Of a stretch of 64,000 bases of DNA, positions 1 to 64,000 are shown in pieces. The translations under genes were made by a program, and so were the position numbers. The notes under the pieces were generated by a model, which saw nothing but the letters and a program-made list of their open reading frames with translations, had not been told where the DNA came from and searched no databases. Source of the DNA: Candidatus Methylomirabilota bacterium (GTDB taxonomy: Bacteria > Methylomirabilota > Methylomirabilia > Rokubacteriales > CSP1-6); assembly GCA_036001065.1 (NCBI GenBank), contig DASYUQ010000115.1, positions 1,297-65,296 on the forward strand. Reading direction: 5' to 3'. How positions within the stretch are numbered: the stretch's first letter is position 1; every line of letters begins with the position of its first letter.

Positions 1-60
1 GGTGTCGAGCGCGACGGAGCCGACGACGAGGAGGTCAGCCACGGCCTCGCCCTCGCTTAG
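1..60 (+). CDS. Possible 3' end of an upstream gene (partial, ends TAG at 58-60)
   Basis: Open frame from the window edge ending in TAG with high GC3. Too short to identify. Confidence 0.2.
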   Translation, partial: GVERDGADDEEVSHGLALA

Positions 61-952
61 ACCCCGATCTCACCCCATGCCGTCTTTCTTCCCGAAAATA
101 CTTACCGATTAGAAGGTCGAGACGCCGGCGCGTCGATGGAGGGAACGCGCCGGGGCTGGTGATGACCGCGTTCTCGAGGAGGCTCGGACAGGCGCAGGCG
201 CGGACAGACGCGATGGCCGGGATGGCCTGCCGGAGCACCTCCTTGGCGGTCGCGACGTTCTTGAGGAGGTTCTGGATGACTGCCTCGACGCTGACCGTCG
301 CGTGGGTCTCGTGCCAGACGTCGTAGTCGGTGGCCAGGGCCAGCGTCGCGTAGCAGAGCTCCGCTTCCCGGGCCAGCTTGGCCTCGGGCATGTTCGTCAT
401 GCCGATGACGTCGACGCCCCAGCTCCGGTAGATCCGCGACTCGGCCTGCGTCGAGAACTGCGGTCCCTCGATGCAGATGTAGGTCCCGCCCCGATGGACG
501 GGGGCGCCGGTCTGCCGGGCGGCCTTCTCGAGCGTCGTCGCGAGCTGCGGGCACACGGGCTCGGCCATGCCCACGTGGGCGACGATTCCCTCTCCGAAGA
601 ACGAGGAGACGCGCCGCCTGGTGGCGTCGAAGAACTGGTCGGGGATCACGAGGTCCAGCGGGCGGATCTCCTCTTTCATGCTACCGACGGCGGACACGGA
701 AATGACCCACTCCGCCCCCAGCAACTTGAGGCCCCAGATGTTGGCGCGGAAGTTCAGCTCCGACGGCATGAGGCGATGGCCGCGCCCGTGGCGGGCCAGG
801 AAGATCACCGGCCGCCCGTCCAGGCGCCCACAGCAGTACTCGTCCGACGGCTGGCCGAAGGGCGTGCGCACGCGGCGCCACCGCACGTCGCTGAGCCCCG
901 GCAGCTCGTAGAGGCCGCTGCCGCCGATGATCCCGACCCCCGGCTCGCTCAC
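35..952 (-). CDS. mtnP: S-methyl-5'-thioadenosine phosphorylase (purine nucleoside phosphorylase family)
   Basis: The N-terminus MSEPGVGIIGGSGLYEL and overall length are typical of MTAP/PNP-family enzymes. It overlaps the upstream gene by 4 nt, indicating an operon. Confidence 0.8.
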   Translation of the reverse strand: MSEPGVGIIGGSGLYELPGLSDVRWRRVRTPFGQPSDEYCCGRLDGRPVIFLARHGRGHRLMPSELNFRANIWGLKLLGAEWVISVSAVGSMKEEIRPLDLVIPDQFFDATRRRVSSFFGEGIVAHVGMAEPVCPQLATTLEKAARQTGAPVHRGGTYICIEGPQFSTQAESRIYRSWGVDVIGMTNMPEAKLAREAELCYATLALATDYDVWHETHATVSVEAVIQNLLKNVATAKEVLRQAIPAIASVRACACPSLLENAVITSPGAFPPSTRRRLDLLIGKYFREERRHGVRSGSKRGRGRG

Positions 953-2289
953 AGGTCGGAGGGGGGCTCCAGCTCCCCCCGGCTCCGCGCCCCGTCCACT
1001 CCGGTGACGCGGACCTTGACGAGCCGCCGCATGAGGCCGGCGGGTCCGTCGAAGACGACCTCCACGTAGTTGCCGCTCAGCCCCACCAGGTGGCCGCTCT
1101 CCCGATCGCGCGTCTCCAGCACGAGCACCTCCTGGGTCGTGCCCACGAGCCCCCGGCGAAACGCCAGGCTCTTGGCCTGGCCCAGCCCGCGCAGCTCGCG
1201 GCTACGCGCGGCGACGACGCGCGCGCCCACGTGGGCGCAGAGACGCGCCGCCTCGGTACCCCTGCGGTCCGAGTAGGCGAACACGTGCAGATAGGTGAAC
1301 GGCAGCGCCTCGACCAGCGCGCGCGTCTGGGCGACGTCCGCGTCGGTCTCGCGGGGAAAGCCGACGATCACGTCGGTGCCGAGCCCGAGCGCGGGGATCG
1401 CCGAGGCCAGGCGCTCGACGAGCCGCCCGTACATGCCGGCCGTGTAGGGCCGGCGCATGCGCCGGAGCACCCGATCACTCCCGCTCTGCAGCGGGATGTG
1501 CAGGTGGGGCGCGATCACGGGCGACCCCGTGATCAGGTCGATCAGCTCGGGGGTGAAGTAGGCCGGGAGCACCGACGACAGCCGCACCCAGCGGAGGCCG
1601 GGGACCTCGATCATCTCGCGCAGCAGAGCGGCCAGCGACGCGCGGGGGTAGAGGTCGTGGCCATAGTGGCCCATGTCGACACCGGTGAGCACGACCTCGG
1701 GGTAGCCCGTCTCCACGAGCAGGCGTACCTGATCGAGCACCGCCTTCGGCTCGCGGCTCCGGCTCGCCCCGCGCGCGAAGGGCACGATGCAGAACGCGCA
1801 GCGGTGCTGGCAGCCGTCCTGGATCTTCACGAAGGCTCGCGAGCGCCCGTTGATCCGGGCCAGAGGCGCCGCCGCCAGCGCATGCTCGGTGCCGATGTCG
1901 GAAACGCAGCGGCGCGGCGTCGGGTCGAGGCCCTCGGGGCGGGCCAGGAGCTCCTCGAGCAGCTCGGGCAGGCGGCGCTTGTCGGCATTGCCCACCACGA
2001 GGGCGACGCCGCGCACGCGCGCCACCGCGTCGGGATCGGTCTGAGCCCAGCACCCGGTCACGACGATCCGCGCGCCCGGGCTCCCGCGGACGGCGCGATG
2101 GATCATCTGCCGGTCGGAAAAGTCGGCGCGCGAGGTGACGGTGCAGGTGTTGACGAGGACGACGTCGGCCGGCGCCTCGAGCGGGACGGTTCGAAAGCCG
2201 CGCGCCTCCAGCGCCGCCTGGATCTCCTGCGTGTCCACCTGATTGAGGCGGCAGCCGAGGGTGGCGAACGAGACGGTGCGTCCGGTCAT
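949..2289 (-). CDS. mtaB: Radical-SAM methylthiotransferase, MiaB/MtaB family with C-terminal TRAM domain
   Basis: The listed long ORF 949..3240 is a read-through artefact; the real start is the ATG at 2287-2289 (MTGRTVSFATLGCRLNQVDTQ). It has the MTTase N-domain, the CxxxCxxC radical SAM motif (DGCQHRCAFC) and a TRAM tail. ATGA overlap with rlmN. Confidence 0.8.
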   Translation of the reverse strand: MTGRTVSFATLGCRLNQVDTQEIQAALEARGFRTVPLEAPADVVLVNTCTVTSRADFSDRQMIHRAVRGSPGARIVVTGCWAQTDPDAVARVRGVALVVGNADKRRLPELLEELLARPEGLDPTPRRCVSDIGTEHALAAAPLARINGRSRAFVKIQDGCQHRCAFCIVPFARGASRSREPKAVLDQVRLLVETGYPEVVLTGVDMGHYGHDLYPRASLAALLREMIEVPGLRWVRLSSVLPAYFTPELIDLITGSPVIAPHLHIPLQSGSDRVLRRMRRPYTAGMYGRLVERLASAIPALGLGTDVIVGFPRETDADVAQTRALVEALPFTYLHVFAYSDRRGTEAARLCAHVGARVVAARSRELRGLGQAKSLAFRRGLVGTTQEVLVLETRDRESGHLVGLSGNYVEVVFDGPAGLMRRLVKVRVTGVDGARSRGELEPPSDL

Positions 2290-3338
2290 CGGGCGCTCCC
2301 CTCCGGCACGGCCTCCCGGAGCTGCCCGCAGGCGGCGCCGATGTCCTCGCCCTTGCTCCAGCGGACCGTCGTCGTGATCCCGGCGTCGAGGAGCGTCGAC
2401 TGGAAGGCTAGGATCCTGGCCAGCGGCGGCCGCCGGAACGGCGCGCCCTCCCAGTCGTTGAACGGGATCAGGTTGACCTTCGCCCGCACGCCCCGGAGCA
2501 GTTGCGCGAGCCGTCGCGCGTCCTCGGGGGAATCGTTGACGCCCTCCAGCAGGACGTACTCGAAGAAGACGCGCTGGCGCGGCGCCAGCGGGTACCGGCG
2601 CACGGCCTCCATCAGCGCCGCCAGGTTCCAGGACTGGTTGACGGGCATCAGGCGCGATCGCACCTCGTCGGAAGCCGCGTGCAGCGAGATGGCCAGGTTC
2701 ACCCTGAGGTTCTCGCCGCCGAGACGGCGGATACCGGAGACCAGGCCCACCGTCGAGACCGTGATGCGCCGGGGAGAGTAGCCGACGCCGAGTCTGGCGT
2801 CGGTGAGGATCCGGATCGCCTTGACGAGCGCGGCGAGGTTGGCCAGCGGCTCGCCCATGCCCATGAAGACGAGGTGCGTGACGCGCCGGCCCTCCTCCAA
2901 CGCCAGCGCATTGGCGGCCAGGAGCTGGCCGACGATCTCCGCCGACGTCAGATTCCGCCCGAGCCCCATCGTGCCTGTCAGACAGAACGCGCACGCGTAG
3001 CCACAGCCGACCTGCGTGGAGAGGCACAGCGTGATGCGCTCGTCGTCGGGCATGAGCACTGCGCTCACCCGGCTGCCGTCGTCGAGCCGGAAGACCAGCT
3101 TGCGGCTTCCATCCTGCGACGGCGTCACGCGCTCGGTCTCGGGCAGCGCGACGACCGCCCGCTCGGCCAGCGCGGCGCGAAAGTCCTTGGGTAGGTCCGA
3201 CATCGCCCCCAGCGACAGGACGCCCTTGCGATAGATCCACGTGGCGAGCTGGCGGCCGCGGTAGCGTGAGCCGCCGAGCTCGACGGCGAGATCTTCCATC
3301 TCGGAGGGCAGCATTCCGATCAGATTCATGCGCGACAT
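2286..3338 (-). CDS. rlmN: 23S rRNA/tRNA adenine-C2 methyltransferase RlmN (radical SAM)
   Basis: Carries the CGYACAFCLTG radical SAM motif and a C-terminal conserved Cys (GAACGQL). The start was chosen at MSRMNLIG (ATG at 3338) inside the longer listed ORF. Confidence 0.8.
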   Translation of the reverse strand: MSRMNLIGMLPSEMEDLAVELGGSRYRGRQLATWIYRKGVLSLGAMSDLPKDFRAALAERAVVALPETERVTPSQDGSRKLVFRLDDGSRVSAVLMPDDERITLCLSTQVGCGYACAFCLTGTMGLGRNLTSAEIVGQLLAANALALEEGRRVTHLVFMGMGEPLANLAALVKAIRILTDARLGVGYSPRRITVSTVGLVSGIRRLGGENLRVNLAISLHAASDEVRSRLMPVNQSWNLAALMEAVRRYPLAPRQRVFFEYVLLEGVNDSPEDARRLAQLLRGVRAKVNLIPFNDWEGAPFRRPPLARILAFQSTLLDAGITTTVRWSKGEDIGAACGQLREAVPEGSAR

Positions 3339-3437
3339 CGCTCGAAGAATATCACGAAGCCCTCGGTGAGTTTTCCACCGCACTTGTGCGCGAGCGGTGG
3401 ATAACCCTGTGAGCGCGCCGAGGTCCGCCACAACTTT

Positions 3438-4772
3438 TCAGCCACTTGGAGCGCTTCGCTCATCCCGCGGGCACCCAGGCTGCAAGATGATGTACAGATC
3501 GAGCAAATTGGTGTTCGTGGGGCCGGTGATTACCAGATCTCCGCTGGCCCGGAGGAACGCGTAGGCATCGTTGTCCTTTAGTGACTCCCGCGGATCGTGG
3601 CCCGCGGCCTGACCGCGGGCCACCGTGCCGGCGTCCACCAGCGCGCCGGCCGCGTCGGTCGGCCCGTCGGTCCCATCGGTGCCCGCGGCGAGGGCGACCA
3701 GGCTCTCGTGGGGACGAAGCTCCTGGGCGGCGGTCAGGGCGAATTCCTGACAGCGCCCGCCGCGCCCGCGCCCCCGGACCGTCACGGTCGTTTCCCCGCC
3801 CGCGATCAGACAGGCCGGCGGCCGGAGCCGGCGGGCCCGGGCCAGGAGGTCGCGCGCCACCTCCCGCGCTTCACCCTCGAGCGCGCGAGTGAGGACGTGG
3901 GGATCGAAACCGAGCCGCCGCGCCTCGGCGGCCGCCGCGTCGACGGTCAGCGCGTTGTTACCGATCACGAGGTTCGTGACGCGCTCGAACAGCGGATCGC
4001 CCGGCTTCGGCGTCTCCTCCACCTCGCCGCGGGCGCCGGCCTCGAGCCGCGCCAGCACCGAGACCGGGGCCCGGTCGCGAACGCCGCGCCTGGTCAGCAC
4101 GCCCAGGGCGTCCGCGAAGGTCGTGGGGTCGGGAGCCGTCGGTCCCGACGCGATCACGTCGAGCGGGTCGCCGATGACGTCGGAGAGGATGAGCGTGAGC
4201 ACCATCGCCGGCGCCGCCGCCCGCGCCAGCTGCCCCCCCTTGAGAAGCGACAGATGCTTGCGGACCGCGTTCAGCTCGTTGATGGTCGCGCCGGCGGCGA
4301 GCAGGAGCCTGGTGACCGCCTGCTTCTCTTCCAGGGTCACGGGGGGCGCCGGCGCGGGGGTGAGCGCCGAGCCCCCACCCGAGATCAGAAACATGACGAG
4401 GTCGCCGGCGCCGGCGGTCCGGGCCAGCTCGAGGAGCCGCGCCGCGGCTACCTGGCCGCGACCGTCGGGCACCGGATGGCCGGCCTGCGCCAAACGGATG
4501 CGTCGGGTGGGCGCGGTGTGTCCGTCCTTGACGATGACGAATCCGTCGGCGATGCGGTCGCCCAGCACGCCCTCGACCGCCCGCGCCATCGCCCCGCTGG
4601 CTTTACCGCAGCCCAGCACGAGCAGGCGCCGGAGACGGCCGAGGTCGACGGCTCTCGGCCCGGCGACGAGCTTCGGGCCGTCCACGCGGAGGGCGCGACC
4701 GATGAGGGGCTCGGCGTCGCCGGCGGCCAGCGCGGCCTCGAAGATGGCGCGAGCCGCCTCGCGAGCGGTCAC
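3438..4772 (-). CDS. Glycerate 2-kinase (MOFRL family)
   Basis: Shows MOFRL-family similarity throughout (LVLGCGKASGAM..., ...LIAGGETTVTV..., GTDGTDGPTDAAGA). The start was placed at the GTG at 4770-4772, downstream of the REP-like repeat; the listed ORF extends through the repeat, which is unlikely to be coding. Confidence 0.65.
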   Translation of the reverse strand: MTAREAARAIFEAALAAGDAEPLIGRALRVDGPKLVAGPRAVDLGRLRRLLVLGCGKASGAMARAVEGVLGDRIADGFVIVKDGHTAPTRRIRLAQAGHPVPDGRGQVAAARLLELARTAGAGDLVMFLISGGGSALTPAPAPPVTLEEKQAVTRLLLAAGATINELNAVRKHLSLLKGGQLARAAAPAMVLTLILSDVIGDPLDVIASGPTAPDPTTFADALGVLTRRGVRDRAPVSVLARLEAGARGEVEETPKPGDPLFERVTNLVIGNNALTVDAAAAEARRLGFDPHVLTRALEGEAREVARDLLARARRLRPPACLIAGGETTVTVRGRGRGGRCQEFALTAAQELRPHESLVALAAGTDGTDGPTDAAGALVDAGTVARGQAAGHDPRESLKDNDAYAFLRASGDLVITGPTNTNLLDLYIILQPGCPRDERSAPSG

Positions 4773-4776
4773 ACGT

Positions 4777-4879
4777 CGGAGGGGGCGGACGTTACGGCCC
4801 CCTCGAGATCCATAGTCAGAGGGGGCCTCACGGCCCCCTCCGAACCACCCCGGTGGCGTTGCGCCGGCGAAGCCGGCGC
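4777..4879. repeat. REP/MITE-like composite hairpin repeat, copy a (orientation 1)
   Basis: GGAGGGGGCGGACGTTACGGCCCCCTC hairpin, a second GAGGGGGCC..GGCCCCCTCC hairpin, CGAACCACCCCGGTGG, and a GCGCCGGCGAAGCCGGCGC hairpin. It lies between the aminotransferase and glycerate kinase genes. Confidence 0.65.
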
Positions 4880-4950
4880 CCGAAGCAAGAACGCCTTGAT
4901 CCGATCGAACATCGGGAGCCTCGGCTGCGACGGTTCCGGTCCCGGCGCTC

Positions 4951-6129
4951 TCAGCGAGAGCGGAGCTTCTGCAGCCGCTCCCCCGCTTCCCGAAGCACAT
5001 CGTCGGTCTTCGGAAAGCAGAACCGGATCTTCGTCCGTCCCAGCTCGCGATGGGCGTGGAAGGACGAGCCGGGAACCGTGGCCACCCCCATCTCCTTGAT
5101 GAGGAACATAGCGAAGGTGGCGTCGTCCTCGATGCCGTACCGCTTCAGGAAATGCGCGACGTCGGTGAGGATGTAGTAGGCGCCGTCCGGTTTGTAGACC
5201 ACGAAGCCCGCGCGCTCGAGGTAGCCGAGCAGCAGGTCGCGCTTGGCCTGGTACATCTCGCGGAGCCAGACGTAATAGGCGTCGGGCAGCGCGAGCGCCG
5301 TCACGGCCGCCTCCTGAAACGGGTGCGGCGCCCCCACGGTCACGAAGTCGTGAGCGCGCCGGATGCCGAGGCTGATCTCCGGCGACGCGATGGCGTAGCC
5401 GATGCGCCAGCCCGTCACCGAGTAGGACTTCGAGATTCCCGAGATCGTGATCGTGCGCTCGGCCATGCCCGGCAGGGTGGCGATCGGCGTATGACCGAGC
5501 CCGTCGAAGACGATGTGCTCGTAGATCTCGTCGGTGATGGCCAGCAGGTCGTGCTGGAGGCAGAGATCGGCGATGAGGCCGAGCTCCCGGCGCGAGAAGA
5601 CCTTGCCGGTCGGGTTGTTGGGGCTGTTGAAGACGATGGCCTTCGTGCGCGGCGAGACCGCCCGGGCCAGCCGCTCGGGGTCGAAGCCGAACTCGGGAGG
5701 CTCCAGCGGAACGAAGACGGGCTGAGCACCGGAGATGATGCAGCCGGGGCCGTAGTTTTCGTAGAACGGCTCGAAGATGATCACCTCGTCGCCGGGGTTG
5801 AGCACCGCCAGCAGCGTCGACAGCATCGTCTCCGTCGAGCCGCAGCAGACGGTGATGTGGCGGTCGGGGTCCAGCTCCATCCCGTAAAACTTCCGGTACT
5901 TGTCGGCGATGCCCCGGCGCAGACGCGGCGTGCCCCAGGTGATGGCGTACTGGTGGAAGTCGCCGTCCAGCGCCTTGTGAGCGGCGTCGATCAGCTCTGG
6001 CGGCGGAGGGAAGTTGGGCATGCCCTGGGCCAGGTTGACGCCTCCGTGCTGGCTGACGACGCGCGTCATCTCACGGATCACCGACTCCGTGAAGCCTTGA
6101 ACCCGACGCGAGAGGCGAGATGTCGTCAC
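4951..6129 (-). CDS. PLP-dependent class I/II aminotransferase (methionine or kynurenine aminotransferase-like)
   Basis: Aminotransferase class I fold motifs: NLAQGMPNFPPP, FNSPNNPTGKVF, and a C-terminal SKSYSVTGWRIGY with the Schiff-base Lys. Confidence 0.8.
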   Translation of the reverse strand: MTTSRLSRRVQGFTESVIREMTRVVSQHGGVNLAQGMPNFPPPPELIDAAHKALDGDFHQYAITWGTPRLRRGIADKYRKFYGMELDPDRHITVCCGSTETMLSTLLAVLNPGDEVIIFEPFYENYGPGCIISGAQPVFVPLEPPEFGFDPERLARAVSPRTKAIVFNSPNNPTGKVFSRRELGLIADLCLQHDLLAITDEIYEHIVFDGLGHTPIATLPGMAERTITISGISKSYSVTGWRIGYAIASPEISLGIRRAHDFVTVGAPHPFQEAAVTALALPDAYYVWLREMYQAKRDLLLGYLERAGFVVYKPDGAYYILTDVAHFLKRYGIEDDATFAMFLIKEMGVATVPGSSFHAHRELGRTKIRFCFPKTDDVLREAGERLQKLRSR

Positions 6130-6354
6130 GATGCCCGCGCGGAGGTCGACCCCACGGGGGCGGCGCGCCGCCGTCCCGGGAACGCCAGGTGATGGGGCGA
6201 GGGGCGGCGGGGGTGGGCGGGGCTCTCGGAGACCCGTGTTTCAGGGTATGGTCTCGGCCCCGCGTGCAGAACTGGTCGGCGAGCGATGTCGGACAGCGTG
6301 GTCGACGAGGGCCCCGCCCGCCCCCGCCGCCGGGTCAACGTCTTCACGAAGCGT

Positions 6355-6597
6355 TCACGGAACGACGACGTCGCGCTCGATGGGATCGATCTGGACGCCG
6401 AGCTTCTTAAGCCAGGCCACACCCTGCTGAAGCCTCTCTTCGGGCGCGTCCATCTCCAGCGCCACCCAGCCGTAGTCCGCCTTCACGTCGGCGCGCCGGA
6501 TGTTGATCACGATGTCGAAGTCCTTCACGAGCCGGTAGAGGATGGGCTCCTGGATCAGGTGCGCCGGAAACGTGAGGCGGACACGCATGCGGGCCAT
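6355..6597 (-). CDS. NIL-domain (ferredoxin-like, MetN C-terminal-like) small protein
   Basis: 80 aa with a LIQEPILYRLVKDFDIVINIRRADVK..GWVALEM pattern resembling the NIL domain found in MetN and in sulfur-amino-acid accessory proteins. Confidence 0.5.
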   Translation of the reverse strand: MARMRVRLTFPAHLIQEPILYRLVKDFDIVINIRRADVKADYGWVALEMDAPEERLQQGVAWLKKLGVQIDPIERDVVVP

Positions 6598-6609
6598 GGC
6601 CGCACCGGG

Positions 6610-6887
6610 TCAGCGCCCTCCGGCAATGGCGGGCACGATCGAGACGGTATCGCCGTCCTTGAGGGCCGTCTTCTTGCCCTGGATGAACCGGATGTCTTCC
6701 TCGTTCACGTAGATGTTGATGAAGCGCCTCAGCTCTCCGCTGTCGTCCACCAGCCGTTCCCGTAGCCCGGGGAACTGGCGCTCCAGGTCGTCCACCACCT
6801 CCGCGACGGACTCCCCCTTGGCGCGGACCTCGGCGTTGCCCTTCGTGATGGAGCGGAGTGGAGTCGGGATACGCACCGTCACCGGCA

Positions 6888-6888
<1 letters not shown>
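6610..6888 (-). CDS. MoaD/ThiS/CysO-type sulfur-carrier protein (C-terminal GG followed by one extra Arg)
   Basis: 92-aa beta-grasp protein ending ...SIVPAIAGGR. It overlaps the stop of the upstream ThrC-like gene by 1 nt. Confidence 0.65.
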
Positions 6889-8147
<1,259 letters not shown>

Positions 8148-8265
8148 GAGCACGTCTCCATCGGTAGGGGAATTGAGCCCCGAGTTGTACTGCACCGACA
8201 GCAAGACATTTCGCTTAGTTAACAGTGAACAGCGGAGGAAGTCAATTGCAGTATGATCCGACCCC

Positions 8266-10173
8266 GTGGCGTTGTCCCGGCTGGGCCCGCTGCTCCTCGT
8301 GCTCGCCTATGGAGTCGCCTTCGGCGCGGCGGCGTTCGGCCGGACGCTCCCCGCCTTCGACGATCACCCCGGGCAGTTCTACCGCCTGCACCACGTCGTC
8401 GCCCGCGGGTGGGCGCCGTGGACGTGGAATCCGGATTGGTGGGCGGGCTATCCGGAGATGCAGTTCTATCCCCCCGGCTTCTTCTATCTGGGCGCGCTCG
8501 TCGCGCGGGGCTCCTTCGGCCTGATCGACGTCGCCGTCACCTATCAGAGCCTCCTCTGGCTCACCTGGCTCGCGCCCGCCGTGACCACCTTTCTCGCTCT
8601 GGCGCGCCTGCTCGGGAGCGGCTGGCTCGCGCTCCCCGGCGCCTTCATCGCGCTGACGCTCTCGGCCGGCCTCACGAGCGGTGTCGAGGGCGGCGTGCAC
8701 GTCGGCATGCTGCCGGCGCGCCTGGCCTGGGGGCTCCTGCCGGTGGTGCTGATGGCGGCGGCGCCCTGGGCGGAGGACCGGCGCCTTCCGTGGCTCACGG
8801 TACCGCTGCTCGCGGTCGTCGCCCTCACGCATCCGGCTCACGTGCCAGCGGCCGGCGCGCTCGTCGTCCTGGCCGCGTGGTCGGGCCCGGGCTCGCGCCT
8901 CCACCGTCTGGGGGCCGCCGTGGGGGGACTGGTACTCGCCGCCGCGCTGACCGCCTTCTGGGCACTTCCGCTCCTGGCTCGGCTCTCGTACACGCGCGCG
9001 CTCGCTTGGGGACGGCTGGCGCCCCTGGAAACCCTGACGGCCCACCCACTGCTGCTCGGACTGCTCGTCCTCGCGGCTGTCGCGACGCGCCGGGGCCGGT
9101 CGCCCAGCGACACGATCGTCGCTCGGTTCCCCTGGGTCATGATCGCCGTCGTCGCCGCCGATGCCGCCCTGGTCGAGCCACTCGGGCTTCTCTGGCTCCC
9201 CGCTGATCGCGTGGCCGACGGCGCCTGGCTCGCGACCGTCCTGGCGGCGGGGCTCGCGGGCGGCCGCCTGCTCGAGCGCCTCTCGGCGAGGACGGGCGCG
9301 CCCGTGGCCGCGCTGGCGCTCGCCGCCACCGCCGTCGCCATCGCGCTGTCGCTCCCCGGCGGAACGCTCACGCTCTGGCCGCGCGCCTCCCAGTGGCCTT
9401 CGTACGCGGCGGTCGAGCGCGGGATGCGTCTAGGCGCGCTGTGGGCGGCGCTGCGCGGCGCCCCCCCCGGGCGCGTGCTCTTCGTCCGGTCGGGCGTGCC
9501 GCTCGCCTACGGCGGCGAGTGGTGGCGGCCTCACACCCACGTCACCGCGCTCACGCCGCTCCGCGCCGGGCGCGCCATCGTCCACGGGACCTTCACCCAT
9601 CCCTCCCCTGTCGCCGCGCTGGTGTACCGCGGCGAGGCCGGCCCCGGGGCGATCACGACGCTGGCCGAGCGGCTCGACGGCCACCGGCTGTTCGGCCGGC
9701 CGCTCGACGGCCTCGACGCGGCGACGTTCGACTTCTTCGCCGAACGCCTCGGGATCGCCGCCGTCGTCGCGCTCGACGAAGACGCCGGGAGTCTCCGATT
9801 CCTGGACGACAACCCGGCGCTCGCCAGACGCCCGCCGCTGGGACCGTTCCTGGTCTACGAGCGCCGAGCGCCCACCACGCTTCCGATCCGGATGGCGCCC
9901 GACCGCTGGACCATCACCCTCTCCGGCCAGCCCGGCGAGTGGGTCTCGACGCGCGTCACCTACTACCCCCTCTGGCGCGCCGAGCGCGGCGGGGCCCCGC
10001 TGGCGACGCGTCGCGGGAGCATCGGAGACCTGGAAGCGCGGCTGGACGCCGGGGTCGGCCCCGTTGAGCTCGTCTACGCCGCCGGCGCCCCGGAGGCGGC
10101 CGGAGTGCTCGTGAGCGCGCTGGGGTTCATCGCCTGGTCGGTGGGCTGGGGGCTGCGGAGGCGCGGCGACTAG
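8266..10173 (+). CDS. Large polytopic integral membrane protein (DUF2298/YYY-like, putative glycosyl- or arabinosyl-transferase-like)
   Basis: 635 aa with many hydrophobic segments and a conserved HHVVARGWAPWTWNPDWWAGYPEMQFYPPGF segment typical of this membrane-protein family. Confidence 0.5.
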   Translation: MALSRLGPLLLVLAYGVAFGAAAFGRTLPAFDDHPGQFYRLHHVVARGWAPWTWNPDWWAGYPEMQFYPPGFFYLGALVARGSFGLIDVAVTYQSLLWLTWLAPAVTTFLALARLLGSGWLALPGAFIALTLSAGLTSGVEGGVHVGMLPARLAWGLLPVVLMAAAPWAEDRRLPWLTVPLLAVVALTHPAHVPAAGALVVLAAWSGPGSRLHRLGAAVGGLVLAAALTAFWALPLLARLSYTRALAWGRLAPLETLTAHPLLLGLLVLAAVATRRGRSPSDTIVARFPWVMIAVVAADAALVEPLGLLWLPADRVADGAWLATVLAAGLAGGRLLERLSARTGAPVAALALAATAVAIALSLPGGTLTLWPRASQWPSYAAVERGMRLGALWAALRGAPPGRVLFVRSGVPLAYGGEWWRPHTHVTALTPLRAGRAIVHGTFTHPSPVAALVYRGEAGPGAITTLAERLDGHRLFGRPLDGLDAATFDFFAERLGIAAVVALDEDAGSLRFLDDNPALARRPPLGPFLVYERRAPTTLPIRMAPDRWTITLSGQPGEWVSTRVTYYPLWRAERGGAPLATRRGSIGDLEARLDAGVGPVELVYAAGAPEAAGVLVSALGFIAWSVGWGLRRRGD

Positions 10174-10176
10174 GTC

Positions 10177-10207
10177 CCTCGGAGGGGGGCTTCGCCCCCC
10201 TTCCGAG
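10177..10207. repeat. REP-like hairpin repeat, copy e (A2 subtype only)
   Basis: CTCGGAGGGGGGCTTCGCCCCCCTTCCGAG palindrome. The core is identical to the copy at 51129-51158. Confidence 0.6.
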
Positions 10208-10271
10208 ATTCCTATTCGGAGGAGGCCTCGAGGACGAACGCCGAGGAGAGCAGACCGTAGAGGCGCAGGCG

Positions 10272-11636
10272 CTACTCCGGACCGATCGTGTGGGTGAAGA
10301 GCACGGCGCCGTCCTCGTCGATCAAGCGCACCGTGAGGTGCGGCGCTTCGATCGTCACCGCGCCGAAGTTGTTCACGCCCCCCCGGGCGAAGAGCGAGCG
10401 CGGGTTGAGCGCGGCGTCCAGCGGCCGCGGCCGGCCCGGCGTCGCCGACAGCGGGCCGGCGATGAACTCGTGAAACGAGAACTCCGGCGTCGGGTGGTGC
10501 CGGATCAGCTCCCCGTGATGCACGTCCGCGGCGAGGAAGACGAGGTTCTTCACCCCGCGCTGGCGGAACGCGTTCAAGATCGCGTCCCGCTCCACGGCGA
10601 AGCCCGTCCCGTTCTCCTCCGGAATGCCCCAGACGGTGGCGTTCGACCAGGCGTCCCGAGAGTCCCGCCCGGTGGGCACGGACAGTGGCACGCTGGAGAC
10701 GACGACCTTCCAGGTGGCCGTCGAGGCGGTCACCCCGTCGATCAGCCAGCGCCGCTGCCGGGACCCCAGCATCGTCTTGGCCGGACCGTCGGGCTCGCTG
10801 TTGTCGCTCCGGTACTGGCGGGTGTCGAGGATGAAGACCTCCAGCAGGCGACCCCAGCGGAACTGGCGGTAGAGGCGGGTGGGCTCGTCGGCGGGGGGAA
10901 CGACGGGCCAGTACTCGACGAACGCCTGGCGACCCCGCGGCATCAGGGGCTCGGTCGGGCCCGCGAAGTTGTTGCGCACCTCGTGGTCGTCCCAGATCGC
11001 GTGCACGGACGTCTGGCCGAGGAACGCGCTCAGGGCCGGGTCCTCGCGGTTGTACCGGTGTTTGCGGCGGAACTGGTCCAGCGTCCGGGCGACGAAATCG
11101 CCGCCGGGCGCCACGCCGGGCCCGCTGCAGCGGTGATCGGCGTAGGCCGTGTCGCCGACGAACAGGAAGAAGTCGGGGCGCGCGCCCGCCATTGCCGAGA
11201 AGACCCGGTACCCGGTGTCGACCGGGCGGCAGAACCGTCCGCCGCCCAGGTCGCCGCCCCACACGAACGTCACCCGCACCGGATCGTCCGGCGCCGGCGC
11301 CGTGACGAACTCGCCGGCGGCGGCGCCCCCGGCGCTCCGCGCCCGATAAGCGTAGCGCGTCGCCGGGCGCAGTCCGGCCAGTCGCACCTTCCCGGTGAGA
11401 TCACTGCGGCGCGTAACCCGCAGGCTGGCGCTCTGGGCGGGCCCCGCGTCGGCCGGACCGTAGTCGACGACGATCTCCCCCTCGGCGACGCCCCGCACCC
11501 ACACGACCACCGTCGTCGGCGTCACGTCGCCGACGGCGAGCAGCAGACGCTCGGCGGCCGGCGCCGGGACGCACAGGAAGAGGAGGAGCAGGCCGACGAA
11601 CGCGGTCAGCGCGCGGAGGCGGCGCTCACGGAACAA
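10272..11636 (-). CDS. phoD: Alkaline phosphatase D family phosphodiesterase (PhoD) with signal peptide
   Basis: N-terminal signal (RRLRALTAFVGLLLLFL), a PhoD-like metallophosphatase core (GDTAYADH, WDDHEVRNNF, FLAADVHHGE). Confidence 0.75.
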   Translation of the reverse strand: MFRERRLRALTAFVGLLLLFLCVPAPAAERLLLAVGDVTPTTVVVWVRGVAEGEIVVDYGPADAGPAQSASLRVTRRSDLTGKVRLAGLRPATRYAYRARSAGGAAAGEFVTAPAPDDPVRVTFVWGGDLGGGRFCRPVDTGYRVFSAMAGARPDFFLFVGDTAYADHRCSGPGVAPGGDFVARTLDQFRRKHRYNREDPALSAFLGQTSVHAIWDDHEVRNNFAGPTEPLMPRGRQAFVEYWPVVPPADEPTRLYRQFRWGRLLEVFILDTRQYRSDNSEPDGPAKTMLGSRQRRWLIDGVTASTATWKVVVSSVPLSVPTGRDSRDAWSNATVWGIPEENGTGFAVERDAILNAFRQRGVKNLVFLAADVHHGELIRHHPTPEFSFHEFIAGPLSATPGRPRPLDAALNPRSLFARGGVNNFGAVTIEAPHLTVRLIDEDGAVLFTHTIGPE

Positions 11637-12399
11637 CGGACTTCAAGTGGGTGAGGATCTCGCGCTCGAACTCCTCGTGCGTCTGACCGAAGGTGCGGAC
11701 GAAGTTCTCCCGGCGGTCCTGGCGCTGGCCGAAGGCGCGGAAATAGGACACCACGCGCTCGAGCCCGTCGCGCTGGATCAGGTAGTCCGCCATCAGGAAG
11801 GCGAGCTGGTACGTGGGCAGCGACCCCTCCCGCCGGTGCCGTAGCGTGAACCCCCGCGGCGAGCCGAGCGTCTCGAGGTCGAGCCGGGCCACCGCCAGCG
11901 CCGCGTGGTTGCGGATGCCGCGGCGCGCCACGACCCGGCGCTTGGGCAGCGCGTCGAGCCCCAGCCGCTCCAGCACCGTGAAGGCGACCCACTCCGCCAT
12001 GCCCTCGGCAAGCCACTGGTCGGCGCGCCCCTCCCCTTGCTGCAGCTCGATCTGGCAGACGTGGGTGAGCTCGTGGGCGATCAGCCGCAGCCACTCGCGC
12101 CCGTGGCCCTCCGCGCCCTCATCGTTGAGGAGGAGCTGGCGGCGCTTGCCGACACCGATCGCGAAGTCGCTCAGCTCGGCCGCCCGGGCCGGGGAGACGT
12201 TCGCGTCCTGGACCAGGCCCCGCTCGAAGACCCGGCGGGAGCCGTACACGAACACGGTGACTTCCTCGGGCACGGGCAATCCGAGGTCGCGGACGAGGAT
12301 GGCGGCGATGCCGCGGACCGCGCTGGCATGGGTCGTCAGCAGTCGCACGTCCTCCGGCACCGCGAGCGACGTAGGCTCGATCGTGACGGGCACGACCAC
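11626..12399 (-). CDS. Hypothetical HExxH zinc-metallopeptidase-like protein, probable lipoprotein
   Basis: HELTH motif (IAHELTHV). GTG start at 12399. A lipobox LVVVSGC is encoded in-frame immediately upstream but lacks a canonical start (see findings). Confidence 0.5.
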   Translation of the reverse strand: MVVPVTIEPTSLAVPEDVRLLTTHASAVRGIAAILVRDLGLPVPEEVTVFVYGSRRVFERGLVQDANVSPARAAELSDFAIGVGKRRQLLLNDEGAEGHGREWLRLIAHELTHVCQIELQQGEGRADQWLAEGMAEWVAFTVLERLGLDALPKRRVVARRGIRNHAALAVARLDLETLGSPRGFTLRHRREGSLPTYQLAFLMADYLIQRDGLERVVSYFRAFGQRQDRRENFVRTFGQTHEEFEREILTHLKSVVP

Positions 12400-12610
12400 G
12401 CGTCCGCTCCCGCAGCCGGAGACGACGACCAGCGCGATGAAAGTGAGAAATCTGATTCGCGTAGGAAAACCCTTTCCTAGCCCGCTCCAAAATTCTTACA
12501 CGAGGTGCGCGAAGAGTGGAAGAGGATTTCACAGGGCCTGGTGCAAAAGCTACAGATGCGAAACCCCCACACGGGTTCCGGCTTGAGAATCCCGGAGATA
12601 GACGCGGGGG

Positions 12611-12638
12611 GGGAGACCGGCGGGGGCGCCGGTCTCCC
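12611..12638. other. Perfect 12-bp GC hairpin (GGGAGACCGGCG-GGGG-CGCCGGTCTCCC) in a long structured intergenic region
   Basis: Seen directly in the sequence. It lies about 130 nt downstream of the SDR gene on the minus strand. Confidence 0.5.
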
Positions 12639-12670
12639 GGCGCCTAGGTGCGTGTCGGAGGAGCCGTGGT

Positions 12671-12764
12671 TCGAGCGCCGGCTTCGCCGGCGCAATCAGT
12701 TCTGGGGGAGGCTCGGAGGGGGCCGTCGCGCCCTGTGGGCGCGCCTGTGAAGTCGCCCCCTCCG
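12671..12764. repeat. REP/MITE-like composite repeat, copy g (orientation 2)
   Basis: TCGAGCGCCGGCTTCGCCGGCGCAATC...CTGGGGGAGGCTCGGAGGGGGCCG...CCCCCTCCG. It is homologous to copies c and f over about 55 bp. Confidence 0.6.
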
Positions 12765-12768
12765 ACGA

Positions 12769-13680
12769 CTAGACGAGCGGATCGTAGTTGAAGTACTGCC
12801 CGGAGGTCTCGAGCGGCACGAGGTGGTGCTGGAGCGTGCCCGGGAACATGTCGGCCAGGCGCTCGACCGTCCAGCCCTCGGCGTGGTGGATGCGCATGAT
12901 CGGCCGCATGTGGCCGAACAGCATGATCTCCTTGCCTCGCACACCGAAGACCTGGCCGGTGATCTCCTTGGCGTGATCGGAGGCGAGAAAGACGGCCACG
13001 GGCGCGATGTGGGCGGGCGAGAGCTTCTTGATCTTCTCCACGCGCGCCTTCTGGACCTCGGTCTCGGTGGGGATGGTGCCGATCATGCGCGTCCACGCGA
13101 ATGGCGAGATGCAGTTCGCGGTGACGTTGTAGCGCGCCATGTCCAGCGCCGTGACCTTGGTCAGGCCGACGATGCCCAGCTTGGCCGCGGCGTAGTTGGC
13201 CTGGCCCACGTTGCCGACGAGGCCGGAGGTCGAGGTCATGTTGATGATGCGACCGGAGCGCTGCTCCCGCATGCGGGGCGTGGCGGCCCGGGTGACGGCG
13301 AACGCCCCCTTCAGGTGCGTGTCGATGACGCCGTCCCACTCCTCCTCGGTCATGTTGAAGACCATGCGATCGCGCAGGATGCCCGCGTTGTTGACGACGA
13401 TGTCGACGCGGCCGAAGGCGTCGACCGCGGTCTCGACGATCCGCTGGCCGCCGGCCATCGTGGCCACCGAGTCGTAGTTGGCGACCGCCCGCCCGCCGGC
13501 CCCTTTGATCTCCCCGACCACCTCATCGGCCGGCATCGGCGATCCCCCCTGCCCCGACTCCGTGCCGCCGATGTCGTTGACCACGACCAGCGCGCCCAGC
13601 CGGGCCATCAGCAGCGCGATCTCGCGGCCGATGCCACGTCCGGCGCCGGTCACCACCGCCACCTTGTCCCTGAGGATCAT
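12769..13680 (-). CDS. Short-chain dehydrogenase/reductase (SDR), hydroxyacyl-CoA dehydrogenase / MFE-2-like
   Basis: TGAGRGIG Rossmann motif, NNAG, and the S...YxxxK catalytic triad (YAAAK). Confidence 0.8.
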   Translation of the reverse strand: MILRDKVAVVTGAGRGIGREIALLMARLGALVVVNDIGGTESGQGGSPMPADEVVGEIKGAGGRAVANYDSVATMAGGQRIVETAVDAFGRVDIVVNNAGILRDRMVFNMTEEEWDGVIDTHLKGAFAVTRAATPRMREQRSGRIINMTSTSGLVGNVGQANYAAAKLGIVGLTKVTALDMARYNVTANCISPFAWTRMIGTIPTETEVQKARVEKIKKLSPAHIAPVAVFLASDHAKEITGQVFGVRGKEIMLFGHMRPIMRIHHAEGWTVERLADMFPGTLQHHLVPLETSGQYFNYDPLV

Positions 13681-13756
13681 GCGAGCCCCCCGCGCTGCCG
13701 AGTGAAAAGCGGAGCAGACGATAGCACGAACGGCGCCGCTCCGGCCGCCTCGCTGA

Positions 13757-13847
13757 GTCGGAGGGGGCAGACGTTACGGCCCCCTCCCGAACCACCCCAA
13801 TGGTTGCGCGGGCGAAGCCCGCGCTCGAACGGTGGTTCCTCCGACGC
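13757..13847. repeat. REP/MITE-like composite repeat, copy b (orientation 1, most complete)
   Basis: GTCGGAGGGGGCAGACGTTACGGCCCCCTCC-CGAACCACCCCAATGG-TTGCGCGGGCGAAGCCCGCGC-TCGAAC-GGTGGTTCCTCCGAC, with nested outer inverted repeats GTCGGAGG/CCTCCGAC and GAACCACC/GGTGGTTC. Confidence 0.7.
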
Positions 13848-13851
13848 GCGC

Positions 13852-14652
13852 CTAGTGTCTCCGGGCGTCCAGCGCGGCGACGTAGGCGGCGCCGAAGACG
13901 AACACGACCGCCGAGTAGTACACGAACATCACAAGCGCGCCCAGCACGCCCAGCGGCCCGTAGATCTGGTCGTAGAGCCCGACCTCGCGGATGTAGAGGC
14001 GGAAGAGCTGCTTGGCCACCTCCCACAGCAGGCTCGTCAGCACGGCCCCGGCGAGCGCCGCTCCCACCCGCACCCGCCGGTAGGGGACGAACCGGTACCC
14101 CAGGTAGAACATCAGGGCCGAAAAGCCGACGCTGACGACGATCGCGACGGCGTGAATCCACTGGCTCGGCGTCTGAATCGGCTCCAGGACGAAGGTTTGA
14201 AACCACTGCGCCATCCACGTCGCGACCGTGGCCCCGAAGAGGAGCCCGGCCAGCAGCAGCACCATGCCGGCGTCGACGAAGAAGTTGCGGAGGGCGTTGT
14301 GGGAGCCGCGAAGCCCCAGCATCCGGTGCATCACCAGGCGGGCGGCCCCGAAGAGCGACGTCGAGAAGAGCACCAGGATTCCGGTCCCCACCAGGCCCGA
14401 GGCCGTGCGGGTCTGGACGATGCGCAGCAGTACGCGCGTGAGCTCGCGCTCGTAGACCGGGAAGTTGCGCGCGAGCTGCCCGACCACCTCCCGGGCGGCA
14501 TCCTCCGTCGAGAGGACGAAGCCGACCGCGGAGACGCCCAGGAGCGTGACCGGGATCATGCAGACCAGAAAGAAGAACGCGAGCCCGGCGGCCAGGAAGA
14601 AGCCGTCGTTGGTGTAGAACCGATAGACCGCGCCGCGAAGCCCGCCGAGCAC
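13852..14652 (-). CDS. YihY/BrkB family inner-membrane protein
   Basis: Multi-TM protein (LAAGLAFFFLVCMIPV...). It is the C-terminal part of the long artefactual ORF 13852..15330. A GTG start was chosen at 14650-14652, just downstream of the SDR stop. Confidence 0.6.
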   Translation of the reverse strand: MLGGLRGAVYRFYTNDGFFLAAGLAFFFLVCMIPVTLLGVSAVGFVLSTEDAAREVVGQLARNFPVYERELTRVLLRIVQTRTASGLVGTGILVLFSTSLFGAARLVMHRMLGLRGSHNALRNFFVDAGMVLLLAGLLFGATVATWMAQWFQTFVLEPIQTPSQWIHAVAIVVSVGFSALMFYLGYRFVPYRRVRVGAALAGAVLTSLLWEVAKQLFRLYIREVGLYDQIYGPLGVLGALVMFVYYSAVVFVFGAAYVAALDARRH

Positions 14653-14657
14653 CGGTG

Positions 14658-15437
14658 TCAGAGGATGCCGCGCACGAGCCCGCCGTCGACCTGGATCGTG
14701 ACGCCGGTGATGTAGGAGGCCCGCTCCGAGGCCAGGAAGACGACCACGTTGGCGAACTCCTCCGGGCTGCCGATCCGGCGCAGCGGGATCTCGGCACTGC
14801 TCTTCTTGACGTATTCCTCCGTGGGGAGGCCGGCCTGCTTGGCGCCGCCCAGGAAGCGATCGGTCATGATGCGGCCCGGGCATACGGTGTTGATCAGGAT
14901 GTTGTCCTTTCCCAGATCGGCCGACAGCGTCTTGACCAGTCCGGCCACGCCGGGCCGGACCGCGTTGGACAGCAGCAACCCCTCCACCGGCTGCTTGACC
15001 GACACCGACTGGATCGTGAGGATGCGGCCCCACTTCCGCTGCCGCATCGAGGGCACGACCTCGCGGATCAGCCGTACGACCGACAGGAGCGACACCTCGA
15101 AGGCTCCAAACCACTGCTCGTCGGTCATGTCGGCGAGGCCGCCCCGGGGCGGACCCCCGCAGTTGGCCACCAGGATGTCGACGGCCCCGAAGGCCTCCGT
15201 CGTGCGCGCCACTAGCGCCGTGACGTCGGCCGCCTTGGTCACGTCGGCGCGCATGGCCAGGACCTCGGCGCCGGTCTTGGCGCGGACCTCGTCGGCCGCC
15301 GTCTTCAGATCTTGGTCGCCGCGCGCGCACATCATGACTCGCGCGCCTTCCGCCGCCAGGCCGAGGGCGCAGGCCTTGCCCATCCCCTTGCTCGCCGCCG
15401 TCACCAGCGCCGCCTTGCCCTTGAGTCCGAGGTCCAT
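14658..15437 (-). CDS. SDR family oxidoreductase (FabG-like)
   Basis: GKAALVTAASKGMG Rossmann motif, NCGG, and S...Y..K residues. The start was chosen at MDLGLKGK inside the listed ORF. Confidence 0.75.
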   Translation of the reverse strand: MDLGLKGKAALVTAASKGMGKACALGLAAEGARVMMCARGDQDLKTAADEVRAKTGAEVLAMRADVTKAADVTALVARTTEAFGAVDILVANCGGPPRGGLADMTDEQWFGAFEVSLLSVVRLIREVVPSMRQRKWGRILTIQSVSVKQPVEGLLLSNAVRPGVAGLVKTLSADLGKDNILINTVCPGRIMTDRFLGGAKQAGLPTEEYVKKSSAEIPLRRIGSPEEFANVVVFLASERASYITGVTIQVDGGLVRGIL

Positions 15438-15462
15438 GAGCCTGCTCCTCTCCGGGAAGGGC

Positions 15463-16320
15463 TCAGCGCCCTCCGAGATGATGATGGAAGAATTCGGCGA
15501 CCCGCCGGCGGGCGTCGGCTGCGGCCCGGCGGTCATAGCCGACGGTCGCCCCGCAGCACCCGCTCGGCTTGTTGTCGTTGGCCACGTCGGGGAGAAACAT
15601 CCGCGGCTGGCCCTCCACGTCGAAGTAGTGAACCGCGCCGGGATAGAGTACGATCGCGACGTCGGCGCCCCGCGCGCGCATAGCCTCCGCCATCGCCAGG
15701 CAGGGCCCCGGAATCGTCCAGTCGTCGGCGTCGCCTAGCAGAACGAGCAGCGGGCGGACCGCCAGCTCCTTCACCAGTGACGGGCAGCCCCCCGGATACA
15801 CCGCCACGGCGGCCCGGAAGCCGGGCGCGGGCAGGGTGACGCCCCGCCTCATGGCGCGCTCGTGAGTGGGGCCGTTCACGAGCGCCATGGCGAAGACGCC
15901 GCCGTTGGACCAGCCGATGACGCCCACGCCGTTCCGATCGACGGACGGCAGCCCGTGCAGGAACCGCAGCGCGCCGACGGCGTCGTCGAAGCGTTCGGTG
16001 TTGGGCAGGTCCGGCGACTCCGGCGAGCAGCCCTCCGACATCCCGCGCGCCGCCCAGCTGTCCACCACCAGCGCGACGTATCCCCGATCCCGGAACCACA
16101 GCGCCCAGTCGTGCGTCGACGCCGACACGCCGTGGCAGCCGTGGAGCAGGACGACGGCGGGGAAAGGTCCGCGACCCCGCGGCAGCGAGAGCCAACCGGG
16201 GACCGGGCGCAGCGCGCCCGGCGTGGCGTTGGGGAACTGCACCAGCGAGGCGGCGCAGCCGGCGCTGAGCACGCAGGCCCCGAGCGCCGCCATCAGGGGG
16301 CGGAGCATGGCTTTGAGCAT
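15463..16320 (-). CDS. Dienelactone hydrolase family alpha/beta hydrolase with lipoprotein-like signal peptide
   Basis: Signal peptide plus LSAGC lipobox, a GWSNGG nucleophile elbow, and a C-terminal His (HHH). Confidence 0.7.
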   Translation of the reverse strand: MLKAMLRPLMAALGACVLSAGCAASLVQFPNATPGALRPVPGWLSLPRGRGPFPAVVLLHGCHGVSASTHDWALWFRDRGYVALVVDSWAARGMSEGCSPESPDLPNTERFDDAVGALRFLHGLPSVDRNGVGVIGWSNGGVFAMALVNGPTHERAMRRGVTLPAPGFRAAVAVYPGGCPSLVKELAVRPLLVLLGDADDWTIPGPCLAMAEAMRARGADVAIVLYPGAVHYFDVEGQPRMFLPDVANDNKPSGCCGATVGYDRRAAADARRRVAEFFHHHLGGR

Positions 16321-16349
16321 ACATCGGCGCCCGGGTAGAATCCGAGTCG

Positions 16350-16970
16350 ATGACGGACCCCGTCCGCGCGATCACCTACTCCGACTATCTCTGACCGTGG
16401 TGCTACCCGGCGGCGGTCCGCCTCCAGCGCCTGGTCGAGGAGTTCGGCGGTCGATTCACGCTCGAGCACCGCGCGTTCCCGCTCCGTCCCGCGCCTGACC
16501 CCTCGGTCACCTTCCAGGGCACCTATCGGGAGGAGGCCTGGCGGCGCTGCGCGCAGATGTCGGCCGGCGACGGGATCGTCTTCAACGCTTGGCCACACGC
16601 GGGCCACTATCCCCACTGGAGCCTTCCCGCCCTGGAGGCCGCCAAGTGCATCGCCCGGCAAGGCCCGGAGGCCTTCGGGCGCATCCACCTGCGCCTCTAC
16701 GAGGCGTTCTTCACGCGGAGCCGGAACATCGCGGATCCCGGCGAGGTCGTGACGATCGTCGCCGAGGCCGGTATCGACACCGAGCGGTTCGTCGCCGATT
16801 ACCGCGCGGGCATCGGGCGCGACGAGGTGATCAAGGATTACCAGGCGGCGATGGAGGAGGGCGTCCGGGCGATTCCCGGCGTGATCTTCCCGGCGACCGG
16901 ACAGGCGCTGGTGGGCCTGGCCGACCTCGCACAGTATCGCGCCGCAGTCGAGGAAGCCGCGCGCTGCTGA
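16350..16970 (+). CDS. DsbA/FrnE-like thiol:disulfide oxidoreductase with in-frame UGA (putative selenocysteine) replacing the first Cys of the CxxC motif
   Basis: Translation from ATG 16350 reads MTDPVRAITYSDYL[TGA]PWCYPAAVRLQ... and continues in the same frame with no stop into the listed ORF 16557..16970. This matches the FrnE/DsbA SDYxCPWCY signature with TGA (16392-16394) at the Cys position. Confidence 0.7.
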
Positions 16971-19231
16971 CCCTCGAGCGGACGCCGCTCCTCTTCGGAC
17001 GCGACGCCACGCCCGGCGTCCTGGCACTCGGGCTCGCCGCGACCGGCGACGCCATCCGGCTGCATCGACGGGCGGCGGGCGGCGTCACGGTGGAGACCGC
17101 GTCGTTTTCCCCGTTCCTCCTGGCCGCGGACGCGGAGCTGCTCCGTGAGGGCCCGGGCTTGGTCGCCCTGAACGAGCTGGCCGGCTCCGGGGCTCTGCGC
17201 TGGATCGCCCGCTACCGTTCCTGGGGCGGGGCGCTGGCCGCGCGTGACCGCTGCCGCGAGCGCTCCGGCCAGCTCGCCTTCGCGCCCGGCGCGCCCTACC
17301 GGTTCTTCCCTGATCCCGTCCACCAGTACCTGCTGCTGACCGGACGCACGTCGTTCGGCGGACTCACCTTCGCCGACCTCCGCCGGGTGGCGCTCGACAT
17401 CGAAGTGCTCACCTCGGAGGGCTTCGAGTTCCCCAACGCGGCGCGGCCGGGCGACCGCATCGTGGCCATCGCGCTCGCCGACTCGACCGGCTTCCGCCAC
17501 GTGATCCGTGGCGATCGGCTGGACGAGCGCGAGCTCCTCCAGGAATGCGTCCGCCTCGTCCGGGAGCGGGACCCCGACGTGATCGAGGGCCACAACATCT
17601 TCCGCTTCGACCTCAAGTACCTGGAGGCCCGGGCCCAGCGACACGGGGTGGTCCTGGCCTGGGGGCGCGACGGCAGCGCCCTGGGGGGACGGCCCTCGCG
17701 CCTGCAGATCGCCGAGCGGACCATCGGCTACCGCCGCTACGAGGTGGCGGGTCGCCACATCATCGACACCTGGATCCTCGCCCAGCTCCACGACGTCGGC
17801 GCCCGGGACCTGCCCTCGTTCGGGCTCAAGGAGATCGCGCGCCATCTCGGCGTTGCCGCCGAAGATCGCACCTACGTCGATCCCGCCACCATTTCCCGGG
17901 AATTCCGGGAGGCCCCCGATCGCTTGATGGCCTATGCGCTCGACGACGTCGTCGAGACGCTTGCCGTGTCGGCGATCCTCTCGCCGCCGTACTTCGCCCA
18001 GGCCCAGGTGGTGCCCTTCGACTACCAGTCGACCGTGCTGCGCGGGGCGGCGGCCAAGATCGACGCCCTGCTGCTGCGCGAGTACCTGCACCGCGGCCAC
18101 GCCGTGCCCCTGCCGCGCCCCGGCGGCGCCGTCGGCGGCGGCCTCGTCGCGATCTTCCACCAGGGGGTCGCCCGCCCCGTGCTCCACGTCGACGTCACCT
18201 CCCTCTATCCCTCGCTGATGCTGGCCGGCGGCATCGCCCCCCAGTCCGACGAGCTGGGAATCTTTCCCGATCTCTTGCGTTACCTCACCGAGTTCCGCGT
18301 GAGGGCCAAGCGCCTGGCCGCGGGCTCCGCCGACCCTGGCGAGCGCGGGCATTTGCTGGCCCTGCAGCAGTCGTTCAAGATCCTGATCAACGCCTTCTAC
18401 GGCTACCTGGCCTTCGCCGGAGGGCACTTCAACGACTTCGAGGCGGCCAATCGCGTCACGGCGGAGGGCCGTGCCACCGTCAGCGCGATCATCGAGCGGC
18501 TCGCCGCCCTGGGAGCCACGGTCCTCGAGGCCGACACGGACGGCGTCTACTTCACGCCGCCGTCGGGCCACGCGCCGGCCGACGACGAGCCGCTGCTCGA
18601 GAAGATCGCCGGCGCGCTCGGACCCGGAATCCACCTCGAGCTGGACGGGCGCTACGCGGCGATGTTCAGTTACAAGCTCAAGACCTACGCGCTGCTCGAC
18701 GCGCAGGGGCGCGTCAACCTGAAGGGCTCAGCCTTCCGGTCCCGCGGGCTCGAGCCCTTCCAGCGGCATCTCATCGAGGAGGTCGTGCGCCTGCTGCTGA
18801 TCGGTCGCGCGGCGGAGGTCAAGGCCGTCGTCGACCGCTGGATGCAGGATTTCGCCGCGCGCCGGGTGCCCCCGCGCGCCTTCGCCCGCACCGAGACGCT
18901 CGGGGAGACGCTGGAGGCGTACCGTGAGCGGGTCCGCGCGGGAGCCCGGAATCCCTCGGCCGCCTATGAGCTGGCCACGGCGGCCGGCCGCGCCTGGCAA
19001 CCCGGCGACCAGGTTTCCTACTACGTGGCGGGGCGCGGCGCCGGGGTGGCGGTGAACGAGTGCGCCAGGCTCCTGGCGGCGTGGGATCCTGCCCGTCGCG
19101 ACGAAAACGTCGAGTACTACCAGGCGAAGGTCGTGGAGATCTGGGAGCGGTTTCGGCCATTCGTCGAGCACGACGGCCTCCGTCCCCCCGCCGACGACGC
19201 CGACGCATCGCCCCAGCTCACGCTCTTCTGA
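16964..19231 (+). CDS. polB: Family B DNA polymerase (E. coli Pol II-like)
   Basis: Exo I motif LDIEVL, Exo II region, YPSLM (SLYPS-like), the KILINAFYGY motif, and the catalytic DTDG (LEADTDGVYF). The 5' end is uncertain: the in-frame region after the DsbA stop has no ATG (CTG at 16964/16967; GTG at 17090). Confidence 0.75.
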   Translation: MLTLERTPLLFGRDATPGVLALGLAATGDAIRLHRRAAGGVTVETASFSPFLLAADAELLREGPGLVALNELAGSGALRWIARYRSWGGALAARDRCRERSGQLAFAPGAPYRFFPDPVHQYLLLTGRTSFGGLTFADLRRVALDIEVLTSEGFEFPNAARPGDRIVAIALADSTGFRHVIRGDRLDERELLQECVRLVRERDPDVIEGHNIFRFDLKYLEARAQRHGVVLAWGRDGSALGGRPSRLQIAERTIGYRRYEVAGRHIIDTWILAQLHDVGARDLPSFGLKEIARHLGVAAEDRTYVDPATISREFREAPDRLMAYALDDVVETLAVSAILSPPYFAQAQVVPFDYQSTVLRGAAAKIDALLLREYLHRGHAVPLPRPGGAVGGGLVAIFHQGVARPVLHVDVTSLYPSLMLAGGIAPQSDELGIFPDLLRYLTEFRVRAKRLAAGSADPGERGHLLALQQSFKILINAFYGYLAFAGGHFNDFEAANRVTAEGRATVSAIIERLAALGATVLEADTDGVYFTPPSGHAPADDEPLLEKIAGALGPGIHLELDGRYAAMFSYKLKTYALLDAQGRVNLKGSAFRSRGLEPFQRHLIEEVVRLLLIGRAAEVKAVVDRWMQDFAARRVPPRAFARTETLGETLEAYRERVRAGARNPSAAYELATAAGRAWQPGDQVSYYVAGRGAGVAVNECARLLAAWDPARRDENVEYYQAKVVEIWERFRPFVEHDGLRPPADDADASPQLTLF

Positions 19232-19312
19232 TCCACACCGGGGAGCGCTCGCTCTCCATTTAAAATGGTGGGCGCGATCACACCGTCATGTGTTGAGCCC
19301 GACGGCCACGAT

Positions 19313-19344
19313 AAAACCCCGGGGAGGGGTCCCGCCCCGGGGTT
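19313..19344. terminator. Bidirectional intrinsic terminator between convergent polB and RRM genes
   Basis: AAAA-CCCCGGGG-AGGGGUCCCG-CCCCGGGG-UU: a perfect 8-bp GC stem flanked by an A-run on one side and a T-run on the other, giving a U-tract on the minus strand. Confidence 0.5.
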
Positions 19345-19357
19345 GCCGCTCAGCGAA

Positions 19358-19690
19358 TCAGCGGCGCCAGCCGCCTCCGCCGCCGCCCGGCCGTGAGCCG
19401 CGCCCACCACGATCACCACCCCCGCCCCCCGGACCGCGCTGGGGTTGAGGGCGCGCCTCGTCGACGACGAGATTGCGGTCTCGGAACAGCCGACCGTTGA
19501 GCATCTCGATCGCCTTGGTCGCCTCCTCCTTGGTGGCCATCTCCACGAACCCGAACCCGCGCGGCCTACCGGTGAACTGGTCCGTGATGATGCGGACCGT
19601 TTCAACGGTGCCGGCCTGAGCGAACAGCTCGCGCAGATCCTCCTCCGTGGCCTGGAACGAGAGATTACCGACGAAAAGCTTTGCGGGCAT
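19358..19690 (-). CDS. RRM-domain glycine-rich RNA-binding protein
   Basis: RNP-1 motif (RGFGFVEM) and RNP-2 motif (LFVGNL), plus a C-terminal Gly/Arg-rich tail. Confidence 0.85.
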   Translation of the reverse strand: MPAKLFVGNLSFQATEEDLRELFAQAGTVETVRIITDQFTGRPRGFGFVEMATKEEATKAIEMLNGRLFRDRNLVVDEARPQPQRGPGGGGGDRGGRGSRPGGGGGGWRR

Positions 19691-19806
19691 CGCGCGAACC
19701 TCCTGCCCTCAATGAAAGCGGCGCCCTATGGAACGTGCCGAGCCTCCCCCGACTCCCGTGGGTCAAGAGTAGTTACAGGAGGGAACGCCTGTCAAGGTAG
19801 GTTGCA

Positions 19807-20595
19807 CTATCCCTTTTGTAGAAACTCGCCCACCGCCCCCAGAAAGGTCTCGGGCGCCTCCAGGTGCGGAAAATGGGCGCAGCCGTCGACGACCGCCAGC
19901 CTCGCCCCGGCAATGGCCCTCGCCAGGTACTCCGAGTGGTACGGCGGGGTCAACCGGTCCTGGCGCCCCACCAGCACCAGGGTGGGTGCCGCCACTCTGG
20001 CGAGATCGCCGCGCATGTCGTGGGCGACGCAGGCTCCCACGGCGGACCGGAGGGAGGCCACCTCCGCGCGAGCGACCCGTGCCCGGTACGCCTCGATCGC
20101 CTCAGGGTGCTCGCGGACATAACCGTCGGAATAGACCTGGGGAATCGCCGCGTCGGCATACGCGCGCAGGTCGCCGCGTTCCAGCAACGCCAGCCGCTCG
20201 CGCATCATCCCGACGAAGTCGGGGTGCGGAAACCCCCAGGTGTCGACCAGCACCAGCTTCCGGACCCGCTCGGGATGATCGGCGGCCAGGCGCATCGCCA
20301 CGGCGCCGCCGAGGGAGAGGCCGAGGAGGTCCGCGCGCTGAACCCCGAGCGCACCCAGGGCCGCCCGCCAGTCATCCGCGAGCAGACGGACCGTGTAGGG
20401 GCCCCCCGGCTTGTCCGAGCCGCCATGACCACGATGATCCCCCGCCAGCACGCGCCGCGAGGCGGAGAGCGCCGGGAGCACGGGCTGCCACATCTCGTGG
20501 GAACCGCCGACGCCGTGGAGCAGGACCAGCGGCGGCTCCCCCTGGCCCGCCTCGACGTAGTTGAGGTGGACGTTGTTGGCGCGGAGGCGCGGCAT
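19807..20595 (-). CDS. Alpha/beta-fold hydrolase
   Basis: HGVGGS oxyanion region, GLSLGG nucleophile elbow, and a C-terminal His (CAHFPHLE). The start was set at MPRLRANNV. Confidence 0.7.
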   Translation of the reverse strand: MPRLRANNVHLNYVEAGQGEPPLVLLHGVGGSHEMWQPVLPALSASRRVLAGDHRGHGGSDKPGGPYTVRLLADDWRAALGALGVQRADLLGLSLGGAVAMRLAADHPERVRKLVLVDTWGFPHPDFVGMMRERLALLERGDLRAYADAAIPQVYSDGYVREHPEAIEAYRARVARAEVASLRSAVGACVAHDMRGDLARVAAPTLVLVGRQDRLTPPYHSEYLARAIAGARLAVVDGCAHFPHLEAPETFLGAVGEFLQKG

Positions 20596-20743
20596 CACTC
20601 CCTCCCGGGCTCGATGTCTCGCCCGATCCCCCGCTCGAGATCGCCGCACTCGATCCGCGCCTGCTCGCCGGAATCGACCGGTGCGAGCGCCATGGGCAAG
20701 AGACGCGCGACCGCGTCTTCCGTGATGAGGCGCACCGTGGAGC

Positions 20744-21319
20744 TCACCGCGCGCGACCGCGCCCGCGCGGGAAGCGCGGGATGGCGGCCGGATCCAGGGT
20801 CGGCAGGCCCTCGATCGATTCCCGGACGGCCCGCGCGAACGATGCGAGCTGGAGCCCGCCCAGGCGGCGCCCCTCCAGGCGCGCTCCCCCTTCCGCGAGC
20901 AGCGCGCGGGCGCCGCTGGCGTTGCCGTTGGCGAGATGCTGATAGCCGACGGCGATCTGGATCAACCCTTGAAGGGCCTCGCGGTCGTCGCCCGTCGCCC
21001 GAGTCCAGTGGGGCTCGAGCAGCTCGTGGACCTCGAAGCCGAGCCCGGCGTCGAAGAGGGTGGCCGCCGCCGCCAGCGCGTCGTCGAGGCGGGATCCGGC
21101 CGGCCCCAGCGGCAACGCGCGCACCGCTTCGCTCGCCCGCTGGGCCCGGAGCCGCAGCAGCCTGGCCTGACCGCGCTCGTCGGGGCCGAGCCAGTCGGAC
21201 TCGGCGGCGCCGCCGCGCGCCAGCCGCTCGAGCCCATGGCGGGCCTCGGCGTCGTGCAGGGACTGCAAGATCGTCTCGGCCAGGCGATTGCGCGCGCGCC
21301 AGGGCAGCGTCGGGATCAC
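20744..21319 (-). CDS. DUF309 domain protein
   Basis: Carries the HE.LE..W signature (FEVHELLEPHW). Confidence 0.5.
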   Translation of the reverse strand: MIPTLPWRARNRLAETILQSLHDAEARHGLERLARGGAAESDWLGPDERGQARLLRLRAQRASEAVRALPLGPAGSRLDDALAAAATLFDAGLGFEVHELLEPHWTRATGDDREALQGLIQIAVGYQHLANGNASGARALLAEGGARLEGRRLGGLQLASFARAVRESIEGLPTLDPAAIPRFPRGRGRAR

Positions 21320-21813
21320 AGGACGCCGGAGGGCGTCGATTGGCCGGCGGGCGTCGGCGCGCGGCGGAGAGCGCGCGCGGGCAGCCGCTCCACGCGGCTG
21401 CCGGCGATCAGGTCGTGCAGCGCCCGCTTGTCACGGCGCAGCCCCGCCATGACGAAGCCGAGCCCCAGCGGCAGCGAAGAGACGAAGTAGGCGAGGTACC
21501 GGAGAAACGCCCCACCCACCGGCAGCAACTCACCGTCGATGGCGACGACGCGGATGCCGACCGCCATCTTGCCCACCGTCTGCCCGCCGAGGGCGTGGAG
21601 CACGGTCGTGTAGAGGACGGTGAAGAGCCACGCGAACGCCACCGCGACGACCTGGACGGCGATGGCCTCTTCCGTCTGGCGTCCCCCCAGACGTCCGGCC
21701 ACGAAGCGGAGCGAGGCCAGCACGAGGAAGAACACGATGGAGTCGATCAGCAGCGCGACGACGCGGATCCAGAAGCCGGCCGGGCGGGGTTCGCTCCAAG
21801 CGCGCTCGTTCAC
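21316..21813 (-). CDS. RDD family membrane protein
   Basis: RDD-family features: W.R..A...D, hydrophobic helices, and TVGKM.VGIRVV. GTG start at 21811-21813. The upstream part of the listed 459-aa ORF is an artefact. Confidence 0.55.
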   Translation of the reverse strand: MNERAWSEPRPAGFWIRVVALLIDSIVFFLVLASLRFVAGRLGGRQTEEAIAVQVVAVAFAWLFTVLYTTVLHALGGQTVGKMAVGIRVVAIDGELLPVGGAFLRYLAYFVSSLPLGLGFVMAGLRRDKRALHDLIAGSRVERLPARALRRAPTPAGQSTPSGVL

Positions 21814-21831
21814 GGCGTGTATAATATCGCC

Positions 21832-23037
21832 ATGATTTCGGTGCGGGATGGTCAAAATCGCATCCTCGCACAGGTCACGCAGCGCACCTCGCCGGAGCTC
21901 GTTCCCCTCGCCGATGCGCGCGATCGTGTGCTCTGGGAAGCCGCCCGTGCGTCCTTCGACGTGCCGCCGACGGACAACTCCGCCGTCGATGGCTACGCGG
22001 TGTCGAGCGCCGACATCCCGGCTCGAGACAGCCGCGAGCTGATCGTGGTCGGCGATCTCCCCGCCGGTTCCGTCTTCGACGGCGTGATCCCGCCCGGGCA
22101 GGCCATCCGCATCATGACGGGCGCCCCGATGCCGGCGGGCCCGGACACGGTCTATCCCCAGGAGAGCGTCGAGCGCGTGGGCGATCGCATCCGCGTGCCG
22201 CCGATCGCCAGGGGCGCCAACGTCCGCCGGCGCGGCGAGGACGTGGCCAGCGGCACGGTCGTGATCGAGGCGGGCGCCGTCCTGCGTCCGCAAGAGCTGG
22301 GGCTCCTGGCCTCGCTCGGCCAGCGTCAGGTGCTGGTGAGTCAACCGCCGCGCGTCGCGCTGCTCTCCACCGGCGACGAGGTGGCCGAGCCCGGCGCAAT
22401 CCGCAAGCCCGGGCAGATCTATGACGCGAACCGCTTCACGCTGCGCGGGCTGAGCGAGCAGTGTGGCGGCGTGGTGACCGACCTCGGGATCGTGCCCGAC
22501 CAGCGCGATCGCCTCCGCGCGCGGCTGCTGGAGGCGGCGGAGGTCGCGGACCTCGTCATCACCTCCGGCGGCGTGTCCGTCGGCGCCTACGATCTCGTGA
22601 AGGAGGTGCTGGGCGAGGTCGGCGGCATCGACTTCTGGCAGGTGGCCATGCAGCCGGGACGGCCGCTGGCGGTGGGCCGCATCGGGCGCGCGCACTTCTT
22701 CGGCCTCCCCGGCAATCCCGTCGCCTCCATGCTCACCTTCCTGCTCTTCGTCCGGCCGGCGATCTTCACGCTGGCGGGGCGGCGGCGGGTCTTTCCCGAG
22801 ACCTGGCCGGCGCGCGCGGCGGAGCCGATGCGGAAGAAGGTGGGCCGCCGCGAATTCAAGCGCGGCATCCTCCGCCTCGACCAGGGGTGCTGGGAGGTGC
22901 GCACCACCGGGCCCCAGGGCTCGGGGATCCTGAGCTCGATGGTCGCCGGCAACTGCCTCATCGTCCTCGAGGAGGAGCGCGGCGACGTGGCGGCGGGTGA
23001 CACGGTCCTGATCGAGCCGTTCGGGTGGACGGATTGA
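21832..23037 (+). CDS. moeA: Molybdopterin molybdotransferase MoeA
   Basis: MoeA domain architecture with GGVS.G.D and PGNP motifs (LVITSGGVSVGAYD; GLPGNPVAS). Confidence 0.8.
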   Translation: MISVRDGQNRILAQVTQRTSPELVPLADARDRVLWEAARASFDVPPTDNSAVDGYAVSSADIPARDSRELIVVGDLPAGSVFDGVIPPGQAIRIMTGAPMPAGPDTVYPQESVERVGDRIRVPPIARGANVRRRGEDVASGTVVIEAGAVLRPQELGLLASLGQRQVLVSQPPRVALLSTGDEVAEPGAIRKPGQIYDANRFTLRGLSEQCGGVVTDLGIVPDQRDRLRARLLEAAEVADLVITSGGVSVGAYDLVKEVLGEVGGIDFWQVAMQPGRPLAVGRIGRAHFFGLPGNPVASMLTFLLFVRPAIFTLAGRRRVFPETWPARAAEPMRKKVGRREFKRGILRLDQGCWEVRTTGPQGSGILSSMVAGNCLIVLEEERGDVAAGDTVLIEPFGWTD

Positions 23038-24602
23038 TGGCCGGAGCGCTCACCGTCGAGCTGATCGACGCCCTCAAGGACACCGTCCGCGATCTCCTGC
23101 GCGACACCGCGCGCGCCTTGGCCCACCTCGCCTACGCCGATCTGAGAGTGGAAGTCACCGAGGTGAAGGCCGCCGCCGCCGAGAACGGCGCCAGCAAGTT
23201 CTCGGGCGACGACTACGTCTTCACGCTGGGCGTGCGTGTCCTGGCCGGCCACCGCACCATCGCGCCCGGCTACGTGGGCCTCACGCTCGGCGCCGCCGAC
23301 GTCCCCCACATCGAGCGCGTGATCCGCGAGGCGCTCGAGCGCGCGTACCGGCGGGCCAGCGTGAACGCCGAGATGAAGGCGGACGCGCGGGAGAAGTTCG
23401 GCGCCCTGGGCGCGGCGCTGGCCGACACGCGCCTGCACCCCATCGAGGTGCGCGAGGATACCGTCCCCGCCGTCTACGCGGTGGACCCGCGCTCCATGCG
23501 CCTGGCCGAGATGGTCGCCTACGCCACCGACGTCTCCCGCCAGGTCGCCGCCGTCGACCCCCGCCTCAAATACAACTCGATCTCGACGCTCACCCAGATG
23601 TCGCGCGAGCTCTTCGCCTCGACGGAAGGCGCGCTGATCGACCAGGCCTTCGCCCTGACCCAGGGGGCGTGCTCCATCGTGGCCGTCGCCGGGGTCACCA
23701 GCCAGGACCTCTACGACGTGCTCGGCCACCAGCGGGGCTGGGAAATTCTGTCAGAGGGCGTGGGCGAGTCGCTCATCCGTTTCCCGACGTTCCGCGACTT
23801 CGCCCTGGAGCTCGGCCGGGAGGGGGTGGCCCTGGCCGAGGCGCCGGTCCTGCCCACCGCTGACCGCGAGGTGGTCGTGGTCACGGACCCGCACTACAAC
23901 ACGCTGGTCGCCCACGAGATCGTCGGCCACCCCGTCGAGCTCGACCGCGCGCTCAAGATGGAGACCGCCTACGCCGGCCGCTCCTGGCTCCTGCGCGGTC
24001 TCGGCGAGCACCAGCTCGGCAAGCAGATCGCCTCTCCACTCGTCACCGCGTACTCGGACCCGTCCCTGCCCGGCTACGGCCATTACCGCTACGACCACGA
24101 AGGGGCCCCGGCGCGGCGGGTCGTCCACATCGACCGCGGGATCTTCACGGGCTTCATGAATAGCCGCCAGACCGCCGCGATCTTTGGCGGGGCGCCCAAC
24201 GGGCACTACAAGGCCACCGACGCCGCGTTGGTGCCGCTGATCCGGATGTCCAACACCGTCTTCGCCGGTGGCGACCGCGACCCACGCGACATCCTGAAGG
24301 AGGTCGACCATGGCTACTATGTGGCCGGCCATCGCATCCCGTCGATCGCCGAGAGCCGCGAGAACTTCCGGATCTCCGCGCGACGCGTCCACGAGATCCG
24401 GAACGGCGAGCTGGGCCGTCTCTACCGCGACGGCGGCATCGCCGCCGACAGCCGCGACTACCTGATGAACGTGGACGCCGTCGGCTCGGACTTCCTGCTG
24501 TACCCGATCCCCAACTGCGGCAAGGGCCAGCCCATGCAGACGAAGAAGCTCGGCAACGGGGGCCCCACGATGCGCAGTCGGGCCCGGGTGGTGGGGGGCT
24601 GA
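23025..24602 (+). CDS. TldD/PmbA-family metalloprotease, divergent TldD-like paralogue
   Basis: HExxxH-type motif HEIVGHPVE and the TldD/PmbA fold region. At 525 aa it is longer than the canonical TldD at 46352..47797. Confidence 0.65.
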   Translation: MDGLMAGALTVELIDALKDTVRDLLRDTARALAHLAYADLRVEVTEVKAAAAENGASKFSGDDYVFTLGVRVLAGHRTIAPGYVGLTLGAADVPHIERVIREALERAYRRASVNAEMKADAREKFGALGAALADTRLHPIEVREDTVPAVYAVDPRSMRLAEMVAYATDVSRQVAAVDPRLKYNSISTLTQMSRELFASTEGALIDQAFALTQGACSIVAVAGVTSQDLYDVLGHQRGWEILSEGVGESLIRFPTFRDFALELGREGVALAEAPVLPTADREVVVVTDPHYNTLVAHEIVGHPVELDRALKMETAYAGRSWLLRGLGEHQLGKQIASPLVTAYSDPSLPGYGHYRYDHEGAPARRVVHIDRGIFTGFMNSRQTAAIFGGAPNGHYKATDAALVPLIRMSNTVFAGGDRDPRDILKEVDHGYYVAGHRIPSIAESRENFRISARRVHEIRNGELGRLYRDGGIAADSRDYLMNVDAVGSDFLLYPIPNCGKGQPMQTKKLGNGGPTMRSRARVVGG

Positions 24603-24606
24603 AGCC

Positions 24607-25011
24607 GTGGGCCGGGCGCTGATCCCCCTGCTGGTGGCGGCACTGCTCCTGGGGGCCGCGGCGCCGGCGGCGCCGCCCGAGTATCCGGTCGCCTTCGTCA
24701 CGGTGGACGAGCTGCAGGGGGCGCTCGATCGCGGTCTGCCGGCGGACGTGATCGACGTGCGCGCGCGGGGCGAGTTCGACGAGCTGCACATCAAAGGCGC
24801 GCGCTCGATGCCGCTCCCCAGCGTCGCCGACAGGATCGGCGAGATCCCCCGGACGGGCCTCGTGGTCTTCTACTGAGCGTGCCCGCACGCGCTGTCCCGG
24901 GGGGCCAGCAACATCCTGTACGCGCGCGGGTGGCGCAACCATCGCGTGCTCGACGAGGGCCTGCCCGGCTGGATCGCGCACGGCTACCCGGTAGAGGGCG
25001 CGCGCCGATGA
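24607..25011 (+). CDS. Secreted single-domain rhodanese with in-frame UGA (putative selenocysteine) at the catalytic Cys position
   Basis: Signal peptide and rhodanese N-part end ...GLVVFY[TGA 24874-24876]. The same frame continues ACPHALSRGASNILYARGWRNHRVLDEGLPGWIAHGYPVEGARR, a typical rhodanese C-terminus, to TGA 25009-25011. ATGA overlap with the next gene. Confidence 0.65.
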
Positions 25012-26567
25012 TCGCGACCGCCGATCTCGCCAAGGCGGCGCGAGCGGCGCTGGAGTATGCGCAGGCCCAGCCCGGCGTGCGCGAGGTGGAAATCTTCGCC
25101 GCCGCCAATACGAGCCTGCTCACCCGGCTCTGCTACACCTCGCACATCGCCTCCAACGGCGTGGAGGAGCCGAAGTCCGCCCAGGCCCACGGCATCGGCA
25201 TCCAGGCGGTGTTCGATGGGCCCCAGGGTCCCCGGCTCGGCTTCGGCAGCGAGCCCAGCGACCTCACGCCGGGCGGCGCCGAGCGGGCGCTGGGCAAGGC
25301 GCGGGCCGCCGCCGTCCTCGATCCCGAGTTCGTCTCGCTACCGCGCCCGCGCCGCGAGCCGCGCGTCCTCTTCGATTATCACGACCCCAAGCTCATGGCC
25401 CTCGACGACGCGAGCCTGGTGGAGGCCGGCTGGAAGGTGGTCGGGGGCGCGCTCCGGACCTTCCTGGCGTCCTCCCGCCTGGCCGAGCTGGCGGGGAGCG
25501 ACGAGGGGCTCCGGGCCCTCGGCCTCATCCTCGGCGGCGACGTCACCGTTGTCCAGGAGCGCATCGCCATCGCCTCCACCCACCTGCCCCAGGTGCAGAC
25601 GGACGAATCGGCGCTGATCACCGCGTTCGTCACCGCGATGGTGGAGGCCCGCGATGCCAAGGGCTCGGGCTGGTCCACCGGCGTGCGCCTGGACCACTTC
25701 ACCGACGAGTCCGGCGTCGACGCCGCCCAGCGCGCCATCGAGGCCATCGGCGGCCGGCGGGTGCCGTCGGGCGAGTACACGGTCATCTTCGGCAAGCAGC
25801 CGGTGGCCGACCTGCTCAACAACCTCATCGTGCCGGCGTGCACGGCCAGCGCCTTCTACGCCTCCAGCACGCCCTTCCTGGCCAAGCTCGGCCGACGGGT
25901 GGCCTCCCCGCTCCTCACCATCTACGATCACGGTGCCATGCCCGGGCTCATGGGCTCCAAAGGCATCACCTGTGAGGGCCTGTCCACCGGGCGCACCGAT
26001 CTCATCAAGGACGGGATCCTCGTCGGGTGCCTCAGCAACTGGTACGAATCACAACGGCTGCTCCAAGATCCCGCGCTCGCTGGCAAGCTCGGTGCAACCG
26101 GAAAGGCCGCGGAGGCCGCGCTGGTGCCGCGCAACGGCTTCCGCTTCGAGGCCGGCGGTGGCCGCCAGTTCTACACTCAGCCGGGGATCGCCGCCTCGAA
26201 CGTGCTGGTGGAGGGAAGCTCGCCGGCGTCCCTGGACGAGCTGATCCGGACGGTGAGGGACGGGCTTTACATCGGTCGCATCTGGTACACGTATCCCATC
26301 AACGGGCTCCGGGCGGGCGATTTCACCTGCACGGTCGTCGGCGATTCGTATATCATCCGCGATGGCCGCCTGGCGGCGCCGCTCCGGCCCAACACGGTGC
26401 GGATCAACGACAACATCCTCAGAGTCCTGAACGCCGTCGTCGGCATCACCAAGGACGTGAAGGGCACCATCGTGTGGGCGGCCGACGAGGTCGTCTACGC
26501 CCCCGAGATCGCCGTCGCCGGCCTCCGGGTCGAAGAGATCGCCGGCTTCATGGAGGGGCTTTCCTGA
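25008..26567 (+). CDS. TldD/PmbA-family protein, PmbA/TldE-like paralogue
   Basis: PmbA/TldD family similarity throughout. The start was set at MIATADLAK (ATG 25008), overlapping the rhodanese stop. Confidence 0.65.
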   Translation: MIATADLAKAARAALEYAQAQPGVREVEIFAAANTSLLTRLCYTSHIASNGVEEPKSAQAHGIGIQAVFDGPQGPRLGFGSEPSDLTPGGAERALGKARAAAVLDPEFVSLPRPRREPRVLFDYHDPKLMALDDASLVEAGWKVVGGALRTFLASSRLAELAGSDEGLRALGLILGGDVTVVQERIAIASTHLPQVQTDESALITAFVTAMVEARDAKGSGWSTGVRLDHFTDESGVDAAQRAIEAIGGRRVPSGEYTVIFGKQPVADLLNNLIVPACTASAFYASSTPFLAKLGRRVASPLLTIYDHGAMPGLMGSKGITCEGLSTGRTDLIKDGILVGCLSNWYESQRLLQDPALAGKLGATGKAAEAALVPRNGFRFEAGGGRQFYTQPGIAASNVLVEGSSPASLDELIRTVRDGLYIGRIWYTYPINGLRAGDFTCTVVGDSYIIRDGRLAAPLRPNTVRINDNILRVLNAVVGITKDVKGTIVWAADEVVYAPEIAVAGLRVEEIAGFMEGLS

Positions 26568-27484
26568 TGACAGACGTGGCTCGTCTCGAAGCGATCGCCC
26601 GCGAATGCCGCGTGCAGATCATCCGGATGCTGGCCCACGCGGGCTCGGGGCATCCGGGCGGCTCGCTCTCGGTCATCGACCTCGTGGTGACGCTCATGTT
26701 CGGCCGCATGCGGCACGATCCCCAGCGCCCCCACTGGCCCGAGCGGGACCGGCTGATCCTGTCCAAGGGTCACGCGGTCCCCGCCCTCTACGCGGCGATG
26801 GCCCGCGCCGGGTATTTCGCCGACGACCGGCTGATCACGCTCCGCAAGCTGGGCAGCCCGCTGCAGGGGCACCCCGACCGTACCGTGCTGCCCGGCATCG
26901 AGGCCGCCACGGGCTCGCTGGGCCAGGGGCTCTCGATCTCGCTGGGGATCGCGCTCGGCCTCAAGATGGCCGGCTCGCCGGCGCGCGTGTACTGCATCCT
27001 CGGCGACGGCGAGATCCAGGAGGGTCAGGTCTGGGAAGCGGCGATGTCCGGCCCCCAGCTGGGCCAGCCCCGGCATCCCCTCGACAATCTCACCGTGATC
27101 CTGGACTACAACAAGATCCAGCTGGACGACTTCGTCGCCAAGATCCGCGACCTCGAGCCCGTGCTGGCCAAGTGGCAGGCGTTCGGCTGGCCGGTGGTCG
27201 AGATCGACGGCCACCAGATCGATCAGATCGACAAGGCCCTCGATCAGGCCGAAACCACCCGCGGCAAGCCCTCTTTCATCGTGGCCCACACCGTCAAGGG
27301 CAAGGCCGTGTCGTTCATGGAAAACCAGCCCGAGTGGCACGGCAAGGCGCCCAAGCCGGCCGAGGCGATCGCGGCCGTCCGCGAGATCCTGGGCGTCACC
27401 GAGGCCGCCTGGGAGGAGTATCTGGCCAAGGATTCCACCGCCCGCGCGCTCGTCAGCGAGCTGCGCGCGCTCGAGAGAAAGTAA
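26567..27484 (+). CDS. Transketolase, N-terminal (TPP-binding) subunit of a split transketolase
   Basis: GHPGGSLS, the GDGE TPP-binding motif (ILGDGEIQEG), and about 300 aa in size. The start ATG overlaps the upstream stop (TGATG). Confidence 0.8.
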   Translation: MTDVARLEAIARECRVQIIRMLAHAGSGHPGGSLSVIDLVVTLMFGRMRHDPQRPHWPERDRLILSKGHAVPALYAAMARAGYFADDRLITLRKLGSPLQGHPDRTVLPGIEAATGSLGQGLSISLGIALGLKMAGSPARVYCILGDGEIQEGQVWEAAMSGPQLGQPRHPLDNLTVILDYNKIQLDDFVAKIRDLEPVLAKWQAFGWPVVEIDGHQIDQIDKALDQAETTRGKPSFIVAHTVKGKAVSFMENQPEWHGKAPKPAEAIAAVREILGVTEAAWEEYLAKDSTARALVSELRALERK

Positions 27485-27494
27485 GGAGACCTGG

Positions 27495-28421
27495 ATGCCT
27501 GGGAAAGCCACCCGCGCGGCGTTCGGCGAGGCGCTCCTCGAGCTAGGAGCGCGCGACGAGCGGATCGTCACCCTCGACGCCGATCTCTCGAAGTCCACGA
27601 TGACCGTGGCCTTCGCCAAGAAGCATCCCGACCGCGCCTTCAACCTAGGCATCGCCGAGCAGAACATGATCGGCATCGGGGCCGGCCTGGCGCTGGCCGG
27701 GAAGATTCCCTTCGTGTGCTCGTTCGCCTGCTTCCTGGTGGGCCGGTTCGAGACGGTCCGGATGTCCGTCGCCTACACCAACGCCAACGTGAAGCTCGTC
27801 GGCACCCACGCCGGGATCGCCATCGGCGAGGACGGCTACAGCCAGATGGGGCTCGAGGACGTGGCCTGCATCCGGTCCCTGCCGAACATCGCGATCGTCC
27901 AGCCCGCGGACGAGCTGGAGACCAAGCAGGCCGTGGCTTACGCCGTCGAGCACGAGGGCCCGGTCTACCTGCGGCTCACGCGCCAGAACATGGAGCCGGT
28001 CTGTCCGCCCGACTATCGCTTCCGGCTGGGCCAGTGGCTCCTGCTGCGCGCGGGCCACGACGTCACCCTCATCGGCTCGGGCGGGCCGATCGGGAACTGC
28101 CTGGAGGCCGCCAAGCTGCTGGCCGCCGAGGGAATCTCGGCGGAGGTCATCGACGCGGCGTCGATCAAGCCGCTCGACGAGGATCTGTTGTTACGCTCGG
28201 CCGGCCGCACCGGCCACGTCGTCACCGTCGAGGACCACGCGCTGGCGGGCGGTCTGGGCGGCGCCGTCGCCGAACTGCTCGGCGAGGTCATGCCCACGCC
28301 GTTGAAGCGGCTGGGGGTGCAGGGCTTCGGCGAGTCCGGCGATCCCCAGGGGCTCTACGCCAAGCACGGCCTCGATCCGGCCGGCATAGCCGCCAGCGTG
28401 AGGAAGTTCCTCAACCGCTGA
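27495..28421 (+). CDS. Transketolase, C-terminal (pyrimidine-binding / C-domain) subunit
   Basis: LGIAEQNMIGIGAGLA motif, typical of the split transketolase B subunit. Confidence 0.8.
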   Translation: MPGKATRAAFGEALLELGARDERIVTLDADLSKSTMTVAFAKKHPDRAFNLGIAEQNMIGIGAGLALAGKIPFVCSFACFLVGRFETVRMSVAYTNANVKLVGTHAGIAIGEDGYSQMGLEDVACIRSLPNIAIVQPADELETKQAVAYAVEHEGPVYLRLTRQNMEPVCPPDYRFRLGQWLLLRAGHDVTLIGSGGPIGNCLEAAKLLAAEGISAEVIDAASIKPLDEDLLLRSAGRTGHVVTVEDHALAGGLGGAVAELLGEVMPTPLKRLGVQGFGESGDPQGLYAKHGLDPAGIAASVRKFLNR

Positions 28422-28444
28422 GACGCCCGGGCGCAGGGCCTGGC

Positions 28445-29065
28445 TCAGTCGCGAAAGTTCAGCTCGCGCAGCGTCTGCTCGATGCGCTCGCGGTGGGCGC
28501 GGGCCCAGTCGTCCAGGGACTGGGCGGCGTCCTTGGCCGCCTTGGCTTCGGCGGCGCTCAGGATCTCCTGGGCGCGTCCCAGCGGGACGACCACGATCCC
28601 CTCCTCGTCGGCCACGACGATGTCGCCCGGCGCCACCCGGACGCCCCCACAACTGACGGGACCGTTGAGCACGCCCGCGCGCCGCTTGTCGCCGGGGATG
28701 GGGATGACGCCGCGGGCGAAGACCGGGAACCCCCGCTCGCGCACCTCGGCCACGTCGCGGATGACGCCGTCGACGACGAACGCGGCGATCCCGCGCTTCT
28801 GAGCCCACGCGCACACGTTGCCCCCCGAGACCGCGTAGTCGCGGTCGCCGGCCTCGACCACGACGATCGCGCCAGCGGGCGCGCGGTGGATGGCGGCGTG
28901 CAGCATCAGGTTGTCCCCCCGGTCACAGCGCACGGGATAGGCCGGCCCGGCCACGCGCGGGATCGGCGCCCAGGCGGGGCGGATGCCGTGGTCCATCACG
29001 TGGTCGCGCGTCAGCACATCGGCGAAAGTCGTGGGGCTCAGACGGGCAAAGGCCTTGGTGTCCAT
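28445..29065 (-). CDS. RraA-family protein (4-hydroxy-4-methyl-2-oxoglutarate aldolase / RNase E inhibitor RraA-like)
   Basis: 206-aa RraA/MenG fold (AIHRAPAGAIVVVEAGD...GGNVCAWAQKRG...DGVIRD). The start was set at MDTKAF inside the longer listed ORF. Confidence 0.65.
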   Translation of the reverse strand: MDTKAFARLSPTTFADVLTRDHVMDHGIRPAWAPIPRVAGPAYPVRCDRGDNLMLHAAIHRAPAGAIVVVEAGDRDYAVSGGNVCAWAQKRGIAAFVVDGVIRDVAEVRERGFPVFARGVIPIPGDKRRAGVLNGPVSCGGVRVAPGDIVVADEEGIVVVPLGRAQEILSAAEAKAAKDAAQSLDDWARAHRERIEQTLRELNFRD

Positions 29066-29067
29066 GG

Positions 29068-29845
29068 TCACTCCGATAGTTTGAGGAGGAGCCCCGAGCG
29101 CCGCGCGCGGCGGACGGCCGCCACCAGCGCCCAGTGGGACACTAGAACATAGCCGGCGGCGAGCGGGAAGCCCACCGCCAGCGGGGCACTGAACTCGGGG
29201 GCGAACCCGTAGTGCGCCCGGTACGCATCCAGAAAATAGGTCAGGGGAATCGCCGCCGCCACGCCGGCCACGGGGCCCGGCAAGACGGAGATGGGATAGT
29301 AGATCCCCGCCAGCAGCAGGACGAGATTGATGCTGGCCCAGGCCGCGGTCTCCGCCCGCAGTCCGACCAGCATGACCAGCGCGCAGACGAGGACTCCGAT
29401 GACCCACGCGGTCAGAAAGCACCCGGCCAGGAACGCCGCCAGCGGCAACGGTCCGGCGTCGAGCGGGTCGAAGCCGAAGGCCCACCGGGCCAGCGCGGCC
29501 TGCAGGAGGAAGACGAACACCCCGCGCAGCATGCCGACGATCCAGGCGCCCACGGTGAGATGCCGCACGCCGATCGGCGCCACGAACTGGTGCTTCATCG
29601 ACTTGCTCCAGGCGTCGTAGAGCAGGGCGTAGGCGACGTCGAGCTGGCAGACCTGCAGCGTGTTGAACGCGATCGTCCCGATGAGGACGAAGGAGATCTC
29701 CGGGCCGGAGAGCCCCAGGAACCGGGTGAGGAGGCCGATCGACATCACGTTGACCACCGGCCAGAAGAGCAGCTCGAAGAGCAGGAAGACGTTGCGGGAC
29801 GCCATCTGGAGATTGCGCAACGCGAAGGCCCAGACGGCCACCAGC

Positions 29846-29865
<20 letters not shown>
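29068..29865 (-). CDS. ABC-2 type transporter permease
   Basis: Six hydrophobic segments of the ABC-2 family. It is adjacent to and overlapping the ATPase gene. Confidence 0.65.
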
Positions 29866-30781
<916 letters not shown>

Positions 30782-30785
30782 GAGT

Positions 30786-31157
30786 ATGAATGGTAACATG
30801 CGGCGCATGACCGCCCCCTCCGAGTGGCGCTGCGCCGTCGCCGACCTGCCGGCGGGCCGGACCGCCACGTTCCGCCTCCGGTGCGGCGGGCGGACGGTGG
30901 AGGGCTTCGTCGTCAACCACGGCGGCGGCTACCACGCCTACGTCAACCGCTGCGCCCACGTGGGCACGCCGCTCGACCTCTGGCCCAACGAGTTCTTCAG
31001 CGAGGACGGGCAGTCGCTCGTCTGCGCCACCCACGGCGCCGTCTACGAGCCCGACAGCGGCCACTGCACGGACGGCCCCTGCCGGGGCGACGCGCTGGCC
31101 CGCCTGCCGCTGCGCCGCGAGGGCGATGCGATCGTCGTCTCCTGCCCGCGCGAATGA
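30786..31157 (+). CDS. Rieske [2Fe-2S] domain protein
   Basis: CxH...CxxH ligands (NRCAHVG; CATHGAVY). The start is uncertain because it lies only 4 bp from the divergent ABC ATPase start. Confidence 0.65.
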   Translation: MNGNMRRMTAPSEWRCAVADLPAGRTATFRLRCGGRTVEGFVVNHGGGYHAYVNRCAHVGTPLDLWPNEFFSEDGQSLVCATHGAVYEPDSGHCTDGPCRGDALARLPLRREGDAIVVSCPRE

Positions 31158-31561
31158 GCGGCGGGCCGGTCGACATCGAGGAGGCCAACGCGCGGTTCTA
31201 CCGGGCGTTCGAGGCGCTCGATCTGGCCGAGATGGACAAGGTGTGGGCGCACGGCGACCACGTCAAGTGCGTCCACCCCGGCTGGCCGCTGCTGGCGGGC
31301 TGGGACGCGGTGCGCGCCTCCTGGGAGGCGATCTTCAGCAGCACCGGCGAGATCCGCTTCACCATCAGCGACGTGCAGGTGGCGGCCCGCGGCGACCTCG
31401 GCTGGGTCACCTGCACGGAAAACATCCTCTCCCAGGTCCGCGGTCGCGTGTCGGTGACGTCGGTGCTGGCCACCAACATCTTCGAGCAGGGACCCGACGG
31501 CTGGCGCATGATCCACCACCACGCCTCCCACGTCCTGGGGGCCTCCGCCTCCGAGCCTTGA
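31154..31561 (+). CDS. SnoaL-like / NTF2-like (DUF4440) domain protein
   Basis: NTF2-like fold signature (ANARFYRAFEALDLAEM...W). ATGA overlap with the Rieske gene. Confidence 0.55.
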   Translation: MSGGPVDIEEANARFYRAFEALDLAEMDKVWAHGDHVKCVHPGWPLLAGWDAVRASWEAIFSSTGEIRFTISDVQVAARGDLGWVTCTENILSQVRGRVSVTSVLATNIFEQGPDGWRMIHHHASHVLGASASEP

Positions 31562-31594
31562 CCGGCCCGCCCAGCGTGCCACAATGAAGCTGCG

Positions 31595-32437
31595 GTGACG
31601 GACAAGCGGATCACCCTCGGGGAAGTGCCGCGCTACGTGCAGAGCGGCATGCGGCTGGGCATCGGCGGCGGGCCGGTCATGATCACGCCCACCGCGCTGA
31701 TCCGCGAGGTGGTCCGCAGCGGCGTCCGTGACCTGAATCTGGTGGCCGCCTCCACCGGCGGCTTCGGCCTCGACCTCCTGATCGGCGCCGGGTGCGCGGC
31801 GTCGGTGGAGTTCGCGCAGATCGTCTTCAACGAGTTCGGCCCGGCGCCGAACTTCCGCCGCTACGCGGAGAGCGGCCGCCTTCGCTGTCTCGACCACACC
31901 TGACCCGGGCTCCTGGCCGGGCTCCAGGCGGGAGCCCAGGGTGTTCCCTTCATGGTCGTGCCGGGGCACGTGGGCTCGGACTACCAGCGTCTCCGGCCCG
32001 AGTTCAGGGTGATCCCGAACCCCTACGACCCCGCCCAGCGCGTGATGATCGTCCCCGCCATCCGGTGCGACGCCGCGCTCATCCACGCCCTGGCGGCGAC
32101 GCCCGACGGCACCCTGCTGGTCGACCACATGGAGGACGACGCGCTGCTCGCCCAGGCCTCGCGGGTGGTGATCGCGTCGGCGGAGCGGATCGTGACGCGG
32201 GACGAGCTCGGTCGGGCCGGCGAGGGCGTAGTGCTGGAAGGCATCCACGTCACTGCCGTCGTCGAGCTGCCCCGGGGCGCGCACCCCACGTTCGTCCGGG
32301 GGCTCTACGCCGTCGATGCCGCGCATCTCGGCGAGTACGCCGTCGCCGCCCGGGACGACGAGGCCTTCCGGGACTACCTCGCCCGCTACGTGCATGGCCC
32401 CAAGGACCACGCCGCCTACCTCGCCCTGCTGACGTGA
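31595..32437 (+). CDS. Family I CoA-transferase subunit A (3-oxoacid/glutaconate CoA-transferase alpha-like) containing an in-frame TGA at 31901-31903
   Basis: The N-part ORF 31595..31903 and the ORF 31952..32437 are in the same frame. Read-through gives ...CLDHT[TGA]PGLLAGLQAGAQGVPF, which aligns to the conserved PQGTLAERIRAGGAGIPAF region of AtoD/PcaI/ScoA. The gene is intact only if the TGA is decoded, or the TGA is a sequencing error. Confidence 0.55.
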
Positions 32438-32460
32438 CGCCCTGCACGTCGGAGGAGCGG

Positions 32461-33162
32461 ATGGCGACCGTCATCGCCCGCGAGGTGCGCGACGGCGAGA
32501 CGGTGGCGGTGGGGACGCTGGCGCCGGTGCCCGCCAGCGGCGTGCTGCTCGCTCACTTCACACACGCGCCCCGGGCGCGGGTCGTCATCCTCAACCACCC
32601 CGACTACTGGCCCTTCCGCCAGGGCTCCAAGGAGTTCTACGACTTCGCGCAGCGCGGCGGCTTCGACCTCTTCTTCCTCTCGGGCGGCCAGATCGATCGC
32701 CACGGCAACCTGAACCTGATCGCGGTCGGCGACGTCGAGCGGCCGCGCGTCAGGCTCCCGGGCGGCGCCGGCTCGGCGATGCTCTACTACCTGCCCCGGC
32801 GAGTCATCGTCTTCCGCACCGAGCACTCCCCGCGGATCTTCGTCGAGCGCGTGGACCACGTGGCCAGCCCGGGCTCGAGCCCGCCCGAGGTCGCGCGGCC
32901 GGGCGGCCCCTGGAAGGTCGTCACCCCTCTGTGCGTGTTCCGCTTCGATAAGGAGCGGAAGGCACTGGTGGTGGAGTCCGTCCACCCGGGCGTGACGCGG
33001 GAGGAGCTGGCGCGGCGCACGGGCTTCGCGCTCGACTACGCCGGGAGGGTGGGGGTCATCCCCGAGCCCACGCCGGGCGAGCTCCACCTGCTCCGCACCC
33101 GCGTCCGCGAAGCCGTCGCCAAGACCTACCCGCAGTTCGCCGAGACCGCGTTCGCCCGTTGA
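32461..33162 (+). CDS. Family I CoA-transferase subunit B
   Basis: Follows subunit A immediately and carries the conserved SGG (LFFLSGGQID) motif of CoA-transferase beta subunits. An alternative GTG start at 32434 would overlap the subunit A stop. Confidence 0.65.
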   Translation: MATVIAREVRDGETVAVGTLAPVPASGVLLAHFTHAPRARVVILNHPDYWPFRQGSKEFYDFAQRGGFDLFFLSGGQIDRHGNLNLIAVGDVERPRVRLPGGAGSAMLYYLPRRVIVFRTEHSPRIFVERVDHVASPGSSPPEVARPGGPWKVVTPLCVFRFDKERKALVVESVHPGVTREELARRTGFALDYAGRVGVIPEPTPGELHLLRTRVREAVAKTYPQFAETAFAR

Positions 33163-33233
33163 TCGGCCCCCGCGCCGCCGGGGCGGAGAGCGCCGGCTCG
33201 AGCGGGGCCGGGGGGCCGCGACGCCGCCCGCGC

Positions 33234-34016
33234 TCAGGGCAGGCGCGTGTAGCGCGCCCGGAGGCTATCGAAGCGCCGCGAGCGCCGGATGCCGCGGCGG
33301 TGGAGCGTGAACCAGAAGAGCATGGACAGAATCCGCAGGCCGTAGACGGTCGAGGCCGCCAGGCTCGCCGACGAGGCTTCGGGGAAGTAGCGGGTGGGCA
33401 CCGCGATCTCCTCGATCCGGAAGCCCGCGGCGACGATCTGCCCGATGATCTCCTGATCGAACACGAAGCCGTCGGAGTTCAGCACGAAGTTGACGACGTC
33501 CAACACTTCGCGCCGGAAGGCGCGATAGCCGGTGTGGTACTCGCTGAGGTTCAGGCCGAAGGCCCGGTTTTCGAGCCAGGTGAGGCCGCGGTTCGCCGCG
33601 TACTTCCACCAGGGCATCCCCTGCGCCAGCGGCGAGCCCGCCTTGCGCCGTGAGCCCAGCACCACGTCGGCGCGACCGCTGACGACGGGCTCGATGAGCT
33701 TCGGCACCAGCGCCGGATCGTACTGATAGTCCGGGTGCACCATCACGACGATGTCGGCGCCCGCTCGCAGCGCCTCCGTGTAGCAGGTCTTCTGGTTGGC
33801 GCCGTAGCCGTAGTTCCGGTTGTGGACGAAGACCTCCAGCCCCAGCTCGCGCGCGATCTGGAGGGTGGAGTCGGTCGAGCCGTCGTCCACCAGGATCACC
33901 GTGCTCACCGCGTCCTTGGGAAGCTCCTCGTACGTCAGCCGCAGCGTGCGGCCCGCATTATAGGCCGGCATCACCACGACCACCTTCGGCTGGCCGAGTC
34001 GCCCGACGTCACCCAT
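33234..34016 (-). CDS. Family 2 glycosyltransferase (dolichyl-/polyprenyl-phosphate sugar transferase-like)
   Basis: GT-A motifs: VVVVMPAYN, ILVDDGSTD, and a DxD-like PDYQYD. The start was set at MGDVGRL inside the long listed ORF. Confidence 0.75.
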   Translation of the reverse strand: MGDVGRLGQPKVVVVMPAYNAGRTLRLTYEELPKDAVSTVILVDDGSTDSTLQIARELGLEVFVHNRNYGYGANQKTCYTEALRAGADIVVMVHPDYQYDPALVPKLIEPVVSGRADVVLGSRRKAGSPLAQGMPWWKYAANRGLTWLENRAFGLNLSEYHTGYRAFRREVLDVVNFVLNSDGFVFDQEIIGQIVAAGFRIEEIAVPTRYFPEASSASLAASTVYGLRILSMLFWFTLHRRGIRRSRRFDSLRARYTRLP

Positions 34017-34168
34017 CTCCCTCGATGATCCGGCGCCGCGCCTCAGTCGGCAAGGCTGGAGTAGAGGCGGCGCCCGCCGGCCCCGACGATGAGGTGCACG
34101 TCGGCAGGCGGCAGCGTGCGCACCACGCTCCGATCGGCGCCGAGCGGGATCAGAGGCACCACCCGCGG

Positions 34169-34861
34169 CTACCCGAAGCTCTCGTCCATTCCGTCGAAGA
34201 ACTGCCACCACATCGCCAGCGAGGTCCGCACCGCCCGGCGGACGGCCTCCTGCCGCTCGGCGGTCGTGGCGTGCCGGACGACGATGTGATCGCCCACGTC
34301 CGAGTGCTCGGCGTCGGCCACCTCGTGGATGTCCCAGAACGCGACCGCTGCCTGGCTGAGGCCGTAGTGTTTCTGAAGCGCGCGGGCGAAGGGGCCGAAG
34401 GCCCCCACCACCTGCCCCTCGGCGGCCAGGTTGATGGCGGCCACGCCCTCGTGGAACGGCAGGAGCTTCGTGGAGTACTCGAACCAGTGGATGAGCGCCG
34501 CCGTCGAGGGCAGCGGCGTCGCCGCCAGCATCTCCGGGCGCGGGACGCCCGCGCCGGCGGCGAAGTCGAGGAACAGCTCGGGGTGCGGCTTGGAGCCCGA
34601 CAGCCGCCCCGTCTCCTCCTCGTAGACGGACTCGGCCAGCTTCACACGCTCGGCCACATCGGGGCAACGCGAGTGCAGCGCCGACACGGCCCGGGGGAAC
34701 TCGACCACCTGCAGGAAGAACTGCTTGGCGAACTCGCCGAGTGCCTGGCGGGAGAGCCGGCCCTCGGCGATCTTGAACCACAGCGGGTGGCCCCCGAAGG
34801 AGCGGCGCTCCCGCACCTCCTGCAGGAGCGCCGCGCCGAACGCCTTCGCATCGAGCGCCAT
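34169..34861 (-). CDS. TenA/PqqC-family (heme-oxygenase-like fold) protein, possible thiaminase II / aminopyrimidine aminohydrolase
   Basis: Shows TenA_C/PqqC-like helical-bundle sequence features. The assignment is by family resemblance only. Confidence 0.45.
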   Translation of the reverse strand: MALDAKAFGAALLQEVRERRSFGGHPLWFKIAEGRLSRQALGEFAKQFFLQVVEFPRAVSALHSRCPDVAERVKLAESVYEEETGRLSGSKPHPELFLDFAAGAGVPRPEMLAATPLPSTAALIHWFEYSTKLLPFHEGVAAINLAAEGQVVGAFGPFARALQKHYGLSQAAVAFWDIHEVADAEHSDVGDHIVVRHATTAERQEAVRRAVRTSLAMWWQFFDGMDESFG

Positions 34862-34881
34862 GGCTGGACCTCCTCGGTGCC

Positions 34882-35610
34882 TCAGGTGACCTTGACGACG
34901 GCGTCGCCGGGCAGGCGGGCGAGCAGCGCGTCCAGGGCCTCCTCCAGATAGGTGGGGTCCCGCGACTCGAGCGTCACCTTGACCCGGTACTCGGGGTTCG
35001 AGAACTCCGGGTAGGAGCCGAGCAGGAGCGCAGGGAAGTCGCGGAGCAGACCGTTGAGGTAGTCGGCCAGGCTCCCCTCGGCGATACTCACGAACACGTT
35101 CTTGAGGTGGAAGGGCTGATCGCGGAACCGCTCGCGGATCGCCTCGAACTTCTGGCGGAAGATCTCGGGCACGCCGGGCAGGATGTAGACGTTGCGCATC
35201 AGGATGGTGGGGAAGCGGAGTGACTCGCCGCCGATCAGCTCGGCCCCCTCCGGGACCTCCGCCATCTTGAGGTGGGCGTCGGTGGCCTGGCCGCCGTAGT
35301 ACTGGATGAGCAGCGCGACCAGCGCGGGGTGGCGGACCACGGCCACCGCCAGCGCCCGCGCCGCGCCCTCGATGGTCACGTCGTCGTGGGTCGGACCCAC
35401 ACCGCCCGAGGTGAACACGACGTCGTGGTCACGGCAGTGGGCGGCGATCTCCGCGGCGATCGTCTCGACCTGGTCGGGAATCACGCTGATCCGGCGCACG
35501 TCGACACCGAGGGCGCGCAGCTCGCGGCAGAGATACGCGGCGTTGGCGTCCGCGATCTTGCCCGAGAGGATTTCGTTTCCGATGAGGATGATGCCCGCAG
35601 TCTTCGGCAT
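34882..35610 (-). CDS. MoCF-biosynthesis (molybdopterin-binding) domain protein, CinA N-terminal-like
   Basis: GGLGPT-type motif (TSGGVGPTHDD) and an N-terminal IIGNEILSG, as in the CinA/MoaB/MogA fold. Confidence 0.65.
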   Translation of the reverse strand: MPKTAGIILIGNEILSGKIADANAAYLCRELRALGVDVRRISVIPDQVETIAAEIAAHCRDHDVVFTSGGVGPTHDDVTIEGAARALAVAVVRHPALVALLIQYYGGQATDAHLKMAEVPEGAELIGGESLRFPTILMRNVYILPGVPEIFRQKFEAIRERFRDQPFHLKNVFVSIAEGSLADYLNGLLRDFPALLLGSYPEFSNPEYRVKVTLESRDPTYLEEALDALLARLPGDAVVKVT

Positions 35611-35628
35611 GCCGTCCGAATTTTACGC

Positions 35629-35634
35629 TAGAAT
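35629..35634 (+). promoter_or_regulatory. Candidate -10 element (TAGAAT) in the divergent CinA-like/uppP intergenic region
   Basis: An AT-rich TTTTACGCTAGAATG patch about 40 nt upstream of the uppP start. No convincing -35 was found. Confidence 0.2.
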
Positions 35635-35673
35635 GCGCCCATCCATGCGACCCGGGTCGATCCGGCTCGAGAG

Positions 35674-36477
35674 GTGGGCGCTCGTCGGGTGACGTATCCG
35701 CAGGCGGTGGCGCTGGGCGTCGTCCAGGGAGTCACCGAGTTTCTTCCCGTCTCCTCCTCCGGCCACCTCATCCTGGCGCCGCACCTCTTAGGCTGGCCCG
35801 ATCAGGGCCTCGCCTTCGACGCCGCCATCCACCTGGGGACGCTGGGGGCGCTGCTCGCGTACTTCCGCGGCGAGCTGCGCGCGCTGGCGTCGGGGGCGCT
35901 CTCACCCCGGATCGGCCTGCTCCTCGTCCTGGCCACCATCCCGGGCGGGCTGGCCGGCCTGCTCTTCGACACGCTCATCGAGGCGCACCTCCGCTCGGCC
36001 GTCGTGGTGGCGACGTCGACCGCGTTCTGGGCGATCGTGATGGCGGTGGCCGACCGCCGAGCGGCGCCGCCGACGCCGGGCGGCGGCGATCCGCTCGAGC
36101 GCATCAGCGGGGGCCAGGCCCTCGCTATCGGCTGCGCCCAGGCGCTGGCGCTGATCCCCGGAACATCGCGCTCGGGCATCACCATCACGGCGGCGTTGTT
36201 CGGCGGCCTCGATCGGCCGACGGCGGCGCGCTTCGCTTTCCTGCTGGGCGTTCCGATCACGGCCGGCGCGGGGGCACTCAAAATACTGCACCTGCTCCGC
36301 GTCGGTCTGCCGCCCGCGGAGTCCGGCCCGCTCGTGGCCGCCGTGGTCGCCGCGTTCCTGAGCGGGTGGATCGCCGTGTGGTTCCTGGTGGGCTACGTCA
36401 AGCGCCGCTCCCTGCTGCCCTTCGTGCTCTACCGCCTCCTCGTCGCCGCGGTCATCTTCGCCCTCGTGGCCCGATGA
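35674..36477 (+). CDS. uppP: Undecaprenyl-diphosphate phosphatase
   Basis: UppP/BacA signatures: GVTEFLPVSSSGHL and PGTSRSGITI. GTG start at 35674, with an alternative at 35689. Confidence 0.85.
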   Translation: MGARRVTYPQAVALGVVQGVTEFLPVSSSGHLILAPHLLGWPDQGLAFDAAIHLGTLGALLAYFRGELRALASGALSPRIGLLLVLATIPGGLAGLLFDTLIEAHLRSAVVVATSTAFWAIVMAVADRRAAPPTPGGGDPLERISGGQALAIGCAQALALIPGTSRSGITITAALFGGLDRPTAARFAFLLGVPITAGAGALKILHLLRVGLPPAESGPLVAAVVAAFLSGWIAVWFLVGYVKRRSLLPFVLYRLLVAAVIFALVAR

Positions 36478-36905
36478 CGGGCGGCGACGGCGACGCCGTC
36501 GAGGCGCTGCACGCTGGTGGCGTTACCGACGGGCTGCCCGCGGTGCCGCCGACGCGGCCGCGGGCAGCGCGGGCCGTGGCGGCGGCGGGCCGCCGGGCCG
36601 ATGAGCTGATCGCGGAAGAGCCGCCCGGGTCTGGGACCCTGATTCCGAAGTCTTCCCCGGCTGGTCCTTCCCGCACGCGCCCTCCCGCCTGATGATCAAG
36701 AAGATCGTTTGAAGCTCCGGCCGACGCCCTGGCCCACGCTGTCGGGAATCGTATCCGACCGGGCAGCGGGAATGGGCAGCCCGGCGGGTGGCCCTCCGAG
36801 ACCCGTGTCTCAGGGGATCGACCCCAACCCGTGTAGAAAGAAGGCGCCGAGCCGGCTGTGGCTAGCGTGGTCGAGGAAGCCACCCGCCGGGCCGCCCCCA
36901 TCGCG

Positions 36906-39257
36906 TTACGCGGAGCGGACGCGATCGGGGACGGCGCGGGCCAGGGTGTCGAACAGGCGCTCGCGCGAGAACGGCTTGGCCAGCACCACGTCGACGCCCA
37001 GCGTCGCGTCCCGCTCCAGCTCGTCGGCCCAGCCCGTCAAGAGCACGATGGGCACCGGGCGCAGCCGCTTGAGCTCGGCGGCCAGCGCCAGCCCCGTCAT
37101 GCCGGGCATGCCGAGATCGGTGATGACGAGGTCGACGGGCTCGCGCCCGAACAGCGCCAGCGCCTCCCGCCCGGAGGCGGCGCTCAGCACGGTGTGCCCG
37201 GCGTGGGCCAGCATCGCCCGCACGAGATCGAGCACCTCCGGCTCGTCCTCGACGGCCAGGATCCGGAGGGGCTCGAGGATGGGCAGGAACACGGGCCCCC
37301 GCGGCGCGTCGGCGGTGACGGCGGGGAACGTGAACGTGAACGTGGTGCCGACGCCCTGCCGGCTGGCCAGCGCGATGCGGCCTCCGTAGCGCTGGACGAT
37401 CTCCTGGGCCAGGGCCAGGCCCAGCCCCGTGCCGCCCTCGCTGGCGCGCGTGGTGAAGAACGGCTCGAAGGCCAGGCGCTGCACCTCGGGGCTCATCCCG
37501 CGGCCGGTGTCGGAGATGGCCACGACCGCGTGATCGTCGTGGCCGCGGATCTCGATCGTGAGCCGCCCGCCGTCCGGCATGGCCGTGAACGCATTTTCCA
37601 AAGTATTGAGCAGGGCCTCCCGGATCTCGCTCGCCACCGCCAGGATCGGGGGGGCGGGTTCGATGCGGAGGTCGATCTGGTAGCGCACTCCGCGCCGGGC
37701 CGCCTCGTTGTCCCACTGGGGCCGGGTGAGGGCCAGCAACTGCTCGACGATCTCGCGGAGCTGGACGACCTCGGGCCCCTTCATCACCCGGGCCGGGCGC
37801 GAGTACTCCTGCAGCCGCCGCACCGTGCCCACGCTGTCCTCGGCCCCTTGGTGGATGACCCGCAGTGCATGGGCCACCTCTTCGGGATCGATGCTCTCGC
37901 CGGCGGCCAGCCGCTCCAGCAGCATCTCCGTCCAACCCAGCACCGGCGTGAGCCGATTGTTGATGTTGTGGGCCACACCGGCGGCCAGCGAGCCGAGCGT
38001 CCGGAACTTCTGCTCGCGGATCACGCGGAACCGCAACTCGTGCTCGTGGCTGATGTCCCGGAACACGCCGATGCGCTGGGGTCCGCCCTCCGCCCGCTCC
38101 ACCGTCGACAGCGTCAGGTGCACGGGCCGGGGCTCGCCGCCGCGCGCGATCAGGAGGAATTCCCCCTGGAAGGGCAGCTGCCGTAGCTGGGAGGTCAGCG
38201 CGGCGATGTCCTGGGCAGTGGAGAGCGACTCCGTCCAGCGCTGGCCGATCATCTCCTCGGCGGTCAGGCCGACCATCTCGAGGAAGGCGCGGTTGGCGAA
38301 GACGACGCGGTCGTCGCCGTCGGCGACCACGACGCCCTCGCCGATGCGCCGGACGACGTCCGCCAGCTCGTGCGCCTCCCCCTGCAGCCGCGCGTGCTCG
38401 ATCGCCACCGCCACCCGGTCGGCCACGATGTGCAGCAACCGGTCGGCCCGGGGATCGATCCGTCGCCCCCGCCGGGCCACCTCGATGACGCCGATGGGCG
38501 CGCCCCCCGCGATGAGCGGCGCCGCCATCAGCGAGCGAAATCCCTCCCGCCGCAGCACCGCATTCCCCACCCGCGGATCGGCGGCGGCGCCGTCGAGGAT
38601 CAGGACCGGGCGGCGTGTGCTGAGCGCGATCCCGCCCACGCCCTCGCCGGAGGGGGTCGACAGCCCGCCCAGGTCGTCGCCCAGGCCGACCGCGGCGCGC
38701 GCGCGCAGCTCGCCCCGCGCCTCGTCGGTGAGCAGAATCATCGCGGCATCGGCCTCGAACACCTCGGCCACGATCTCCACGATCCGGCGCAGGAGAACGT
38801 CGGCGCTCGCGGCCGTCAGGCTGGCTTGGGCGATCTGGCCCAGCGCCTGGATCTCCCGCGTCCGCCGCTCGAGCAGCCGGCTGGTGACGAGCGTCCGCGC
38901 CCGCGCCACCAGCTCCTCGGGCAGGAAGGGCTTCGTCATGTAGTCGTCGGCGCCGTCCCGGAGCCCGCGGACCCGGGCCGCCGCGCTGCTCAGCGCGCTC
39001 AATACCAGAATCGGGATGCGACTGAAGTTCGCCTCGGCCCGCAGCTGCTCGATGACCTCGTAGCCGCTCATGCCGGGCAGCATGAGATCGAGCACCAACA
39101 GATCGACGGCCGGCGTCAGCTCGAGCGTCTCGAAGACCGCTTCGCCGGTCGCCACGGAGTTCACCTGGTAGCCCTCCGCCTCCAGGAGGTCGCGCAGGAG
39201 CGCGGAGGTGTCCCGGTTGTCCTCGACGACGAGCACGCGGGGTGACTCGTCCCTCAT
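36906..39257 (-). CDS. Hybrid sensor histidine kinase (REC-GAF-PAS-HisKA-HATPase-REC)
   Basis: N-terminal receiver (VLVVEDNRD...DLMLPGMSG), GAF and PAS regions, an H-box (AAGVAHNINNRLTPV), G1/G2 boxes (DTGRGM; GGTGLGLA), and a C-terminal receiver. The start was set at MRDESPRV (ATG 39255-39257). Confidence 0.75.
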   Translation of the reverse strand: MRDESPRVLVVEDNRDTSALLRDLLEAEGYQVNSVATGEAVFETLELTPAVDLLVLDLMLPGMSGYEVIEQLRAEANFSRIPILVLSALSSAAARVRGLRDGADDYMTKPFLPEELVARARTLVTSRLLERRTREIQALGQIAQASLTAASADVLLRRIVEIVAEVFEADAAMILLTDEARGELRARAAVGLGDDLGGLSTPSGEGVGGIALSTRRPVLILDGAAADPRVGNAVLRREGFRSLMAAPLIAGGAPIGVIEVARRGRRIDPRADRLLHIVADRVAVAIEHARLQGEAHELADVVRRIGEGVVVADGDDRVVFANRAFLEMVGLTAEEMIGQRWTESLSTAQDIAALTSQLRQLPFQGEFLLIARGGEPRPVHLTLSTVERAEGGPQRIGVFRDISHEHELRFRVIREQKFRTLGSLAAGVAHNINNRLTPVLGWTEMLLERLAAGESIDPEEVAHALRVIHQGAEDSVGTVRRLQEYSRPARVMKGPEVVQLREIVEQLLALTRPQWDNEAARRGVRYQIDLRIEPAPPILAVASEIREALLNTLENAFTAMPDGGRLTIEIRGHDDHAVVAISDTGRGMSPEVQRLAFEPFFTTRASEGGTGLGLALAQEIVQRYGGRIALASRQGVGTTFTFTFPAVTADAPRGPVFLPILEPLRILAVEDEPEVLDLVRAMLAHAGHTVLSAASGREALALFGREPVDLVITDLGMPGMTGLALAAELKRLRPVPIVLLTGWADELERDATLGVDVVLAKPFSRERLFDTLARAVPDRVRSA

Positions 39258-40798
39258 CGCCACGCCACCCCCTCGCTGAGGAGCGTGGTCGTGACGACCC
39301 GAGCCAGCTCGTCGGGCAGGAAGGGCTTGCTGATGTAAGCGTCGCAGCCGGCGCGGAGCGCGGCCTCGCGCTCCTGCGGCCGGGCCAGGGCCGAGACCGC
39401 GATGATGAGCAGGCCGCGGGTGGCCGGGTGCTGGCGAAGCCGCCGCGCGACCTCCCACCCCGACAGGCGCGGCAGCATGAGATCGAGCAGGAGGAGCGCG
39501 GGGGGCCGCTCGATGGCCTCCCTGACCGCCTCCTCGCCGTCGGCGCAGACCCGTGCCCGGCCGCCGAGCACGTCCTCCACGACCGAGCGCATCAGGGCCT
39601 GGCTCGCCTCGTCGTCCTCGACGATCAGCACCTCGCGCCCGGCCAGCACCGGCTCCAGCGCGGCCTCCGGCTCGGGCGCGCCCTCCGGCCTGAGCGCCTC
39701 GGTGGCGATCGGCAGCGTGAAGCTGAAGCGGCTACCGTGGCCCGCGCCTTCGCTCTCGGCGCGCACCAGCCCCCCGTGCAGCTCCACCAGACGGCGCACG
39801 ATGGCCAGGCCCAGCCCCGAGCCGCCGTGCCGCCGGCGCATCGGCGACTCGACCTGGTAGAAAGGATCCCAGATGCGCGCCAGCTCCTCGCGCGCGATGC
39901 CCACCCCCGTGTCCTCGACCGCGATCCAGACCTGGTCGTTGTGGCGGTCTCCGCGGATGCGGACGGTGCCGCCCGGCGGCGTGAACTTGATCGCGTTGGC
40001 GACGAGGTTGACCAGGATCTGGTGCAGGCGCGGCTGATCCGCCTGCACCAGCGGCAGCGAGTCACCCAGCTTGTTCAGGAGATGGATCTGCTTGGCCTGG
40101 GCGGCCACGTGGACGGCCGCAATCACCTGGTCGGTGACCTGCCGCGCGTCGGTGGGGCGCGGATGCAGCTCGATCCGCGCCGCCTCCAGGCGCGAGACGT
40201 CCAGGAGGTCGTTGATGAGATCGGTGAGCCGCTGGGCGCTGCGAAAGATCGCCTCCTGGTGCTCGAGCTGCTTGGCGTTGAGCGGTCCGTGCACCTGCCG
40301 CAGCAGCAAGCGGCCGTAGCCGACGATCGCGGTGAGCGGCGTGCGCAGCTCGTGGCTGACCATGGCCAGGAACTCCGACTTCAGCTCGTCGAGCCGCCGC
40401 AGCTCCTCGTTGACCTGGGCCAGGCCGTGGGCCTCCCGCTCCTTCGCCGCATACTCCGTCTCGTACTCGCGGACGATGTCGGCGCTCTCGATGAACACGC
40501 CGTACCGGCGCCGCAGGGCCAGGCACGCCAGCGTCGCTCCCGCCGCCAGGGCGTCGATCGCCACCACCGTGGCCGCAGCCTCGCGCGGTACGCTGGAGAC
40601 CTGCTCGAACGTGACTCGCACGGCGGCCCGCAGACCGATGGCCAGAAAGACGATGCAGAACGCGATACCCAGCGGCTCGCGCCGGCGCGTGGGGCGGCGC
40701 CCGATCTCGACGACGATGAGCGCGGCGACGGTCAGCGCCGAGACGCCGAGCAGGACGTTGGCGAGGCGATGGATCAGCTCGAGCGTGACGTCGGCCAT
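39254..40798 (-). CDS. Membrane-anchored hybrid sensor histidine kinase (TM-HisKA-HATPase-REC)
   Basis: Two N-terminal TM helices, an H-box (MVSHELRTPLTAI), DTGVGI and GGSGLGLAIV boxes, and a C-terminal receiver (VLIVEDDE...DLMLPRLSG). ATGA overlap with the downstream kinase. Confidence 0.8.
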   Translation of the reverse strand: MADVTLELIHRLANVLLGVSALTVAALIVVEIGRRPTRRREPLGIAFCIVFLAIGLRAAVRVTFEQVSSVPREAAATVVAIDALAAGATLACLALRRRYGVFIESADIVREYETEYAAKEREAHGLAQVNEELRRLDELKSEFLAMVSHELRTPLTAIVGYGRLLLRQVHGPLNAKQLEHQEAIFRSAQRLTDLINDLLDVSRLEAARIELHPRPTDARQVTDQVIAAVHVAAQAKQIHLLNKLGDSLPLVQADQPRLHQILVNLVANAIKFTPPGGTVRIRGDRHNDQVWIAVEDTGVGIAREELARIWDPFYQVESPMRRRHGGSGLGLAIVRRLVELHGGLVRAESEGAGHGSRFSFTLPIATEALRPEGAPEPEAALEPVLAGREVLIVEDDEASQALMRSVVEDVLGGRARVCADGEEAVREAIERPPALLLLDLMLPRLSGWEVARRLRQHPATRGLLIIAVSALARPQEREAALRAGCDAYISKPFLPDELARVVTTTLLSEGVAWR

Positions 40799-40928
40799 TC
40801 AGTCAGCGATGCTATCACCGCGCGGCGCGTCCGGGCAGTCTGTGAAGTGAATTTCCTAGAGACGAGAAGAAATTACCGCGAGGGCCGCGGCCAGAGTACT
40901 TGTTACACTCCGGCCCCCCGCCGCTTCG

Positions 40929-40999
40929 AGCCCGGGCTTCGCCCGCGCAATCCTTGCTGGGGGAGGTCTCGGAGGGGGCGGACGTTACGGCCCCCTCCG
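40929..40999. repeat. REP/MITE-like composite repeat, copy c (orientation 2)
   Basis: GCCCGGGCTTCGCCCGCGCAATCC...GGGGGAGGTCTCGGAGGGGGCGGACGTTACGGCCCCCTCC. It lies between the HlyD gene and the histidine-kinase operon. Confidence 0.65.
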
Positions 41000-41005
41000 T
41001 CCGAG

Positions 41006-42280
41006 CTACCGGAGGTGGATCGTCACCGCCACCGACATCCCCGCCCGCAGGGTGTGCGGATTGGACGATTCCTTGGGATCGAGCGTGATCTTCACGGGGA
41101 CGCGCTGGACCACCTTGACCCAGTTGCCGGTCGCGTTCTCCGGCGGAAGCAGCGAGAAGCGCGAGCCCGTCCCCGCGGCGATGGAATCGACGGTGCCGAT
41201 GTACCGGCGATCGGCGAAGGTGTCGACGACGACGTCGACGCGCATCCCGGGCCGCACCCGGCCGAGCTGCGTCTCCTTGAAGTTGGCGATGACCCAGACG
41301 TCGTGCAGCCCGACGACGGCGAGCAGCGGCTGGCCCACCTGGACCACCTGGCCGGGCTCGACGTTCTTGCGGGAGACCAGGCCGGCGGTGGGCGCGCGGA
41401 TCTCGGCGTGCTCGAGGTTGAGCAGCGCCAGCGCCAGCTCGGCTTGGGCCTCCTTCAGCTGCGCCTGGGCCAGGTCCCGCTCGGCTTCGCGGACGCGCAC
41501 CTCCTGCAGGAGGGCCTCGGCCTGGATGGCCTGGGCCTTGGCCTCCACGGCGCGCGCCTCGGCGGTCTTGAGCCCGATCTGCTGCGGCTCGAACCCCGCC
41601 TCGCGCATGCGGGCGTCGGCCTCGGCGGTTTCCAGATCGCGCCGGGCCTGCGTCACCCGCTCCTCGGCAACCGTGAGCTGCGCCTCGGCGGCCCGCGCCT
41701 CGGCCTCGGCGTGATCGACGAACTCGCGCGCCACCAGCTCCTTGGCGAACAGCTCGCGGGCGCGCGCGAGGTCCTGCGCGGCCCGGTCGCGCATCGCCTG
41801 CGCCCGGACGCGTTCGGCCGCCGTGGAGGCCAGCGCAGCGCGCCGCGCATGGGCGGCCGCGCGACTGGACTCCAGCACACTGACCGCCGACGACCGCGCC
41901 GCCTCCGCACGGAGCGTCGCCGCCTGCGCCTGGGTCATCTGGCTCGCCGCCATCTCGCGCCCCAGCGCCACGCGCTCCACGGCGGCCCGGTGGCGACGCT
42001 CGGCGATGAGCACGGCCGCGCGGGCCTGCTCGGCCTTGGCGCGCCAATCGCGGTCGTCGATCCGGACCAGCACCTGGCCGGCGGTGACCGCCTGATTGTC
42101 CCGGACCAGGATGTCCACCACCTGGCCGGGAACTTTTGCACTCACGGGCGCGATGGCGCTCTCGATGTAGGCGTCGTCCGTGAACACGGTGAGGCGCGAT
42201 CGGTACCAGGCGTAGCCCGCCCAGGCCAGGCCCGCGACGGCGACGAGCGCGAACGCGAGCACGACGGCGCGGCGATTCAC
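41006..42280 (-). CDS. HlyD/EmrA-family membrane fusion (periplasmic adaptor) protein
   Basis: An N-terminal TM helix, a long Ala/Arg/Glu-rich coiled coil, and a C-terminal beta-barrel (NVEPGQVVQVGQPL...GMSVAVTI). Confidence 0.8.
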   Translation of the reverse strand: MNRRAVVLAFALVAVAGLAWAGYAWYRSRLTVFTDDAYIESAIAPVSAKVPGQVVDILVRDNQAVTAGQVLVRIDDRDWRAKAEQARAAVLIAERRHRAAVERVALGREMAASQMTQAQAATLRAEAARSSAVSVLESSRAAAHARRAALASTAAERVRAQAMRDRAAQDLARARELFAKELVAREFVDHAEAEARAAEAQLTVAEERVTQARRDLETAEADARMREAGFEPQQIGLKTAEARAVEAKAQAIQAEALLQEVRVREAERDLAQAQLKEAQAELALALLNLEHAEIRAPTAGLVSRKNVEPGQVVQVGQPLLAVVGLHDVWVIANFKETQLGRVRPGMRVDVVVDTFADRRYIGTVDSIAAGTGSRFSLLPPENATGNWVKVVQRVPVKITLDPKESSNPHTLRAGMSVAVTIHLR

Positions 42281-42425
42281 GCCACACTCCTAGCACAAAG
42301 GAGGACGGATTGTCACGCCGGTGACAGCCCGACGTCGGCGACGTCGCGATTGAAAAATCTGGGCAGGCGCATGTGCGCGCAGACGCCCGCGATTCTCGCC
42401 GGAGCATCCGCGGCACGGGAGTTGC

Positions 42426-43061
42426 TTGGAGGCATCGCCCGTGCATCGCATGCGCCCGCTGTGGATCCGGGGCTTGCGTCTCTATCGGAGCGGCGACCCC
42501 ACTGCCGCCGACGACGTGGGGCTGTGGCCGGGCGACGAAGAGAGGGAGCCGCTGCCTCACGTGAGGTCGCGGTTCCGGAGCGTGGACGATCCCGAATGCT
42601 TCGCGCTCTACTCGGTCCGTGACGTGCCGCTGCTGGGCCACGCGGCCCAGCCGATGCAACTCCTGCCGACCGAAGACCACACGCTCATCGTCGTCCGCGA
42701 GTTCCGCCGCGTGCCCCTCGAGGCCTCCGCGCTCGCCCTGATGATCTTCACCGCCCGCGTCGGCGCCGCCGCCCGGGTGATCGCGACCCTGGCGCACTGG
42801 GCTGAGCGCGCGGTGAGCACGTACCAGCCGGCGTACCTGCTGCTGGCCCACTCGCTGGAGCAGCCGAAAGTCAGCGCGCTCCTCACCGGCGTGCACGAGC
42901 GCCGGGCCCTTCAGTGGGCGCGCGCGTGTCCGTTCAGCGTCGATCTGGTGCTGCCAGAGGTGGGTCCCCTGCTCGACGCGGCGCCCGAGCACTACGCGTA
43001 TTGCCCCGAGGAGGAGGCCCTGGCCGCGCTTCCTCGCGCGGTCGCTCCCTCCGCGGTCTGA
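42426..43061 (+). CDS. Hypothetical protein (no recognisable domain)
   Basis: 211-aa ORF with high GC3, divergent from the HlyD gene. No motif was recognised. Confidence 0.35.
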   Translation: MEASPVHRMRPLWIRGLRLYRSGDPTAADDVGLWPGDEEREPLPHVRSRFRSVDDPECFALYSVRDVPLLGHAAQPMQLLPTEDHTLIVVREFRRVPLEASALALMIFTARVGAAARVIATLAHWAERAVSTYQPAYLLLAHSLEQPKVSALLTGVHERRALQWARACPFSVDLVLPEVGPLLDAAPEHYAYCPEEEALAALPRAVAPSAV

Positions 43062-43393
43062 TCCCGGTCAGCCCTCGGCGTTCAGCCGAAGCGTTTCGAC
43101 CAGCAAGGCGGCGGTGGCGACGATGTCCTTGACGTCGACCCACTCGTGGACGGTGCGCATGCCGCAACCGAGGTTGCCACGCGGGCCAGGACATTGCCGG
43201 TGTCCCCGCCCACCTTGTTCCCTGCGTCGTCGACCTCGATGCTCGCCCCCAGCGCTGCGAGCGCGGGCATCAGGCGCTTGGCCACCGGCCCCTCGCGCCG
43301 GGAGGGGCTCGAGATCTGGACCAGCTCCAGGAACTCGGCGACGAGGCGCTCGCGGTTGATCACGGGCTCTTCCCGAGAAACCGCTGGAACCAT
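43061..43393 (-). pseudogene. Remnant of a PepT-like M20 (or M42) peptidase gene with internal deletion and frameshift
   Basis: The N-terminal ~75 aa (INRERLVAEFLELVQISSPSRREGPVAKRLMPALAALGASIEVDDAGNKV...GNVLARV) resemble a PepT/M20 N-terminus. A different frame at the 3' end encodes a peptidase-like C-terminus (GCGMRTVHEWVDVKDIVATAALLVETLRLNAEG*). The central ~300 codons are missing. Confidence 0.5.
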
Positions 43394-44079
43394 TCGAGGC
43401 TCCGCGCCACCGCCTCCTGGCGGTGGGCCAGGTCGGTGAGGCGATGGTCGGCGTCGAGGATGATGGCGAGGTCGCAGGGCTCGGCGGCGCGCGCGTAGAG
43501 GGTGGCGCCGTGATCCACCGGCACGACGTCGTCGGCCTCGGCCTGGATGATCAGATGCCGGGCCACGCCGGCGGGCGCCTCGGTGAACAGCCGCGCCGTC
43601 AGCTCCCGGAAGAAGGGCGAGCCCAGACCGGGCGCGTCCTTGTCCATCGTGTCCATGAGGTCGTCGAGATTCGACGGAGCGTTCCAGGTGACGACCGGCG
43701 TGCCGTCGCCGCGCTCGGCGGCCAGGTGCAGCGCCACGTACCCGCCCATGCTGGAGCCGAGAAGGCCGAAGCGCCCGCTCAGCCTCCGGTGGAAGGGCAG
43801 GTACTTGAGCACCGCGCGGGCGTCCTCCAGCCGCGTGCCTACCGTGGTCTCCTCCTCGGCCCCGGAGGACTCGCCGCAGCCCCGGAAGTCGAAGCGCGCC
43901 AGCGCGAGACCGGCGGCCGGGAGCTCGGCGCCCAGGAGGAGATACTTGTCGCTGTCCTTGGAGGCCCGGAGACCGTGGCAGGCCACCACGCAGGGCACCC
44001 GTTCTTTCCTCTGGGGGAGGTGGAGGACCAGCGCCAGCGCGCCCCCGGCCACCGGGACCGTGTGGCGCTCTTCGGTCAT
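43360..44079 (-). CDS. Alpha/beta hydrolase (dienelactone hydrolase/BAAT-like)
   Basis: GLLGSSMGG nucleophile elbow. The start was set at MTEERHTV inside the listed ORF. Confidence 0.65.
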   Translation of the reverse strand: MTEERHTVPVAGGALALVLHLPQRKERVPCVVACHGLRASKDSDKYLLLGAELPAAGLALARFDFRGCGESSGAEEETTVGTRLEDARAVLKYLPFHRRLSGRFGLLGSSMGGYVALHLAAERGDGTPVVTWNAPSNLDDLMDTMDKDAPGLGSPFFRELTARLFTEAPAGVARHLIIQAEADDVVPVDHGATLYARAAEPCDLAIILDADHRLTDLAHRQEAVARSLEWFQRFLGKSP

Positions 44080-44207
44080 TTCAGGCTCGCCTCGCCGCGC
44101 TTGTGATCGTAGAGTTTCGCTCGCCTCGGACGCGGGGGGCCCAGCCCTCGGCCGTCCTCCGGCTCGCACTGCAGGCAGCTCGGCCGCGTCTCGGCTCGCA
44201 CTACCGG

Positions 44208-44993
44208 TCAGATCCACACGAGATCGAACAGACGGCAGGCGTTGGACGAGAGGCGGAACATCACGTCCTCGACCGGTAGCTGTTTGATCTTGGCGATCTC
44301 CTCACCCACCCGCCCGGCGAACCACGGCCCCGACGGCAGCCCCTCGAACTCGCCCCGATACTTCCAGGGGGCGTCGCTCTCGACGAGCAGCGCATCCAGC
44401 GGCACCGCGGCGACCATCTCGCGGTCGCGGTCTCGATGGACGACCTCGGGCGTGACCGAGACGAAGTAGCCCGCGTCAACGATCGCCTGCGTCACGTCGG
44501 CCGGCGCCTTGTGCCAGTGGAAGACCGCCCGCTCGATCCCGTGGCGCCGGAGCGCCTCCAGCGCGCCCACCGCGGCGCCGTGCGGCGCATGGAGCGCCAC
44601 CGCCAGGTCGTACCGGACCGCCAGCGTCAGCAGGCGGTCGAGCCGCCGGCGGCCACTCGTCATCAGCTCGGTCGGGTCGGCTGCCCCCTCCAGGGAGTAC
44701 CAGGGCAGACCGACTTCGCCCAGGGCGACGATCCGGGAATGGTGATCGCGCAGCTGCTGCTCGACCCGCTCGAGGTCGGCGTCGGTCAGGCGCGTCCAGT
44801 CGGGATGAAAGCCGAGCGCCGCCCACACCGCCTTGGGCACCACCGCCGCCGCCGCCAGAGTTCGCTCGTTCGACTCCGGGTCGCAGCCGACCGCGACGAC
44901 GCCCCAAACGTCGTGGGTGAGGGCCTGCCGCAGCGTCTCGCGGACGTCGGCGAAGGCGGGATCGTACAGATGACAGTGCGTGTCGATGATCAT
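44208..44993 (-). CDS. tatD: TatD-family metal-dependent hydrolase (DNase)
   Basis: N-terminal IDTHCHL motif and conserved His/Asp metal ligands of the TatD family. About 260 aa. Confidence 0.8.
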   Translation of the reverse strand: MIIDTHCHLYDPAFADVRETLRQALTHDVWGVVAVGCDPESNERTLAAAAVVPKAVWAALGFHPDWTRLTDADLERVEQQLRDHHSRIVALGEVGLPWYSLEGAADPTELMTSGRRRLDRLLTLAVRYDLAVALHAPHGAAVGALEALRRHGIERAVFHWHKAPADVTQAIVDAGYFVSVTPEVVHRDRDREMVAAVPLDALLVESDAPWKYRGEFEGLPSGPWFAGRVGEEIAKIKQLPVEDVMFRLSSNACRLFDLVWI

Positions 44994-45008
44994 ACGAGCC
45001 CCCGAGGC

Positions 45009-46355
45009 TTAGTTCCCGGCGACCACCATGCGGGCGATCTTGAGCGTGGGCGAGGCGGTGCGGTCGCGGAGCACGAGGTCGTTGCCCACCCCGTCGACCG
45101 CGTCGAACATCTCCAGGAGATTCCCGGCGACGGTGACCTCCTCGACCGGATAGGCGAGCCGGCCGTTCTCGATCCAGTGGCCCACGGCGCCCCGCGAGTA
45201 GTCGCCGGTGACGCCGTTGACGCCGAAGCCGATCAGCTCCGTGACGTAGAAGCCTTCCGTCACCGACGCGATCAGCTCCGCGGGCGGCGTCGTTCCCGGG
45301 CGCAGCGTGAGGTTGGTCGTCCCCACGGTGACGCCGCTGCCGTCCCGCACGGCGTGGTGCGTGGAGGCCAGGCCGAGCTTGCGGGCGCCGTAGGTGTCGA
45401 GCAGATACGACTCCAGCACGCCCTCCCGGACGACGACCGTCCGCCGCACCGGCAGCCCCTCGCCGTCGAACGGCCGCGAGCCCAGCGCGCCTGCGATCAG
45501 TCCGTCGTCGACGATCGTCACCGACGGAGCGGCGATGCGCGAGCCCAGCCGGTCGCAGAGGAACGAGGCGCGCCGGTAGAGACTCGGCCCGCTGGCGGCC
45601 GAGGCCAGCGCCCGGACGAGGCTGGCGGCCGTCTCGGGATCGAAGATGACGGGGACCTCCACGGTCTTCACCTTGCGGGCCCCCAGCCGCTGGAGCGCGC
45701 GCGCCGCCGCCATCCGGCCCACCGCCGCGGGATCCTCCAGCCCCGCCCGCTGGCGGGCCATCGAGTACCAGGTGTCGCGCTGCATCTCTCCGTTCCGGGC
45801 GGCGACCGGCGAGACGGTGATGCCGAAGCTCGAGGTCGCGTAGGCGCGCGCGAACCCGGACGAGGTCGCGTACGCGTACCGCGCCTGGCGATCCCAGTGC
45901 TCCGCGCCTTCGGAGTTGGTGATCCGCGGATCGGCGGCCAGCGCCGCCGCCTCGGCCCGGCGCGCGATCTCGATCTTCTCCTCGGGCGTGAGGTCGTGCC
46001 CCGAGGCATCGCGCAGACCCAGGTCGGGCACGCGATCGATCAGCTCGGCGGGATCGGGAAGGCCGGCGTGCGGATCCTCGGCGGTGATGCGGGCCAGGCG
46101 CGTCGCCTCGTCCACCACCCGCCCGAGCGACTCCGGCGACAGGTCGGAGGTCGACGCGGCGGCAGAGGCCGTGCCGGCGAAGACGCGCAGGGACAGCCGC
46201 TGCTCGTGCGAGTGCGTCACCGTGTCCACCTCGCCCAGCCGAACGGTGGCGCTGAAGCGGCGCTCCTCCACGAGGAAGGCGTCGGCGGCGGTGGCGCCCC
46301 GCGCGGTGGCGCGCTTGAGCACCGAGACGAGCAGGTCGCTGCTGAGCTGGCTCAC
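45009..46355 (-). CDS. pmbA: Metalloprotease PmbA/TldE
   Basis: PmbA family similarity. It forms an overlapping pair with the upstream tldD. Confidence 0.75.
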   Translation of the reverse strand: MSQLSSDLLVSVLKRATARGATAADAFLVEERRFSATVRLGEVDTVTHSHEQRLSLRVFAGTASAAASTSDLSPESLGRVVDEATRLARITAEDPHAGLPDPAELIDRVPDLGLRDASGHDLTPEEKIEIARRAEAAALAADPRITNSEGAEHWDRQARYAYATSSGFARAYATSSFGITVSPVAARNGEMQRDTWYSMARQRAGLEDPAAVGRMAAARALQRLGARKVKTVEVPVIFDPETAASLVRALASAASGPSLYRRASFLCDRLGSRIAAPSVTIVDDGLIAGALGSRPFDGEGLPVRRTVVVREGVLESYLLDTYGARKLGLASTHHAVRDGSGVTVGTTNLTLRPGTTPPAELIASVTEGFYVTELIGFGVNGVTGDYSRGAVGHWIENGRLAYPVEEVTVAGNLLEMFDAVDGVGNDLVLRDRTASPTLKIARMVVAGN

Positions 46356-47797
46356 ACCTGGGTGCCTCCCACCGTCATGCCGTCGATGCGGATCGTCGGC
46401 AGGCCCACGCCGACCGGCACCGACTGGCCGTCCTTGCCGCAGGTGCCGATGCCTTCGTCGAGCTGCAGGTCGTGCCCCACGCGCGTCACGCGTGTGAGCG
46501 CCTCGGGGCCGTTGCCGATGAGCGTGGCGCCCTTTACGGGCGCGGTGATGCGCCCGTCCTCGACGAGGTAGGCCTCGCTGGCGGAGAAGACGAACTTGCC
46601 GCTGGTGATGTCCACTTGCCCGCCGCCGAAGGAGACGGCGTAGAGACCGTACGTCACCGAGCGGATGATGTCCTCGGGGTCGTCTTCCCCGGCCAGCATG
46701 AAGGTGTTCGTCATGCGGGGCATCGGCGGACAGGCGTAGGACTCGCGGCGGCCGTTGCCCGTCGGCTGCATGCCCATGAGGCGCGCGTTGAGCTTGTCCT
46801 GCATGTAGCCGCAGAGAACGCCCCGGTCGATGAGGACGGTGCGCCCGGTGGGCGTGCCCTCGTCGTCCACGTTCAGCGAGCCGCGCCGGTTGGGGATGGT
46901 GCCGTCGTCCACGACGGTGACCAGCTCCGAGGCGACCTTCTGGCCCATGCGCCCCGCGAAGGCGGACACGCCCTTGCGGTTGAAGTCGCCCTCCAGCCCG
47001 TGCCCGACCGCTTCGTGGAGGAGAATCCCGGGCCAGCCGGGGCCGAGCACCACCGTCATCGCTCCCGCGGGCGCGCCGACGGCCCGAAGCTTCAGCGTCG
47101 CCTGTCGCGCGGCCTCGGCAGCGAACCGCTGCCAGCGCTCCCGCTCGAGGAAGAAGTCGAAGCCGACGCGGCCGCCGCCTCCGTACGCGCCGATCTCGCG
47201 CTTTCCCCCTTCCTCGGCGATGACCGTCACGTTGAGGCGGGTGAGCGGGCGGATGTCCCCCACCGTCCAGCCCGCGGCGGTGGCGATCAGCATGACCGCA
47301 TCCTCGCTGGTGAGGCTCGCGATCACCTGCTTGACCCGCGCGTCGGCGGCGCGAGCCGCCCGGTCCACCGATCTCAGCAGATCCAGCTTGCGCGTGAGGT
47401 CCGTGGCGATGGGAGGCTCGGGCAGCGTATAGAGGTCGTGCGGTCGTCCGCTCGGCACCGCCACGACCGCCGAGGCGCTCGCCTGCGAGGCGATGGCCCG
47501 GGCCTGGCGCGCCGCCTCCTCGAGGTTCCCCAGCGAGATGTCGTCGGTATGGGCGTAGCCGGTCCGGGCGCCCGCCTGGGCCCGAACCCCGGCCCCCTGG
47601 CTCACGTGCCGGGAGGCCTTCTTTACGGTCCCTTCCTCGAGTACGAGCTCTTCGTTGATACAGTACTCGAGGTAGATGTCAGCATCGTCCACCCTGCCCT
47701 TGAGCGCCGAGCCGATCAGGCGGTCGATGAGGCCCGGCGTGACGTCGAACCGGTCGGCAAAGAAGCGCTCCGGCCGGACATGCACGAGGTCAGTCAT
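46352..47797 (-). CDS. tldD: Metalloprotease TldD
   Basis: HEAVGHGLE metal-binding motif and a GxC...dimer region. 481 aa. Confidence 0.8.
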   Translation of the reverse strand: MTDLVHVRPERFFADRFDVTPGLIDRLIGSALKGRVDDADIYLEYCINEELVLEEGTVKKASRHVSQGAGVRAQAGARTGYAHTDDISLGNLEEAARQARAIASQASASAVVAVPSGRPHDLYTLPEPPIATDLTRKLDLLRSVDRAARAADARVKQVIASLTSEDAVMLIATAAGWTVGDIRPLTRLNVTVIAEEGGKREIGAYGGGGRVGFDFFLERERWQRFAAEAARQATLKLRAVGAPAGAMTVVLGPGWPGILLHEAVGHGLEGDFNRKGVSAFAGRMGQKVASELVTVVDDGTIPNRRGSLNVDDEGTPTGRTVLIDRGVLCGYMQDKLNARLMGMQPTGNGRRESYACPPMPRMTNTFMLAGEDDPEDIIRSVTYGLYAVSFGGGQVDITSGKFVFSASEAYLVEDGRITAPVKGATLIGNGPEALTRVTRVGHDLQLDEGIGTCGKDGQSVPVGVGLPTIRIDGMTVGGTQV

Positions 47798-47881
47798 TGG
47801 AGGGCTCCAATCCTAGCCCGGGCCCTGCCGGACCCCAAGTTTTTTGAAGGCGACCGGTAAGTCTCCTGAAAGCTTACGCTT

Positions 47882-48685
47882 CTATCTGGCGGCCTGGAAG
47901 CGCTGGATGATTTCGTGGATCAGCCGCAGCCCGACCATCAGCGAGGGCCCCGGCGAGAGAATGTCGCCGCCGTCGATCTCGTGGATCTGGCCCAGCTTGA
48001 CCGCCGTGATCCCGTCCCAGCCGGGACGGCGCGCGACCGCCTGGCGGTCGAGGGGCTTGCCGCACCACGAGGCGAGGATGATCTGGGGATCGCGCGCGAC
48101 GACCTCATCGGGGCTCACGATCCGGCCCTGGGCCTGCGGCCGGTCGCGGAGCTCGGCGAAGACATCCCGCCCCCCCGCGATCTCGACCAGCTCGGAGACC
48201 CAGCGGATGCCGACGATGGGCGGATCCGGCCACTCCTCGAAGTAGACGCGGGGACGATCGGGCCAGACGGCGGAGTACTCGCGGATCTGCTTGACCTCGT
48301 CGCGGATGTCCTGGATCAGCTCCCGCGCCCGCTCCTGGCACCCCAGCGCGCCCCCGATCAGGAGGATGGCGCGCAGGACGTCGTCGAACGAGCGCTGATT
48401 CGTGCAGAGGACGGTGACGCCGCTGGCGATCAGGTCGCGCACGATGTCCTTCTGGAGATCGGAGAAGCCGAGCACGAGGTCGGGCTCGAGGGCGAAGATC
48501 TTGTCGACGCGGAACGTGGTGAAGCCCCCGACCTTCGCTTTTTCGCGCGCCGCCTCCGGGCGGTGCGCCGTCCCCGGCACCCCCACCACGCGATCGCCCG
48601 CGCCGACTAGGTGGGCGATCTCCGCCGTCTCCGCCGTCAGGCAGACGATGCGGCGGGGAAAGTCGATCGAGGTCTTGCCGTACAC
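47882..48685 (-). CDS. BtuF-like class III periplasmic-binding-fold protein (cobalamin/siderophore-binding family), no signal peptide
   Basis: RRIVCLTAETAEIAHLVGAGDRVVGVPG and W.D.P.V.G.RW..E resemble BtuF/FecB-type binding proteins. It follows the M20 gene with a 4-nt gap. Confidence 0.6.
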   Translation of the reverse strand: MYGKTSIDFPRRIVCLTAETAEIAHLVGAGDRVVGVPGTAHRPEAAREKAKVGGFTTFRVDKIFALEPDLVLGFSDLQKDIVRDLIASGVTVLCTNQRSFDDVLRAILLIGGALGCQERARELIQDIRDEVKQIREYSAVWPDRPRVYFEEWPDPPIVGIRWVSELVEIAGGRDVFAELRDRPQAQGRIVSPDEVVARDPQIILASWCGKPLDRQAVARRPGWDGITAVKLGQIHEIDGGDILSPGPSLMVGLRLIHEIIQRFQAAR

Positions 48686-48689
48686 CCGC

Positions 48690-50018
48690 TCAGCCCTCGT
48701 AGAGCTCCCGCCGGGCCACGGACCGCTGGAAGGTGAGGTACCCCTCGCGCGTCATGGGCGGCTTGGCGGTCTGGAGGACCTCGCGGGCGCCGGTCGCGCC
48801 GTCCGCCAGCATGTCGATGACCATCGCAGCGAGCGCCTTGGCCGGCGTGACGTAGGCCAGCGACTTGTCGACGATCTCGTAGTCGGGGCCGTGCCCGGTG
48901 CCGCGCGCGCCGCCGATATAAGGATGGAGCACGGGCATCACCTGGGAGAGATCGCCCATGTCCGTGGAGCCCGTGCGGTGGCCGATCTGCTTGTAGTGCT
49001 CCTCGCCGACCAGCGTGACGGCGTTCTGTTTAAAGTATTGCGCCATGGTGGCATCGCACTGCATCGGCAGGTAGCCCGGCAGCGTCTCGATCTCCACCTT
49101 GGCGCCGAGGGCCAGCGCCCCCGCGCGCAGCGCGCGATCGACCCTGCGCTCGGCCTCGAGGATCGCCTCCACCGTCCGGCCGCGGACGTAGGTTTCGATT
49201 CGCACCTCGCCCGGGATGACGTTCACCTGCGAGCCGCCGTGGGTGATGATCGGGTGGACGCGGATCGTGTCCTCGTCCCGGAAGGTCTCGCGGATCGCGT
49301 TGATGGCCGTGAGCCCGATCTGCGCCGCGTAGAGCGCGTTGATCCCCAGGTGGGGGGCGCCTCCGGCGTGGGCGGCCCGGCCGATGTAGCGGACCGTCTT
49401 GACGACGCAGCCGTTGTTCGACTGCGGCACGCCGGCCTTGCCGTCCTCGGGACGCGCAGTGGCGTGGATCATCATCGCGAGGTCGACGTCGTCGAAGTGG
49501 CCGAGCCGGAGCAGCTCGGGCTTGCCTCCGAGAAATTCCAGCTTCCCCTGCCGCGCCTGTCTCACGCGCCATTCCACGTCCCCGTACTCCTCGGCAGGCA
49601 CGGCGAACAAGACGACCCGGCCGGCGAGGTGCTCCATGGCCTGGGCGTCGCTGAGCCCCATCGCGCAGCCCAGCAGACCGGCCACCTGGGCGTTGTGGCC
49701 GCAGGCATGGGCGGCGCCCGTTTCGGGATCCGCTCCGGGATGGCCCGCCACGACCAGGGCGTCCAGCTCGGCCAGGAGCGCGAACGTGGGGCCTGCTCCC
49801 GCCTTGCCCACGAGGTCGGCGCGAACGCCCGTCAGCGCCAGACCGGCCCTGGGCTTGAGCCCGAGCCGGCTCAACGTGTCCTCCACGAGCCGGGCCGTCT
49901 TGACTTCCTTGAAGCCGAGCTCGGGGTGGCGCCGGATCTGCTCGCCGAGCCCGATGATCTCTTCGCCGTGTCGATCGATCGCCTGCCACACCCGACGCTT
50001 CAGGTCGTCCTTCGTCAT
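48690..50018 (-). CDS. M20D-family amidohydrolase; by thi-operon context a candidate N-formyl-aminopyrimidine deformylase (YlmB-like)
   Basis: M20 metal ligands (AHACGHN, E..G, H), about 440 aa, hippurate-hydrolase/AbgB-like. It overlaps thiO by 4 nt within the TPP-riboswitch-controlled operon. Confidence 0.65.
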   Translation of the reverse strand: MTKDDLKRRVWQAIDRHGEEIIGLGEQIRRHPELGFKEVKTARLVEDTLSRLGLKPRAGLALTGVRADLVGKAGAGPTFALLAELDALVVAGHPGADPETGAAHACGHNAQVAGLLGCAMGLSDAQAMEHLAGRVVLFAVPAEEYGDVEWRVRQARQGKLEFLGGKPELLRLGHFDDVDLAMMIHATARPEDGKAGVPQSNNGCVVKTVRYIGRAAHAGGAPHLGINALYAAQIGLTAINAIRETFRDEDTIRVHPIITHGGSQVNVIPGEVRIETYVRGRTVEAILEAERRVDRALRAGALALGAKVEIETLPGYLPMQCDATMAQYFKQNAVTLVGEEHYKQIGHRTGSTDMGDLSQVMPVLHPYIGGARGTGHGPDYEIVDKSLAYVTPAKALAAMVIDMLADGATGAREVLQTAKPPMTREGYLTFQRSVARRELYEG

Positions 50019-51127
50019 GGCTCGCGCCTCTCGATGAACCGGTCAGGGAGGAAGTCGTTGAGTGAGAGCGAGGGGCGCCCCGTGAGGATCCACTCGGTCA
50101 TCACCTTCGCCGTGATGGGGGCCAGGAGGATGCCGTTACGGAAGTGCGCCGTCGCGATCCAGAGCCCCTCGAGACCGGGCCAGGGGCCCAGGATGGGGAG
50201 ATTGTCCGGGGCCCAGGGCCGGAACCCGTACCACGTCCGGTTGATCGCCAGCCCGGCGAGCGCCGGCACCAGCTCGATGGCCGCGTTGAGGAGTCCCGCG
50301 ATCCCCATGGCCGTCACCGCCCGATGAAAACCCACGCGCTCGACGGTGGCCCCGACCAGCAGCTCGCCCGACGGCCGCGGGACGAGATAGACCTCGTCGC
50401 CGTGGACGCAGTGCGTGAGCACCGGCGGGACGTGGGCGAGCGCGATCATCTGTCCGCGCCGGGGCTCCACCGGGAGGCGCCCGCCGAACGAGGCCACCAG
50501 CGGCGCCGTCCAGGCGCCGGCGGCGAGGACGATCACGTCGCCGTCGAACCGCTCTCCATCGGCGACGACCGCCCGGGCGTGACCGTCCTCGACGACGAGC
50601 CGGGAGACGCCGCAGCCGGCGATCAGGGCGACGCCGGCGGCCACGGCGGCCTGGGCGTAGGCGACGACGAGCCGCTGGTTGTTCACCCAGTGGTCGCCGC
50701 GCACGAACATCGCGCCGCTCACCTTGGCCGACAGCGCCGGCTCCCGGGCGTGCACCTCGCCGCTGTCCCAGGCCTCGATGCCGAACTCGCGACCGAGCGC
50801 CTCCTGCGCGCGGCTCTGGGTCTCGCGCACGTCGTGCACGGTAGCGAGGGGATAGATCGTTCCGCGGGTGACGTACTCGACGTCGATGCCCGTGCGCTCC
50901 CTGAGCTCGTGGACCACGGCGGGATAGAGCCGCCAGCTTGTCACCGCGAGCTCGCGAAAGCCGGTCGCCGAGGACTCGCCGAGCGGCGCCAGCAGTCCGG
51001 CGGCGGCGCCCGAGGCCTCCGCGCCCGGGGTGGCCCGCTCCAGGAGCACCACCGCGCACCCGGCCTTGGCCAGCTCCCAGGCCGTGGCACAGCCGATCAC
51101 GCCGCCACCGACGACGACGACTTTCAC
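50015..51127 (-). CDS. thiO: FAD-dependent glycine oxidase ThiO
   Basis: N-terminal dinucleotide-binding motif (VVVVGGGVIGCATAWELAKAG). The start is the GTG at 51125-51127 within the artefactual longer ORF. It sits in the thi operon. Confidence 0.75.
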   Translation of the reverse strand: MKVVVVGGGVIGCATAWELAKAGCAVVLLERATPGAEASGAAAGLLAPLGESSATGFRELAVTSWRLYPAVVHELRERTGIDVEYVTRGTIYPLATVHDVRETQSRAQEALGREFGIEAWDSGEVHAREPALSAKVSGAMFVRGDHWVNNQRLVVAYAQAAVAAGVALIAGCGVSRLVVEDGHARAVVADGERFDGDVIVLAAGAWTAPLVASFGGRLPVEPRRGQMIALAHVPPVLTHCVHGDEVYLVPRPSGELLVGATVERVGFHRAVTAMGIAGLLNAAIELVPALAGLAINRTWYGFRPWAPDNLPILGPWPGLEGLWIATAHFRNGILLAPITAKVMTEWILTGRPSLSLNDFLPDRFIERREP

Positions 51128-51128
51128 T

Positions 51129-51204
51129 TCACTCGGAGGGGGGCTTCGCCCCCCTTCCGATTCCTCCCCCCAGGAGTTGCGCGGGCAAAGCCCGCGCTCG
51201 AACA
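51129..51204. repeat. REP/MITE-like composite repeat, copy d (orientation 1)
   Basis: CTCGGAGGGGGGCTTCGCCCCCCTTCCGA...GTTGCGCGGGCAAAGCCCGCGCTCGAAC. It lies between thiE and thiO. Confidence 0.65.
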
Positions 51205-51239
51205 GCGGCACGCCGACACGTGGGGCGCCATCCGTGGCA

Positions 51240-51863
51240 TCAGATGGCGGCCAGGGCGTCGAGGAAGCGCCGGGTCGCGTCGGCCGGCGAGGAGGCGGCC
51301 AGGATGGCCGAGATGGCGGCGACGCCGGTCGCTCCCGATCGCCGGACGTCACGCACCCGCTCGGGAGTGATCCCGCCGATCGCGATCAGGGGGATGTCGA
51401 GCGCGCTGGCCACGCGCTCGAGGGCGCCGAGCCCCTGGGGCGGGCCGTAGTGGCGCTTGGAGGGCGTGTCGTAGATCGGCCCGAAGACGACCCAGTCGGC
51501 GCCCGCCTCCGCGGCGGCGATCGCCTCCTCGCGCGAGTGCACCGAGGCGCCGATGCCGAGCCGCTTGTCGGCGATCGCCCGGATGTCGGCGACGGGCAGC
51601 GAGGTCGACGTCCGCTGGACGCCGTCGGCACCGACGGCCAGCGCCACGTCCAGGCGGTCGTTGACGATCAGGAGGGCGCCGCGGGCGGAAGTCAGGGCGC
51701 GGAGGGCGCGGCCCAGACCCGCCAGGGCCTCGGCACCCAGGTCCTTCTCGCGGAGCTGGACCGCGGGAAGCCCGGCGGCCAGGCAGTCACGAACGACGGC
51801 GATGAGATCCCGCCCGCCGGTCTGAGCGCGGTCCGTGACGAGGCAGAGTCTCAGCTGGTCCAA
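51240..51863 (-). CDS. thiE: Thiamine-phosphate synthase ThiE
   Basis: ThiE fold motifs (LCLVTDR..., VQLREKD, IAIGGI). The start was placed at TTG 51861-51863 ([11 protein letters not shown]). Confidence 0.75.
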
Positions 51864-52633
51864 TCGGGCACGCCTTCGAGCGGCGAGGACGCCGAGGCGT
51901 AGAGCTTCTTGCCGATCCGGCCCGCCTTGTACGCCAGGCGGCCCGCCTCGACCGCCAGGCGCATGGCCCGGGCCATGGCCACCGGGTCGCGGGCGCCGGC
52001 GATCGCGGTGTTCATGAGGACACCGTCGCACCCGATCTCCATCGCCACCGCGGCGTCGGAGGCGGTCCCCACACCGGCGTCCACGATCACGGGAATCGAC
52101 ACCGTCTCCAAGATGATCTTGAGGTTGTACGGGTTGCGGATGCCCAGCCCCGAGCCGATCGGCGCCGCCAGCGGCATGACCACCGCCGCCCCCGCGTCCT
52201 CGAGCTTCTTGGCCGTGACGGGATCGTCGCTGGTGTACGGCATCACCACGAAGCCCTCGCGGGCGAGCGTCTTGGTGGCCTCCAGCAGCCCCTGCACGTC
52301 GGGGAAGAGCGTGCGCGAGTCGCCGATGACCTCGAGCTTGACCAGCTCGCCCAGTCCGGCCTCGCGCGCCAGGTAGGCGGTGCGCACCGCCTCGTCGGCC
52401 GTGTAGCAGCCGGCGGTGTTCGGGAGCAGCGTGAACCGCTTGGCGTCGATGTGGTCCAGGATCGACTCGCCGGTGCCGGGCAGGCTCACCCGCCGGATGG
52501 CCACCGTCACGATCTCGGCGCCGGACTCCTCGTGGGCCTGCCGCATGACGTCGAGCGACGAGTACTTCCCCGTCCCGACGATCAGGCGCGACGTGAACTC
52601 CTTGCCTCCGATGACCAGTGGCGTGTCGTACAT
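51851..52633 (-). CDS. thiG: Thiazole synthase ThiG
   Basis: Full-length ThiG similarity ([32 protein letters not shown]). Confidence 0.9.
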
Positions 52634-52637
52634 GCTG

Positions 52638-52838
52638 CTACCCTCCCCCCATCGGGCGCACGATCTCCACCCGATCGCCTTGCTTTAGGATGGTCTCGGG
52701 GTACCGGCTCTTCGGCATCACCTCGCGGTTCACCGCCACCGCCGTGTACTCGCGCTTGACCCCGAGCTGCGACAGCAGCGCCTCGACGCTGACGCCGTCG
52801 GTGACGTCCATCGGCTTGCCGTTCACCGTGATCTTCAT
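52638..52838 (-). CDS. thiS: Sulfur carrier protein ThiS
   Basis: 66-aa beta-grasp protein ending GG (MKITVNGK...[10 protein letters not shown]). The start is the ATG at 52836-52838. Confidence 0.85.
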
Positions 52839-52851
52839 ATGCCGTGCCTGC

Positions 52852-52895
52852 CCAAAAACCAAACGGCCGCTCCCAGGCTGGGCGCGGCCGTCTCC
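52852..52895 (-). terminator. Putative riboswitch expression-platform intrinsic terminator in the thiS leader
   Basis: On the minus strand, CGGCCGC[GCCCAGCCUGGGA]GCGGCCG is followed by UUUGGUUUUUGGG, between the TPP aptamer and the thiS start. Confidence 0.5.
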
Positions 52896-52900
52896 GTCGG

Positions 52901-52985
52901 CCGTGTTCCCTTCGCTGGTATTACCCAGAATCAGGTTCGAGGGGTCCCGGGCCGCACCCGGTTCTCAGGAATCCTCCCCCCACGG
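52901..52985 (-). ncRNA. TPP (thiamine pyrophosphate) riboswitch, THI element
   Basis: Minus-strand sequence GGGGGAGGAUUCCUGAGAACCGGGUGCGGCCCGGGACCCCUCGAACCUGAUUCUGGGUAAUACCAGCGAAGGGAA contains the conserved CUGAGA, ACCC, GAACCUGAU and CUGG-UAAUACCAGCGAAGGGAA blocks of the THI-box. Confidence 0.9.
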
Positions 52986-53232
52986 CGACGGTCGAAGTAT
53001 ACCACTGCGTTCGCTGTGTGGCGACGAGGGCTCGATTGCAACATCCCGATGGGTACGCCGGGGTCGGCGCCAGCATTGTCTCCCCTCTCCTCGTCGGGGA
53101 AACCCGCGACCGCCTGACGTGTTTACCGGCAATCAGTTCGCGCGCGACACGCACCCGGATACGGATAAGGCTCGAGACGGGTAATCCCGGCGGAGGCTCG
53201 CTCGCATCCGTCGATCTCGGGCGGCTAGACCG

Positions 53233-53943
53233 TCACCGTGATGCCGGCGGCGAGGTCGTCGGTTCGATCTCGCGCTTCGCCAACCACTCGCTTGCCGCTC
53301 CCCGCAGCCGCTCGTCCCGAAACGCAAACCAGCGCTCGCGCTCGGCCGGATGCCCGGCCAAGACGTTCTTGAACCGCCGAAAAGCGCTGCGGCCGTCGAG
53401 GGTGACCTCCAGCCGGTCGCGCAGCTGGGGGTCAGCAACCGACGAAGCGAACTCCGCCATCCAACCGTACTCCACCGAGGATCCGAGCGGCTCGACGTGG
53501 ATAAGGTGTCCCGCTGCCAACCCCGCGGCGATCTCCTCCTCCGAGGACCAGTCATCGTCCTCACCCAAGTGGTCGACCGGGACCATCTGCACCTCGCCGC
53601 TGCGCGCGTCGAGGTAGCAGGTCCACTCGGCGGCGTTCGCGGTCAGCGCCATCTCCAGGTCGTCCCAGTCCACCGGCACCGTCCTCCGAGCCACAGATAC
53701 CGCCCGCTCCGCTTCGCCCCGACCGAGCTGCGCCACAATTCTCTCACGCCCGTCTTCACTGAAGTCGGCGCCGTATAGCCGCAAGAACAGCAGCTCGCGC
53801 ACCCTGGCCGGCGACGCGGATCGCTCCTGCTCCAGCACGGATGCGACCACGAGCGCTCGCGCGGTGGCGAACATCGAACAGCCCATTTTCAGCCGTTCGG
53901 CGCCGGAGCGCTGCAGGAGCATCTCCCGGTATCTTTGTTGCAT
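53233..53943 (-). CDS. Hypothetical protein (UPF0158-like C-terminal region)
   Basis: High GC3 coding signal, with a C-terminal RRFKNVL...W.AF...RL....EWL pattern reminiscent of the UPF0158 family. The start is uncertain (MQQRYREML). Confidence 0.35.
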   Translation of the reverse strand: MQQRYREMLLQRSGAERLKMGCSMFATARALVVASVLEQERSASPARVRELLFLRLYGADFSEDGRERIVAQLGRGEAERAVSVARRTVPVDWDDLEMALTANAAEWTCYLDARSGEVQMVPVDHLGEDDDWSSEEEIAAGLAAGHLIHVEPLGSSVEYGWMAEFASSVADPQLRDRLEVTLDGRSAFRRFKNVLAGHPAERERWFAFRDERLRGAASEWLAKREIEPTTSPPASR

Positions 53944-53960
53944 CGCCGGAGATGTGTCGT

Positions 53961-54569
53961 TCACCCGGCGACCTCGCGGTAGAGCGAGTCGAGCCCCAGT
54001 CGAGTCACCCACCGTGACAGGTATTCCCAGTCGAGGCCCCGCTCCGCGGCTAGGAGATTTCGCACGTCGGCGAGCTGGACTTCGGAACGGGTGTCCTTGG
54101 CCCAGTCGAGTTTAGAGATAATCAAGTCCTCCGGAGCCACGACGAAGATCGTGATGTCTTCGATCGTCACGCGACGTCTCCGCCGGAACTCCTCGCGCCG
54201 GTAGTCGCTGTCTTTGCGCACAATGAAATCCACCTTGACCACCAGGGCAGTGTGGATGACGTTGAACGTCGTCCGCTCGGCGATCGCCCGAACCACGGCC
54301 TCCGGCTCGACATAGAAATCGCCGCGGAAAAGCTCGCTCAGCCGCTCCGCGTCGGCGCCTAACGCCTGGATCACGATGTCGATGTCCCGCGTCATGCGTG
54401 GCACCGCGTAATAGTTGGCCGCGATCGACCCGGTGACCATGTATGGGATTCCTGCCGACCCGAGCCGCCTGGTGACGATCTTGAGGACCTCCAGCTCCTC
54501 GGTCACAACCCGCCCTCCAGCCTCGCACCGATCTGTGTCAGGGAAGGTCACAGCACGCGACTGCCTCAC
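53961..54569 (-). CDS. Nucleotidyltransferase-fold protein (AbiEii/MNT-like, GS...DxD motif)
   Basis: GSIAANYYAVPRMTRDIDIVI matches the GS-X9-13-DxD nucleotidyltransferase signature. The true start is probably the GTG near 54503 (VTEELEVLK). Confidence 0.5.
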   Translation of the reverse strand: MRQSRAVTFPDTDRCEAGGRVVTEELEVLKIVTRRLGSAGIPYMVTGSIAANYYAVPRMTRDIDIVIQALGADAERLSELFRGDFYVEPEAVVRAIAERTTFNVIHTALVVKVDFIVRKDSDYRREEFRRRRRVTIEDITIFVVAPEDLIISKLDWAKDTRSEVQLADVRNLLAAERGLDWEYLSRWVTRLGLDSLYREVAG

Positions 54570-54886
54570 CCGGCCGGTCCAGCCCCAGCTCCTCCCACAT
54601 CCAGCCGAAGTCGTAGGCGACCTGGCCTTCGCGGCGCTGGCGCTCCGAGAGGCGCTCGGCGTCCGTGTAGGCGCCGACCGAGCCCGCTGTTTCGACCGAC
54701 TCCGCTCACCAAGTTCCCTCCCGGTCAGTATCGCGAGGAACTGGAGTAGCTACCATTGGCGCACGAGCTGGTTGCCACGCGGCATCGCGTGGCGCCATTC
54801 TCCGTGGGCAGGTTCGCCTCGTCAACGATGAAACCGGGCGCCTCTCCAAGTTGCACTGTGGCTACCTGAGTGCTTAGCATGGCGTC

Positions 54887-55318
54887 GTGCGCATCAGCCG
54901 GGAATTCCGCTTCGACGCGGCGCATCGCATCCTGGGCCACGCCGGCCGCTGCGCCTGGCTCCTCGGGCATGGCTACCGGCTCGGCGTGACCGTGGAGGCG
55001 ACCCGCCTCAGCGCGCGGGACATGGTCATGGACTTCGCCGACCTCAGTGCGGTGGTACGGGCGGCCGGGCTGGACCGTTGGGACCACTCCACGCTGCTGC
55101 GCCGTGACGACCCCCTCGTCGCCTCCCTCACCACCGTCCAGGCGGCCGCGCCCGAACGCCTCGTGCCGTTCACCGAGAACCCGACGGCGGAGGTGCTCGC
55201 GCGCGAGGCCTTCGAGGCGATCGACAAGCGGCTGCCGGAGGGCGTCCGGCTCGCCGGCGTCACCGTGCACGAGACGCCCACGTGCAGCAGCGAGCACTGC
55301 CGTGAGGACCACCGCTGA
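54887..55318 (+). CDS. queD: 6-carboxy-5,6,7,8-tetrahydropterin synthase QueD
   Basis: QueD/PTPS motifs (FRFDAAHRI..H.G.C; HGHGY). GTG start. Confidence 0.8.
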   Translation: MRISREFRFDAAHRILGHAGRCAWLLGHGYRLGVTVEATRLSARDMVMDFADLSAVVRAAGLDRWDHSTLLRRDDPLVASLTTVQAAAPERLVPFTENPTAEVLAREAFEAIDKRLPEGVRLAGVTVHETPTCSSEHCREDHR

Positions 55319-55331
55319 CGTCACCCTCCGC

Positions 55332-55976
55332 GTGAGCGAGGTCTTCGCCTCCCTGCAGGGCGAGGGGCCCTCGGCGGGCGTGCCGTCGGTGTTCGTGCGC
55401 CTGCAGGGCTGCGGGGTGGGCTGCGTGTGGTGCGACACGAAGTACTCGTGGGATTCCCGGCGCGGGCGCGCCGTCACGCTGGATGTGCTCCTCGCCGAGG
55501 TCAAGGCGGCCGGCCCCCAGAACGTCGTCGTGACCGGCGGGGAGCCGCTGGAGAGTCCAGCCTTCGCACCGCTAATCGACGGTCTCAAGGGGCTGGGCCT
55601 GCGCGTCGAGGTGGAAACCGCGGGGACCGAGGTGCCACCCGCGGTCGACGTCGATCAGTGGAACGTGTCGCTCAAGCTCGCCCACTCCGGAGTGCCCGAG
55701 CCGCGACGTCTGAGACCCGAGGCAATCGCGAGGTTTCGGGACTTGGGTGCCTGGTTCAAGTTCGTCGTGGGCGAAGAGCGCGACGTCGATGAGGTGCGCT
55801 CGCTCCAGGCCCGATATGGGCTGCCGTCCGAGCGCATCGTGCTGATGCCGCTGGGGATGCGGCGCGAGGAGCAGGTCGCCATGATGCCCGTCGTCGTCGA
55901 GTGGTGCCGGCGCCACGGCTTCCGGTTCTCCCCGCGCTTGCACATCCTGATCTGGGGCCCCAAGCGCGGTGTCTAG
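55332..55976 (+). CDS. queE: 7-carboxy-7-deazaguanine synthase QueE (radical SAM)
   Basis: [10 protein letters not shown] start region and a CxxxCxxC-type cluster (CGVGCVWCD). The GTG at 55332 was chosen to avoid overlap with queD (alternative 55302). Confidence 0.8.
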
Positions 55977-56652
55977 CGCGGAGCGCCGGGCGGTTGTCTT
56001 GCTGAGTGGTGGCCTCGATTCGACGACGGCGATGGCCGTCGCTCGCGCGGAGGGCTTCGCCTGCTACGCCCTCACCATCGACTACGGCCAGCGCCATCGC
56101 CTCGAGCTGGAGGCCGCCCGGCGAGTCGCGGCCGCCCTGGGCGCCCGCGATCACGCGACGCTGGCGATCGATCTCCGGAGCTTCGGAGGCTCCGCGCTGA
56201 CGGCGGATCTGCCGCTCCCCACCCGGCGCGATCCGCGCGAGATGACCGACATTCCGGTGACGTACGTCCCCGCTCGGAACACGGTCTTCCTCTCGCTTGC
56301 GCTCGCGTGGGCAGAGACGCTGGGCGCGGAGAACATCGTCATCGGGGTAAATTTTTTGGATTACTCCGGCTATCCCGATTGCCGGCCCGAGTTCATCGGG
56401 GCGTTCGAGCGGATGGCGAACCTCGCCACCAAGGCCGGCGCCGAGGGCCGGAGCCACTTCCGCATCCACACGCCGCTCATCCACTTGAGCAAGGCGGACA
56501 TCGTGCGCCGCGCCGTCGAGCTCGGCGTCGATCTCGCGCTGACCTGGAGCTGCTACGACCCGTGTCAGGCACGCCCGTGCGGCGTCTGTGACGCGTGCGT
56601 CCTCCGGCGCAAAGGCTTCGCGGAGGTGGGGATCCCCGACCCCCTCGGCTAG
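55969..56652 (+). CDS. queC: 7-cyano-7-deazaguanine synthase QueC
   Basis: PP-loop SGGLDS and the C-terminal zinc motif CxxC...CxxC ([16 protein letters not shown]). Confidence 0.9.
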
Positions 56653-56675
56653 GCGCGCATCGGACTCACCACCGC

Positions 56676-56748
56676 TCGAGCGCGGGCTTCGCCCGCGCAA
56701 TCTCTTCCCGGGGGAGGCCTCGGACGGGGCCGTCGAGGCCCCCTCCGA
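56676..56748. repeat. REP/MITE-like composite repeat, copy f (orientation 2)
   Basis: TCGAGCGCGGGCTTCGCCCGCGCAATCTCTTCCCGGGGGAGGCCTCGGACGGGGCCGTCGAGGCCCCCTCC. It lies between convergent queC and the YyaL-family gene. Confidence 0.65.
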
Positions 56749-56754
56749 CGGTGG

Positions 56755-58761
56755 CTAGGCGCGCTCGAGCTGGCGCGTCAGCGTCGCGGGGTCGGTGGCG
56801 GGAAGATCACAGGCGTAGTCGCGGCAGACGAAGGCGGTAGGCCTGCCATCGACGGCGGTTCTGCCCTCCAGCAGCGGGATCCCCGCGGCCGCCTTGACGT
56901 CGCCGTCGGTCATGGCGACGACTATGCGGTTGGGCAGATAGCGGCCGAAGACTTCGGCCAGCAGCGGCGCCAGGCCGTCGCCGGGTGGGGCGATCAGCGC
57001 GACCTCGACGACGGGGCCCAGGCCGAAGTCGTGGGCGCAGAGGAAGCGCCCGAAGCCGGCCGGATGGCGCGACATCAGGTCGGCCATCGGCCGGAGCGCG
57101 GCCAGGGCCTTCGAGCCGTACCGCGCCTGGCCGGTGAAGACCCGCAGGCGCAGCAGGGTCTCGACGGCGACGGAGCTGCCGCAGGGGACGGCGTTGTCGA
57201 AGAGGTTGCGCGGGCGGACGACCAGCCGCTCGTGGTCGCGGCCGGTATCGTAGAACCCTTCCAGGCGATCGTCCCAGAACAGCTCCAGCATGTCGTCGGC
57301 GAGGCCCCGCGCCTCCTCCAGCCAGCGGCGCTCGAAGGTCGCCTCGTACACGTCGAGGAGCGCCGCCGCCACCATCGCGTAGTCCTCGAGGTAGCCCTTG
57401 AGCTTGGCCTGCCCACCCTTCCAGGAGCGCAGGAGTCGGCCGTCGGCGCGCATGGCGGTCAGGACGAAGTCGGCGTTGCGGGCCGCGGCGGCGATGTACT
57501 GGGGGCGACCGAGCGCGCGGCCGGCCTCGGCGAAGGCCCGGCAGGCGAGTCCGTTCCAGGAGGCCAGGACCTTGTCGTCGCGACCCGGATGCACGCGGCG
57601 CTCCCGCGCCTCGAAGAGCTGGCGGCGCGCCGCGCCGATGCGCTCCGGCTCGGGCTCGCCCGGCACCCAGAGGATGTTCCGGCCCTCGAAGTTCGGGCCC
57701 CGGTCGACGCCCCAGTAGCGGAGCGCGGCGTCCGCCTCCGGGCCGAGGACCGTCCTCATCTCGTCGGCGGTCCACACGAAGAACTTCCCCTCCTCGCCCT
57801 CGGAGTCCGCGTCCTGGGCCGAGTAGAAGCCGCCGCCGGGATCCGTCATCTCCCGGAGGATGTAGTCGAGCGTCTCCTCGCAGATCCGCCGATACTCGGG
57901 GTCGCCGAACGCAAGCCAGCCGTGCAGGTAGAGCGAAGCGAGCTGGCCGTTGTCGTAGAGCATCTTCTCGAAGTGCGGCACCAGCCACTGCGCGTCCACC
58001 GCGTAGCGGTGAAAGCCGCCACCGAGCTGATCGTAGATCCCGCCGCGCGCCATCCGCGTCAGCGTCGTCCGCGCCATGGTCCGGGCCGAGGGGTTGCCGG
58101 TGCGCTTGCCGAAGCGCAGCACGAACTCCCAGATCATCGGCTGGGGGAACTTGGGCGCGCCGCCGAGTCCGCCCAGCGCTTCGTCGAACTGGGCCGAGAT
58201 CCCCTGGAACGCGGCGTACAGGATCTCGTCGGTGAGGAGCGGGGTGGCCCCGCGCAGCTGCTCGGCCCGACCGAGCTCGCTCACGACCCGCTGGGCCGAC
58301 TGGAGCACCTCCGCCCGGCGCGTCCGCCACGCCTCCGCGATCCCCTGGAGTAGTTGGGGGAACGACGGCAGCCCGTGGCGCGGCGCCGGCGGGAAGTAGG
58401 TCCCGCCGTAGAAGGGGACGCCCTCGGGCGTGAGGAAGACGGTCATGGGCCAGCCGCCGTGCCCGGTCATGGACTGCACGGCCTGCATGTAGATCTGATC
58501 GACGTCGGGGCGCTCCTCGCGGTCGACCTTGACGCAGACGAAGTTTTCGTTCATCTGCCGGGCGATCTCGGGGTCCTCGAACGACTCGCGCTCCATCACG
58601 TGACACCAGTGACAGGCCGAGTAGCCGACGGAGAGCAGGACCGGCTTGTCCTCGCCCCGCGCCCGGGCGAAGGCCTCCTCGCCCCAGGGATACCAGTCGA
58701 CGGGGTTGTGCGCGTGCTGGAGAAGATATGGGCTCGTTTCGCCGGCCAGGCGGTTGGCCAC
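56755..58761 (-). CDS. Thioredoxin-domain protein YyaL/SSP411 family (DUF255 + six-hairpin glycosidase-like domain)
   Basis: N-terminal [22 protein letters not shown] and the CHWCHVM thioredoxin-like motif. 668 aa. Confidence 0.8.
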
Positions 58762-58774
58762 ACTGACCTCCAGG

Positions 58775-59845
58775 TTACCGCGTGAAGGGGAGCGCCGAGA
58801 CCGTGGCCGGCGTCGTTCGATCGGCCGACCGGACGGCGACCGGGGTGCCCGGCTCGGCGTGCTGCCGCCGCAGGAAGCCGAGCGCGATAGGACGCTTGAG
58901 CCCGAAGGACCAGGTGGCGCTCGTCACCCGTCCGATCTCACTCTCGCCGGCGAGGACGGCGGCGCCGGGCGACGGCACCGTCTCGCCGTCGAGGAGGAGG
59001 CCGCGCAGGTGGCGATTGACGTGACCCCGATCGCGGATGCGGACGACGACCTCCTGGCCGATATAGCAGCCCTTCGTGTAGGACACGAGGTTCGCCGAGG
59101 GAATTTCCGGGAGCAGCACCGACGGGTCCACGTCGTGGCCGTAGAGCGGCGTGCCGGCCTCGAGGCGCAGCGACTCGCGGGCGACGAGCCCGACCGGCCG
59201 CGGCCCCGCGCCGACGAGCGCCTGCCATACGCGCGCCCCCTCGCCCGCCGACACCACGACCCAGACCTCCGGCTCGCCGGTCTCAGCGCCGCCGCGGACC
59301 AGGCGGACATCGATCCCCTCGAGCCTCGCCGTCACGTGCGACCACGCCTCAGGGGGGACGGAGGCGCCGGTCAGGCGCCGAGCCACGGCCGGAGCGTCGG
59401 GACCGGCCAGCATCAGCAGCGACAGCTCCCCCGTCGCATCTCGGAAGGAGGCCTTCTCGGAGAAGAGGTACTTGTCCAGGTCCTGCATCGCCTTGTCCGC
59501 CGCCGCCGGCGGGGTGACCAGGAGGATCCGGTCGTCCAGGAGCCAGACGAAGAGCACGACCTGCACCTTGCCGTGCACGTCCAGGAAGGTCGCCGCGCAT
59601 CCGCGCCCGGCGCTCAGCGACTTGATGTCGTTGCTGAGCATCGCGTGCAGGAACGCGGCGCGGTCGCGCCCCCTGACCTCCAGGACGCCGGCGGCGCTGC
59701 GGTCGATGAGCCCTACCCTCTGGCGGACCGCCGCGTACTCGGCCGCGGCGTCGCCGTAGTGCAGCGGCAGCTCGGCACCGCCGGGCGCGGCGAACGTGGC
59801 CCCGGCAGAAGCGTGGAGATCGTGAAGCGGAAGGCGGCTCACCAC
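58775..59845 (-). CDS. Folate-binding YgfZ/GcvT-like aminomethyltransferase-family protein
   Basis: KGCYIGQE signature and the GcvT fold. Confidence 0.7.
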
Positions 59846-59955
59846 ACGCGTATTGTACTCTTCCGGGCGATTTCACCGCTCGCGTCGCGGCGCTCGGGCC
59901 TGCGGCAGCTCGGCCGCCGCTCCGCTCGCACTGCGCCCGTGCTAGACTGCGCGCC

Positions 59956-60636
59956 GTGCTGACGCCGGACGACCGCACGCGACGCAGCTTCCAGCGGCGT
60001 CTGCTCGCGTGGTACGCGAAGCACGGCCGCGATCTTCCCTGGCGCCGCACGCGTGACCCGTACCGGGTGCTCGTCTCCGAGATCATGCTGCAGCAGACGC
60101 AGGTGGAGCGGGTGATCCCGAAGTACCACCAGTTCCTCCAGCGCTACCCCACGATCGACAGCCTCGCCGCCGCGCGGGTCGGCGAGGTGCGCCGGCTCTG
60201 GTATCCGCTCGGCTACAACATCCGCCCGGTCCGCCTGCACTGGATCGCGCGCGAGACGGTGGCCCGCTACGGCGGGCGTCTGCCCGACAGCGCGGAGCGC
60301 CTGCGCGCGCTGCCCGGCATCGGCCCTTACACGGCGGGGGCGATCCTGGCCTTCGCCCACGGGCGGGACGCGGCGGTGCTCGACACCAACGTTCGCCGCG
60401 TGTTCACGCGCGTCTTCCTGGGACCGCGCCGCGCGGGCCGGGTGCGGGGGCAAAGGGCCTTCTGGGATCTCGCCGCCGCGCTCGTCCCGCCCGGCCGCGC
60501 CTACGACTTCAACCAGGCGCTGATGGACTTCGGGGCCACCTGGTGCACCCCGCGCAGGCCCCGATGCCCGCGCTGTCCCATGAAGAGCATCTGCGCCAGC
60601 TATCCCTTCGACGGCCCGACCCATGGCCGCGCCTGA
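59956..60636 (+). CDS. mutY: HhH-GPD DNA glycosylase with [4Fe-4S] cluster loop, MutY-like catalytic domain only
   Basis: HhH motif (LPGIGPYTAGAIL), catalytic Asp (VLDTNV), and the Cx6Cx2Cx5C cluster (CTPRRPRCPRCPMKSIC). The NUDIX C-domain that MutY normally has is missing. Confidence 0.7.
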   Translation: MLTPDDRTRRSFQRRLLAWYAKHGRDLPWRRTRDPYRVLVSEIMLQQTQVERVIPKYHQFLQRYPTIDSLAAARVGEVRRLWYPLGYNIRPVRLHWIARETVARYGGRLPDSAERLRALPGIGPYTAGAILAFAHGRDAAVLDTNVRRVFTRVFLGPRRAGRVRGQRAFWDLAAALVPPGRAYDFNQALMDFGATWCTPRRPRCPRCPMKSICASYPFDGPTHGRA

Positions 60637-61030
60637 GCACCAGGACGCGATCGTCGAGGTCGCGGCGGCCCTCATTCGGGACGAGACGGGACGTTACCTC
60701 ATCACCCGTCGCGTCGCGGGCTCCCATCTGGCGGGGCTCTGGGAGTTCCCCGGCGGCAAGCGCGAGCCGGGCGAGACGCTGGAGGCGTGCCTCAGGCGGG
60801 AGCTCGTCGAGGAGCTGGGGGCCGACTTCACGGTCGGTGAGAAGGTCGAAACCGTAAGGTGGCGATATCCAGATAAAACCGTCGTCCTCCACTTCTACCG
60901 CTGCCGGCTGTGCGGAGGGCAGATCGAGCCGCGGGAGCAGCAGGTATGCGCCTGGGTCGAGCCGGCTCACCTGGCCGAATACGACTTCCCTCCGGCGGAC
61001 CGCGCGCTCGTCGAGCGGCTGCGCGCGTAG
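60623..61030 (+). CDS. NUDIX hydrolase (MutT-like 8-oxo-dGTPase / CTP pyrophosphohydrolase-like)
   Basis: Complete Nudix box GGKREPGETLEACLRRELVEELG. It overlaps the mutY-like gene by 14 nt. Confidence 0.8.
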   Translation: MAAPEHQDAIVEVAAALIRDETGRYLITRRVAGSHLAGLWEFPGGKREPGETLEACLRRELVEELGADFTVGEKVETVRWRYPDKTVVLHFYRCRLCGGQIEPREQQVCAWVEPAHLAEYDFPPADRALVERLRA

Positions 61031-61578
61031 TACCGGCGCGCCTTGGCGCGGTTGCCGCACACGGCCATGTCGCACCAACGCCGCGTGCGGTTGCGGCTGC
61101 GGTCGACGAAGAGCCGCGTGCAGCCGGGTGCCGCGCACTCCCGCACCGCGACCAGATCGCCCGAGGTCAGGAGCTCGCCCGCCGAGCGGGCCACCGGCCA
61201 CAGCGGGCGGTCGAGCGCATCGCGATCCCCCGCCCAGTCCCAGGCAAATGCCCCGCCGCGAGCGCCGAGGCGCGAGAGCGCCAGCGCGCCGGCGACGGCG
61301 GCGTTGACCGTCGCCAGATCGGCGGCGCGCGCAGGCCGCCGGTCGGCGACGGCGGAGAGCAGCCGGTAGATCGCTTCCCGCAGCGCCCGGCCGCGCCGGA
61401 GGGCGGCGGTGGCCGCCGCCGCCCGGCGCCGGGCCGCCCCGAGAAGCCTGCGCGCCTCGGCGTCGGTGAGCGCGCCGCCCCGGCGGGCCCAGGCGACGAG
61501 ATCCGCGTAGCGGCTCAGCTGGTCGCGCGGGGTGGGGCCCCGGCGGACGGTGTTGGCGAAGTCCAGGCAGAGGGCCAT
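60967..61578 (-). CDS. CGNR zinc-finger (ABATE domain) putative stress-responsive regulator
   Basis: C-terminal C..C......C.MAVCGNRAK motif. Its 3' end converges on and overlaps the NUDIX gene. Confidence 0.7.
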   Translation of the reverse strand: MALCLDFANTVRRGPTPRDQLSRYADLVAWARRGGALTDAEARRLLGAARRRAAAATAALRRGRALREAIYRLLSAVADRRPARAADLATVNAAVAGALALSRLGARGGAFAWDWAGDRDALDRPLWPVARSAGELLTSGDLVAVRECAAPGCTRLFVDRSRNRTRRWCDMAVCGNRAKARRYYARSRSTSARSAGGKSYSAR

Positions 61579-61652
61579 CGGCGGCTATCTAACCACCGAG
61601 CGGCGATTCGAGGGTTAAAAATTCGACTAACCCCCTATCCTATAAAAGTAGG

Positions 61653-62342
61653 TTAGGAGGGTCCGGCGGCCTCCTCGGAGGTCAGGACCCGCAGGAGGTC
61701 CAGCCCCAGGAGGCCCAGCGCCCCTGCCACGAGCGCCAGCCCCAGCGCGAAGGCCGCTCGCCCGAGTCCCACCGACCACTCCACGAGGCCCATCCGGGTC
61801 AGCAGATAGTTCCAATCGTGGATGACCCCGGGGCCGCCGTGCAGCGGGAGGCTCATGGCCCGGCCGTCCGCGACGTAGATCGCCACCTGCGTCACGCTCT
61901 CCCCCGCCCAGAAGAGTGCCGCGGCCGCGGCGGCGGGCTGCCGGTGTCGCCAGAAATGGATCGCGCAGGCGATCGGGATGGCCACCTGGGTCAGGGATCC
62001 GCCGAGCGCGTGGATGAACTGGCCCAGGAACAGGAAGAGGATGTGGCCGCCCTCGTGGAAGACGAAGTTCGCGCCGTCCAGGATGGCCAGGAGAAAGCCC
62101 GGGGCCGCGGAGGTGATCCCGCGCGCGGCGACCTGCCAGCCGAGGACGAGCATGATGACGAGCCCCAGCCCCCGGGCGGACACGGCCGTCCAGGGGCGCA
62201 CGGGAGGGACGGTCACACCGGGCGGGGTGGCAGCCCGGCGCTGAGCGCCCGCTGGACCATCCGGACGAGCGACACGATGTCGAAGACGGGCCGGGCGGTC
62301 TCCCGCTGGATGTCGGCGGCGTAGGGAGGCATGTTGGTGCAC
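61653..62342 (-). CDS. Hypothetical polytopic membrane protein with conserved His residues
   Basis: Hydrophobic helices (LGLVIMLVLGW...FVFHEGGHILFLFLGQFIHALGG). The start is uncertain. Confidence 0.35.
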   Translation of the reverse strand: MHQHASLRRRHPAGDRPARLRHRVARPDGPAGAQRRAATPPGVTVPPVRPWTAVSARGLGLVIMLVLGWQVAARGITSAAPGFLLAILDGANFVFHEGGHILFLFLGQFIHALGGSLTQVAIPIACAIHFWRHRQPAAAAAALFWAGESVTQVAIYVADGRAMSLPLHGGPGVIHDWNYLLTRMGLVEWSVGLGRAAFALGLALVAGALGLLGLDLLRVLTSEEAAGPS

Positions 62343-62950
62343 TCGAGGACGATGGCGCCGACCTCGGGATGCTCGGCGACGAGGCGTCGCGCGACCCGGA
62401 CGTGCTCCTCCCGCGCGGCGTCCACGTCCAGCTCCAGCTCGTCGTCGAGGAGCACGCGGGTAAACTCCTTCCCCGTCTCCAGGCCCGCCACCACGCTCGG
62501 AATGTCGCGGGTGATCCCGGCACCGTCGAGGTGCTCCGGCGTGAGGGTGGCGGCGTTGACGGTCAGGATGCCCACGCTCCGGCCGGGCGCCAGCATCCGG
62601 CGCACCAGCGGAACCAGCAGAAGGCTCGACGTGAACACGGGCACCGAGACGGCGGCGGCCATCTCCCGCTGGAACTTCACGAGAAACCCGCAGTTGGTCG
62701 TGACCGCGCCGACGCCCTCGCGCTCGAGCTGCCGGGCCCCCTCGATGAACGCCGGCAGGAGCCCCTCGGCACCGCGACGGACGACGCGATCGGGGCCGGC
62801 GCCGGCGACGCGATGGTAGCGCACCGGGAAGTCGAAGGTGGCGGCGTGGCCCATGTCACCGACGATGCGGGGAAAGCGCGTGTCGAGCATGAGGATGCCG
62901 ACGGCGAAGCCGTACTGGTTGAAGCCGCCGCGGACCCGCCCGGCCGCCAT
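62213..62950 (-). CDS. Asp/Glu/hydantoin racemase superfamily protein (arylmalonate decarboxylase/maleate isomerase-like)
   Basis: Two-cysteine racemase-fold pattern (VTTNCGF ... LECTNMP). Confidence 0.65.
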   Translation of the reverse strand: MAAGRVRGGFNQYGFAVGILMLDTRFPRIVGDMGHAATFDFPVRYHRVAGAGPDRVVRRGAEGLLPAFIEGARQLEREGVGAVTTNCGFLVKFQREMAAAVSVPVFTSSLLLVPLVRRMLAPGRSVGILTVNAATLTPEHLDGAGITRDIPSVVAGLETGKEFTRVLLDDELELDVDAAREEHVRVARRLVAEHPEVGAIVLECTNMPPYAADIQRETARPVFDIVSLVRMVQRALSAGLPPRPV

Positions 62951-62994
62951 GCGCCCCCTACTCTACCGCACCGCCGAGCGAGGCGGGGGCGCGG

Positions 62995-64000
62995 CTACCG
63001 GTCCAGCTCGAGCAGGTACTCCTTGATCCGTTTGGCGTCGGGCGCTTCCGGTTTGAGCGCGAGGTACTTCTCGAACGCCGCCTTGGCGCGCTCCTTGTCC
63101 TTCTGCTGGTAGTAGAGGAAGCCGAGCTGCCGGTGGGGATCCGGCAAGCTCGGATCCAGCTCTGCCGAACGCTCGTAGCGCTCCAGCGCCTTCTGCGCCT
63201 CGGCCGCCTTGTCGGCCAGGCTCCTGGTCCGCTGGGCCTGCAGGCGGTGGAGGTCGCCGTAGTAGAGCTGGGCGACCGGGTCGCGCGGCGTGATGGCCAG
63301 CACGCGGTCGAGCTGGCGCTGGGCGAGCGCGAAACGCCCCAGCCGGATGTCCTCGTAGGCGTTTTCGCGGACGACCGTGCGCATGCGCAGGTCGAAATCC
63401 TCGGTGTTCTTGATACGGTCGGGCTCGGCGGCCGCCGGGGCGTACGTCGTCTCCAGGAGCCTTCCGGTGGTGTCGATGCGCTCCTGGAGCCTCGGGTGGC
63501 TGCCGAAGAAGAAGGTCTCGACCGGCCCGCGGTCCTTGCTTTCGCTCTGGAGCAGCTTGAAGACCTTGGGCGCCTCCTTCAGGTCGTAACCGGCGCGGAC
63601 GAGGGCGTTCATGCCTCCGTGGTCGGCCTCCCGCTCCAGGTCGCGCCCGTAACCATTGATCGCCGCGATGGTCGCCAGGGCCAGGCCGAGCCCCAGCACC
63701 GCGTTGGCCGTCTGGCTCAGCACGGCGGCGCCGACGTGGTCGCCGGCGCGCGCCTGCGATCCGGCGGCGACGGCGACGCCGATGCTGGCGGCAATGGCGC
63801 CGACCGTATAGAGGATCTGCTTGGTCTGAGCGTCGCGGGTGAACCGGAGCGCGTGACGGTCGGTGACATGGGTCATCTCGTGACCGAGAACCGTCGCCAG
63901 CTGGGCCTCGTTCTCCAGGCGGCTCAGCAGGCCGGTGTGGACGTACACGCGTCCGTTGGGCATGGCGAAGGCGTTGAGCGTGGGATCGCGGATGACGCCG
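62995..64000 (-). CDS. M48-family zinc metallopeptidase with C-terminal TPR repeats (BepA/YfgC-like); 5' end lies beyond the window
   Basis: HEMTH zinc motif (LGHEMTHV) and TPR-like C-terminus. The reading frame is open to the window end. Confidence 0.75.
   Translation of the reverse strand, partial: GVIRDPTLNAFAMPNGRVYVHTGLLSRLENEAQLATVLGHEMTHVTDRHALRFTRDAQTKQILYTVGAIAASIGVAVAAGSQARAGDHVGAAVLSQTANAVLGLGLALATIAAINGYGRDLEREADHGGMNALVRAGYDLKEAPKVFKLLQSESKDRGPVETFFFGSHPRLQERIDTTGRLLETTYAPAAAEPDRIKNTEDFDLRMRTVVRENAYEDIRLGRFALAQRQLDRVLAITPRDPVAQLYYGDLHRLQAQRTRSLADKAAEAQKALERYERSAELDPSLPDPHRQLGFLYYQQKDKERAKAAFEKYLALKPEAPDAKRIKEYLLELDR

Follow-up and report, generated by a model that had tools for sequence, protein, structure and literature searches.

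The repeat copies and their genes

The window, that is, the whole 64-kb stretch of DNA analysed here, comes from the Rokubacteria, abundant uncultured soil bacteria with large genomes. Seven of its intergenic spaces are occupied by copies of a compact repeat, designated a to g, and the neighbouring genes include an aminotransferase and a glycerate-kinase-like gene, a PhoD-like gene, an SDR gene, genes for BrkB-like and HlyD-like proteins, the thiE-thiO pair of a thi operon, and the convergent queC and DsbH-like genes (Table 1). An earlier note on this DNA had described seven copies built from two hairpin modules, A and B, and these modules are found in all seven loci. The real unit is longer than described there, with a C-rich linker between A and B and a tail past B. 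The orientation assigned earlier agrees with our reading for copies a and d, which run from A to B on the plus strand, and for copies c and g, which are reversed. Copy f had been counted among the reversed copies and also runs from A to B on the plus strand, copy b has only an A2 hairpin plus the remnant of a second A, and copy e had been left out of the orientation scheme although it is reversed. Thirteen pairs of elements in inverted orientation were listed, and the pair in the window flanks the SDR gene.

Table 1. The seven copies in the window, with modules given in A-to-B order, and the relatives in which the orthologous site is empty
Copy	Position	Strand	Modules	Gene context	Empty site
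a	4773..4950	+	A1 4776-4806; second A1 4817-4843; CCACCCC-type linker; diverged B 4859-4883; 67-nt non-family tail	Fills the space from the aminotransferase stop (TCA, 4951-4953) to the glycerate-kinase-like GTG start (4770-4772)	L127, L129, L130; GTGA or TTGA overlap of the genes
b	10174..10271	+	A2 10178-10207; A1-arm remnant	A2 directly past the TAG stop of a 635-aa gene; convergent genes; PhoD-like stop CTA at 10272	L129
c	12648..12768	-	CGA; A1 12713-12765 with long structured loop; linker CCTCCCCC; B 12669-12695; tail ending in CCTCCGACACGCACC	Past the SDR stop; CTAG at both ends (12644-12647 and 12769-12772)	L127, L128, L129, L131; L131 SDR protein 95% identical
d	13753..13855 (about)	+	CTGAG; A1 13758-13789 (loop AGACGTTAC); linker GAACCACCCC; B 13804-13830; tail GGTGGTTCCTCCGACGCGCGC; CTAG	Terminal CTAG is the source of the stop of the BrkB-like gene (13852-13854)	L128
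e	40912..41005	-	CTCGGA; A1 40969-41000; linker CCTCCCCC; B 40924-40950; GCGGCGGGGGGCC; no tail module	Past the TAG stop of the HlyD-like gene	L124, L133
f	51128..51239	+	TTCAC; A2 51133-51160; TT; CCTCCCCCC 51163-51171; B 51177-51203; 36-nt tail	Intergenic space of the thi operon: thiE stop (TCA, 51240-51242) on one side, thiO GTG start (51125-51127) on the other	L124 (3-nt spacer), L132 (ATGA overlap)
g	56653..56754	-	CCACCG; A1 56720-56748; linker; B 56674-56700; tail GGTGGTGAGTCCGATGCGCGCC	Occupies all of the DNA from the queC stop (TAG, 56650-56652) to that of the convergent DsbH-like gene (CTA, 56755-56757)	L124; convergent genes overlap by 14 nt

Architecture and predicted fold of the unit

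At the GC content of the window (about 71%), random matches to GC-rich motifs are a concern. The 27-nt B hairpin, with up to three mismatches allowed, matches five times in the window against 0.00 matches expected from shuffled sequences, and the pattern of the A hairpin matches three times against 0.06 expected. The repeat motif is therefore far above chance.

The unit starts with the A hairpin (28-31 nt; consensus TCGGAGGGGG-loop-CCCCCT(T)CCGA), which is followed by the C-rich linker CCTCCCCC, the B hairpin (19-27 nt; consensus GCGCSGGC-RAA-GCCSGCGC) and an optional tail that ends in CTAG. Copies a and d have CCACCCC in place of the usual linker. In copies c, d and g, the tail 3' of B reads GGTGGnnCCTCCGAC-RCGCNCC-TAG, and in copy d, GAACCACC pairs with GGTGGTTC around B. 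Tail-bearing copies, and only these, contain an 8-bp inverted repeat formed by CCTCCGAC in the tail and GTCGGAGG at the 5' foot of A; a tail that completes this terminal repeat is found in a minority of copies.

Individual copies are different combinations of two A subtypes (A1 and A2), two types of linker, the B hairpin and, as optional parts, an inserted hairpin and the tail. Within 893 kb, A lies within 140 nt upstream of 105 of the 152 B units, and no B unit has an A solely downstream. The order of A, linker and B is thus fixed and the modules are not freely shuffled, so that the recombining element of the earlier note is not supported in the sense of free exchange between modules.

An alignment of 81 simple copies supports two hairpins with 18 base pairs, and four of these pairs show compensatory changes, which provides the covariation that the earlier note had proposed to look for. 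Among these, a basal T-A pair of hairpin A becomes C-G and a G-C pair near its top becomes C-G; in hairpin B, G-C is replaced by C-G, a change that is partly inherent in the search pattern. The columns of the linker are among the most conserved in this alignment, and the linker is offset from the A hairpin by 1-2 nt in 88 of 104 copies. The G·T pair of the A2 subtype is present in 50 of the 81 copies and implies slightly better folding on the strand that reads from A to B. Predicted folding energies of whole units range from -46 to -61 kcal/mol, which corresponds to z-scores of only -1.5 to -3.9 against the 71% GC background.

Position relative to genes and transcripts

Gene context was determined with a crude GC3-based gene caller. 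In 45 of 50 cases, a stop codon is found 1-7 nt before the A end; a start codon on the reverse strand lies within 0-8 nt of it in 22 of 30. Forty-four copies lie between co-directional genes, with A after the stop in 26 and A before the start in 18. Copies a and f exemplify the second arrangement, as their A hairpins end 3 and 5 nt upstream of the GTG codons of the glycerate-kinase-like gene (4772) and thiO (51127), respectively. Both starts are supported by Pfam: in the open reading frame from 4772, DUF4147 begins at residue 7, and in that from 51127, the ThiO DAO domain begins at residue 2. The location proposed earlier (3' ends of genes, or spaces flanked by convergent genes) consequently does not apply to copies a and f. 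The proposal that copy a inflates an open reading frame is correct, and the frame concerned extends over 3438..5000.

A TPP riboswitch precedes thiE, copy f and thiO, and copy f is therefore predicted to be transcribed within the operon. Copies are also found 3' of tRNA genes (L092, L065). In a terminator scan of copies a to d, only copy b was called, and it is the only one with a T-rich tail. Generally, the C-rich linker comes after A and CGAAC after B, and a U tract is present in copy b only, for which reason a simple terminator function is rejected for all other copies.

Distribution in Rokubacteria

Scanning one genome per species with the B pattern retrieved at least 120 assembly stretches, nearly all of them from Candidatus Rokubacteria/Rokuibacteriota/Methylomirabilota MAGs among the matches listed, and a scan of metagenomes for B plus tail likewise returned at least 120 stretches. 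The motif is thus not confined to the loci of the window. The 100 nt upstream of these assembly loci contain the same A hairpin and linker in almost letter-identical form. The sequence of the element is nearly invariant even among MAGs with ThiO proteins that are just 70-80% identical. Its density depends on the lineage: across 21 kb of shared synteny, the window and L123 each have three copies, and L124 and L133 have none. Extrapolated from seven copies per 64 kb, a genome would contain several hundred copies.

No match was obtained when IMG/VR viral contigs were scanned for A2 plus linker, and these data provide no link to phages. At the gathering threshold, Rfam identified the TPP riboswitch alone in the whole window and gave no match for the repeat, and a permissive Rfam scan of positions 12500-14000 returned a single match at chance level (E=0.99). 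A Rokubacteria repeat family was not found in the literature searched. The copies represent a previously undescribed, lineage-specific family of two-hairpin repeats of the REP/BIME/MITE kind.

Gain and loss between relatives

Syntenic loci of relatives were retrieved through homologues of ThiO and SDR. The closest relatives at the DNA level are L126 (98% identical) and L121-L123 (about 93% identical). Comparison of insertion sites, as recommended in the earlier note, revealed for each of the seven window copies an empty counterpart in some relative (Table 1). Site c is occupied in L126. At site d, other variants in the opposite orientation are present in L127, L129 and L130, which argues for independent insertions at one boundary. 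Units are thus gained and lost at orthologous sites. At 98% identity, no presence/absence difference of the family was seen between the window and L126, which have every site in common, and current activity is therefore unproven. An unrelated textbook MITE of 82 nt, with perfect 12-bp inverted repeats and a clean CTAG duplication, has made three new insertions within 20 kb of L126 that are absent from the window. This clean DDE-type element belongs to the same lineage and looks quite unlike the two-hairpin family.

Insertion target and probable triplet duplication

Three sites are exactly comparable between occupied and empty forms. In each of them, a triplet that occurs once in the empty site is present at both ends of the insert, namely TGA at sites a and f and TAG at site c. 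Sites b, d and g have TAG or CTAG at both ends. On a larger scale, 70 of 103 copies have TNA or CTAG no more than 10 nt from the A end, in comparison to about 25% of control positions (p=6e-13), and TAG and TAA together are enriched 3.3-fold among the adjoining stop codons (p=8e-4). Of 18 start codons that adjoin A, 13 are part of ATGA or GTGA, compared to a background of 29% (p=2e-4); such an excess would be expected from insertion at the TGA of overlapping start and stop codons. The A end is located 0-8 nt from the triplet, which is either a same-strand stop codon or TCA, the other-strand TGA of an ATGA/GTGA junction. Agreement between the left and right triplets was observed in 14 of 53 tail-bearing copies, which is above permutations yet statistically weak (p=0.015). 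In combination, these sequence comparisons indicate a probable target duplication of 3 bp, sometimes of CTAG, i.e., integration at a staggered cut. Many of the right-hand triplets could, on the other hand, be kept or made by selection as stops or starts.

The other features of the insert ends are less regular. The 8-bp GTCGGAGG/CCTCCGAC repeat is separated from the triplet by 0-7 nt on the A side and by 7-26 nt on the tail side. The A hairpin itself is spaced 0 to 7 nt from the triplet. On the B side, non-conserved tails of up to about 70 nt are found and the ends are not sharp. A longer target duplication of 9-12 bp was considered for copy g, which has GCGCGCCTAGCC on both sides, and for L118, and a test with eight copies had initially given p=0.03. 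Among the 53 tail-bearing copies, the 7 nt that precede the triplet show no excess similarity within the same locus (p=0.25); the 9-12 nt repeats at copy g and L118 are therefore not general, and the longer duplication was rejected. Polar insertion, which had been derived from the asymmetry of gene distances on the A and B sides, was dropped as well, because the empty sites show that the insert reaches well past B.

Turnover of existing copies

Copies that are retained between relatives differ in several ways. At site d, the element of the window is 74.6% identical to that of L126, while the flanking DNA is 98% identical. The low value is explained by an A plus linker module of a different subtype, and exchange between copies would account for the difference. 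Similarly, the L122 copy at site g is 70% identical, with flanks of about 90%. At site e, the loop of A is inverted between the window and the orthologous copies in L123 and L121. Site b of L126 retains a full B'-A1'-A2' unit together with a PhoD paralogue, which means that the window has lost about 1.45 kb by a deletion that terminates within the element. At copy a, synteny between the window and L126 is interrupted. The family thus diversifies by module exchange, loop inversion, duplication of A in tandem and deletions with an endpoint in the element. Together with the synteny break, these changes identify the element as a substrate for recombination, too.

The view of the earlier note that the repeats are mobile or recombining rather than plain terminators is thus supported in its core, by the lineage-wide occurrence, the empty sites, the site variants, the module swaps and the restriction of terminator-like features to copy b. 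An IS110-family gene and a CTAG-targeting MITE adjoin copies in relatives.

Relation to known repeat families

In their architecture, the Rokubacteria repeats resemble the REP/BIME sequences of enterobacteria and pseudomonads, which are likewise short, GC-rich imperfect palindromes of high copy number and extragenic location, lie near stop codons and sometimes supply a TAG, form mosaics of hairpins with conserved linkers, and are likely transcribed (Di Nocera et al. 2013, PMC3733652). REPs of the CGTC type have no known transposase, which is a further parallel (PMC3733652). Known REPs hug stop codons, can supply TAG and carry a conserved unpaired GTAG or CGTC tag at the end of the stem; between co-directional genes, they keep close to the stop of the first gene, and their distance to the start of the second varies (PMC3733652). 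The Rokubacteria unit differs in that its stem starts with TCGG, which pairs with CCGA, and it has no GTAG/CGTC tag. It combines two unrelated hairpins in a fixed order instead of inverted pairs, and 18 of the 44 copies between co-directional genes have their A end at the downstream start. The stop triplet is, moreover, apparently duplicated at the insertion site, and the hosts are Rokubacteria. The similarity to BIMEs, as mosaics of hairpin variants and linker motifs, is an architectural match only. Specific protein binding to BIMEs involves IHF and gyrase. With respect to the REP/MITE-like label of the earlier note, the general likeness holds, and strict membership in the REP family does not, given the missing tag, the lack of an inverted doublet and the absence of a RAYT from the approximately 1 Mb examined.

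REPIN-RAYT systems, as described by Bertels and Rainey, reportedly consist of a conserved population of short repeats that persists for a long time within one lineage. The Rokubacteria family is similar in its long persistence, which implies a conserved trans-acting protein, and differs by the lack of a REPIN doublet; no RAYT was found in the same 1 Mb.

Target duplications of bacterial MITEs are TA for Correia elements and CTAG/YTAR or TNA for derivatives of the IS5 family. The Rokubacteria element shares with these MITEs the insertion polymorphism, the T-N-A or CTAG at both ends, the preference for gene boundaries and, in tail-bearing copies, the short GTCGGAGG/CCTCCGAC terminal inverted repeat. 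Different from them, its ends are ragged, its spacers are variable and one inverted repeat is missing from most copies. In Streptococcus pneumoniae, BOX elements have a modular boxA-boxB-boxC structure. By description only, they are comparable in their fixed order and variable number of modules, intergenic location and stable RNA structures; sequence and host are unrelated.

Mobile element, host signal or ribosome-binding site

We consider it most plausible, with a probability of roughly 60%, that the repeats are small, non-autonomous elements of Rokubacteria (GTDB Methylomirabilota) that have a REP/BIME-like architecture and a MITE-like behaviour, with integration at staggered cuts and co-transcription with the neighbouring genes. 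A putative trans-acting enzyme would integrate the element by a staggered cut and thereby duplicate 3 (or 4) bp. This duplication would allow the element to split ATGA/GTGA overlaps and leave both genes intact. Once inserted, the element would be co-transcribed with its neighbours, and its RNA would form two very stable hairpins that may serve as 3'-end barriers or stability elements. The reverse orientation just upstream of start codons would be tolerated owing to GGGGGAGG at the 5' foot of the A hairpin. A parent IS for the family was not seen in the loci examined, nor could a transposase be linked to it there. The window contains no RAYT- or IS200-type open reading frame, in line with the earlier note, and a tblastn search of the window and 125 loci (about 1 Mb) with approximate queries for E. 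coli RAYT and the TnpA proteins of IS200 and IS608 found no Y1/HUH open reading frame and nothing above 25 bits.

This search also bears on the rather unlikely alternative of a true REP system, in which a RAYT (HUH/Y1), encoded by one gene elsewhere in each genome, would recognise the hairpins in single-stranded DNA, and the hairpins would persist vertically as in REPIN-RAYT. The GC-rich hairpins of 20-30 nt, their extragenic location and their close proximity to stops are as described for REPs (PMC3733652). Lineage-wide conservation is consistent with vertical persistence, the G·T pair of A2 favours folding of one strand in 50 of 81 copies, and sharp terminal repeats are absent. No unpaired GTAG/CGTC tag accompanies the stem, however, as positions -4 to -1 read loosely T/A, A/T, C/A and C; A and B are unrelated and arranged in a fixed head-to-tail order rather than as inverted doublets; and the triplets duplicated at sites a, c and f are not expected from the 'peel and paste' mechanism of HUH enzymes. 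A host function could explain the very high conservation among deeply separated lineages just as well. The repeats might be host-selected RNA elements, such as transcript 3'-end signals, stability or processing signals, or protein-binding sites, and owe their spread to this function and not to selfish mobility. We regard this as about as improbable as a true REP system. The near invariance among MAGs with divergent ThiO proteins, the location of the A end 1-7 nt from stops, the copies past tRNA genes, the stable predicted folds and the terminator-like T-rich tail of copy b are in agreement with such a role, and the conserved C-rich linker could bind a protein. On the other hand, the orthologous genes of relatives manage without the element, its orientation to transcription is mixed (26 copies with A after a stop and 18 with A before a start), and a U tract follows A or B in copy b only. 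Copy f is part of an operon, in which efficient termination would cause polarity, the fold z-scores are modest for the GC content, and Rfam offers no match.

The copies in front of start codons raise a more specific alternative. In the B' to A' orientation, the element could act as a portable ribosome-binding site, in which GGGGGGAGG, 1-2 nt 5' of the A hairpin, and a start codon 3-8 nt 3' of it would be brought to normal spacing by the folded hairpin; upon splitting of an ATGA/GTGA overlap, the terminal base of the element and the duplicated TGA would rebuild a GTG or ATG start. Hairpin-bridged Shine-Dalgarno sequences have precedents in genes 38 and 25 of phage T4. The close spacing of the thiO and glycerate-kinase-like starts, whose domains begin at residues 2 and 7, is in line with this idea, and so are the ATGA, GTGA or TTGA overlaps and 3-nt spacers at element-free junctions, as well as the usual 1-2 nt offset of the linker. 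None of the 18 element-adjacent starts, 13 of which read ATGA or GTGA, has another Shine-Dalgarno sequence in its 0-8 nt spacer. Spacing is equally tight past stops in the other orientation, however, so that it is more likely a trait of the insertion site than of translation, and judged from sequence, a ribosome-binding function of the element appears doubtful, more so than a host-selected RNA. Similarly doubtful is a combined scenario in which a lineage-wide, vertically persistent replicator targets stop triplets, carries its own Shine-Dalgarno sequence with a clamp hairpin and uncouples translationally coupled genes. In such a case, the 3-bp duplication and the terminal base would rebuild stop and start at ATGA/GTGA junctions, and coupled pairs, e.g., thiE-thiO or aminotransferase-glycerate kinase, would become separately initiated. 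A structural explanation for the linker was considered as well: taken together, the 3' arm of A and the linker (CCCCCCTTCC-GANN-CCTCCCCCC) read as a homopyrimidine mirror repeat, which could adopt an intramolecular Py·Pu-Py triple helix, as H-DNA or RNA, and serve in structure or regulation. Conservation of the linker columns is among the highest, the linker is the exact parallel Hoogsteen partner of the purine arm GGAGGGGGG, and the G-run of the arm and the C-run of the linker match as 5/5 in 30 copies and as 6/6 in 36, but are mismatched in 18 plus others. The run-length match, however, tracks the A1/A2 subfamily split and may represent a single historical event, position-matched substitutions break triplex rules (e.g., in L047 and L083), and copies a and d have the different linker CCACCCC. 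In addition, a run of eight C+·G-C triplets is disfavoured at neutral pH. The triplex was rejected because the correlation follows the subfamily split and the substitutions disobey the rules, and it appears extremely improbable.

Consequences for Rokubacteria genomes

As the repeats inflate open reading frames and hide true start codons, a defined consensus would improve gene calling in genomes of 70% GC. The presence or absence of individual copies provides markers for strain-level tracking. The repeats also account for assembly breaks and rearrangements, such as the synteny break at copy a and the deletion at copy b, and existing copies may be landing pads for other mobile elements. Should the start-proximal copies indeed supply a ribosome-binding function, they would constitute a natural case of a mobile element that rewires translational coupling.

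Related and neighboring repeats

A second palindromic repeat family (..AGGCTGMTGAAAAAGGCCCATCTGCGGCG..) is present in loci L021, L024, L057, L081 and L095 from other assemblies (e.g., at approximately 3600-3780 of L024), and in several MAGs an A-linker-B element is nested between the two arms of this repeat. The A hairpin has a sister variant, composed of TTGGAGGGGG...CCCCCTCCAA plus CCTCCCC, which was located in four of the compared loci (see table). This variant is at times arranged in tandem repeats, in L127 it is accompanied by three copies of a 40-nt unit, and in more distant Rokubacteria it occupies the same gene boundaries as the A-linker-B element. Copy c is adjoined by a separate strong hairpin (window 12600-12640, GGGGGGGAGACCGGCGGGGGCGCCGGTCTCCC), which is not a member of the A-linker-B family; it is kept in L126, the syntenic relative with 98% DNA identity to the window, and is present in a diverged form in the syntenic locus L131.

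Features associated with the element and its surroundings
Feature	Locus	Position	Strand	Details
Sister variant of the A hairpin	L125	11066-11130
Sister variant of the A hairpin	L129	9869
Sister variant of the A hairpin	L130	9868
Sister variant of the A hairpin	L127	9938
IS110-family transposase gene	L131	173-1279	(-)	PF01548 + PF02371
82-nt MITE, three insertions	L126	9847-9928, 11038-11119, 15038-15119
TPP riboswitch	window	52889-52990	(-)	Rfam RF00059, 56.7 bits
Inverted repeat	window	6203-6331		32 nt, 88% complementary, arms 65 nt apart; upstream of aminotransferase gene

Genomic context and distribution

The TPP riboswitch precedes a thiS-thiG-thiE-[copy f]-thiO operon in the window, and copy f thus lies within a regulated polycistronic transcript. 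At the thiE-thiO junction of the syntenic relative L124, which lacks the element, the called thiO start is an ATC located 3 nt past the thiE TGA (9997-10003, TGAACCATCAAA), which suggests that the two genes are coupled by termination-reinitiation or else that the start was miscalled.

Upstream of two genes, AT-rich motifs are kept across the syntenic relatives: the histidine-kinase gene (window 40860-40911, GTGTAACAAGTAC...GGTAATTTCTTCTC) and the M1-like gene (window ~12400-12560, TGTGAAATCCTCTTCCAC...GTGTAAGAAT). The motifs look like putative promoter or operator sites, and A-linker-B elements sit beside them, not inside them. The inverted repeat upstream of the aminotransferase gene contains a 45-nt motif (GGCTCTCGGAGACCCGTGTTTCAGGG..), which occurs a second time at window 36790-36834 with 76% identity.

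In L092, L065 and L005, element copies lie 5 nt past the CCA end encoded by tRNA genes or adjoin a tRNA gene. Among the matches listed, complete A-linker-B units are also present in L008, L011 and L039, on contigs binned as Deferrimicrobiaceae, Alphaproteobacteria and Acidobacteria, which may reflect mis-binned Rokubacteria contigs or horizontal spread. The match in L031 (Rubellimicrobium) comprises only a B-like sequence without A and is probably due to chance.

Rearrangements and insertions at the element

Approximately 1.45 kb of L126 are missing from the window (window 10174-10271 versus L126 13535-15120). This segment contains another PhoD-like gene in addition to B' and a portion of A1' (the modules in reverse orientation), and the breakpoint falls within the element at copy b. 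Synteny between the window and L126 stops exactly at copy a (window ~4950 versus L126 20320).

L126 also contains three insertions of an 82-nt MITE within 20 kb; the window has none. This MITE, which is unrelated to the A-linker-B family, ends in inverted repeats of 12 bp that match perfectly (TGCCGTTCCAAC/GTTGGAACGGCA), and it generates a CTAG target duplication; in all three cases, the target was the CTAG at the edge of an A-linker-B element.

At site d of L131, the IS110-family gene takes the place of the BrkB-like gene, and the SDR protein is 95% identical to that of the window. The tail end of the site-d copy abuts the IS110-family gene (~1366-1371, ..GTCTAG/GCGCGGGTCCGAGG.., with the slash marking the junction). 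REP sequences are known targets of IS110/IS1111 elements, so A-linker-B copies may likewise act as landing pads; the case in L131 is a single one, at a contig edge.

Follow-up and report, generated by a model that had tools for sequence, protein, structure and literature searches.

A Rokubacteria-lineage operon combining a long-form TldD/PmbA-like gene pair with a predicted selenocysteine-containing rhodanese

Introduction

The TldD/TldE (PmbA) protein of Escherichia coli is a heterodimeric metalloprotease composed of two related subunits of the PmbA_TldD fold, with an HExxxH motif and a distal Cys within a CGK motif on the TldD-type subunit only (PDB 5NJ5; Ghilarov et al. 2017, PMC5810440). 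Among rhodaneses, 'form 3' is listed as a known selenoprotein family, and 63 predicted selenoproteins were reported for a Methylomirabilota genome (PMC13188914). Single-domain rhodaneses, such as PspE and GlpE and the domains in structures 3tp9 and 1yt8, comprise approximately 100 residues, with the catalytic residue located directly past the central beta-strand. Two-subunit (split) transketolases occur in archaea and some bacteria. Genes related to all of these systems were found side by side in a stretch of 64,000 nt (hereafter referred to as the window) originating from a soil Rokubacteria genome.

Organization and Transcription of the Operon

Six forward-strand genes, together with a promoter-like element, occupy the following positions:

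21818..21825, + strand: extended -10 box TGTATAAT, 6 nt 5' of the moeA start codon; likely promoter, giving a leaderless operon mRNA
21832..23037, + strand: moeA, molybdopterin molybdotransferase, 401 aa (Pfam MoeA_N, MoCF_biosynth, and MoeA_C; NCBIfam NF007960, 481 bits, cutoff 440)
23037..24602, + strand: long-form TldD-like catalytic subunit, 521 aa (PF19289, 123 bits; alternative start GTG 23025, giving 525 aa)
24607..25011, + strand: predicted exported single-domain rhodanese selenoprotein, 134 aa including Sec90, motif FY-U-A-C-P-H (PF00581, 47.5 bits)
25008..26567, + strand: long-form PmbA/TldE-like subunit, 519 aa (PF19289, 126.5 bits; best PDB matches are the PmbA proteins 1vl4, 1vpb, and 5nj5_B)
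26567..27484, + strand: transketolase N-terminal (thiamine diphosphate-binding) half, 305 aa (PF00456, 171 bits; NF004559 positions 14-293 of 627)
27495..28421, + strand: transketolase C-terminal half (pyrimidine-binding and C-terminal domains), 308 aa (PF02779, PF02780; NF004559 positions 318-625 of 627)

All six open reading frames of the original prediction were confirmed, as were their junctions, which are overlaps or gaps of 4-10 nt. The moeA stop codon TGA (23035-23037) overlaps the TldD-like ATG at 23037 (TGATG), the rhodanese GTG at 24607 follows after a 4-nt gap, ATGA (25008/25011) joins the rhodanese and PmbA-like genes, TGATG (26565/26567) joins the latter to the transketolase N-half, and the two halves are separated by 10 nt containing an AAGGAG Shine-Dalgarno sequence. 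UGA serves as the ordinary stop codon in five of the six genes. For the TldD-like gene, the start at ATG 23037 is more probable than GTG 23025, because the resulting 521 aa fall within the 520-522 aa range of most orthologs; of the originally proposed pair lengths, 519 aa holds for the PmbA-like protein, and 525 aa for its partner is the less probable one.

The proposed single transcript of all six genes is plausible, since neighboring genes overlap or are spaced by 4-10 nt, and consensus scans of positions 21300-28800 detected no internal promoter-like or terminator-like sites. Among 30 related loci, whose genomes have a GC content of approximately 70%, 26 retain a TAnAAT box located 6-8 nt 5' of the moeA ATG; a scan for the full sigma-70 consensus returned nothing at the operon, the -10 box having no -35 match. 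Transcription would start from the conserved TATAAT box just 5' of the moeA ATG and yield a leaderless mRNA carrying six translationally coupled genes.

The transketolase halves resemble the known two-subunit enzymes in that both together cover the two NF004559 stretches given above, whereas each half alone scores under the cutoff of this full-length model. They represent a predicted transketolase, either a true one or an enzyme of related ketol transfer.

A Second, Long-Form TldD/PmbA-Like Pair

Besides the operon-encoded pair, the window encodes a canonical one, considered here for comparison only. The features needed for this comparison are as follows:

23913..23930, + strand: HEIVGH metal-binding motif (HExxxH), residues 293-298 of the TldD-like protein; aligns with HEAVGH (H262, E263, H267) of E. 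coli TldD (PMC5810440)
24516..24518, + strand: Cys494 codon within NCGKG, predicted third metal ligand; its counterpart in the alignment is Cys454 of the E. coli TldD CGK motif (PMC5810440)
45009..47797, - strand: canonical tldD (46352-47797, 481 aa) and pmbA (45009-46355, 448 aa), outside the operon

The TldD-like protein aligns to E. coli TldD (PDB 5nj5) with an E-value of 7e-18. According to this alignment and the orthologs, it keeps HExxxH, Glu/Asp, and CGK, the clamp-tethering Glu/Asp and Lys of the E. coli enzyme thus being conserved; across 11 sequences sharing 42-78% identity with the window protein, H293, E294, H298, C494, G495, and K496 do not vary. The question of a full metal site, left open by the original prediction, could accordingly be answered in the affirmative. 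Neither HExxxH nor HExxH was found in the PmbA-like sequence. As in E. coli, the metal site (His293, Glu294, His298, and Cys494) would therefore reside on the TldD-like subunit, its partner lacking such a site.

In other respects, the long-form pair differs from TldD/TldE of E. coli. Identity amounts to approximately 30% and covers the C-terminal half only, the subunits are 40-70 residues longer and score far under the NCBIfam equivalog cutoffs (71.8 bits for the TldD-like protein against the TldD cutoff of 513), and the genes are adjacent, with a canonical pair also present in the same genome. Canonical TldD passes its equivalog model (602 bits; NF008006, cutoff 513), which the long form fails, and canonical PmbA reaches 329 bits against NF008268, under the cutoff of 438. 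Long-form and canonical proteins share 31% and 29% identity, over their C-terminal halves only, so that the second pair is distinct from the canonical one, as had been supposed, and no recent duplicate; since the identity is only about 30%, the two pairs appear from their sequences to be old paralogues. The long TldD/E forms are an uncharacterised subfamily. By analogy with E. coli TldD/E, the pair would form a hollow heterodimeric metallopeptidase degrading or trimming unfolded peptides in the cytoplasm.

Conservation of the Gene Neighborhood

In 80 species-level genome loci, TldD-like and PmbA-like genes were found linked (48-79% identity); these loci belong to Rokubacteria, Nitrospirota, Dehalococcoidia/SAR202, Brocadiales, and Planctomycetota. 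Across phyla, nearly all loci of sufficient length have the PmbA-like gene 3' of its TldD-like partner and in the same orientation; up to 3.5 kb of genes are inserted between them in some Dehalococcoidia, and three loci (L067, L069, and L071) gave no PmbA-like match. Among the 80 loci, no neighbor other than the pair partner is common across phyla, and outside Rokubacteria/Methylomirabilota, namely in Nitrospirota, Dehalococcoidia/SAR202, Brocadiales, and Planctomycetota, the surroundings of the pair contained neither moeA nor a rhodanese or transketolase gene.

Within Rokubacteria, the gene order was found to be conserved in relatives: moeA, TldD-like, rhodanese, PmbA-like, and the N- and C-terminal transketolase halves recur in many genomes, even with differing downstream flanks (Laminin_G_3 in L088, an ABC transporter in L001). 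Only here do moeA and transketolase adjoin the pair. The wider flanks are syntenic as well, well beyond the operon on both sides, and conserved order is therefore inseparable from shared descent. The rhodanese gene was found in 18 distinct Rokubacteria loci. L017 and the clade of L021, L022, L025, L027, L028, and L048, together with L024, lack it but retain moeA, the pair, and transketolase; it is likewise missing from L026 and L046, basal in a neighbor-joining tree without support values, and from all other phyla. In other lineages, its slot holds unrelated genes, in Dehalococcoidia RmuC, HicA, PaREP1, and CBS among others; the genes so placed also include a retropepsin-like protease, aldolase/SDR plus RNase H, and an acyltransferase.

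Taken together, we consider it fairly probable that the locus is a Rokubacteria-lineage operon stringing together genes without a demonstrable common pathway, i.e., an old protease pair, a later Sec-rhodanese, and housekeeping neighbors. The ancient second TldD/TldE-type pair would be its evolutionary core, the small rhodanese gene would have been inserted between the protease genes in the ancestor of crown Rokubacteria as a later, dispensable addition, and moeA and the split transketolase would be ordinary housekeeping neighbors on a common transcript. Some observations speak against this reading. Every context examined, three look-ups from the rhodanese itself among them, placed the rhodanese family between the protease genes, and it never appeared outside this slot; this constancy, together with translational coupling to both protease genes, would also fit a functional tie. 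Moreover, adjacent moeA and TldD-like genes also occur in basal L026 and L046 and in L031, a locus placed elsewhere in the tree, hinting at a pairing older than plain synteny. Rhodanese-type sulfurtransferases are also known participants in molybdenum cofactor synthesis.

Rather unlikely, by comparison, is a single functional module of all six genes, with the Sec-rhodanese as donor or acceptor of sulfur or selenium for a process served by the TldD/E-like protease and MoeA, e.g., cofactor or peptide maturation. The operon rhodanese weakly matches the rhodanese domains of MoeZ and MoeB. The tight gene coupling, the recurrence of the six-gene order despite differing downstream flanks, and the confinement of the rhodanese to its slot also favor such a module, which would be new, because, in line with the original prediction, a full-text literature search for TldD with rhodanese or selenoprotein returned no description of the combination. 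However, the rhodanese was lost in at least two Rokubacteria lineages keeping the other five genes, unrelated genes fill its slot elsewhere, moeA and transketolase do not adjoin the pair in any other phylum, and the Rokubacteria synteny extends well past the operon. Furthermore, the rhodanese N-terminus MGRALIPLLVAALLLGAAAPAAPP resembles a signal peptide on inspection by eye, whereas MoeA, both protease subunits, and transketolase have none, and different compartments are therefore to be expected. The earlier proposal of one sulfur-transfer or maturation unit is thus not supported, given that only the pair is linked across phyla, some Rokubacteria miss the rhodanese, and compartments differ.

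It is highly improbable that the long-form pair is dedicated to cleaving the leader from, or otherwise maturing, a ribosomally made peptide encoded nearby, in the way that TldD/E acts on microcin B17. Known processing substrates of TldD/E are microcin B17 and CcdA (PMC5810440), and PMC10885120 discusses TldD/PmbA homologs among leader-removing proteases of modified-peptide pathways, but no conserved precursor-like or modification-enzyme gene adjoins the pair in the 80 loci, and its neighbors are housekeeping genes differing by lineage.

Probable Recoding of the Rhodanese Gene

NCBI annotation and gene callers give the rhodanese as 89 aa, ending at an in-frame TGA (..GLVVFY-U-ACPHALSRG..). The elements relevant for its decoding are the following:

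24874..24876, + strand: UGA codon with predicted decoding as selenocysteine, where rhodaneses canonically have their catalytic Cys (conservation, Cys ortholog, and structure alignment)
24891..24909, + strand: SECIS-like hairpin GCUGUCCC-GGG-GGGCCAGC, with a stem beginning 14 nt past the UGA and a G-rich loop

This TGA very probably encodes selenocysteine, because it occurs in all 18 orthologous Rokubacteria loci, the downstream frame behaves as coding sequence, a Cys ortholog exists, its position corresponds in the alignment to the catalytic Cys of the solved rhodaneses 3tp9 and 1yt8, and the hairpin region shows fewer synonymous differences. The 44-codon frame after the TGA is open in 18/18 orthologs, down to 46% protein identity, with a conserved protein sequence. 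Its GC3 of 0.91 equals that of real genes here, and differences by codon position (0.18, 0.13, and 0.36) follow the coding pattern, being mostly third-position. Ortholog P0123 (VVFYCACPHALS) has Cys at exactly the TGA codon in the same gene context. A signal-peptide-bearing selenoprotein candidate, in agreement with the secreted Sec-rhodanese first proposed, is hence the outcome.

In the hairpin, 87.5% of cells are paired, compared to 21-60% with partners slid. The pairwise third-position difference is 0.108 at codons +6 to +11 (hairpin) versus 0.38-0.44 in the flanks, corresponding to approximately 3.5-fold fewer synonymous differences, and 16 of 17 sequences retain GGG as the Gly codon. In L020, two synonymous substitutions produce one compensatory C-G to U-A change; such covariation is not significant, as 85 of 500 shuffles equal it. 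The hairpin shares its position within the coding sequence shortly past the UGA, with a G-rich apical loop approximately 22 nt from that codon, with fdhF-type bacterial SECIS elements. In contrast to these, the hairpin, a putative SelB target, matches no Rfam SECIS model and carries a U-C mismatch in its stem in the window sequence. The minimum-free-energy fold of the region is no better than that of shuffled sequence, and no Sec machinery or tRNA-Sec was found in the window. These last observations, the missing Rfam match, and the annotated length of 89 aa would suit a true stop, with an 89-aa fragment or decaying pseudogene followed by non-coding spacer; this alternative is highly improbable, considering that a protein of 89 aa would be missing the catalytic residue as well as the final third of the rhodanese fold, and that the invariant TGA, the conserved frame with its coding signature, and the Cys ortholog all contradict it. 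For the favored Sec reading, UGA 24874-24876 would be recoded with the aid of hairpin 24891-24909, presumably through SelB.

The best-scoring NCBIfam model, NF041203 (rhodanese_LYCAU, 'form 3'; 43.8 bits, cutoff 115), likewise describes small rhodanese-domain selenoproteins with Cys and Sec two residues apart in the active-site loop, but the order is reversed, U-A-C-P-H (Sec at the canonical catalytic position, then Cys) replacing C-A-U. Correspondingly, U-x-C is absent from the five listed Sec-rhodanese forms (UxxS, UxxG, CxU, UxxG, and UxxxxU; PMC13188914). Compared with PspE, GlpE, 3tp9, and 1yt8, the operon rhodanese shares the domain architecture but has Sec for Cys, an extra Cys at +2, and, relative to 3tp9 and 1yt8, one additional residue in the active-site loop. 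PspE is exported to the periplasm, and the operon rhodanese is probably similar in this respect, judging from its putative signal peptide. It would then act outside the cytoplasm, most likely as a sulfur- or selenium-transfer or redox protein cycling through an Se-S bond, as suggested by the putative signal peptide and by an active-site loop in which Sec takes the canonical catalytic place and Cys follows two residues on. The finding is real but modest: a U-x-C form of Sec-rhodanese that is shortened in public annotation, together with an uncharacterised long TldD/E subfamily.

Organization of the Predicted Six-Gene Operon

The closest relatives of the window (G+C content of approximately 71%) are metagenome-assembled Candidatus Rokubacteria / Methylomirabilota genomes, and the best match of the TldD-like protein, with 94% identity, originates from "Candidatus Rokubacteria bacterium 13_1_40CM_69_27". 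Analysis of open reading frames and junction sequences corroborated the six plus-strand genes of the original prediction, namely moeA, a TldD-like gene, a rhodanese gene, a PmbA-like gene and both halves of a transketolase, including the junctions between them. The TldD-like gene was present as proposed except for its start, which had implied a product of 525 aa: ATG 23037 is most likely the start codon, overlapping the moeA stop as TGATG and giving a predicted protein of 521 aa, and most orthologs comprise 520–522 aa.

Features of the operon region (window coordinates)
Complement ending 21813, minus strand: RDD-family gene with the start codon GTG, divergent from moeA (ATG 21832)
21800–21834: RDD/moeA gap region with the conserved TGTATAAT box
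21832–28421, plus strand: six-gene operon
24607–25011, plus strand: rhodanese reading frame
24874–24876, plus strand: in-frame TGA codon of the rhodanese gene
24891–24909, plus strand: hairpin GCUGUCCC-GGG-GGGCCAGC, beginning 14 nt 3' of the UGA

The moeA product scored 481.2 bits against the curated model NF007960 (cutoff 440) and contains the MoeA_N, MoCF_biosynth and MoeA_C domains, which qualifies it as a predicted MoeA molybdopterin molybdotransferase. According to family scans, the last two genes encode a short-type transketolase in two parts, its N-half and its C-half. All six genes lie on one strand, overlap or nearly abut, and follow a conserved TATAAT box, and consensus scans of 21300–28800 detected neither internal promoter-like nor terminator-like sites, so that a six-gene operon is credible. 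Since the consensus scan itself found no promoter in this interval, the promoter call is based on conservation of the TATAAT box, which is located 6–8 nt 5' of the moeA ATG and was kept in 26 out of 30 loci despite a G+C content of about 70%. This short distance suggests a leaderless transcript. The TGTATAAT box sits within the gap of only 18 nt between the start codons of the RDD-family gene and moeA, so that moeA probably lacks a leader and the −35 region of its promoter would lie within the coding sequence of the RDD-family gene.

Evidence for Selenocysteine in the Rhodanese

Almost all database homologs of the rhodanese are annotated as proteins of 89 aa with ...VVFY as their last residues and are thus truncated at the TGA codon. 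This codon was found to be TGA in 18 out of 18 distinct orthologous loci, and the frame following it remains open almost up to the start of the PmbA-like gene. The protein encoded downstream is conserved even at 46–47% identity (CPHAL-[SA]-RGAS..LY..G[WY]RN..[VI]L[DE]EG[LI]PGW..[GR]YP), and its GC3 value is 0.91. Pairwise differences after the UGA amount to 0.18, 0.13 and 0.36 at codon positions 1, 2 and 3, respectively; hence, this stretch looks translated and under purifying selection. Moreover, the orthologous protein P0123, reading VVFYCACPHALS, features a Cys exactly at the UGA position, and its gene resides in the same context, between a TldD-like gene and a PmbA-like gene followed by the transketolase halves. 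The UGA also aligns with the canonical catalytic Cys of the solved rhodaneses 3tp9 and 1yt8. Because UGA serves as an ordinary stop in five of the six operon genes, the terminator of the rhodanese gene itself included, site-specific recoding rather than an altered genetic code is indicated. Comparative support for the rhodanese as a selenoprotein candidate is, thus, strong, consisting of a conserved UGA with conserved coding sequence behind it and a Cys homolog at the same position. A recent review reports the phylum to be rich in selenoproteins, with 63 of them predicted in one Methylomirabilota genome (PMC13188914), so that use of selenocysteine (Sec) is to be expected. No tRNA, and hence no tRNA-Sec, was detected within the window by means of ARAGORN.

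Two full-length metagenome proteins carry another residue at the Sec/Cys site and retain the Cys at position +2, namely P0122 with Arg (VVFYRTCPNAL) and P0145 with Leu (AVFYLTCPHAL). TGA could have been altered to CGA or TTA in these two during sequencing or assembly, or they may be forms relying on the second Cys. GC3 is coding-like both before and after the only other in-frame TGA candidates in the window, at 31559 and 31901 (plus strand) and 6612 (minus strand), which appear to be normal stops with a spurious or neighbouring ORF behind them.

The hairpin downstream of the UGA was evaluated as a SECIS element. Its pair cells were paired in 87.5% of cases across 18 sequences, as compared to 21–60% when the partners were slid, and one C-G pair is replaced by U-A via two synonymous changes. 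Third-position differences drop to 0.108 over the six hairpin codons versus 0.38–0.44 on either side, and the Gly codon GGG, which is otherwise less used, is kept in 16 out of 17 sequences. Covariation among the 18 sequences did not exceed that of shuffles, the Rfam scan of 24500–25200 returned chance-level matches only and no SECIS model, and the minimum-free-energy fold of the 73 nt 3' to the UGA (z = 0.01 versus shuffles) was uninformative for or against a SECIS. For these reasons, the hairpin is rated as a likely rather than a proven SECIS element. RNAalifold chose another, weak helix of five pairs, which alone neither backs nor rules out a SECIS.

Family Assignment and Predicted Export of the Rhodanese

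With 47.5 bits for PF00581 (cutoff 22.2) and Sec aligned to the catalytic position, the protein was classified as a rhodanese. Its N-terminus, MGRALIPLLVAALLLGAAAPAAPP, is conserved in all orthologs and looks like a signal peptide, so the rhodanese appears to be exported and its operon neighbours appear to be cytoplasmic. Five selenoprotein forms of rhodaneses have been described, featuring the motifs UxxS, UxxG, CxU (NF041203), UxxG and UxxxxU (PMC13188914). The best NCBIfam match was NF041203 (LYCAU); however, the score of 43.8 bits remained below the cutoff of 115, and the order of Sec and Cys is swapped, the window rhodanese reading U-A-C and NF041203 C-A-U. Judged by its motif, the predicted protein fits none of the five listed forms.

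A Second, Long-Form TldD/PmbA Pair

Both protease-like proteins of the operon are predicted to adopt the PmbA_TldD fold, scoring 123 bits (TldD-like) and 126.5 bits (PmbA-like) for PF19289. Among solved structures, the TldD-like protein matched TldD (5nj5_A, E = 7e-18), and the PmbA-like protein matched PmbA (1vl4 and 5nj5_B). The metal site of TldD has been defined by HExxxH, a distal Cys in CGK, and Glu/Asp and Lys clamp tethers (PMC5810440). Whether this site is complete had been posed as a check on the TldD-like protein, and both HEIVGH (residues 293–298) and the distal Cys of CGK proved to be present. HEIVGH aligns with H262/E263/H267 of E. coli TldD and the Cys of NCGKG with Cys454; the HExxxH residues, C494, G495, K496, E301 and D303 are invariant among 11 sequences that are 42–78% identical to the window protein. 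The PmbA-like protein contains neither HExxxH nor HExxH, as is characteristic of the partner without a metal site. Aligning the sequences with solved structures of TldD, PmbA and rhodaneses placed all key residues, also those of the rhodanese. The long-form pair is accordingly assigned to the TldD/TldE-type metalloproteases by sequence; a putative heterodimer, with a peptidase activity that would require both subunits, is backed indirectly by the adjacency of the two genes kept in 80 loci.

The equivalog models did not cover the pair: the TldD-like protein reached 71.8 bits for NF008006 (cutoff 513) and the PmbA-like protein 45 bits for NF008268 (cutoff 438). For the canonical pair of the window (45009–47797, minus strand), 602 bits (NF008006, passing) and 329 bits (NF008268) were obtained. 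The two long-form proteins share 31% and 29% identity with the canonical pair, confined to the C-terminal halves. Given an identity of approximately 30%, an origin of the second pair by recent duplication of the canonical one was rejected; the second pair also scores far below both models. Relatives recovered in an exhaustive profile search were full-length (about 520 aa) to an identity of approximately 42%, below which shorter TldD types (about 35%) follow. Judging from these comparisons, the second pair is an old and widespread subfamily, new within a known kind of protease. To our knowledge, TldD/E has no clear housekeeping role as yet, and a paralogous pair that is old and has been kept separately therefore makes a reasonable study target.

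Conservation of the Gene Order in Related Genomes

To survey the relatives, one genome per species was scanned, yielding 80 loci whose content was mapped by tblastn with the six window proteins. Linkage of the TldD-like and PmbA-like genes was detected in Rokubacteria, Nitrospirota, Dehalococcoidia/SAR202, Brocadiales and Planctomycetota; moeA upstream and the split transketolase downstream occurred only in Rokubacteria/Methylomirabilota. In Rokubacteria, the flanks are likewise syntenic (PolB, RRM, DUF309 and RDD upstream; ABC transporter, Rieske and SnoaL downstream). Conservation of the gene order applies to Rokubacteria, where the surroundings are conserved as well, and across phyla only to the protease pair.

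The rhodanese gene was identified in 18 distinct Rokubacteria loci and is missing from eight others (L017, L021, L022, L024, L025, L027, L028 and L048), which kept moeA, the protease pair and the transketolase genes. Examples of assemblies with the gene are QHSP01, JBOHPP01 and the 384-kb JGI contig Ga0073934_10000039; the Cys form is found in GCA_975902685.1, and CAWEXD01, with a contig of 4.05 Mb, is among the genomes without the rhodanese. In a neighbour-joining tree (no support values), rhodanese-bearing loci fall into both main crown subclades, and the basal loci L026 and L046 are devoid of the gene. The simplest history would involve a single gain and at least two subsequent losses.

Many Dehalococcoidia carry 0.4–3.5 kb of unrelated genes between the TldD-like and PmbA-like genes. 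These encode RmuC (several loci), a HicA toxin, a retropepsin-like aspartyl protease, one to three PaREP1 proteins, a CBS protein, a transposase-like ORF, an acyltransferase, and an aldolase/SDR fusion with RNase H, and the junction looks like a recurrent insertion site. Clustering of neighbouring ORFs in the non-Rokubacteria loci revealed no partner common across phyla, only lineage-specific housekeeping synteny; the clustered neighbours were named by eye from translations (dihydroxy-acid dehydratase, malic enzyme, enoyl-CoA hydratase), the aldolase/SDR fusion being confirmed by Pfam.

Features in related loci (locus coordinates)
About 8550–12000: insert-bearing protease-pair junctions of Dehalococcoidia (L032, L044, L047, L053, L055, L057, L059, L061, L063–L066, L070, L073–L075 and L077)
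10252–10779 in L030, 5092–5625 in L038, and in four further loci: QueF-like ORF, named from its translation

The QueF-like ORF (7-cyano-7-deazaguanine reductase, assigned by eye) is located directly 3' of the PmbA-like gene in six Nitrospirota-type loci, and no other downstream neighbour recurs outside Rokubacteria and Dehalococcoidia. Furthermore, moeA lies ahead of the TldD-like gene in the basal L046 (2129–6464) as well as in L031 (201–3313), a locus labelled Deltaproteobacteria that clusters with Methylomirabilis-like loci in the tree; the moeA/TldD-like adjacency is therefore older than that of the transketolase or the rhodanese. A family-B DNA polymerase gene (window 16589–19231, plus strand) lies approximately 2.6 kb 5' of the operon, a position that it keeps among Rokubacteria, and the domains DNA_pol_B_exo1 and DNA_pol_B were observed in the syntenic loci L001 and L004. 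Just 3' of the transketolase genes, some rhodanese-bearing loci encode a membrane protein of 248 aa with a weak DsbD_2 match (L004/L005, 13635–14381, minus strand), which brings to mind the rhodanese/DsbD fusion selenoprotein TsoB. In the window, this place is occupied by a RraA-like ORF (28445–29485, minus strand; read by eye).

Functional Module or Co-Transcribed Neighbours

The original prediction suggested that the six genes could be one peptide- or cofactor-maturation or sulfur-transfer module. Co-occurrence of all six genes beyond general synteny was not found: across phyla it is limited to the protease pair, within Rokubacteria the rhodanese was lost, and elsewhere other genes fill its slot, so that the proposal of a single functional module was not supported. 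These comparisons single out the protease pair as the unit kept together by selection. The rhodanese has the character of a dispensable, lineage-specific insertion, placed at a junction where other lineages accommodate insertions as well. Because only the protease pair is kept together and the rhodanese is dispensable and apparently exported, the favoured reading, considered probable, is that the operon joins co-transcribed genes with separate functions.

An integrated sulfur-transfer or maturation module of the six genes appears unlikely in view of these distributions; in its favour, all contexts examined, among them three look-ups that started from the rhodanese itself, have this gene placed between those of the protease pair. 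The restriction of the rhodanese to this position and its translational coupling to both protease genes would also be compatible with a Sec-rhodanese acting as dedicated partner of the long-form TldD/E, either as a selenium- or sulfur-carrying protein under protease control (maturation, turnover or export) or by servicing the Cys-liganded metal site of the protease, which is regarded as a long shot. If true, it would be the first selenoprotein tied to the TldD/E system and the first physiological role of a non-microcin TldD/E pair. No description of the arrangement turned up in literature and full-text searches that paired TldD with rhodanese or selenoprotein or were directed at selenoproteins of Rokubacteria.

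The favoured reading of functionally separate genes also conveys a caution, namely that tight operon packing in a strongly syntenic clade was not matched by a conserved functional unit. The long-form pair, with its intact predicted metal site, is conserved across at least five phyla, and curated models cover none of it. This rhodanese, which is abundant in soil, is represented in databases by hundreds of entries annotated as fragments of 89 aa, and reading the UGA as Sec restores the full enzyme. The U-x-C form, with Sec at the predicted catalytic position, would extend the known Sec-rhodanese forms and may be useful to surveys of the Rokubacteria/Methylomirabilota selenoproteome.

Follow-up and report, generated by a model that had tools for sequence, protein, structure and literature searches.

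A probable selenocysteine codon at the catalytic position of a single-domain rhodanese gene in Rokubacteria (Methylomirabilota)

Rhodanese selenoproteins are catalogued in five forms (PMC13188914). Forms 1, 2 and 4 carry UxxS or UxxG motifs, and a UxU form is found in Olavius symbionts. The bSECIS model of Zhang & Gladyshev (2005), as given in PMC13188914, specifies a stem of 4-16 bp with an apical loop of 3-9 nt whose first base is G and whose second is G or U. The loop lies 16-37 nt from the UGA, and the MFE is -7.5 kcal/mol or lower. Within the active-site loop of rhodaneses, selenocysteine (Sec) is already on record at two positions, i and i+2.

Rokubacteria (Methylomirabilota) are abundant in soils and groundwater. 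To our knowledge, no cultured representative of the Rokubacteria exists. The phylum is described as rich in selenoproteins, with 63 predicted in a single MAG (Deng et al. 2026), and Sec-containing [NiFeSe] hydrogenases have been reported from it. The window, i.e. the whole 64-kb stretch of DNA that was analysed, contains a rhodanese reading frame interrupted by TGA. The region is very probably one rhodanese gene in which this UGA is decoded as Sec with the help of a hairpin shortly downstream. A summary of the features is shown in Table 1.

Table 1. Coordinates of the rhodanese gene, its elements and other genes of interest in the window
Feature	Position	Strand	Remarks
MoeA (molybdopterin molybdenumtransferase)	21340-23037	+	First gene of the conserved cluster; end overlaps the start of the TldD-like gene
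TldD-like gene, divergent, upstream	23025-24602	+	Sole domain detected PmbA_TldD_3rd; conserved neighbour in all main-group loci of sufficient length
Rhodanese gene, complete, proposed selenoprotein	24607-25011	+	134 codons, single-domain; GTG start, proposed Sec codon 90, true stop TGA 25009-25011; orthologues translate in frame across the TGA
Hydrophobic signal-peptide-like segment, VGRALIPLLVAALLLGAAAPA	24607-24669	+	Possible cleavage site A-P-A/A, followed by invariant AAPPEYPV
In-frame UGA at the catalytic-Cys position, proposed Sec codon	24874-24876	+	
Invariant Cys at +2 (U-x-C motif)	24880-24882	+	23 of 23 sequences; near-invariant in the wider Y-C-x-C-P family
bSECIS-like hairpin, G-CUGUCCC / GGG / GGGCCAG-C	24891-24909	+	17-35 nt past the UGA; apical loop 24899-24901; MFE -8.3 kcal/mol
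ATGA overlap of the true rhodanese stop with the PmbA-like start (ATG 25008)	25008-25011	+	Overlap shared by L001, L002 and L004, the last being the Cys orthologue
PmbA-like gene, divergent, downstream	25008-26567	+	
Split transketolase, N-terminal and C-terminal subunit genes	26612-28421	+	Downstream members of the conserved cluster
DsbA/FrnE-like gene, second candidate selenoprotein	16350-16970	+	UGA 16392-16394 (YSDYL-U-PWCY; U-P-W-C); hairpin at about 16407-16427, loop GUC
CoA-transferase subunit-A-like gene, third candidate selenoprotein	31595-32437	+	UGA 31901-31903 (D-H-T-U-P); hairpin 31919-31937, loop AGGCG

The frame opened by the GTG at 24607 reads ...GLVVFY up to the TGA and continues for 44 codons, ACPHALSRGASNILYARGWRNHRVLDEGLPGWIAHGYPVEGARR, to the second TGA. 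The original prediction had described this arrangement, with a first open reading frame of 24607-24876 and the ATGA overlap at its far end, and the frame bears it out. With U entered as C and the Pfam gathering threshold as the test, residues 32-124 matched positions 1-101 of the 102 in the Rhodanese profile PF00581 (47.5 bits, cutoff 22.2). Since the match runs across these residues, one domain spans the TGA. In 3tp9 (vYCrtGgRS) and 1yt8 (nCAGRTRS) the residue aligned with the TGA is the catalytic Cys, and an orthologue with Cys has that residue at the same place; the codon is therefore located exactly at the active-site Cys, as had been proposed. Its position at the head of the catalytic loop also stands. 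The earlier label of a CX5 loop was too loose: the loop reads U-A-C-P-H-A-L-S-R, a U-x-C-P variant, and the motif U-[ATSD]-C-P is common to all orthologues. The Cys at +2 is a candidate resolving or partner residue, judging by its conservation. An AF2 model of the Cys orthologue (protein P0003) was of moderate confidence (pLDDT 75.5), and in a Foldseek search with this model all 50 of the 50 PDB matches listed were rhodanese domains (best E = 2e-7). Confidence is low in the catalytic loop of the model (pLDDT about 57), a level from which the geometry of the U-x-C motif is not derivable.

The original prediction called for a bSECIS search downstream of 24876, and a hairpin that fits the model was found there. 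It agrees with the published bSECIS description on all four counts, with a stem of 7-8 bp and a triloop of the type G-G/U-G starting 22 nt past the UGA; the stem in the window itself contains one U-C mismatch. MFE values range from that of the window down to -15.5 kcal/mol in orthologues, and the hairpin of the Cys orthologue is weaker (-5.2 kcal/mol). The same stem was returned by RNAalifold. In the alignment, 87.5% of the stem cells are paired, compared with 24-60% in slid controls. Double-sided changes occur at two pairs, G-C to C-G in L034 by two synonymous changes and C-G to A-U in L035/L036, so that the covariation consists of few independent events; L016 has one U-G wobble. Synonymous change is suppressed in the hairpin (pS 0.13, against 0.38-0.46 in the flanks). 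Its codons are fixed on minority choices, namely GGG in 22 of 22 sequences, AGC in 23 of 23, TCC in 12 of 12, and CGG or CGT but never CGC, for which the joint expectation from the codon usage of the window is 1.9e-3. The signal emerged solely in this comparative analysis, and plain MFE folding did not set 24868-24940 apart from shuffled sequences (z = 0.01). No SECIS-type match was found in Rfam at gathering or permissive thresholds. The sole Rfam hits were a TPP riboswitch elsewhere and a snoRNA match of 8 bits, which carries no meaning. In the window, which is GC-rich, hairpins of the same geometry follow 3.8% of all TGA trinucleotides and two of the 45 true terminators, and the hairpin alone is therefore weak evidence.

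According to the proposed mechanism, the hairpin would recruit SelB-GTP-Sec-tRNASec to the ribosome, Sec would be inserted at the UGA in place of termination, and translation would continue to 25009-25011. The residue would then sit at the catalytic-Cys position at the head of the active-site loop. The Cys at +2 in U-x-C-P-H would most likely form or resolve a selenenylsulfide, or accept the sulfane sulfur that is being transferred. The product would most likely act as an extracytoplasmic sulfurtransferase or a thiol-selenol redox protein.

Related genomes were to be checked for Cys or TGA at this site. At least 26 orthologues from Rokubacteria/Methylomirabilota, distinct at the DNA level, have TGA as the catalytic codon, including the distant L035 and L036, whose downstream peptide is different. 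Loci with the TGA form include L002 (the 384-kb JGI contig Ga0073934_10000039), L009 (CAWBMV010000037.1) and L010 (QHSP01000030.1). TGC occurs in one distinct orthologue (L004/L005; the MAG of L004 is GCA_975902685.1). A further homologue (P0002/L043) has AGA at the site, and the long-read MAG L009 carries an additional in-frame TAG. There is, in addition, a wider Y-C-x-C-P family with Cys throughout.

Such a pattern would also be produced if the SelB/SECIS route recoded the UGA as Cys by means of a tRNA-ReC (a selC*-type tRNACys), which would leave an ordinary Cys rhodanese in an unusual encoding. The conserved UGA, the hairpin and the Cys homologues fit this equally well, and tRNA-ReC is a described molecule, which one survey detected in about 13-17% of its genomes (PMC13582414). 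In that survey, however, it was a minority feature, reported alongside canonical tRNASec in the genomes for which details were given, and the phylum concerned here is reported as selenoprotein-rich. The retention of UGA in the orthologues, with TGC one mutation away, is also easier to understand if the product differs from Cys. Insertion of Cys is accordingly considered improbable, and we infer that Sec is inserted, a choice that sequence alone cannot settle.

The support for Sec use by the source lineage comes from phylum-level literature, with which the reading as Sec would be consistent. Genes for tRNA-Sec, SelA, SelB and SelD were found neither in the 64-kb window nor in about 465 kb of related loci, which is uninformative for genomes of several Mb. 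With ARAGORN, neither the window nor 16 related loci yielded a tRNA, tblastn with approximate E. coli queries for SelA, SelB and SelD gave no match in the 465 kb, and the Pfam annotation of 58 window genes included no Sec machinery. Two other UGAs in the window, in the DsbA-like and CoA-transferase-like genes, are conserved and at Cys positions, with hairpin loops that begin 21-22 nt past the UGA. The first of these had been part of the original prediction and is real; the second is an addition to it. Three Cys-position UGAs in one window support a genome-wide Sec trait. A strict scan of the window for hairpin plus coding flanks recovered the rhodanese alone. The DsbA-like TGA failed the strict hairpin rule outright, and the CoA-transferase-like TGA passed it and was absent from the combined output, presumably through the coding-flank filter. 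In public gene catalogues the CoA-transferase-like gene is cut in two at its UGA. Other candidates were rejected. The in-frame TGA pair at 2286-5144 on the minus strand belongs to two separate genes (glycerate-kinase-like and RlmN) that share a frame by chance, and the TGAs at 31559 and 6610 simply terminate genes.

The evidence for translation beyond the UGA comes from the frame and from its evolution. GC3 in the rhodanese frame is 0.93 on either side of the TGA, compared with 0.48-0.80 in the other two frames, in agreement with the high values that had been noted on both sides. Over codons +1 to +40 past the TGA, pN/pS is 0.30, as against 0.59 upstream, and synonymous change is plentiful there outside the hairpin; the low ratio indicates purifying selection and hence that the peptide past the TGA is translated. 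The ATGA overlap points to translational coupling, implying that ribosomes reach 25011. The original prediction would have been contradicted by homologues in which the N- and C-terminal parts are separate genes. No instance was seen: no gene is called in the gap of about 145 nt at the three TGA-bearing loci with listed gene calls (L001-L003), and in L004 the Cys orthologue is a single continuous gene of 138 aa.

These observations bear on the possibility that translation ends at 24876 and that an 89-residue product, or nothing, is functional, with the downstream 132 nt serving as an RNA element or PmbA leader, or that the gene is a pseudogene. Public pipelines do call the 89-aa open reading frame. 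Of the 120 best database homologues, about 113 have a called length of 84-92 aa, nearly all of exactly 89, and are thus cut at the TGA codon. The PmbA-like frame, too, is open from 24603 on. The 89-aa product, however, would end before the catalytic loop and before the domain's final beta-alpha units. The constraint past the TGA and the continuous Cys orthologue argue against termination, as does GC3, which in that region is only 0.56 in the PmbA-like frame. A pseudogene would not persist in that many lineages with conserved synteny. Termination at this codon is therefore regarded as very improbable. A later start for the PmbA-like gene, GTG 24879 (open reading frame 24879-26567), was ruled out by codon-position GC and synteny.

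Seen in a single assembly, a lone TGA might be an error, and the AGA and TAG codons mentioned above indicate that errors occur in such data. The counterpart of this TGA is present, however, in assemblies made independently from many samples and with many technologies, and its conservation excludes a sequencing error, as had been expected. Against a genome-wide reassignment of TGA to sense stand the use of TGA as terminator by 47 of the 66 genes called in the window and the restriction of domain-interrupting TGAs to those aligned with a conserved Cys. Together, a sequencing or assembly error and a reassigned code have a negligible probability.

The preferred reading, one rhodanese gene with Sec at the catalytic position, places the product in a conserved neighbourhood. 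Its location between a TldD-like and a PmbA-like gene had been stated earlier, and both flanks were confirmed. The rhodanese may be functionally linked to this pair and to MoeA. The hydrophobic segment at the N-terminus is kept in orthologues, the AF2 model shows a helix at residues 2-15 that is detached from the domain, and members of the Y-C-x-C-P family have signal or lipobox-like N-termini. The rhodanese is thus probably exported. A twin-arginine signal was considered and rejected, as RR is present in some orthologues (MRRTL...) and not in the window protein or others; a Sec-type signal or anchor is more likely.

A wider interpretation is given about an even chance. It holds that the gene represents a sixth form of rhodanese selenoprotein that is missing from the catalogue, namely U-x-C, the mirror of C-x-U. 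This form would be the Sec version of the widespread extracytoplasmic Y-C-x-C-P family, fixed in Rokubacteria within a conserved MoeA/TldD-like/rhodanese/PmbA-like/transketolase cluster. In that case the window would sample a large, systematically mis-annotated selenoproteome that includes the CoA-transferase subunit-A-like protein (T-U-P), whose family is absent from the 2026 catalogue and is no obvious redox enzyme. In well over 100 database clusters, catalogues list the rhodanese gene as a truncated piece of 89 aa that looks inactive, an annotation that selenoprotein status would correct. If the protein is a selenoprotein, U-x-C joins C-x-U and U-x-U to complete the set and points to a two-chalcogen redox mechanism in the loop. 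It would also back the recent claim of one of the largest bacterial selenoproteomes in this phylum and bear on the selenium demand of soil communities. The gene, routinely mis-annotated, would belong to a general type that is already known. The understanding of Sec decoding is unchanged by this case.

In comparison with known systems, the window protein, by its sequence, belongs to the Y-C-x-C-P family of signal-peptide rhodaneses. The best curated match of this protein and of every family member tested is NF041203, rhodanese_LYCAU (form 3, C-x-U, in PMC13188914). Both are small single-domain rhodaneses (about 126 aa in NF041203) with a chalcogen pair at i and i+2 and with Sec and Cys versions. 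The window protein scores 43.8 bits against a cutoff of 115 and is therefore not a member; P0003 scores 50.1 and nine other family members score 45-61. In NF041203 Sec is at i+2 (C-A-U) and the canonical residue is Cys, whereas in the window protein Sec would be at i (Y-U-A-C) and Cys at +2. The rhodanese selenoproteins of Zhang & Gladyshev (forms 1, 2 and 4) and the UxU form have Sec in place of the catalytic Cys and a bSECIS inside the coding region, as proposed here. The U-x-C-P-H of the window, which stems from another lineage (Rokubacteria/Methylomirabilota), differs from UxxS, UxxG and UxU, a separation made by catalogued motifs, and U-x-C is not among the five catalogued forms (PMC13188914). 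The rhodanese/DsbD fusion TsoB (NF045694, form 5) has about 570 aa, a UxxxxU motif and a cutoff of 805 bits; the window protein is a single 134-aa domain that reaches 18.9 bits. The bSECIS elements of E. coli fdhF and fdnG are likewise stem-loops just 3' of the UGA within the open reading frame with a small apical loop, but they have no sequence similarity to the window hairpin, whose apical loop is a triloop. Finally, in the extracytoplasmic or membrane proteins PspE and YgaP of E. coli and the polysulfide-sulfur transferase Sud of Wolinella (1qxn), too, a signal or anchor segment precedes one rhodanese domain of about 100 residues. The structural neighbours of the AF2 model include Sud and YgaP, and PspE and YgaP are weak sequence matches. 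These three proteins, at about 20-25% identity, differ in that their loop, of the C-x4-[ST/R] type, has one catalytic Cys and no Cys at +2, and in that they lack Sec and a SECIS.

The original prediction had described a rhodanese gene lying between TldD-like and PmbA-like genes, with an in-frame TGA at the position of the catalytic Cys, coding-like GC content at third codon positions (GC3) on both sides of it, and a frame running on to a stop that overlaps the next ATG; these points were confirmed. The frame starts with GTG at 24607, reads VGRALIPLLVAALLLGAAAPAAPPEYPV...GLVVFY up to the TGA (codon 90 of 134), and continues for 44 further codons (ACPHALSRGASNILYARGWRNHRVLDEGLPGWIAHGYPVEGARR) to the stop TGA at 25009-25011, which sits within the ATGA starting the PmbA-like gene. 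GC3 of this frame is 0.93 before and after the TGA, against 0.48-0.80 in the other two frames (codon-position GC). With the TGA written as Cys, the Pfam Rhodanese profile (PF00581) matches residues 32-124 over profile positions 1-101 of 102 (47.5 bits, cutoff 22.2), and a single domain therefore crosses the TGA. The TGA aligns with the catalytic Cys of the solved structures 3tp9 (vYCrtGgRS) and 1yt8 (nCAGRTRS).

Coordinates of the rhodanese gene and other features in the window
Feature	Position	Strand	Remarks
PALP enzyme / carrier / NIL-domain cluster	6355-8204	-	
ThiS/MoaD-like carrier	6610-6888	-	within the preceding cluster
DsbA/FrnE-like gene	16350-16970	+	TGA 16392-16394, hairpin about 16407-16427
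TldD-like gene	23025-24602		upstream neighbour of rhodanese
Rhodanese gene	24607-25011	+	TGA 24874-24876, hairpin 24891-24909
PmbA-like gene	25008-26567		downstream neighbour of rhodanese
CoA-transferase subunit-A-like gene (PF01144-type)	31595-32437	+	TGA 31901-31903, hairpin 31919-31937
CoA-transferase subunit-B-like gene	32434-33162		next to the subunit-A-like gene
Canonical TldD/PmbA pair	45012-47797	-	
thiS-thiG-thiE cluster	52838 down to 51243	-	
TPP riboswitch (RF00059)	52889-52990	-	upstream of thiS-thiG-thiE

All main-group loci of sufficient length share the gene order MoeA, TldD-like, rhodanese, PmbA-like, transketolase-N, transketolase-C. MoeA overlaps the TldD-like gene, the gap between the TldD-like and rhodanese genes is 4 nt, and the rhodanese and PmbA-like genes share the ATGA. 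The flanking TldD/PmbA-like proteins (about 520 aa) match only the third Pfam domain, at about 125 bits, and the canonical pair elsewhere in the window matches all three, at about 240 bits; the rhodanese thus lies within a divergent, paralogous TldD/PmbA-like pair. The PmbA-like frame on the + strand is open from 24603 across the entire rhodanese gene to 26567, and the ORF listing proposes GTG 24879 as its start. This start was dropped in favour of ATG 25008 on the basis of synteny and of GC3, which is 0.56 in the PmbA frame versus 0.93 in the rhodanese frame. The overlying frame is an artefact of high GC content and might lead gene callers astray.

Elsewhere in the window, a TPP riboswitch (56.7 bits) precedes the thiS-thiG-thiE cluster, and a ThiO-like gene for a DAO-family FAD oxidoreductase comes after the cluster. 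At 6355-8204, genes for a 438-aa PALP enzyme and a NIL-domain protein are tightly clustered with that of a ThiS/MoaD-like carrier, which ends in ...AIAGGR, one residue beyond GG; the arrangement recalls protein-thiocarboxylate sulfur carriers of the CysO/CysM type. The TGA at 6610-6612 was considered as a recoded codon and rejected, being the ordinary stop of the carrier.

Among 5.8 billion proteins searched, 379 relatives were found. About 113 of the best 120 of these are called at 84-92 residues, mostly exactly 89, with ...VV[FL]Y as their last residues, and are therefore cut at the same codon as the window gene. Their sources are mostly metagenomes; the named ones are Candidatus Rokubacteria/Rokuibacteriota, which lie within Methylomirabilota according to GTDB. 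JGI, ENA and NCBI pipelines alike annotate the gene as a 'hypothetical protein' or 'rhodanese-related sulfurtransferase' of 89 aa (clusters P0001, P0004-P0120). When orthologous DNA from named MAGs and metagenomes was checked for Cys or TGA at the site, TGA was present in 26 distinct sequences and TGC in one, represented by two records (L004, GCA_975902685.1, and L005, a Logan run) and called as a single gene of 138 aa. An 836-nt contig has AGA (Arg), one base from TGA (L043:546-548, protein P0002); its hairpin is intact and compensated despite the AGA (CUCGCCC-GGG-GGGCGAG, as in L034), and the AGA probably reflects a T-to-A misread or a mutation of very recent origin. The long-read MAG MFD02242.bin.2.34 carries an in-frame TAG 16 codons past the UGA (ILY*LGW; L009:10307-10309). 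This codon is ACG (Thr) in L010, the closest fetched relative, and various sense codons in other orthologues; the TAG is probably an assembly or sequencing error. The post-TGA peptide is strongly conserved in all orthologues ([ATSD]-C-P-H-A-L-[SA]-R-G-A-S-N-I-L-Y...L-D-E-G-L-P-G-W...G-Y-P-V), and the frames terminate at or beside the PmbA-like start.

The search downstream of 24876 for a bSECIS, the bacterial hairpin that directs SelB to insert selenocysteine (Sec), which the original prediction had proposed, found a stem-loop 17-35 nt after the U of the UGA (G-CUG[U/G]CCC, loop G[G/U]G, GGGCCAG-C) that fits the published model. That model specifies a loop of 3-9 nt starting with G and then G/U, a stem of 4-16 bp, a distance of 16-37 nt from the UGA and an MFE at or below -7.5 kcal/mol (PMC13188914). 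The hairpin agrees with it on all four counts: its loop has 3 nt and its stem 7-8 bp, the spacing is 22 nt, and the MFE is -8.3 kcal/mol for the window and reaches -15.5 among orthologues. Its six codons (L-S/A-R-G-A-S) are fixed (GGG 22/22, AGC 23/23, TCC 12/12, GCC 22/23, CGG/CGT and never CGC) on minority choices in this genome (GGG, AGC and TCC 0.26 each, CGG+CGT 0.40), with a joint expectation of 1.9e-3. Synonymous divergence is 0.13 in these codons versus 0.38-0.46 in the flanks. In L034 and L043, CUC...GCG replaces CUG...GCC, a G-C to C-G swap by two synonymous changes, and in L016 a change from C to U leaves a U-G wobble pair. The distant orthologues L035 and L036 encode another peptide (LASLAY), yet form GGCCA-GUU-UGGCC at an identical loop-UGA distance. 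In a 26-sequence alignment, 87.5% of cells pair, versus 24-60% with the 3' arm slid by 1-3 columns; double-sided changes occur at two pairs, the observed covariation score was reached by 0 of 500 shuffles, and RNAalifold independently predicts the same stem. Independent covariation events are few, the stem in the window contains a U-C mismatch, and the single-sequence fold of the region is unremarkable; in this window of 71% GC, hairpins like it occur after 3.8% of all TGA trinucleotides and after 2 of 45 true terminators. In the Cys orthologue the hairpin has decayed to -5.2 kcal/mol, and the loop Arg is replaced by Val.

Two further genes in the window have conserved Cys-position TGAs. The DsbA/FrnE-like gene reads MTDPVRAITYSDYL-TGA-PWCY, with U-P-W-C in place of C-P-W-C 14 codons past the ATG. 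Its TGA, already pointed out in the original prediction, and the following hairpin CCGGCGGCG-GUC-CGCCUCCGG are conserved in fetched loci of relatives (L001/L002, L011, L014, L017, L031), and public calls begin after the TGA (174 aa in L001). This UxxC gene is a known selenoprotein type. The CoA-transferase-like gene reads ...RCLDHT-TGA-PGLLAGLQAG; distant full-length homologues have a conserved Cys at this site (D-x-T-C-P-A), and four fetched orthologues retain the TGA followed by a GGGCUCC-AGGCN-GGAGCC hairpin. Pipelines split the gene into two fragments (clusters P0121, P0123-P0206), about 100 close homologues being called only as the post-TGA fragment; together with the rhodanese, the systematic mis-annotation affects well over a hundred database clusters. 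A CoA-transferase selenoprotein is absent from the 2026 selenoprotein catalogue (PMC13188914) and the searchable literature, and the candidate may represent a selenoprotein family, so far undescribed, within a class of non-redox enzymes. The apical loop starts 21-22 nt after the UGA in all three genes and includes G-G or G-U, a pattern that would be expected for one SelB reader.

No tRNA was found in the window or 16 loci, no Sec-related Pfam domain among the genes of the window, and no match to SelA/B/D, using approximate queries, in 465 kb of related loci; with genomes of several Mb, these negative results carry little weight. About 90% of Sec-type genomes, pooled over nine phyla, carry selABCD with one missing gene allowed, and Sec-containing group 4 [NiFeSe] hydrogenases are reported in Methylomirabilota (PMC13582414). 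For one Methylomirabilota MAG, the review PMC13188914 gives a figure of 63 predicted selenoprotein genes, citing Deng et al. 2026. The two further Cys-position TGAs and the reports for the phylum are good indirect evidence that Sec decoding would be a trait of this genome.

Very probably, SelB-Sec-tRNASec is guided to the UGA by the hairpin at 24891-24909 and inserts Sec at codon 90; the resulting rhodanese, putatively exported, would carry Sec in the catalytic position and Cys at +2. Reading of the UGA as Cys by tRNA-ReC through the same SECIS route is improbable, although the sequence does not separate Cys from Sec. Genuine termination, or a pseudogene, is very unlikely and contradicted at the codon level: pN/pS is 0.30 (pS 0.40) over codons +1 to +40 versus 0.59 upstream (pairwise Nei-Gojobori, 24 orthologues), and the post-TGA part therefore behaves as protein-coding sequence and is more tightly constrained than the pre-TGA part. 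The gap of about 145 nt after the TGA holds no separate gene call in L001-L003, the TGA-bearing loci with listed gene calls, which speaks against the two parts being separate genes. A sequencing error or a reassigned code can practically be dismissed, given the conservation of the TGA and its use as terminator of 47 of the 66 genes called in the window, which shows that the code has not been reassigned.

In the AF2 model of the Cys orthologue (pLDDT 75.5), an N-terminal helix, detached from the rest, precedes a rhodanese alpha/beta domain whose active-site loop is poorly modelled (pLDDT about 57). All 50 Foldseek PDB matches listed are rhodanese domains, among them YgaP, Sud, which is a periplasmic polysulfide-sulfur transferase, and rhodanese modules from persulfide dioxygenase and CoADR fusions. 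With the Cys orthologue as query, an exhaustive search recovered a broad single-domain rhodanese family with a nearly invariant Y-C-x-C-P and signal-peptide-like or lipobox-like N-termini; the window protein is therefore proposed to be its Sec form at the first Cys. Putative Sec/Cys pairs exist in two subclades, P0268 being the all-Cys counterpart of the L035/L036 type. L035 (L035:26-1100, +; lineage of about 57% GC) lies outside the TldD/PmbA cluster, so that this link is lineage-specific, and immediately after a gene of the VKOR family (27.7 bits, cutoff 27.5, hence marginal), presumably a DsbB-like periplasmic thiol oxidase. This adjacency suggests that the two may be partners in periplasmic thiol/selenol redox chemistry, and it is plausible that the rhodanese acts in extracytoplasmic thiol/selenol redox reactions.

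Rhodanese-type selenoproteins and bSECIS-directed decoding are well known, and the gene is therefore not a new kind of system. For all members tested, the nearest curated family is the 'rhodanese_LYCAU' (seleno)protein NF041203; scores of 44-61 bits (cutoff 115) place none of them in it, and its motif is C-A-U whereas the window protein has U-x-C-P. Sec is evidently tolerated at both loop positions, i and i+2, which argues that the two residues are a redox or transfer pair. The U-x-C rhodanese is cut by public pipelines and has no covering NCBIfam model. Compared by motif, U-x-C-P differs from the five rhodanese selenoprotein forms catalogued in 2026 (UxxS, UxxG, CxU, UxxG and UxxxxU; PMC13188914) and from the UxU form described in the Olavius-symbiont study, and on this comparison the gene appears to be a new, U-x-C form of rhodanese selenoprotein from Rokubacteria.
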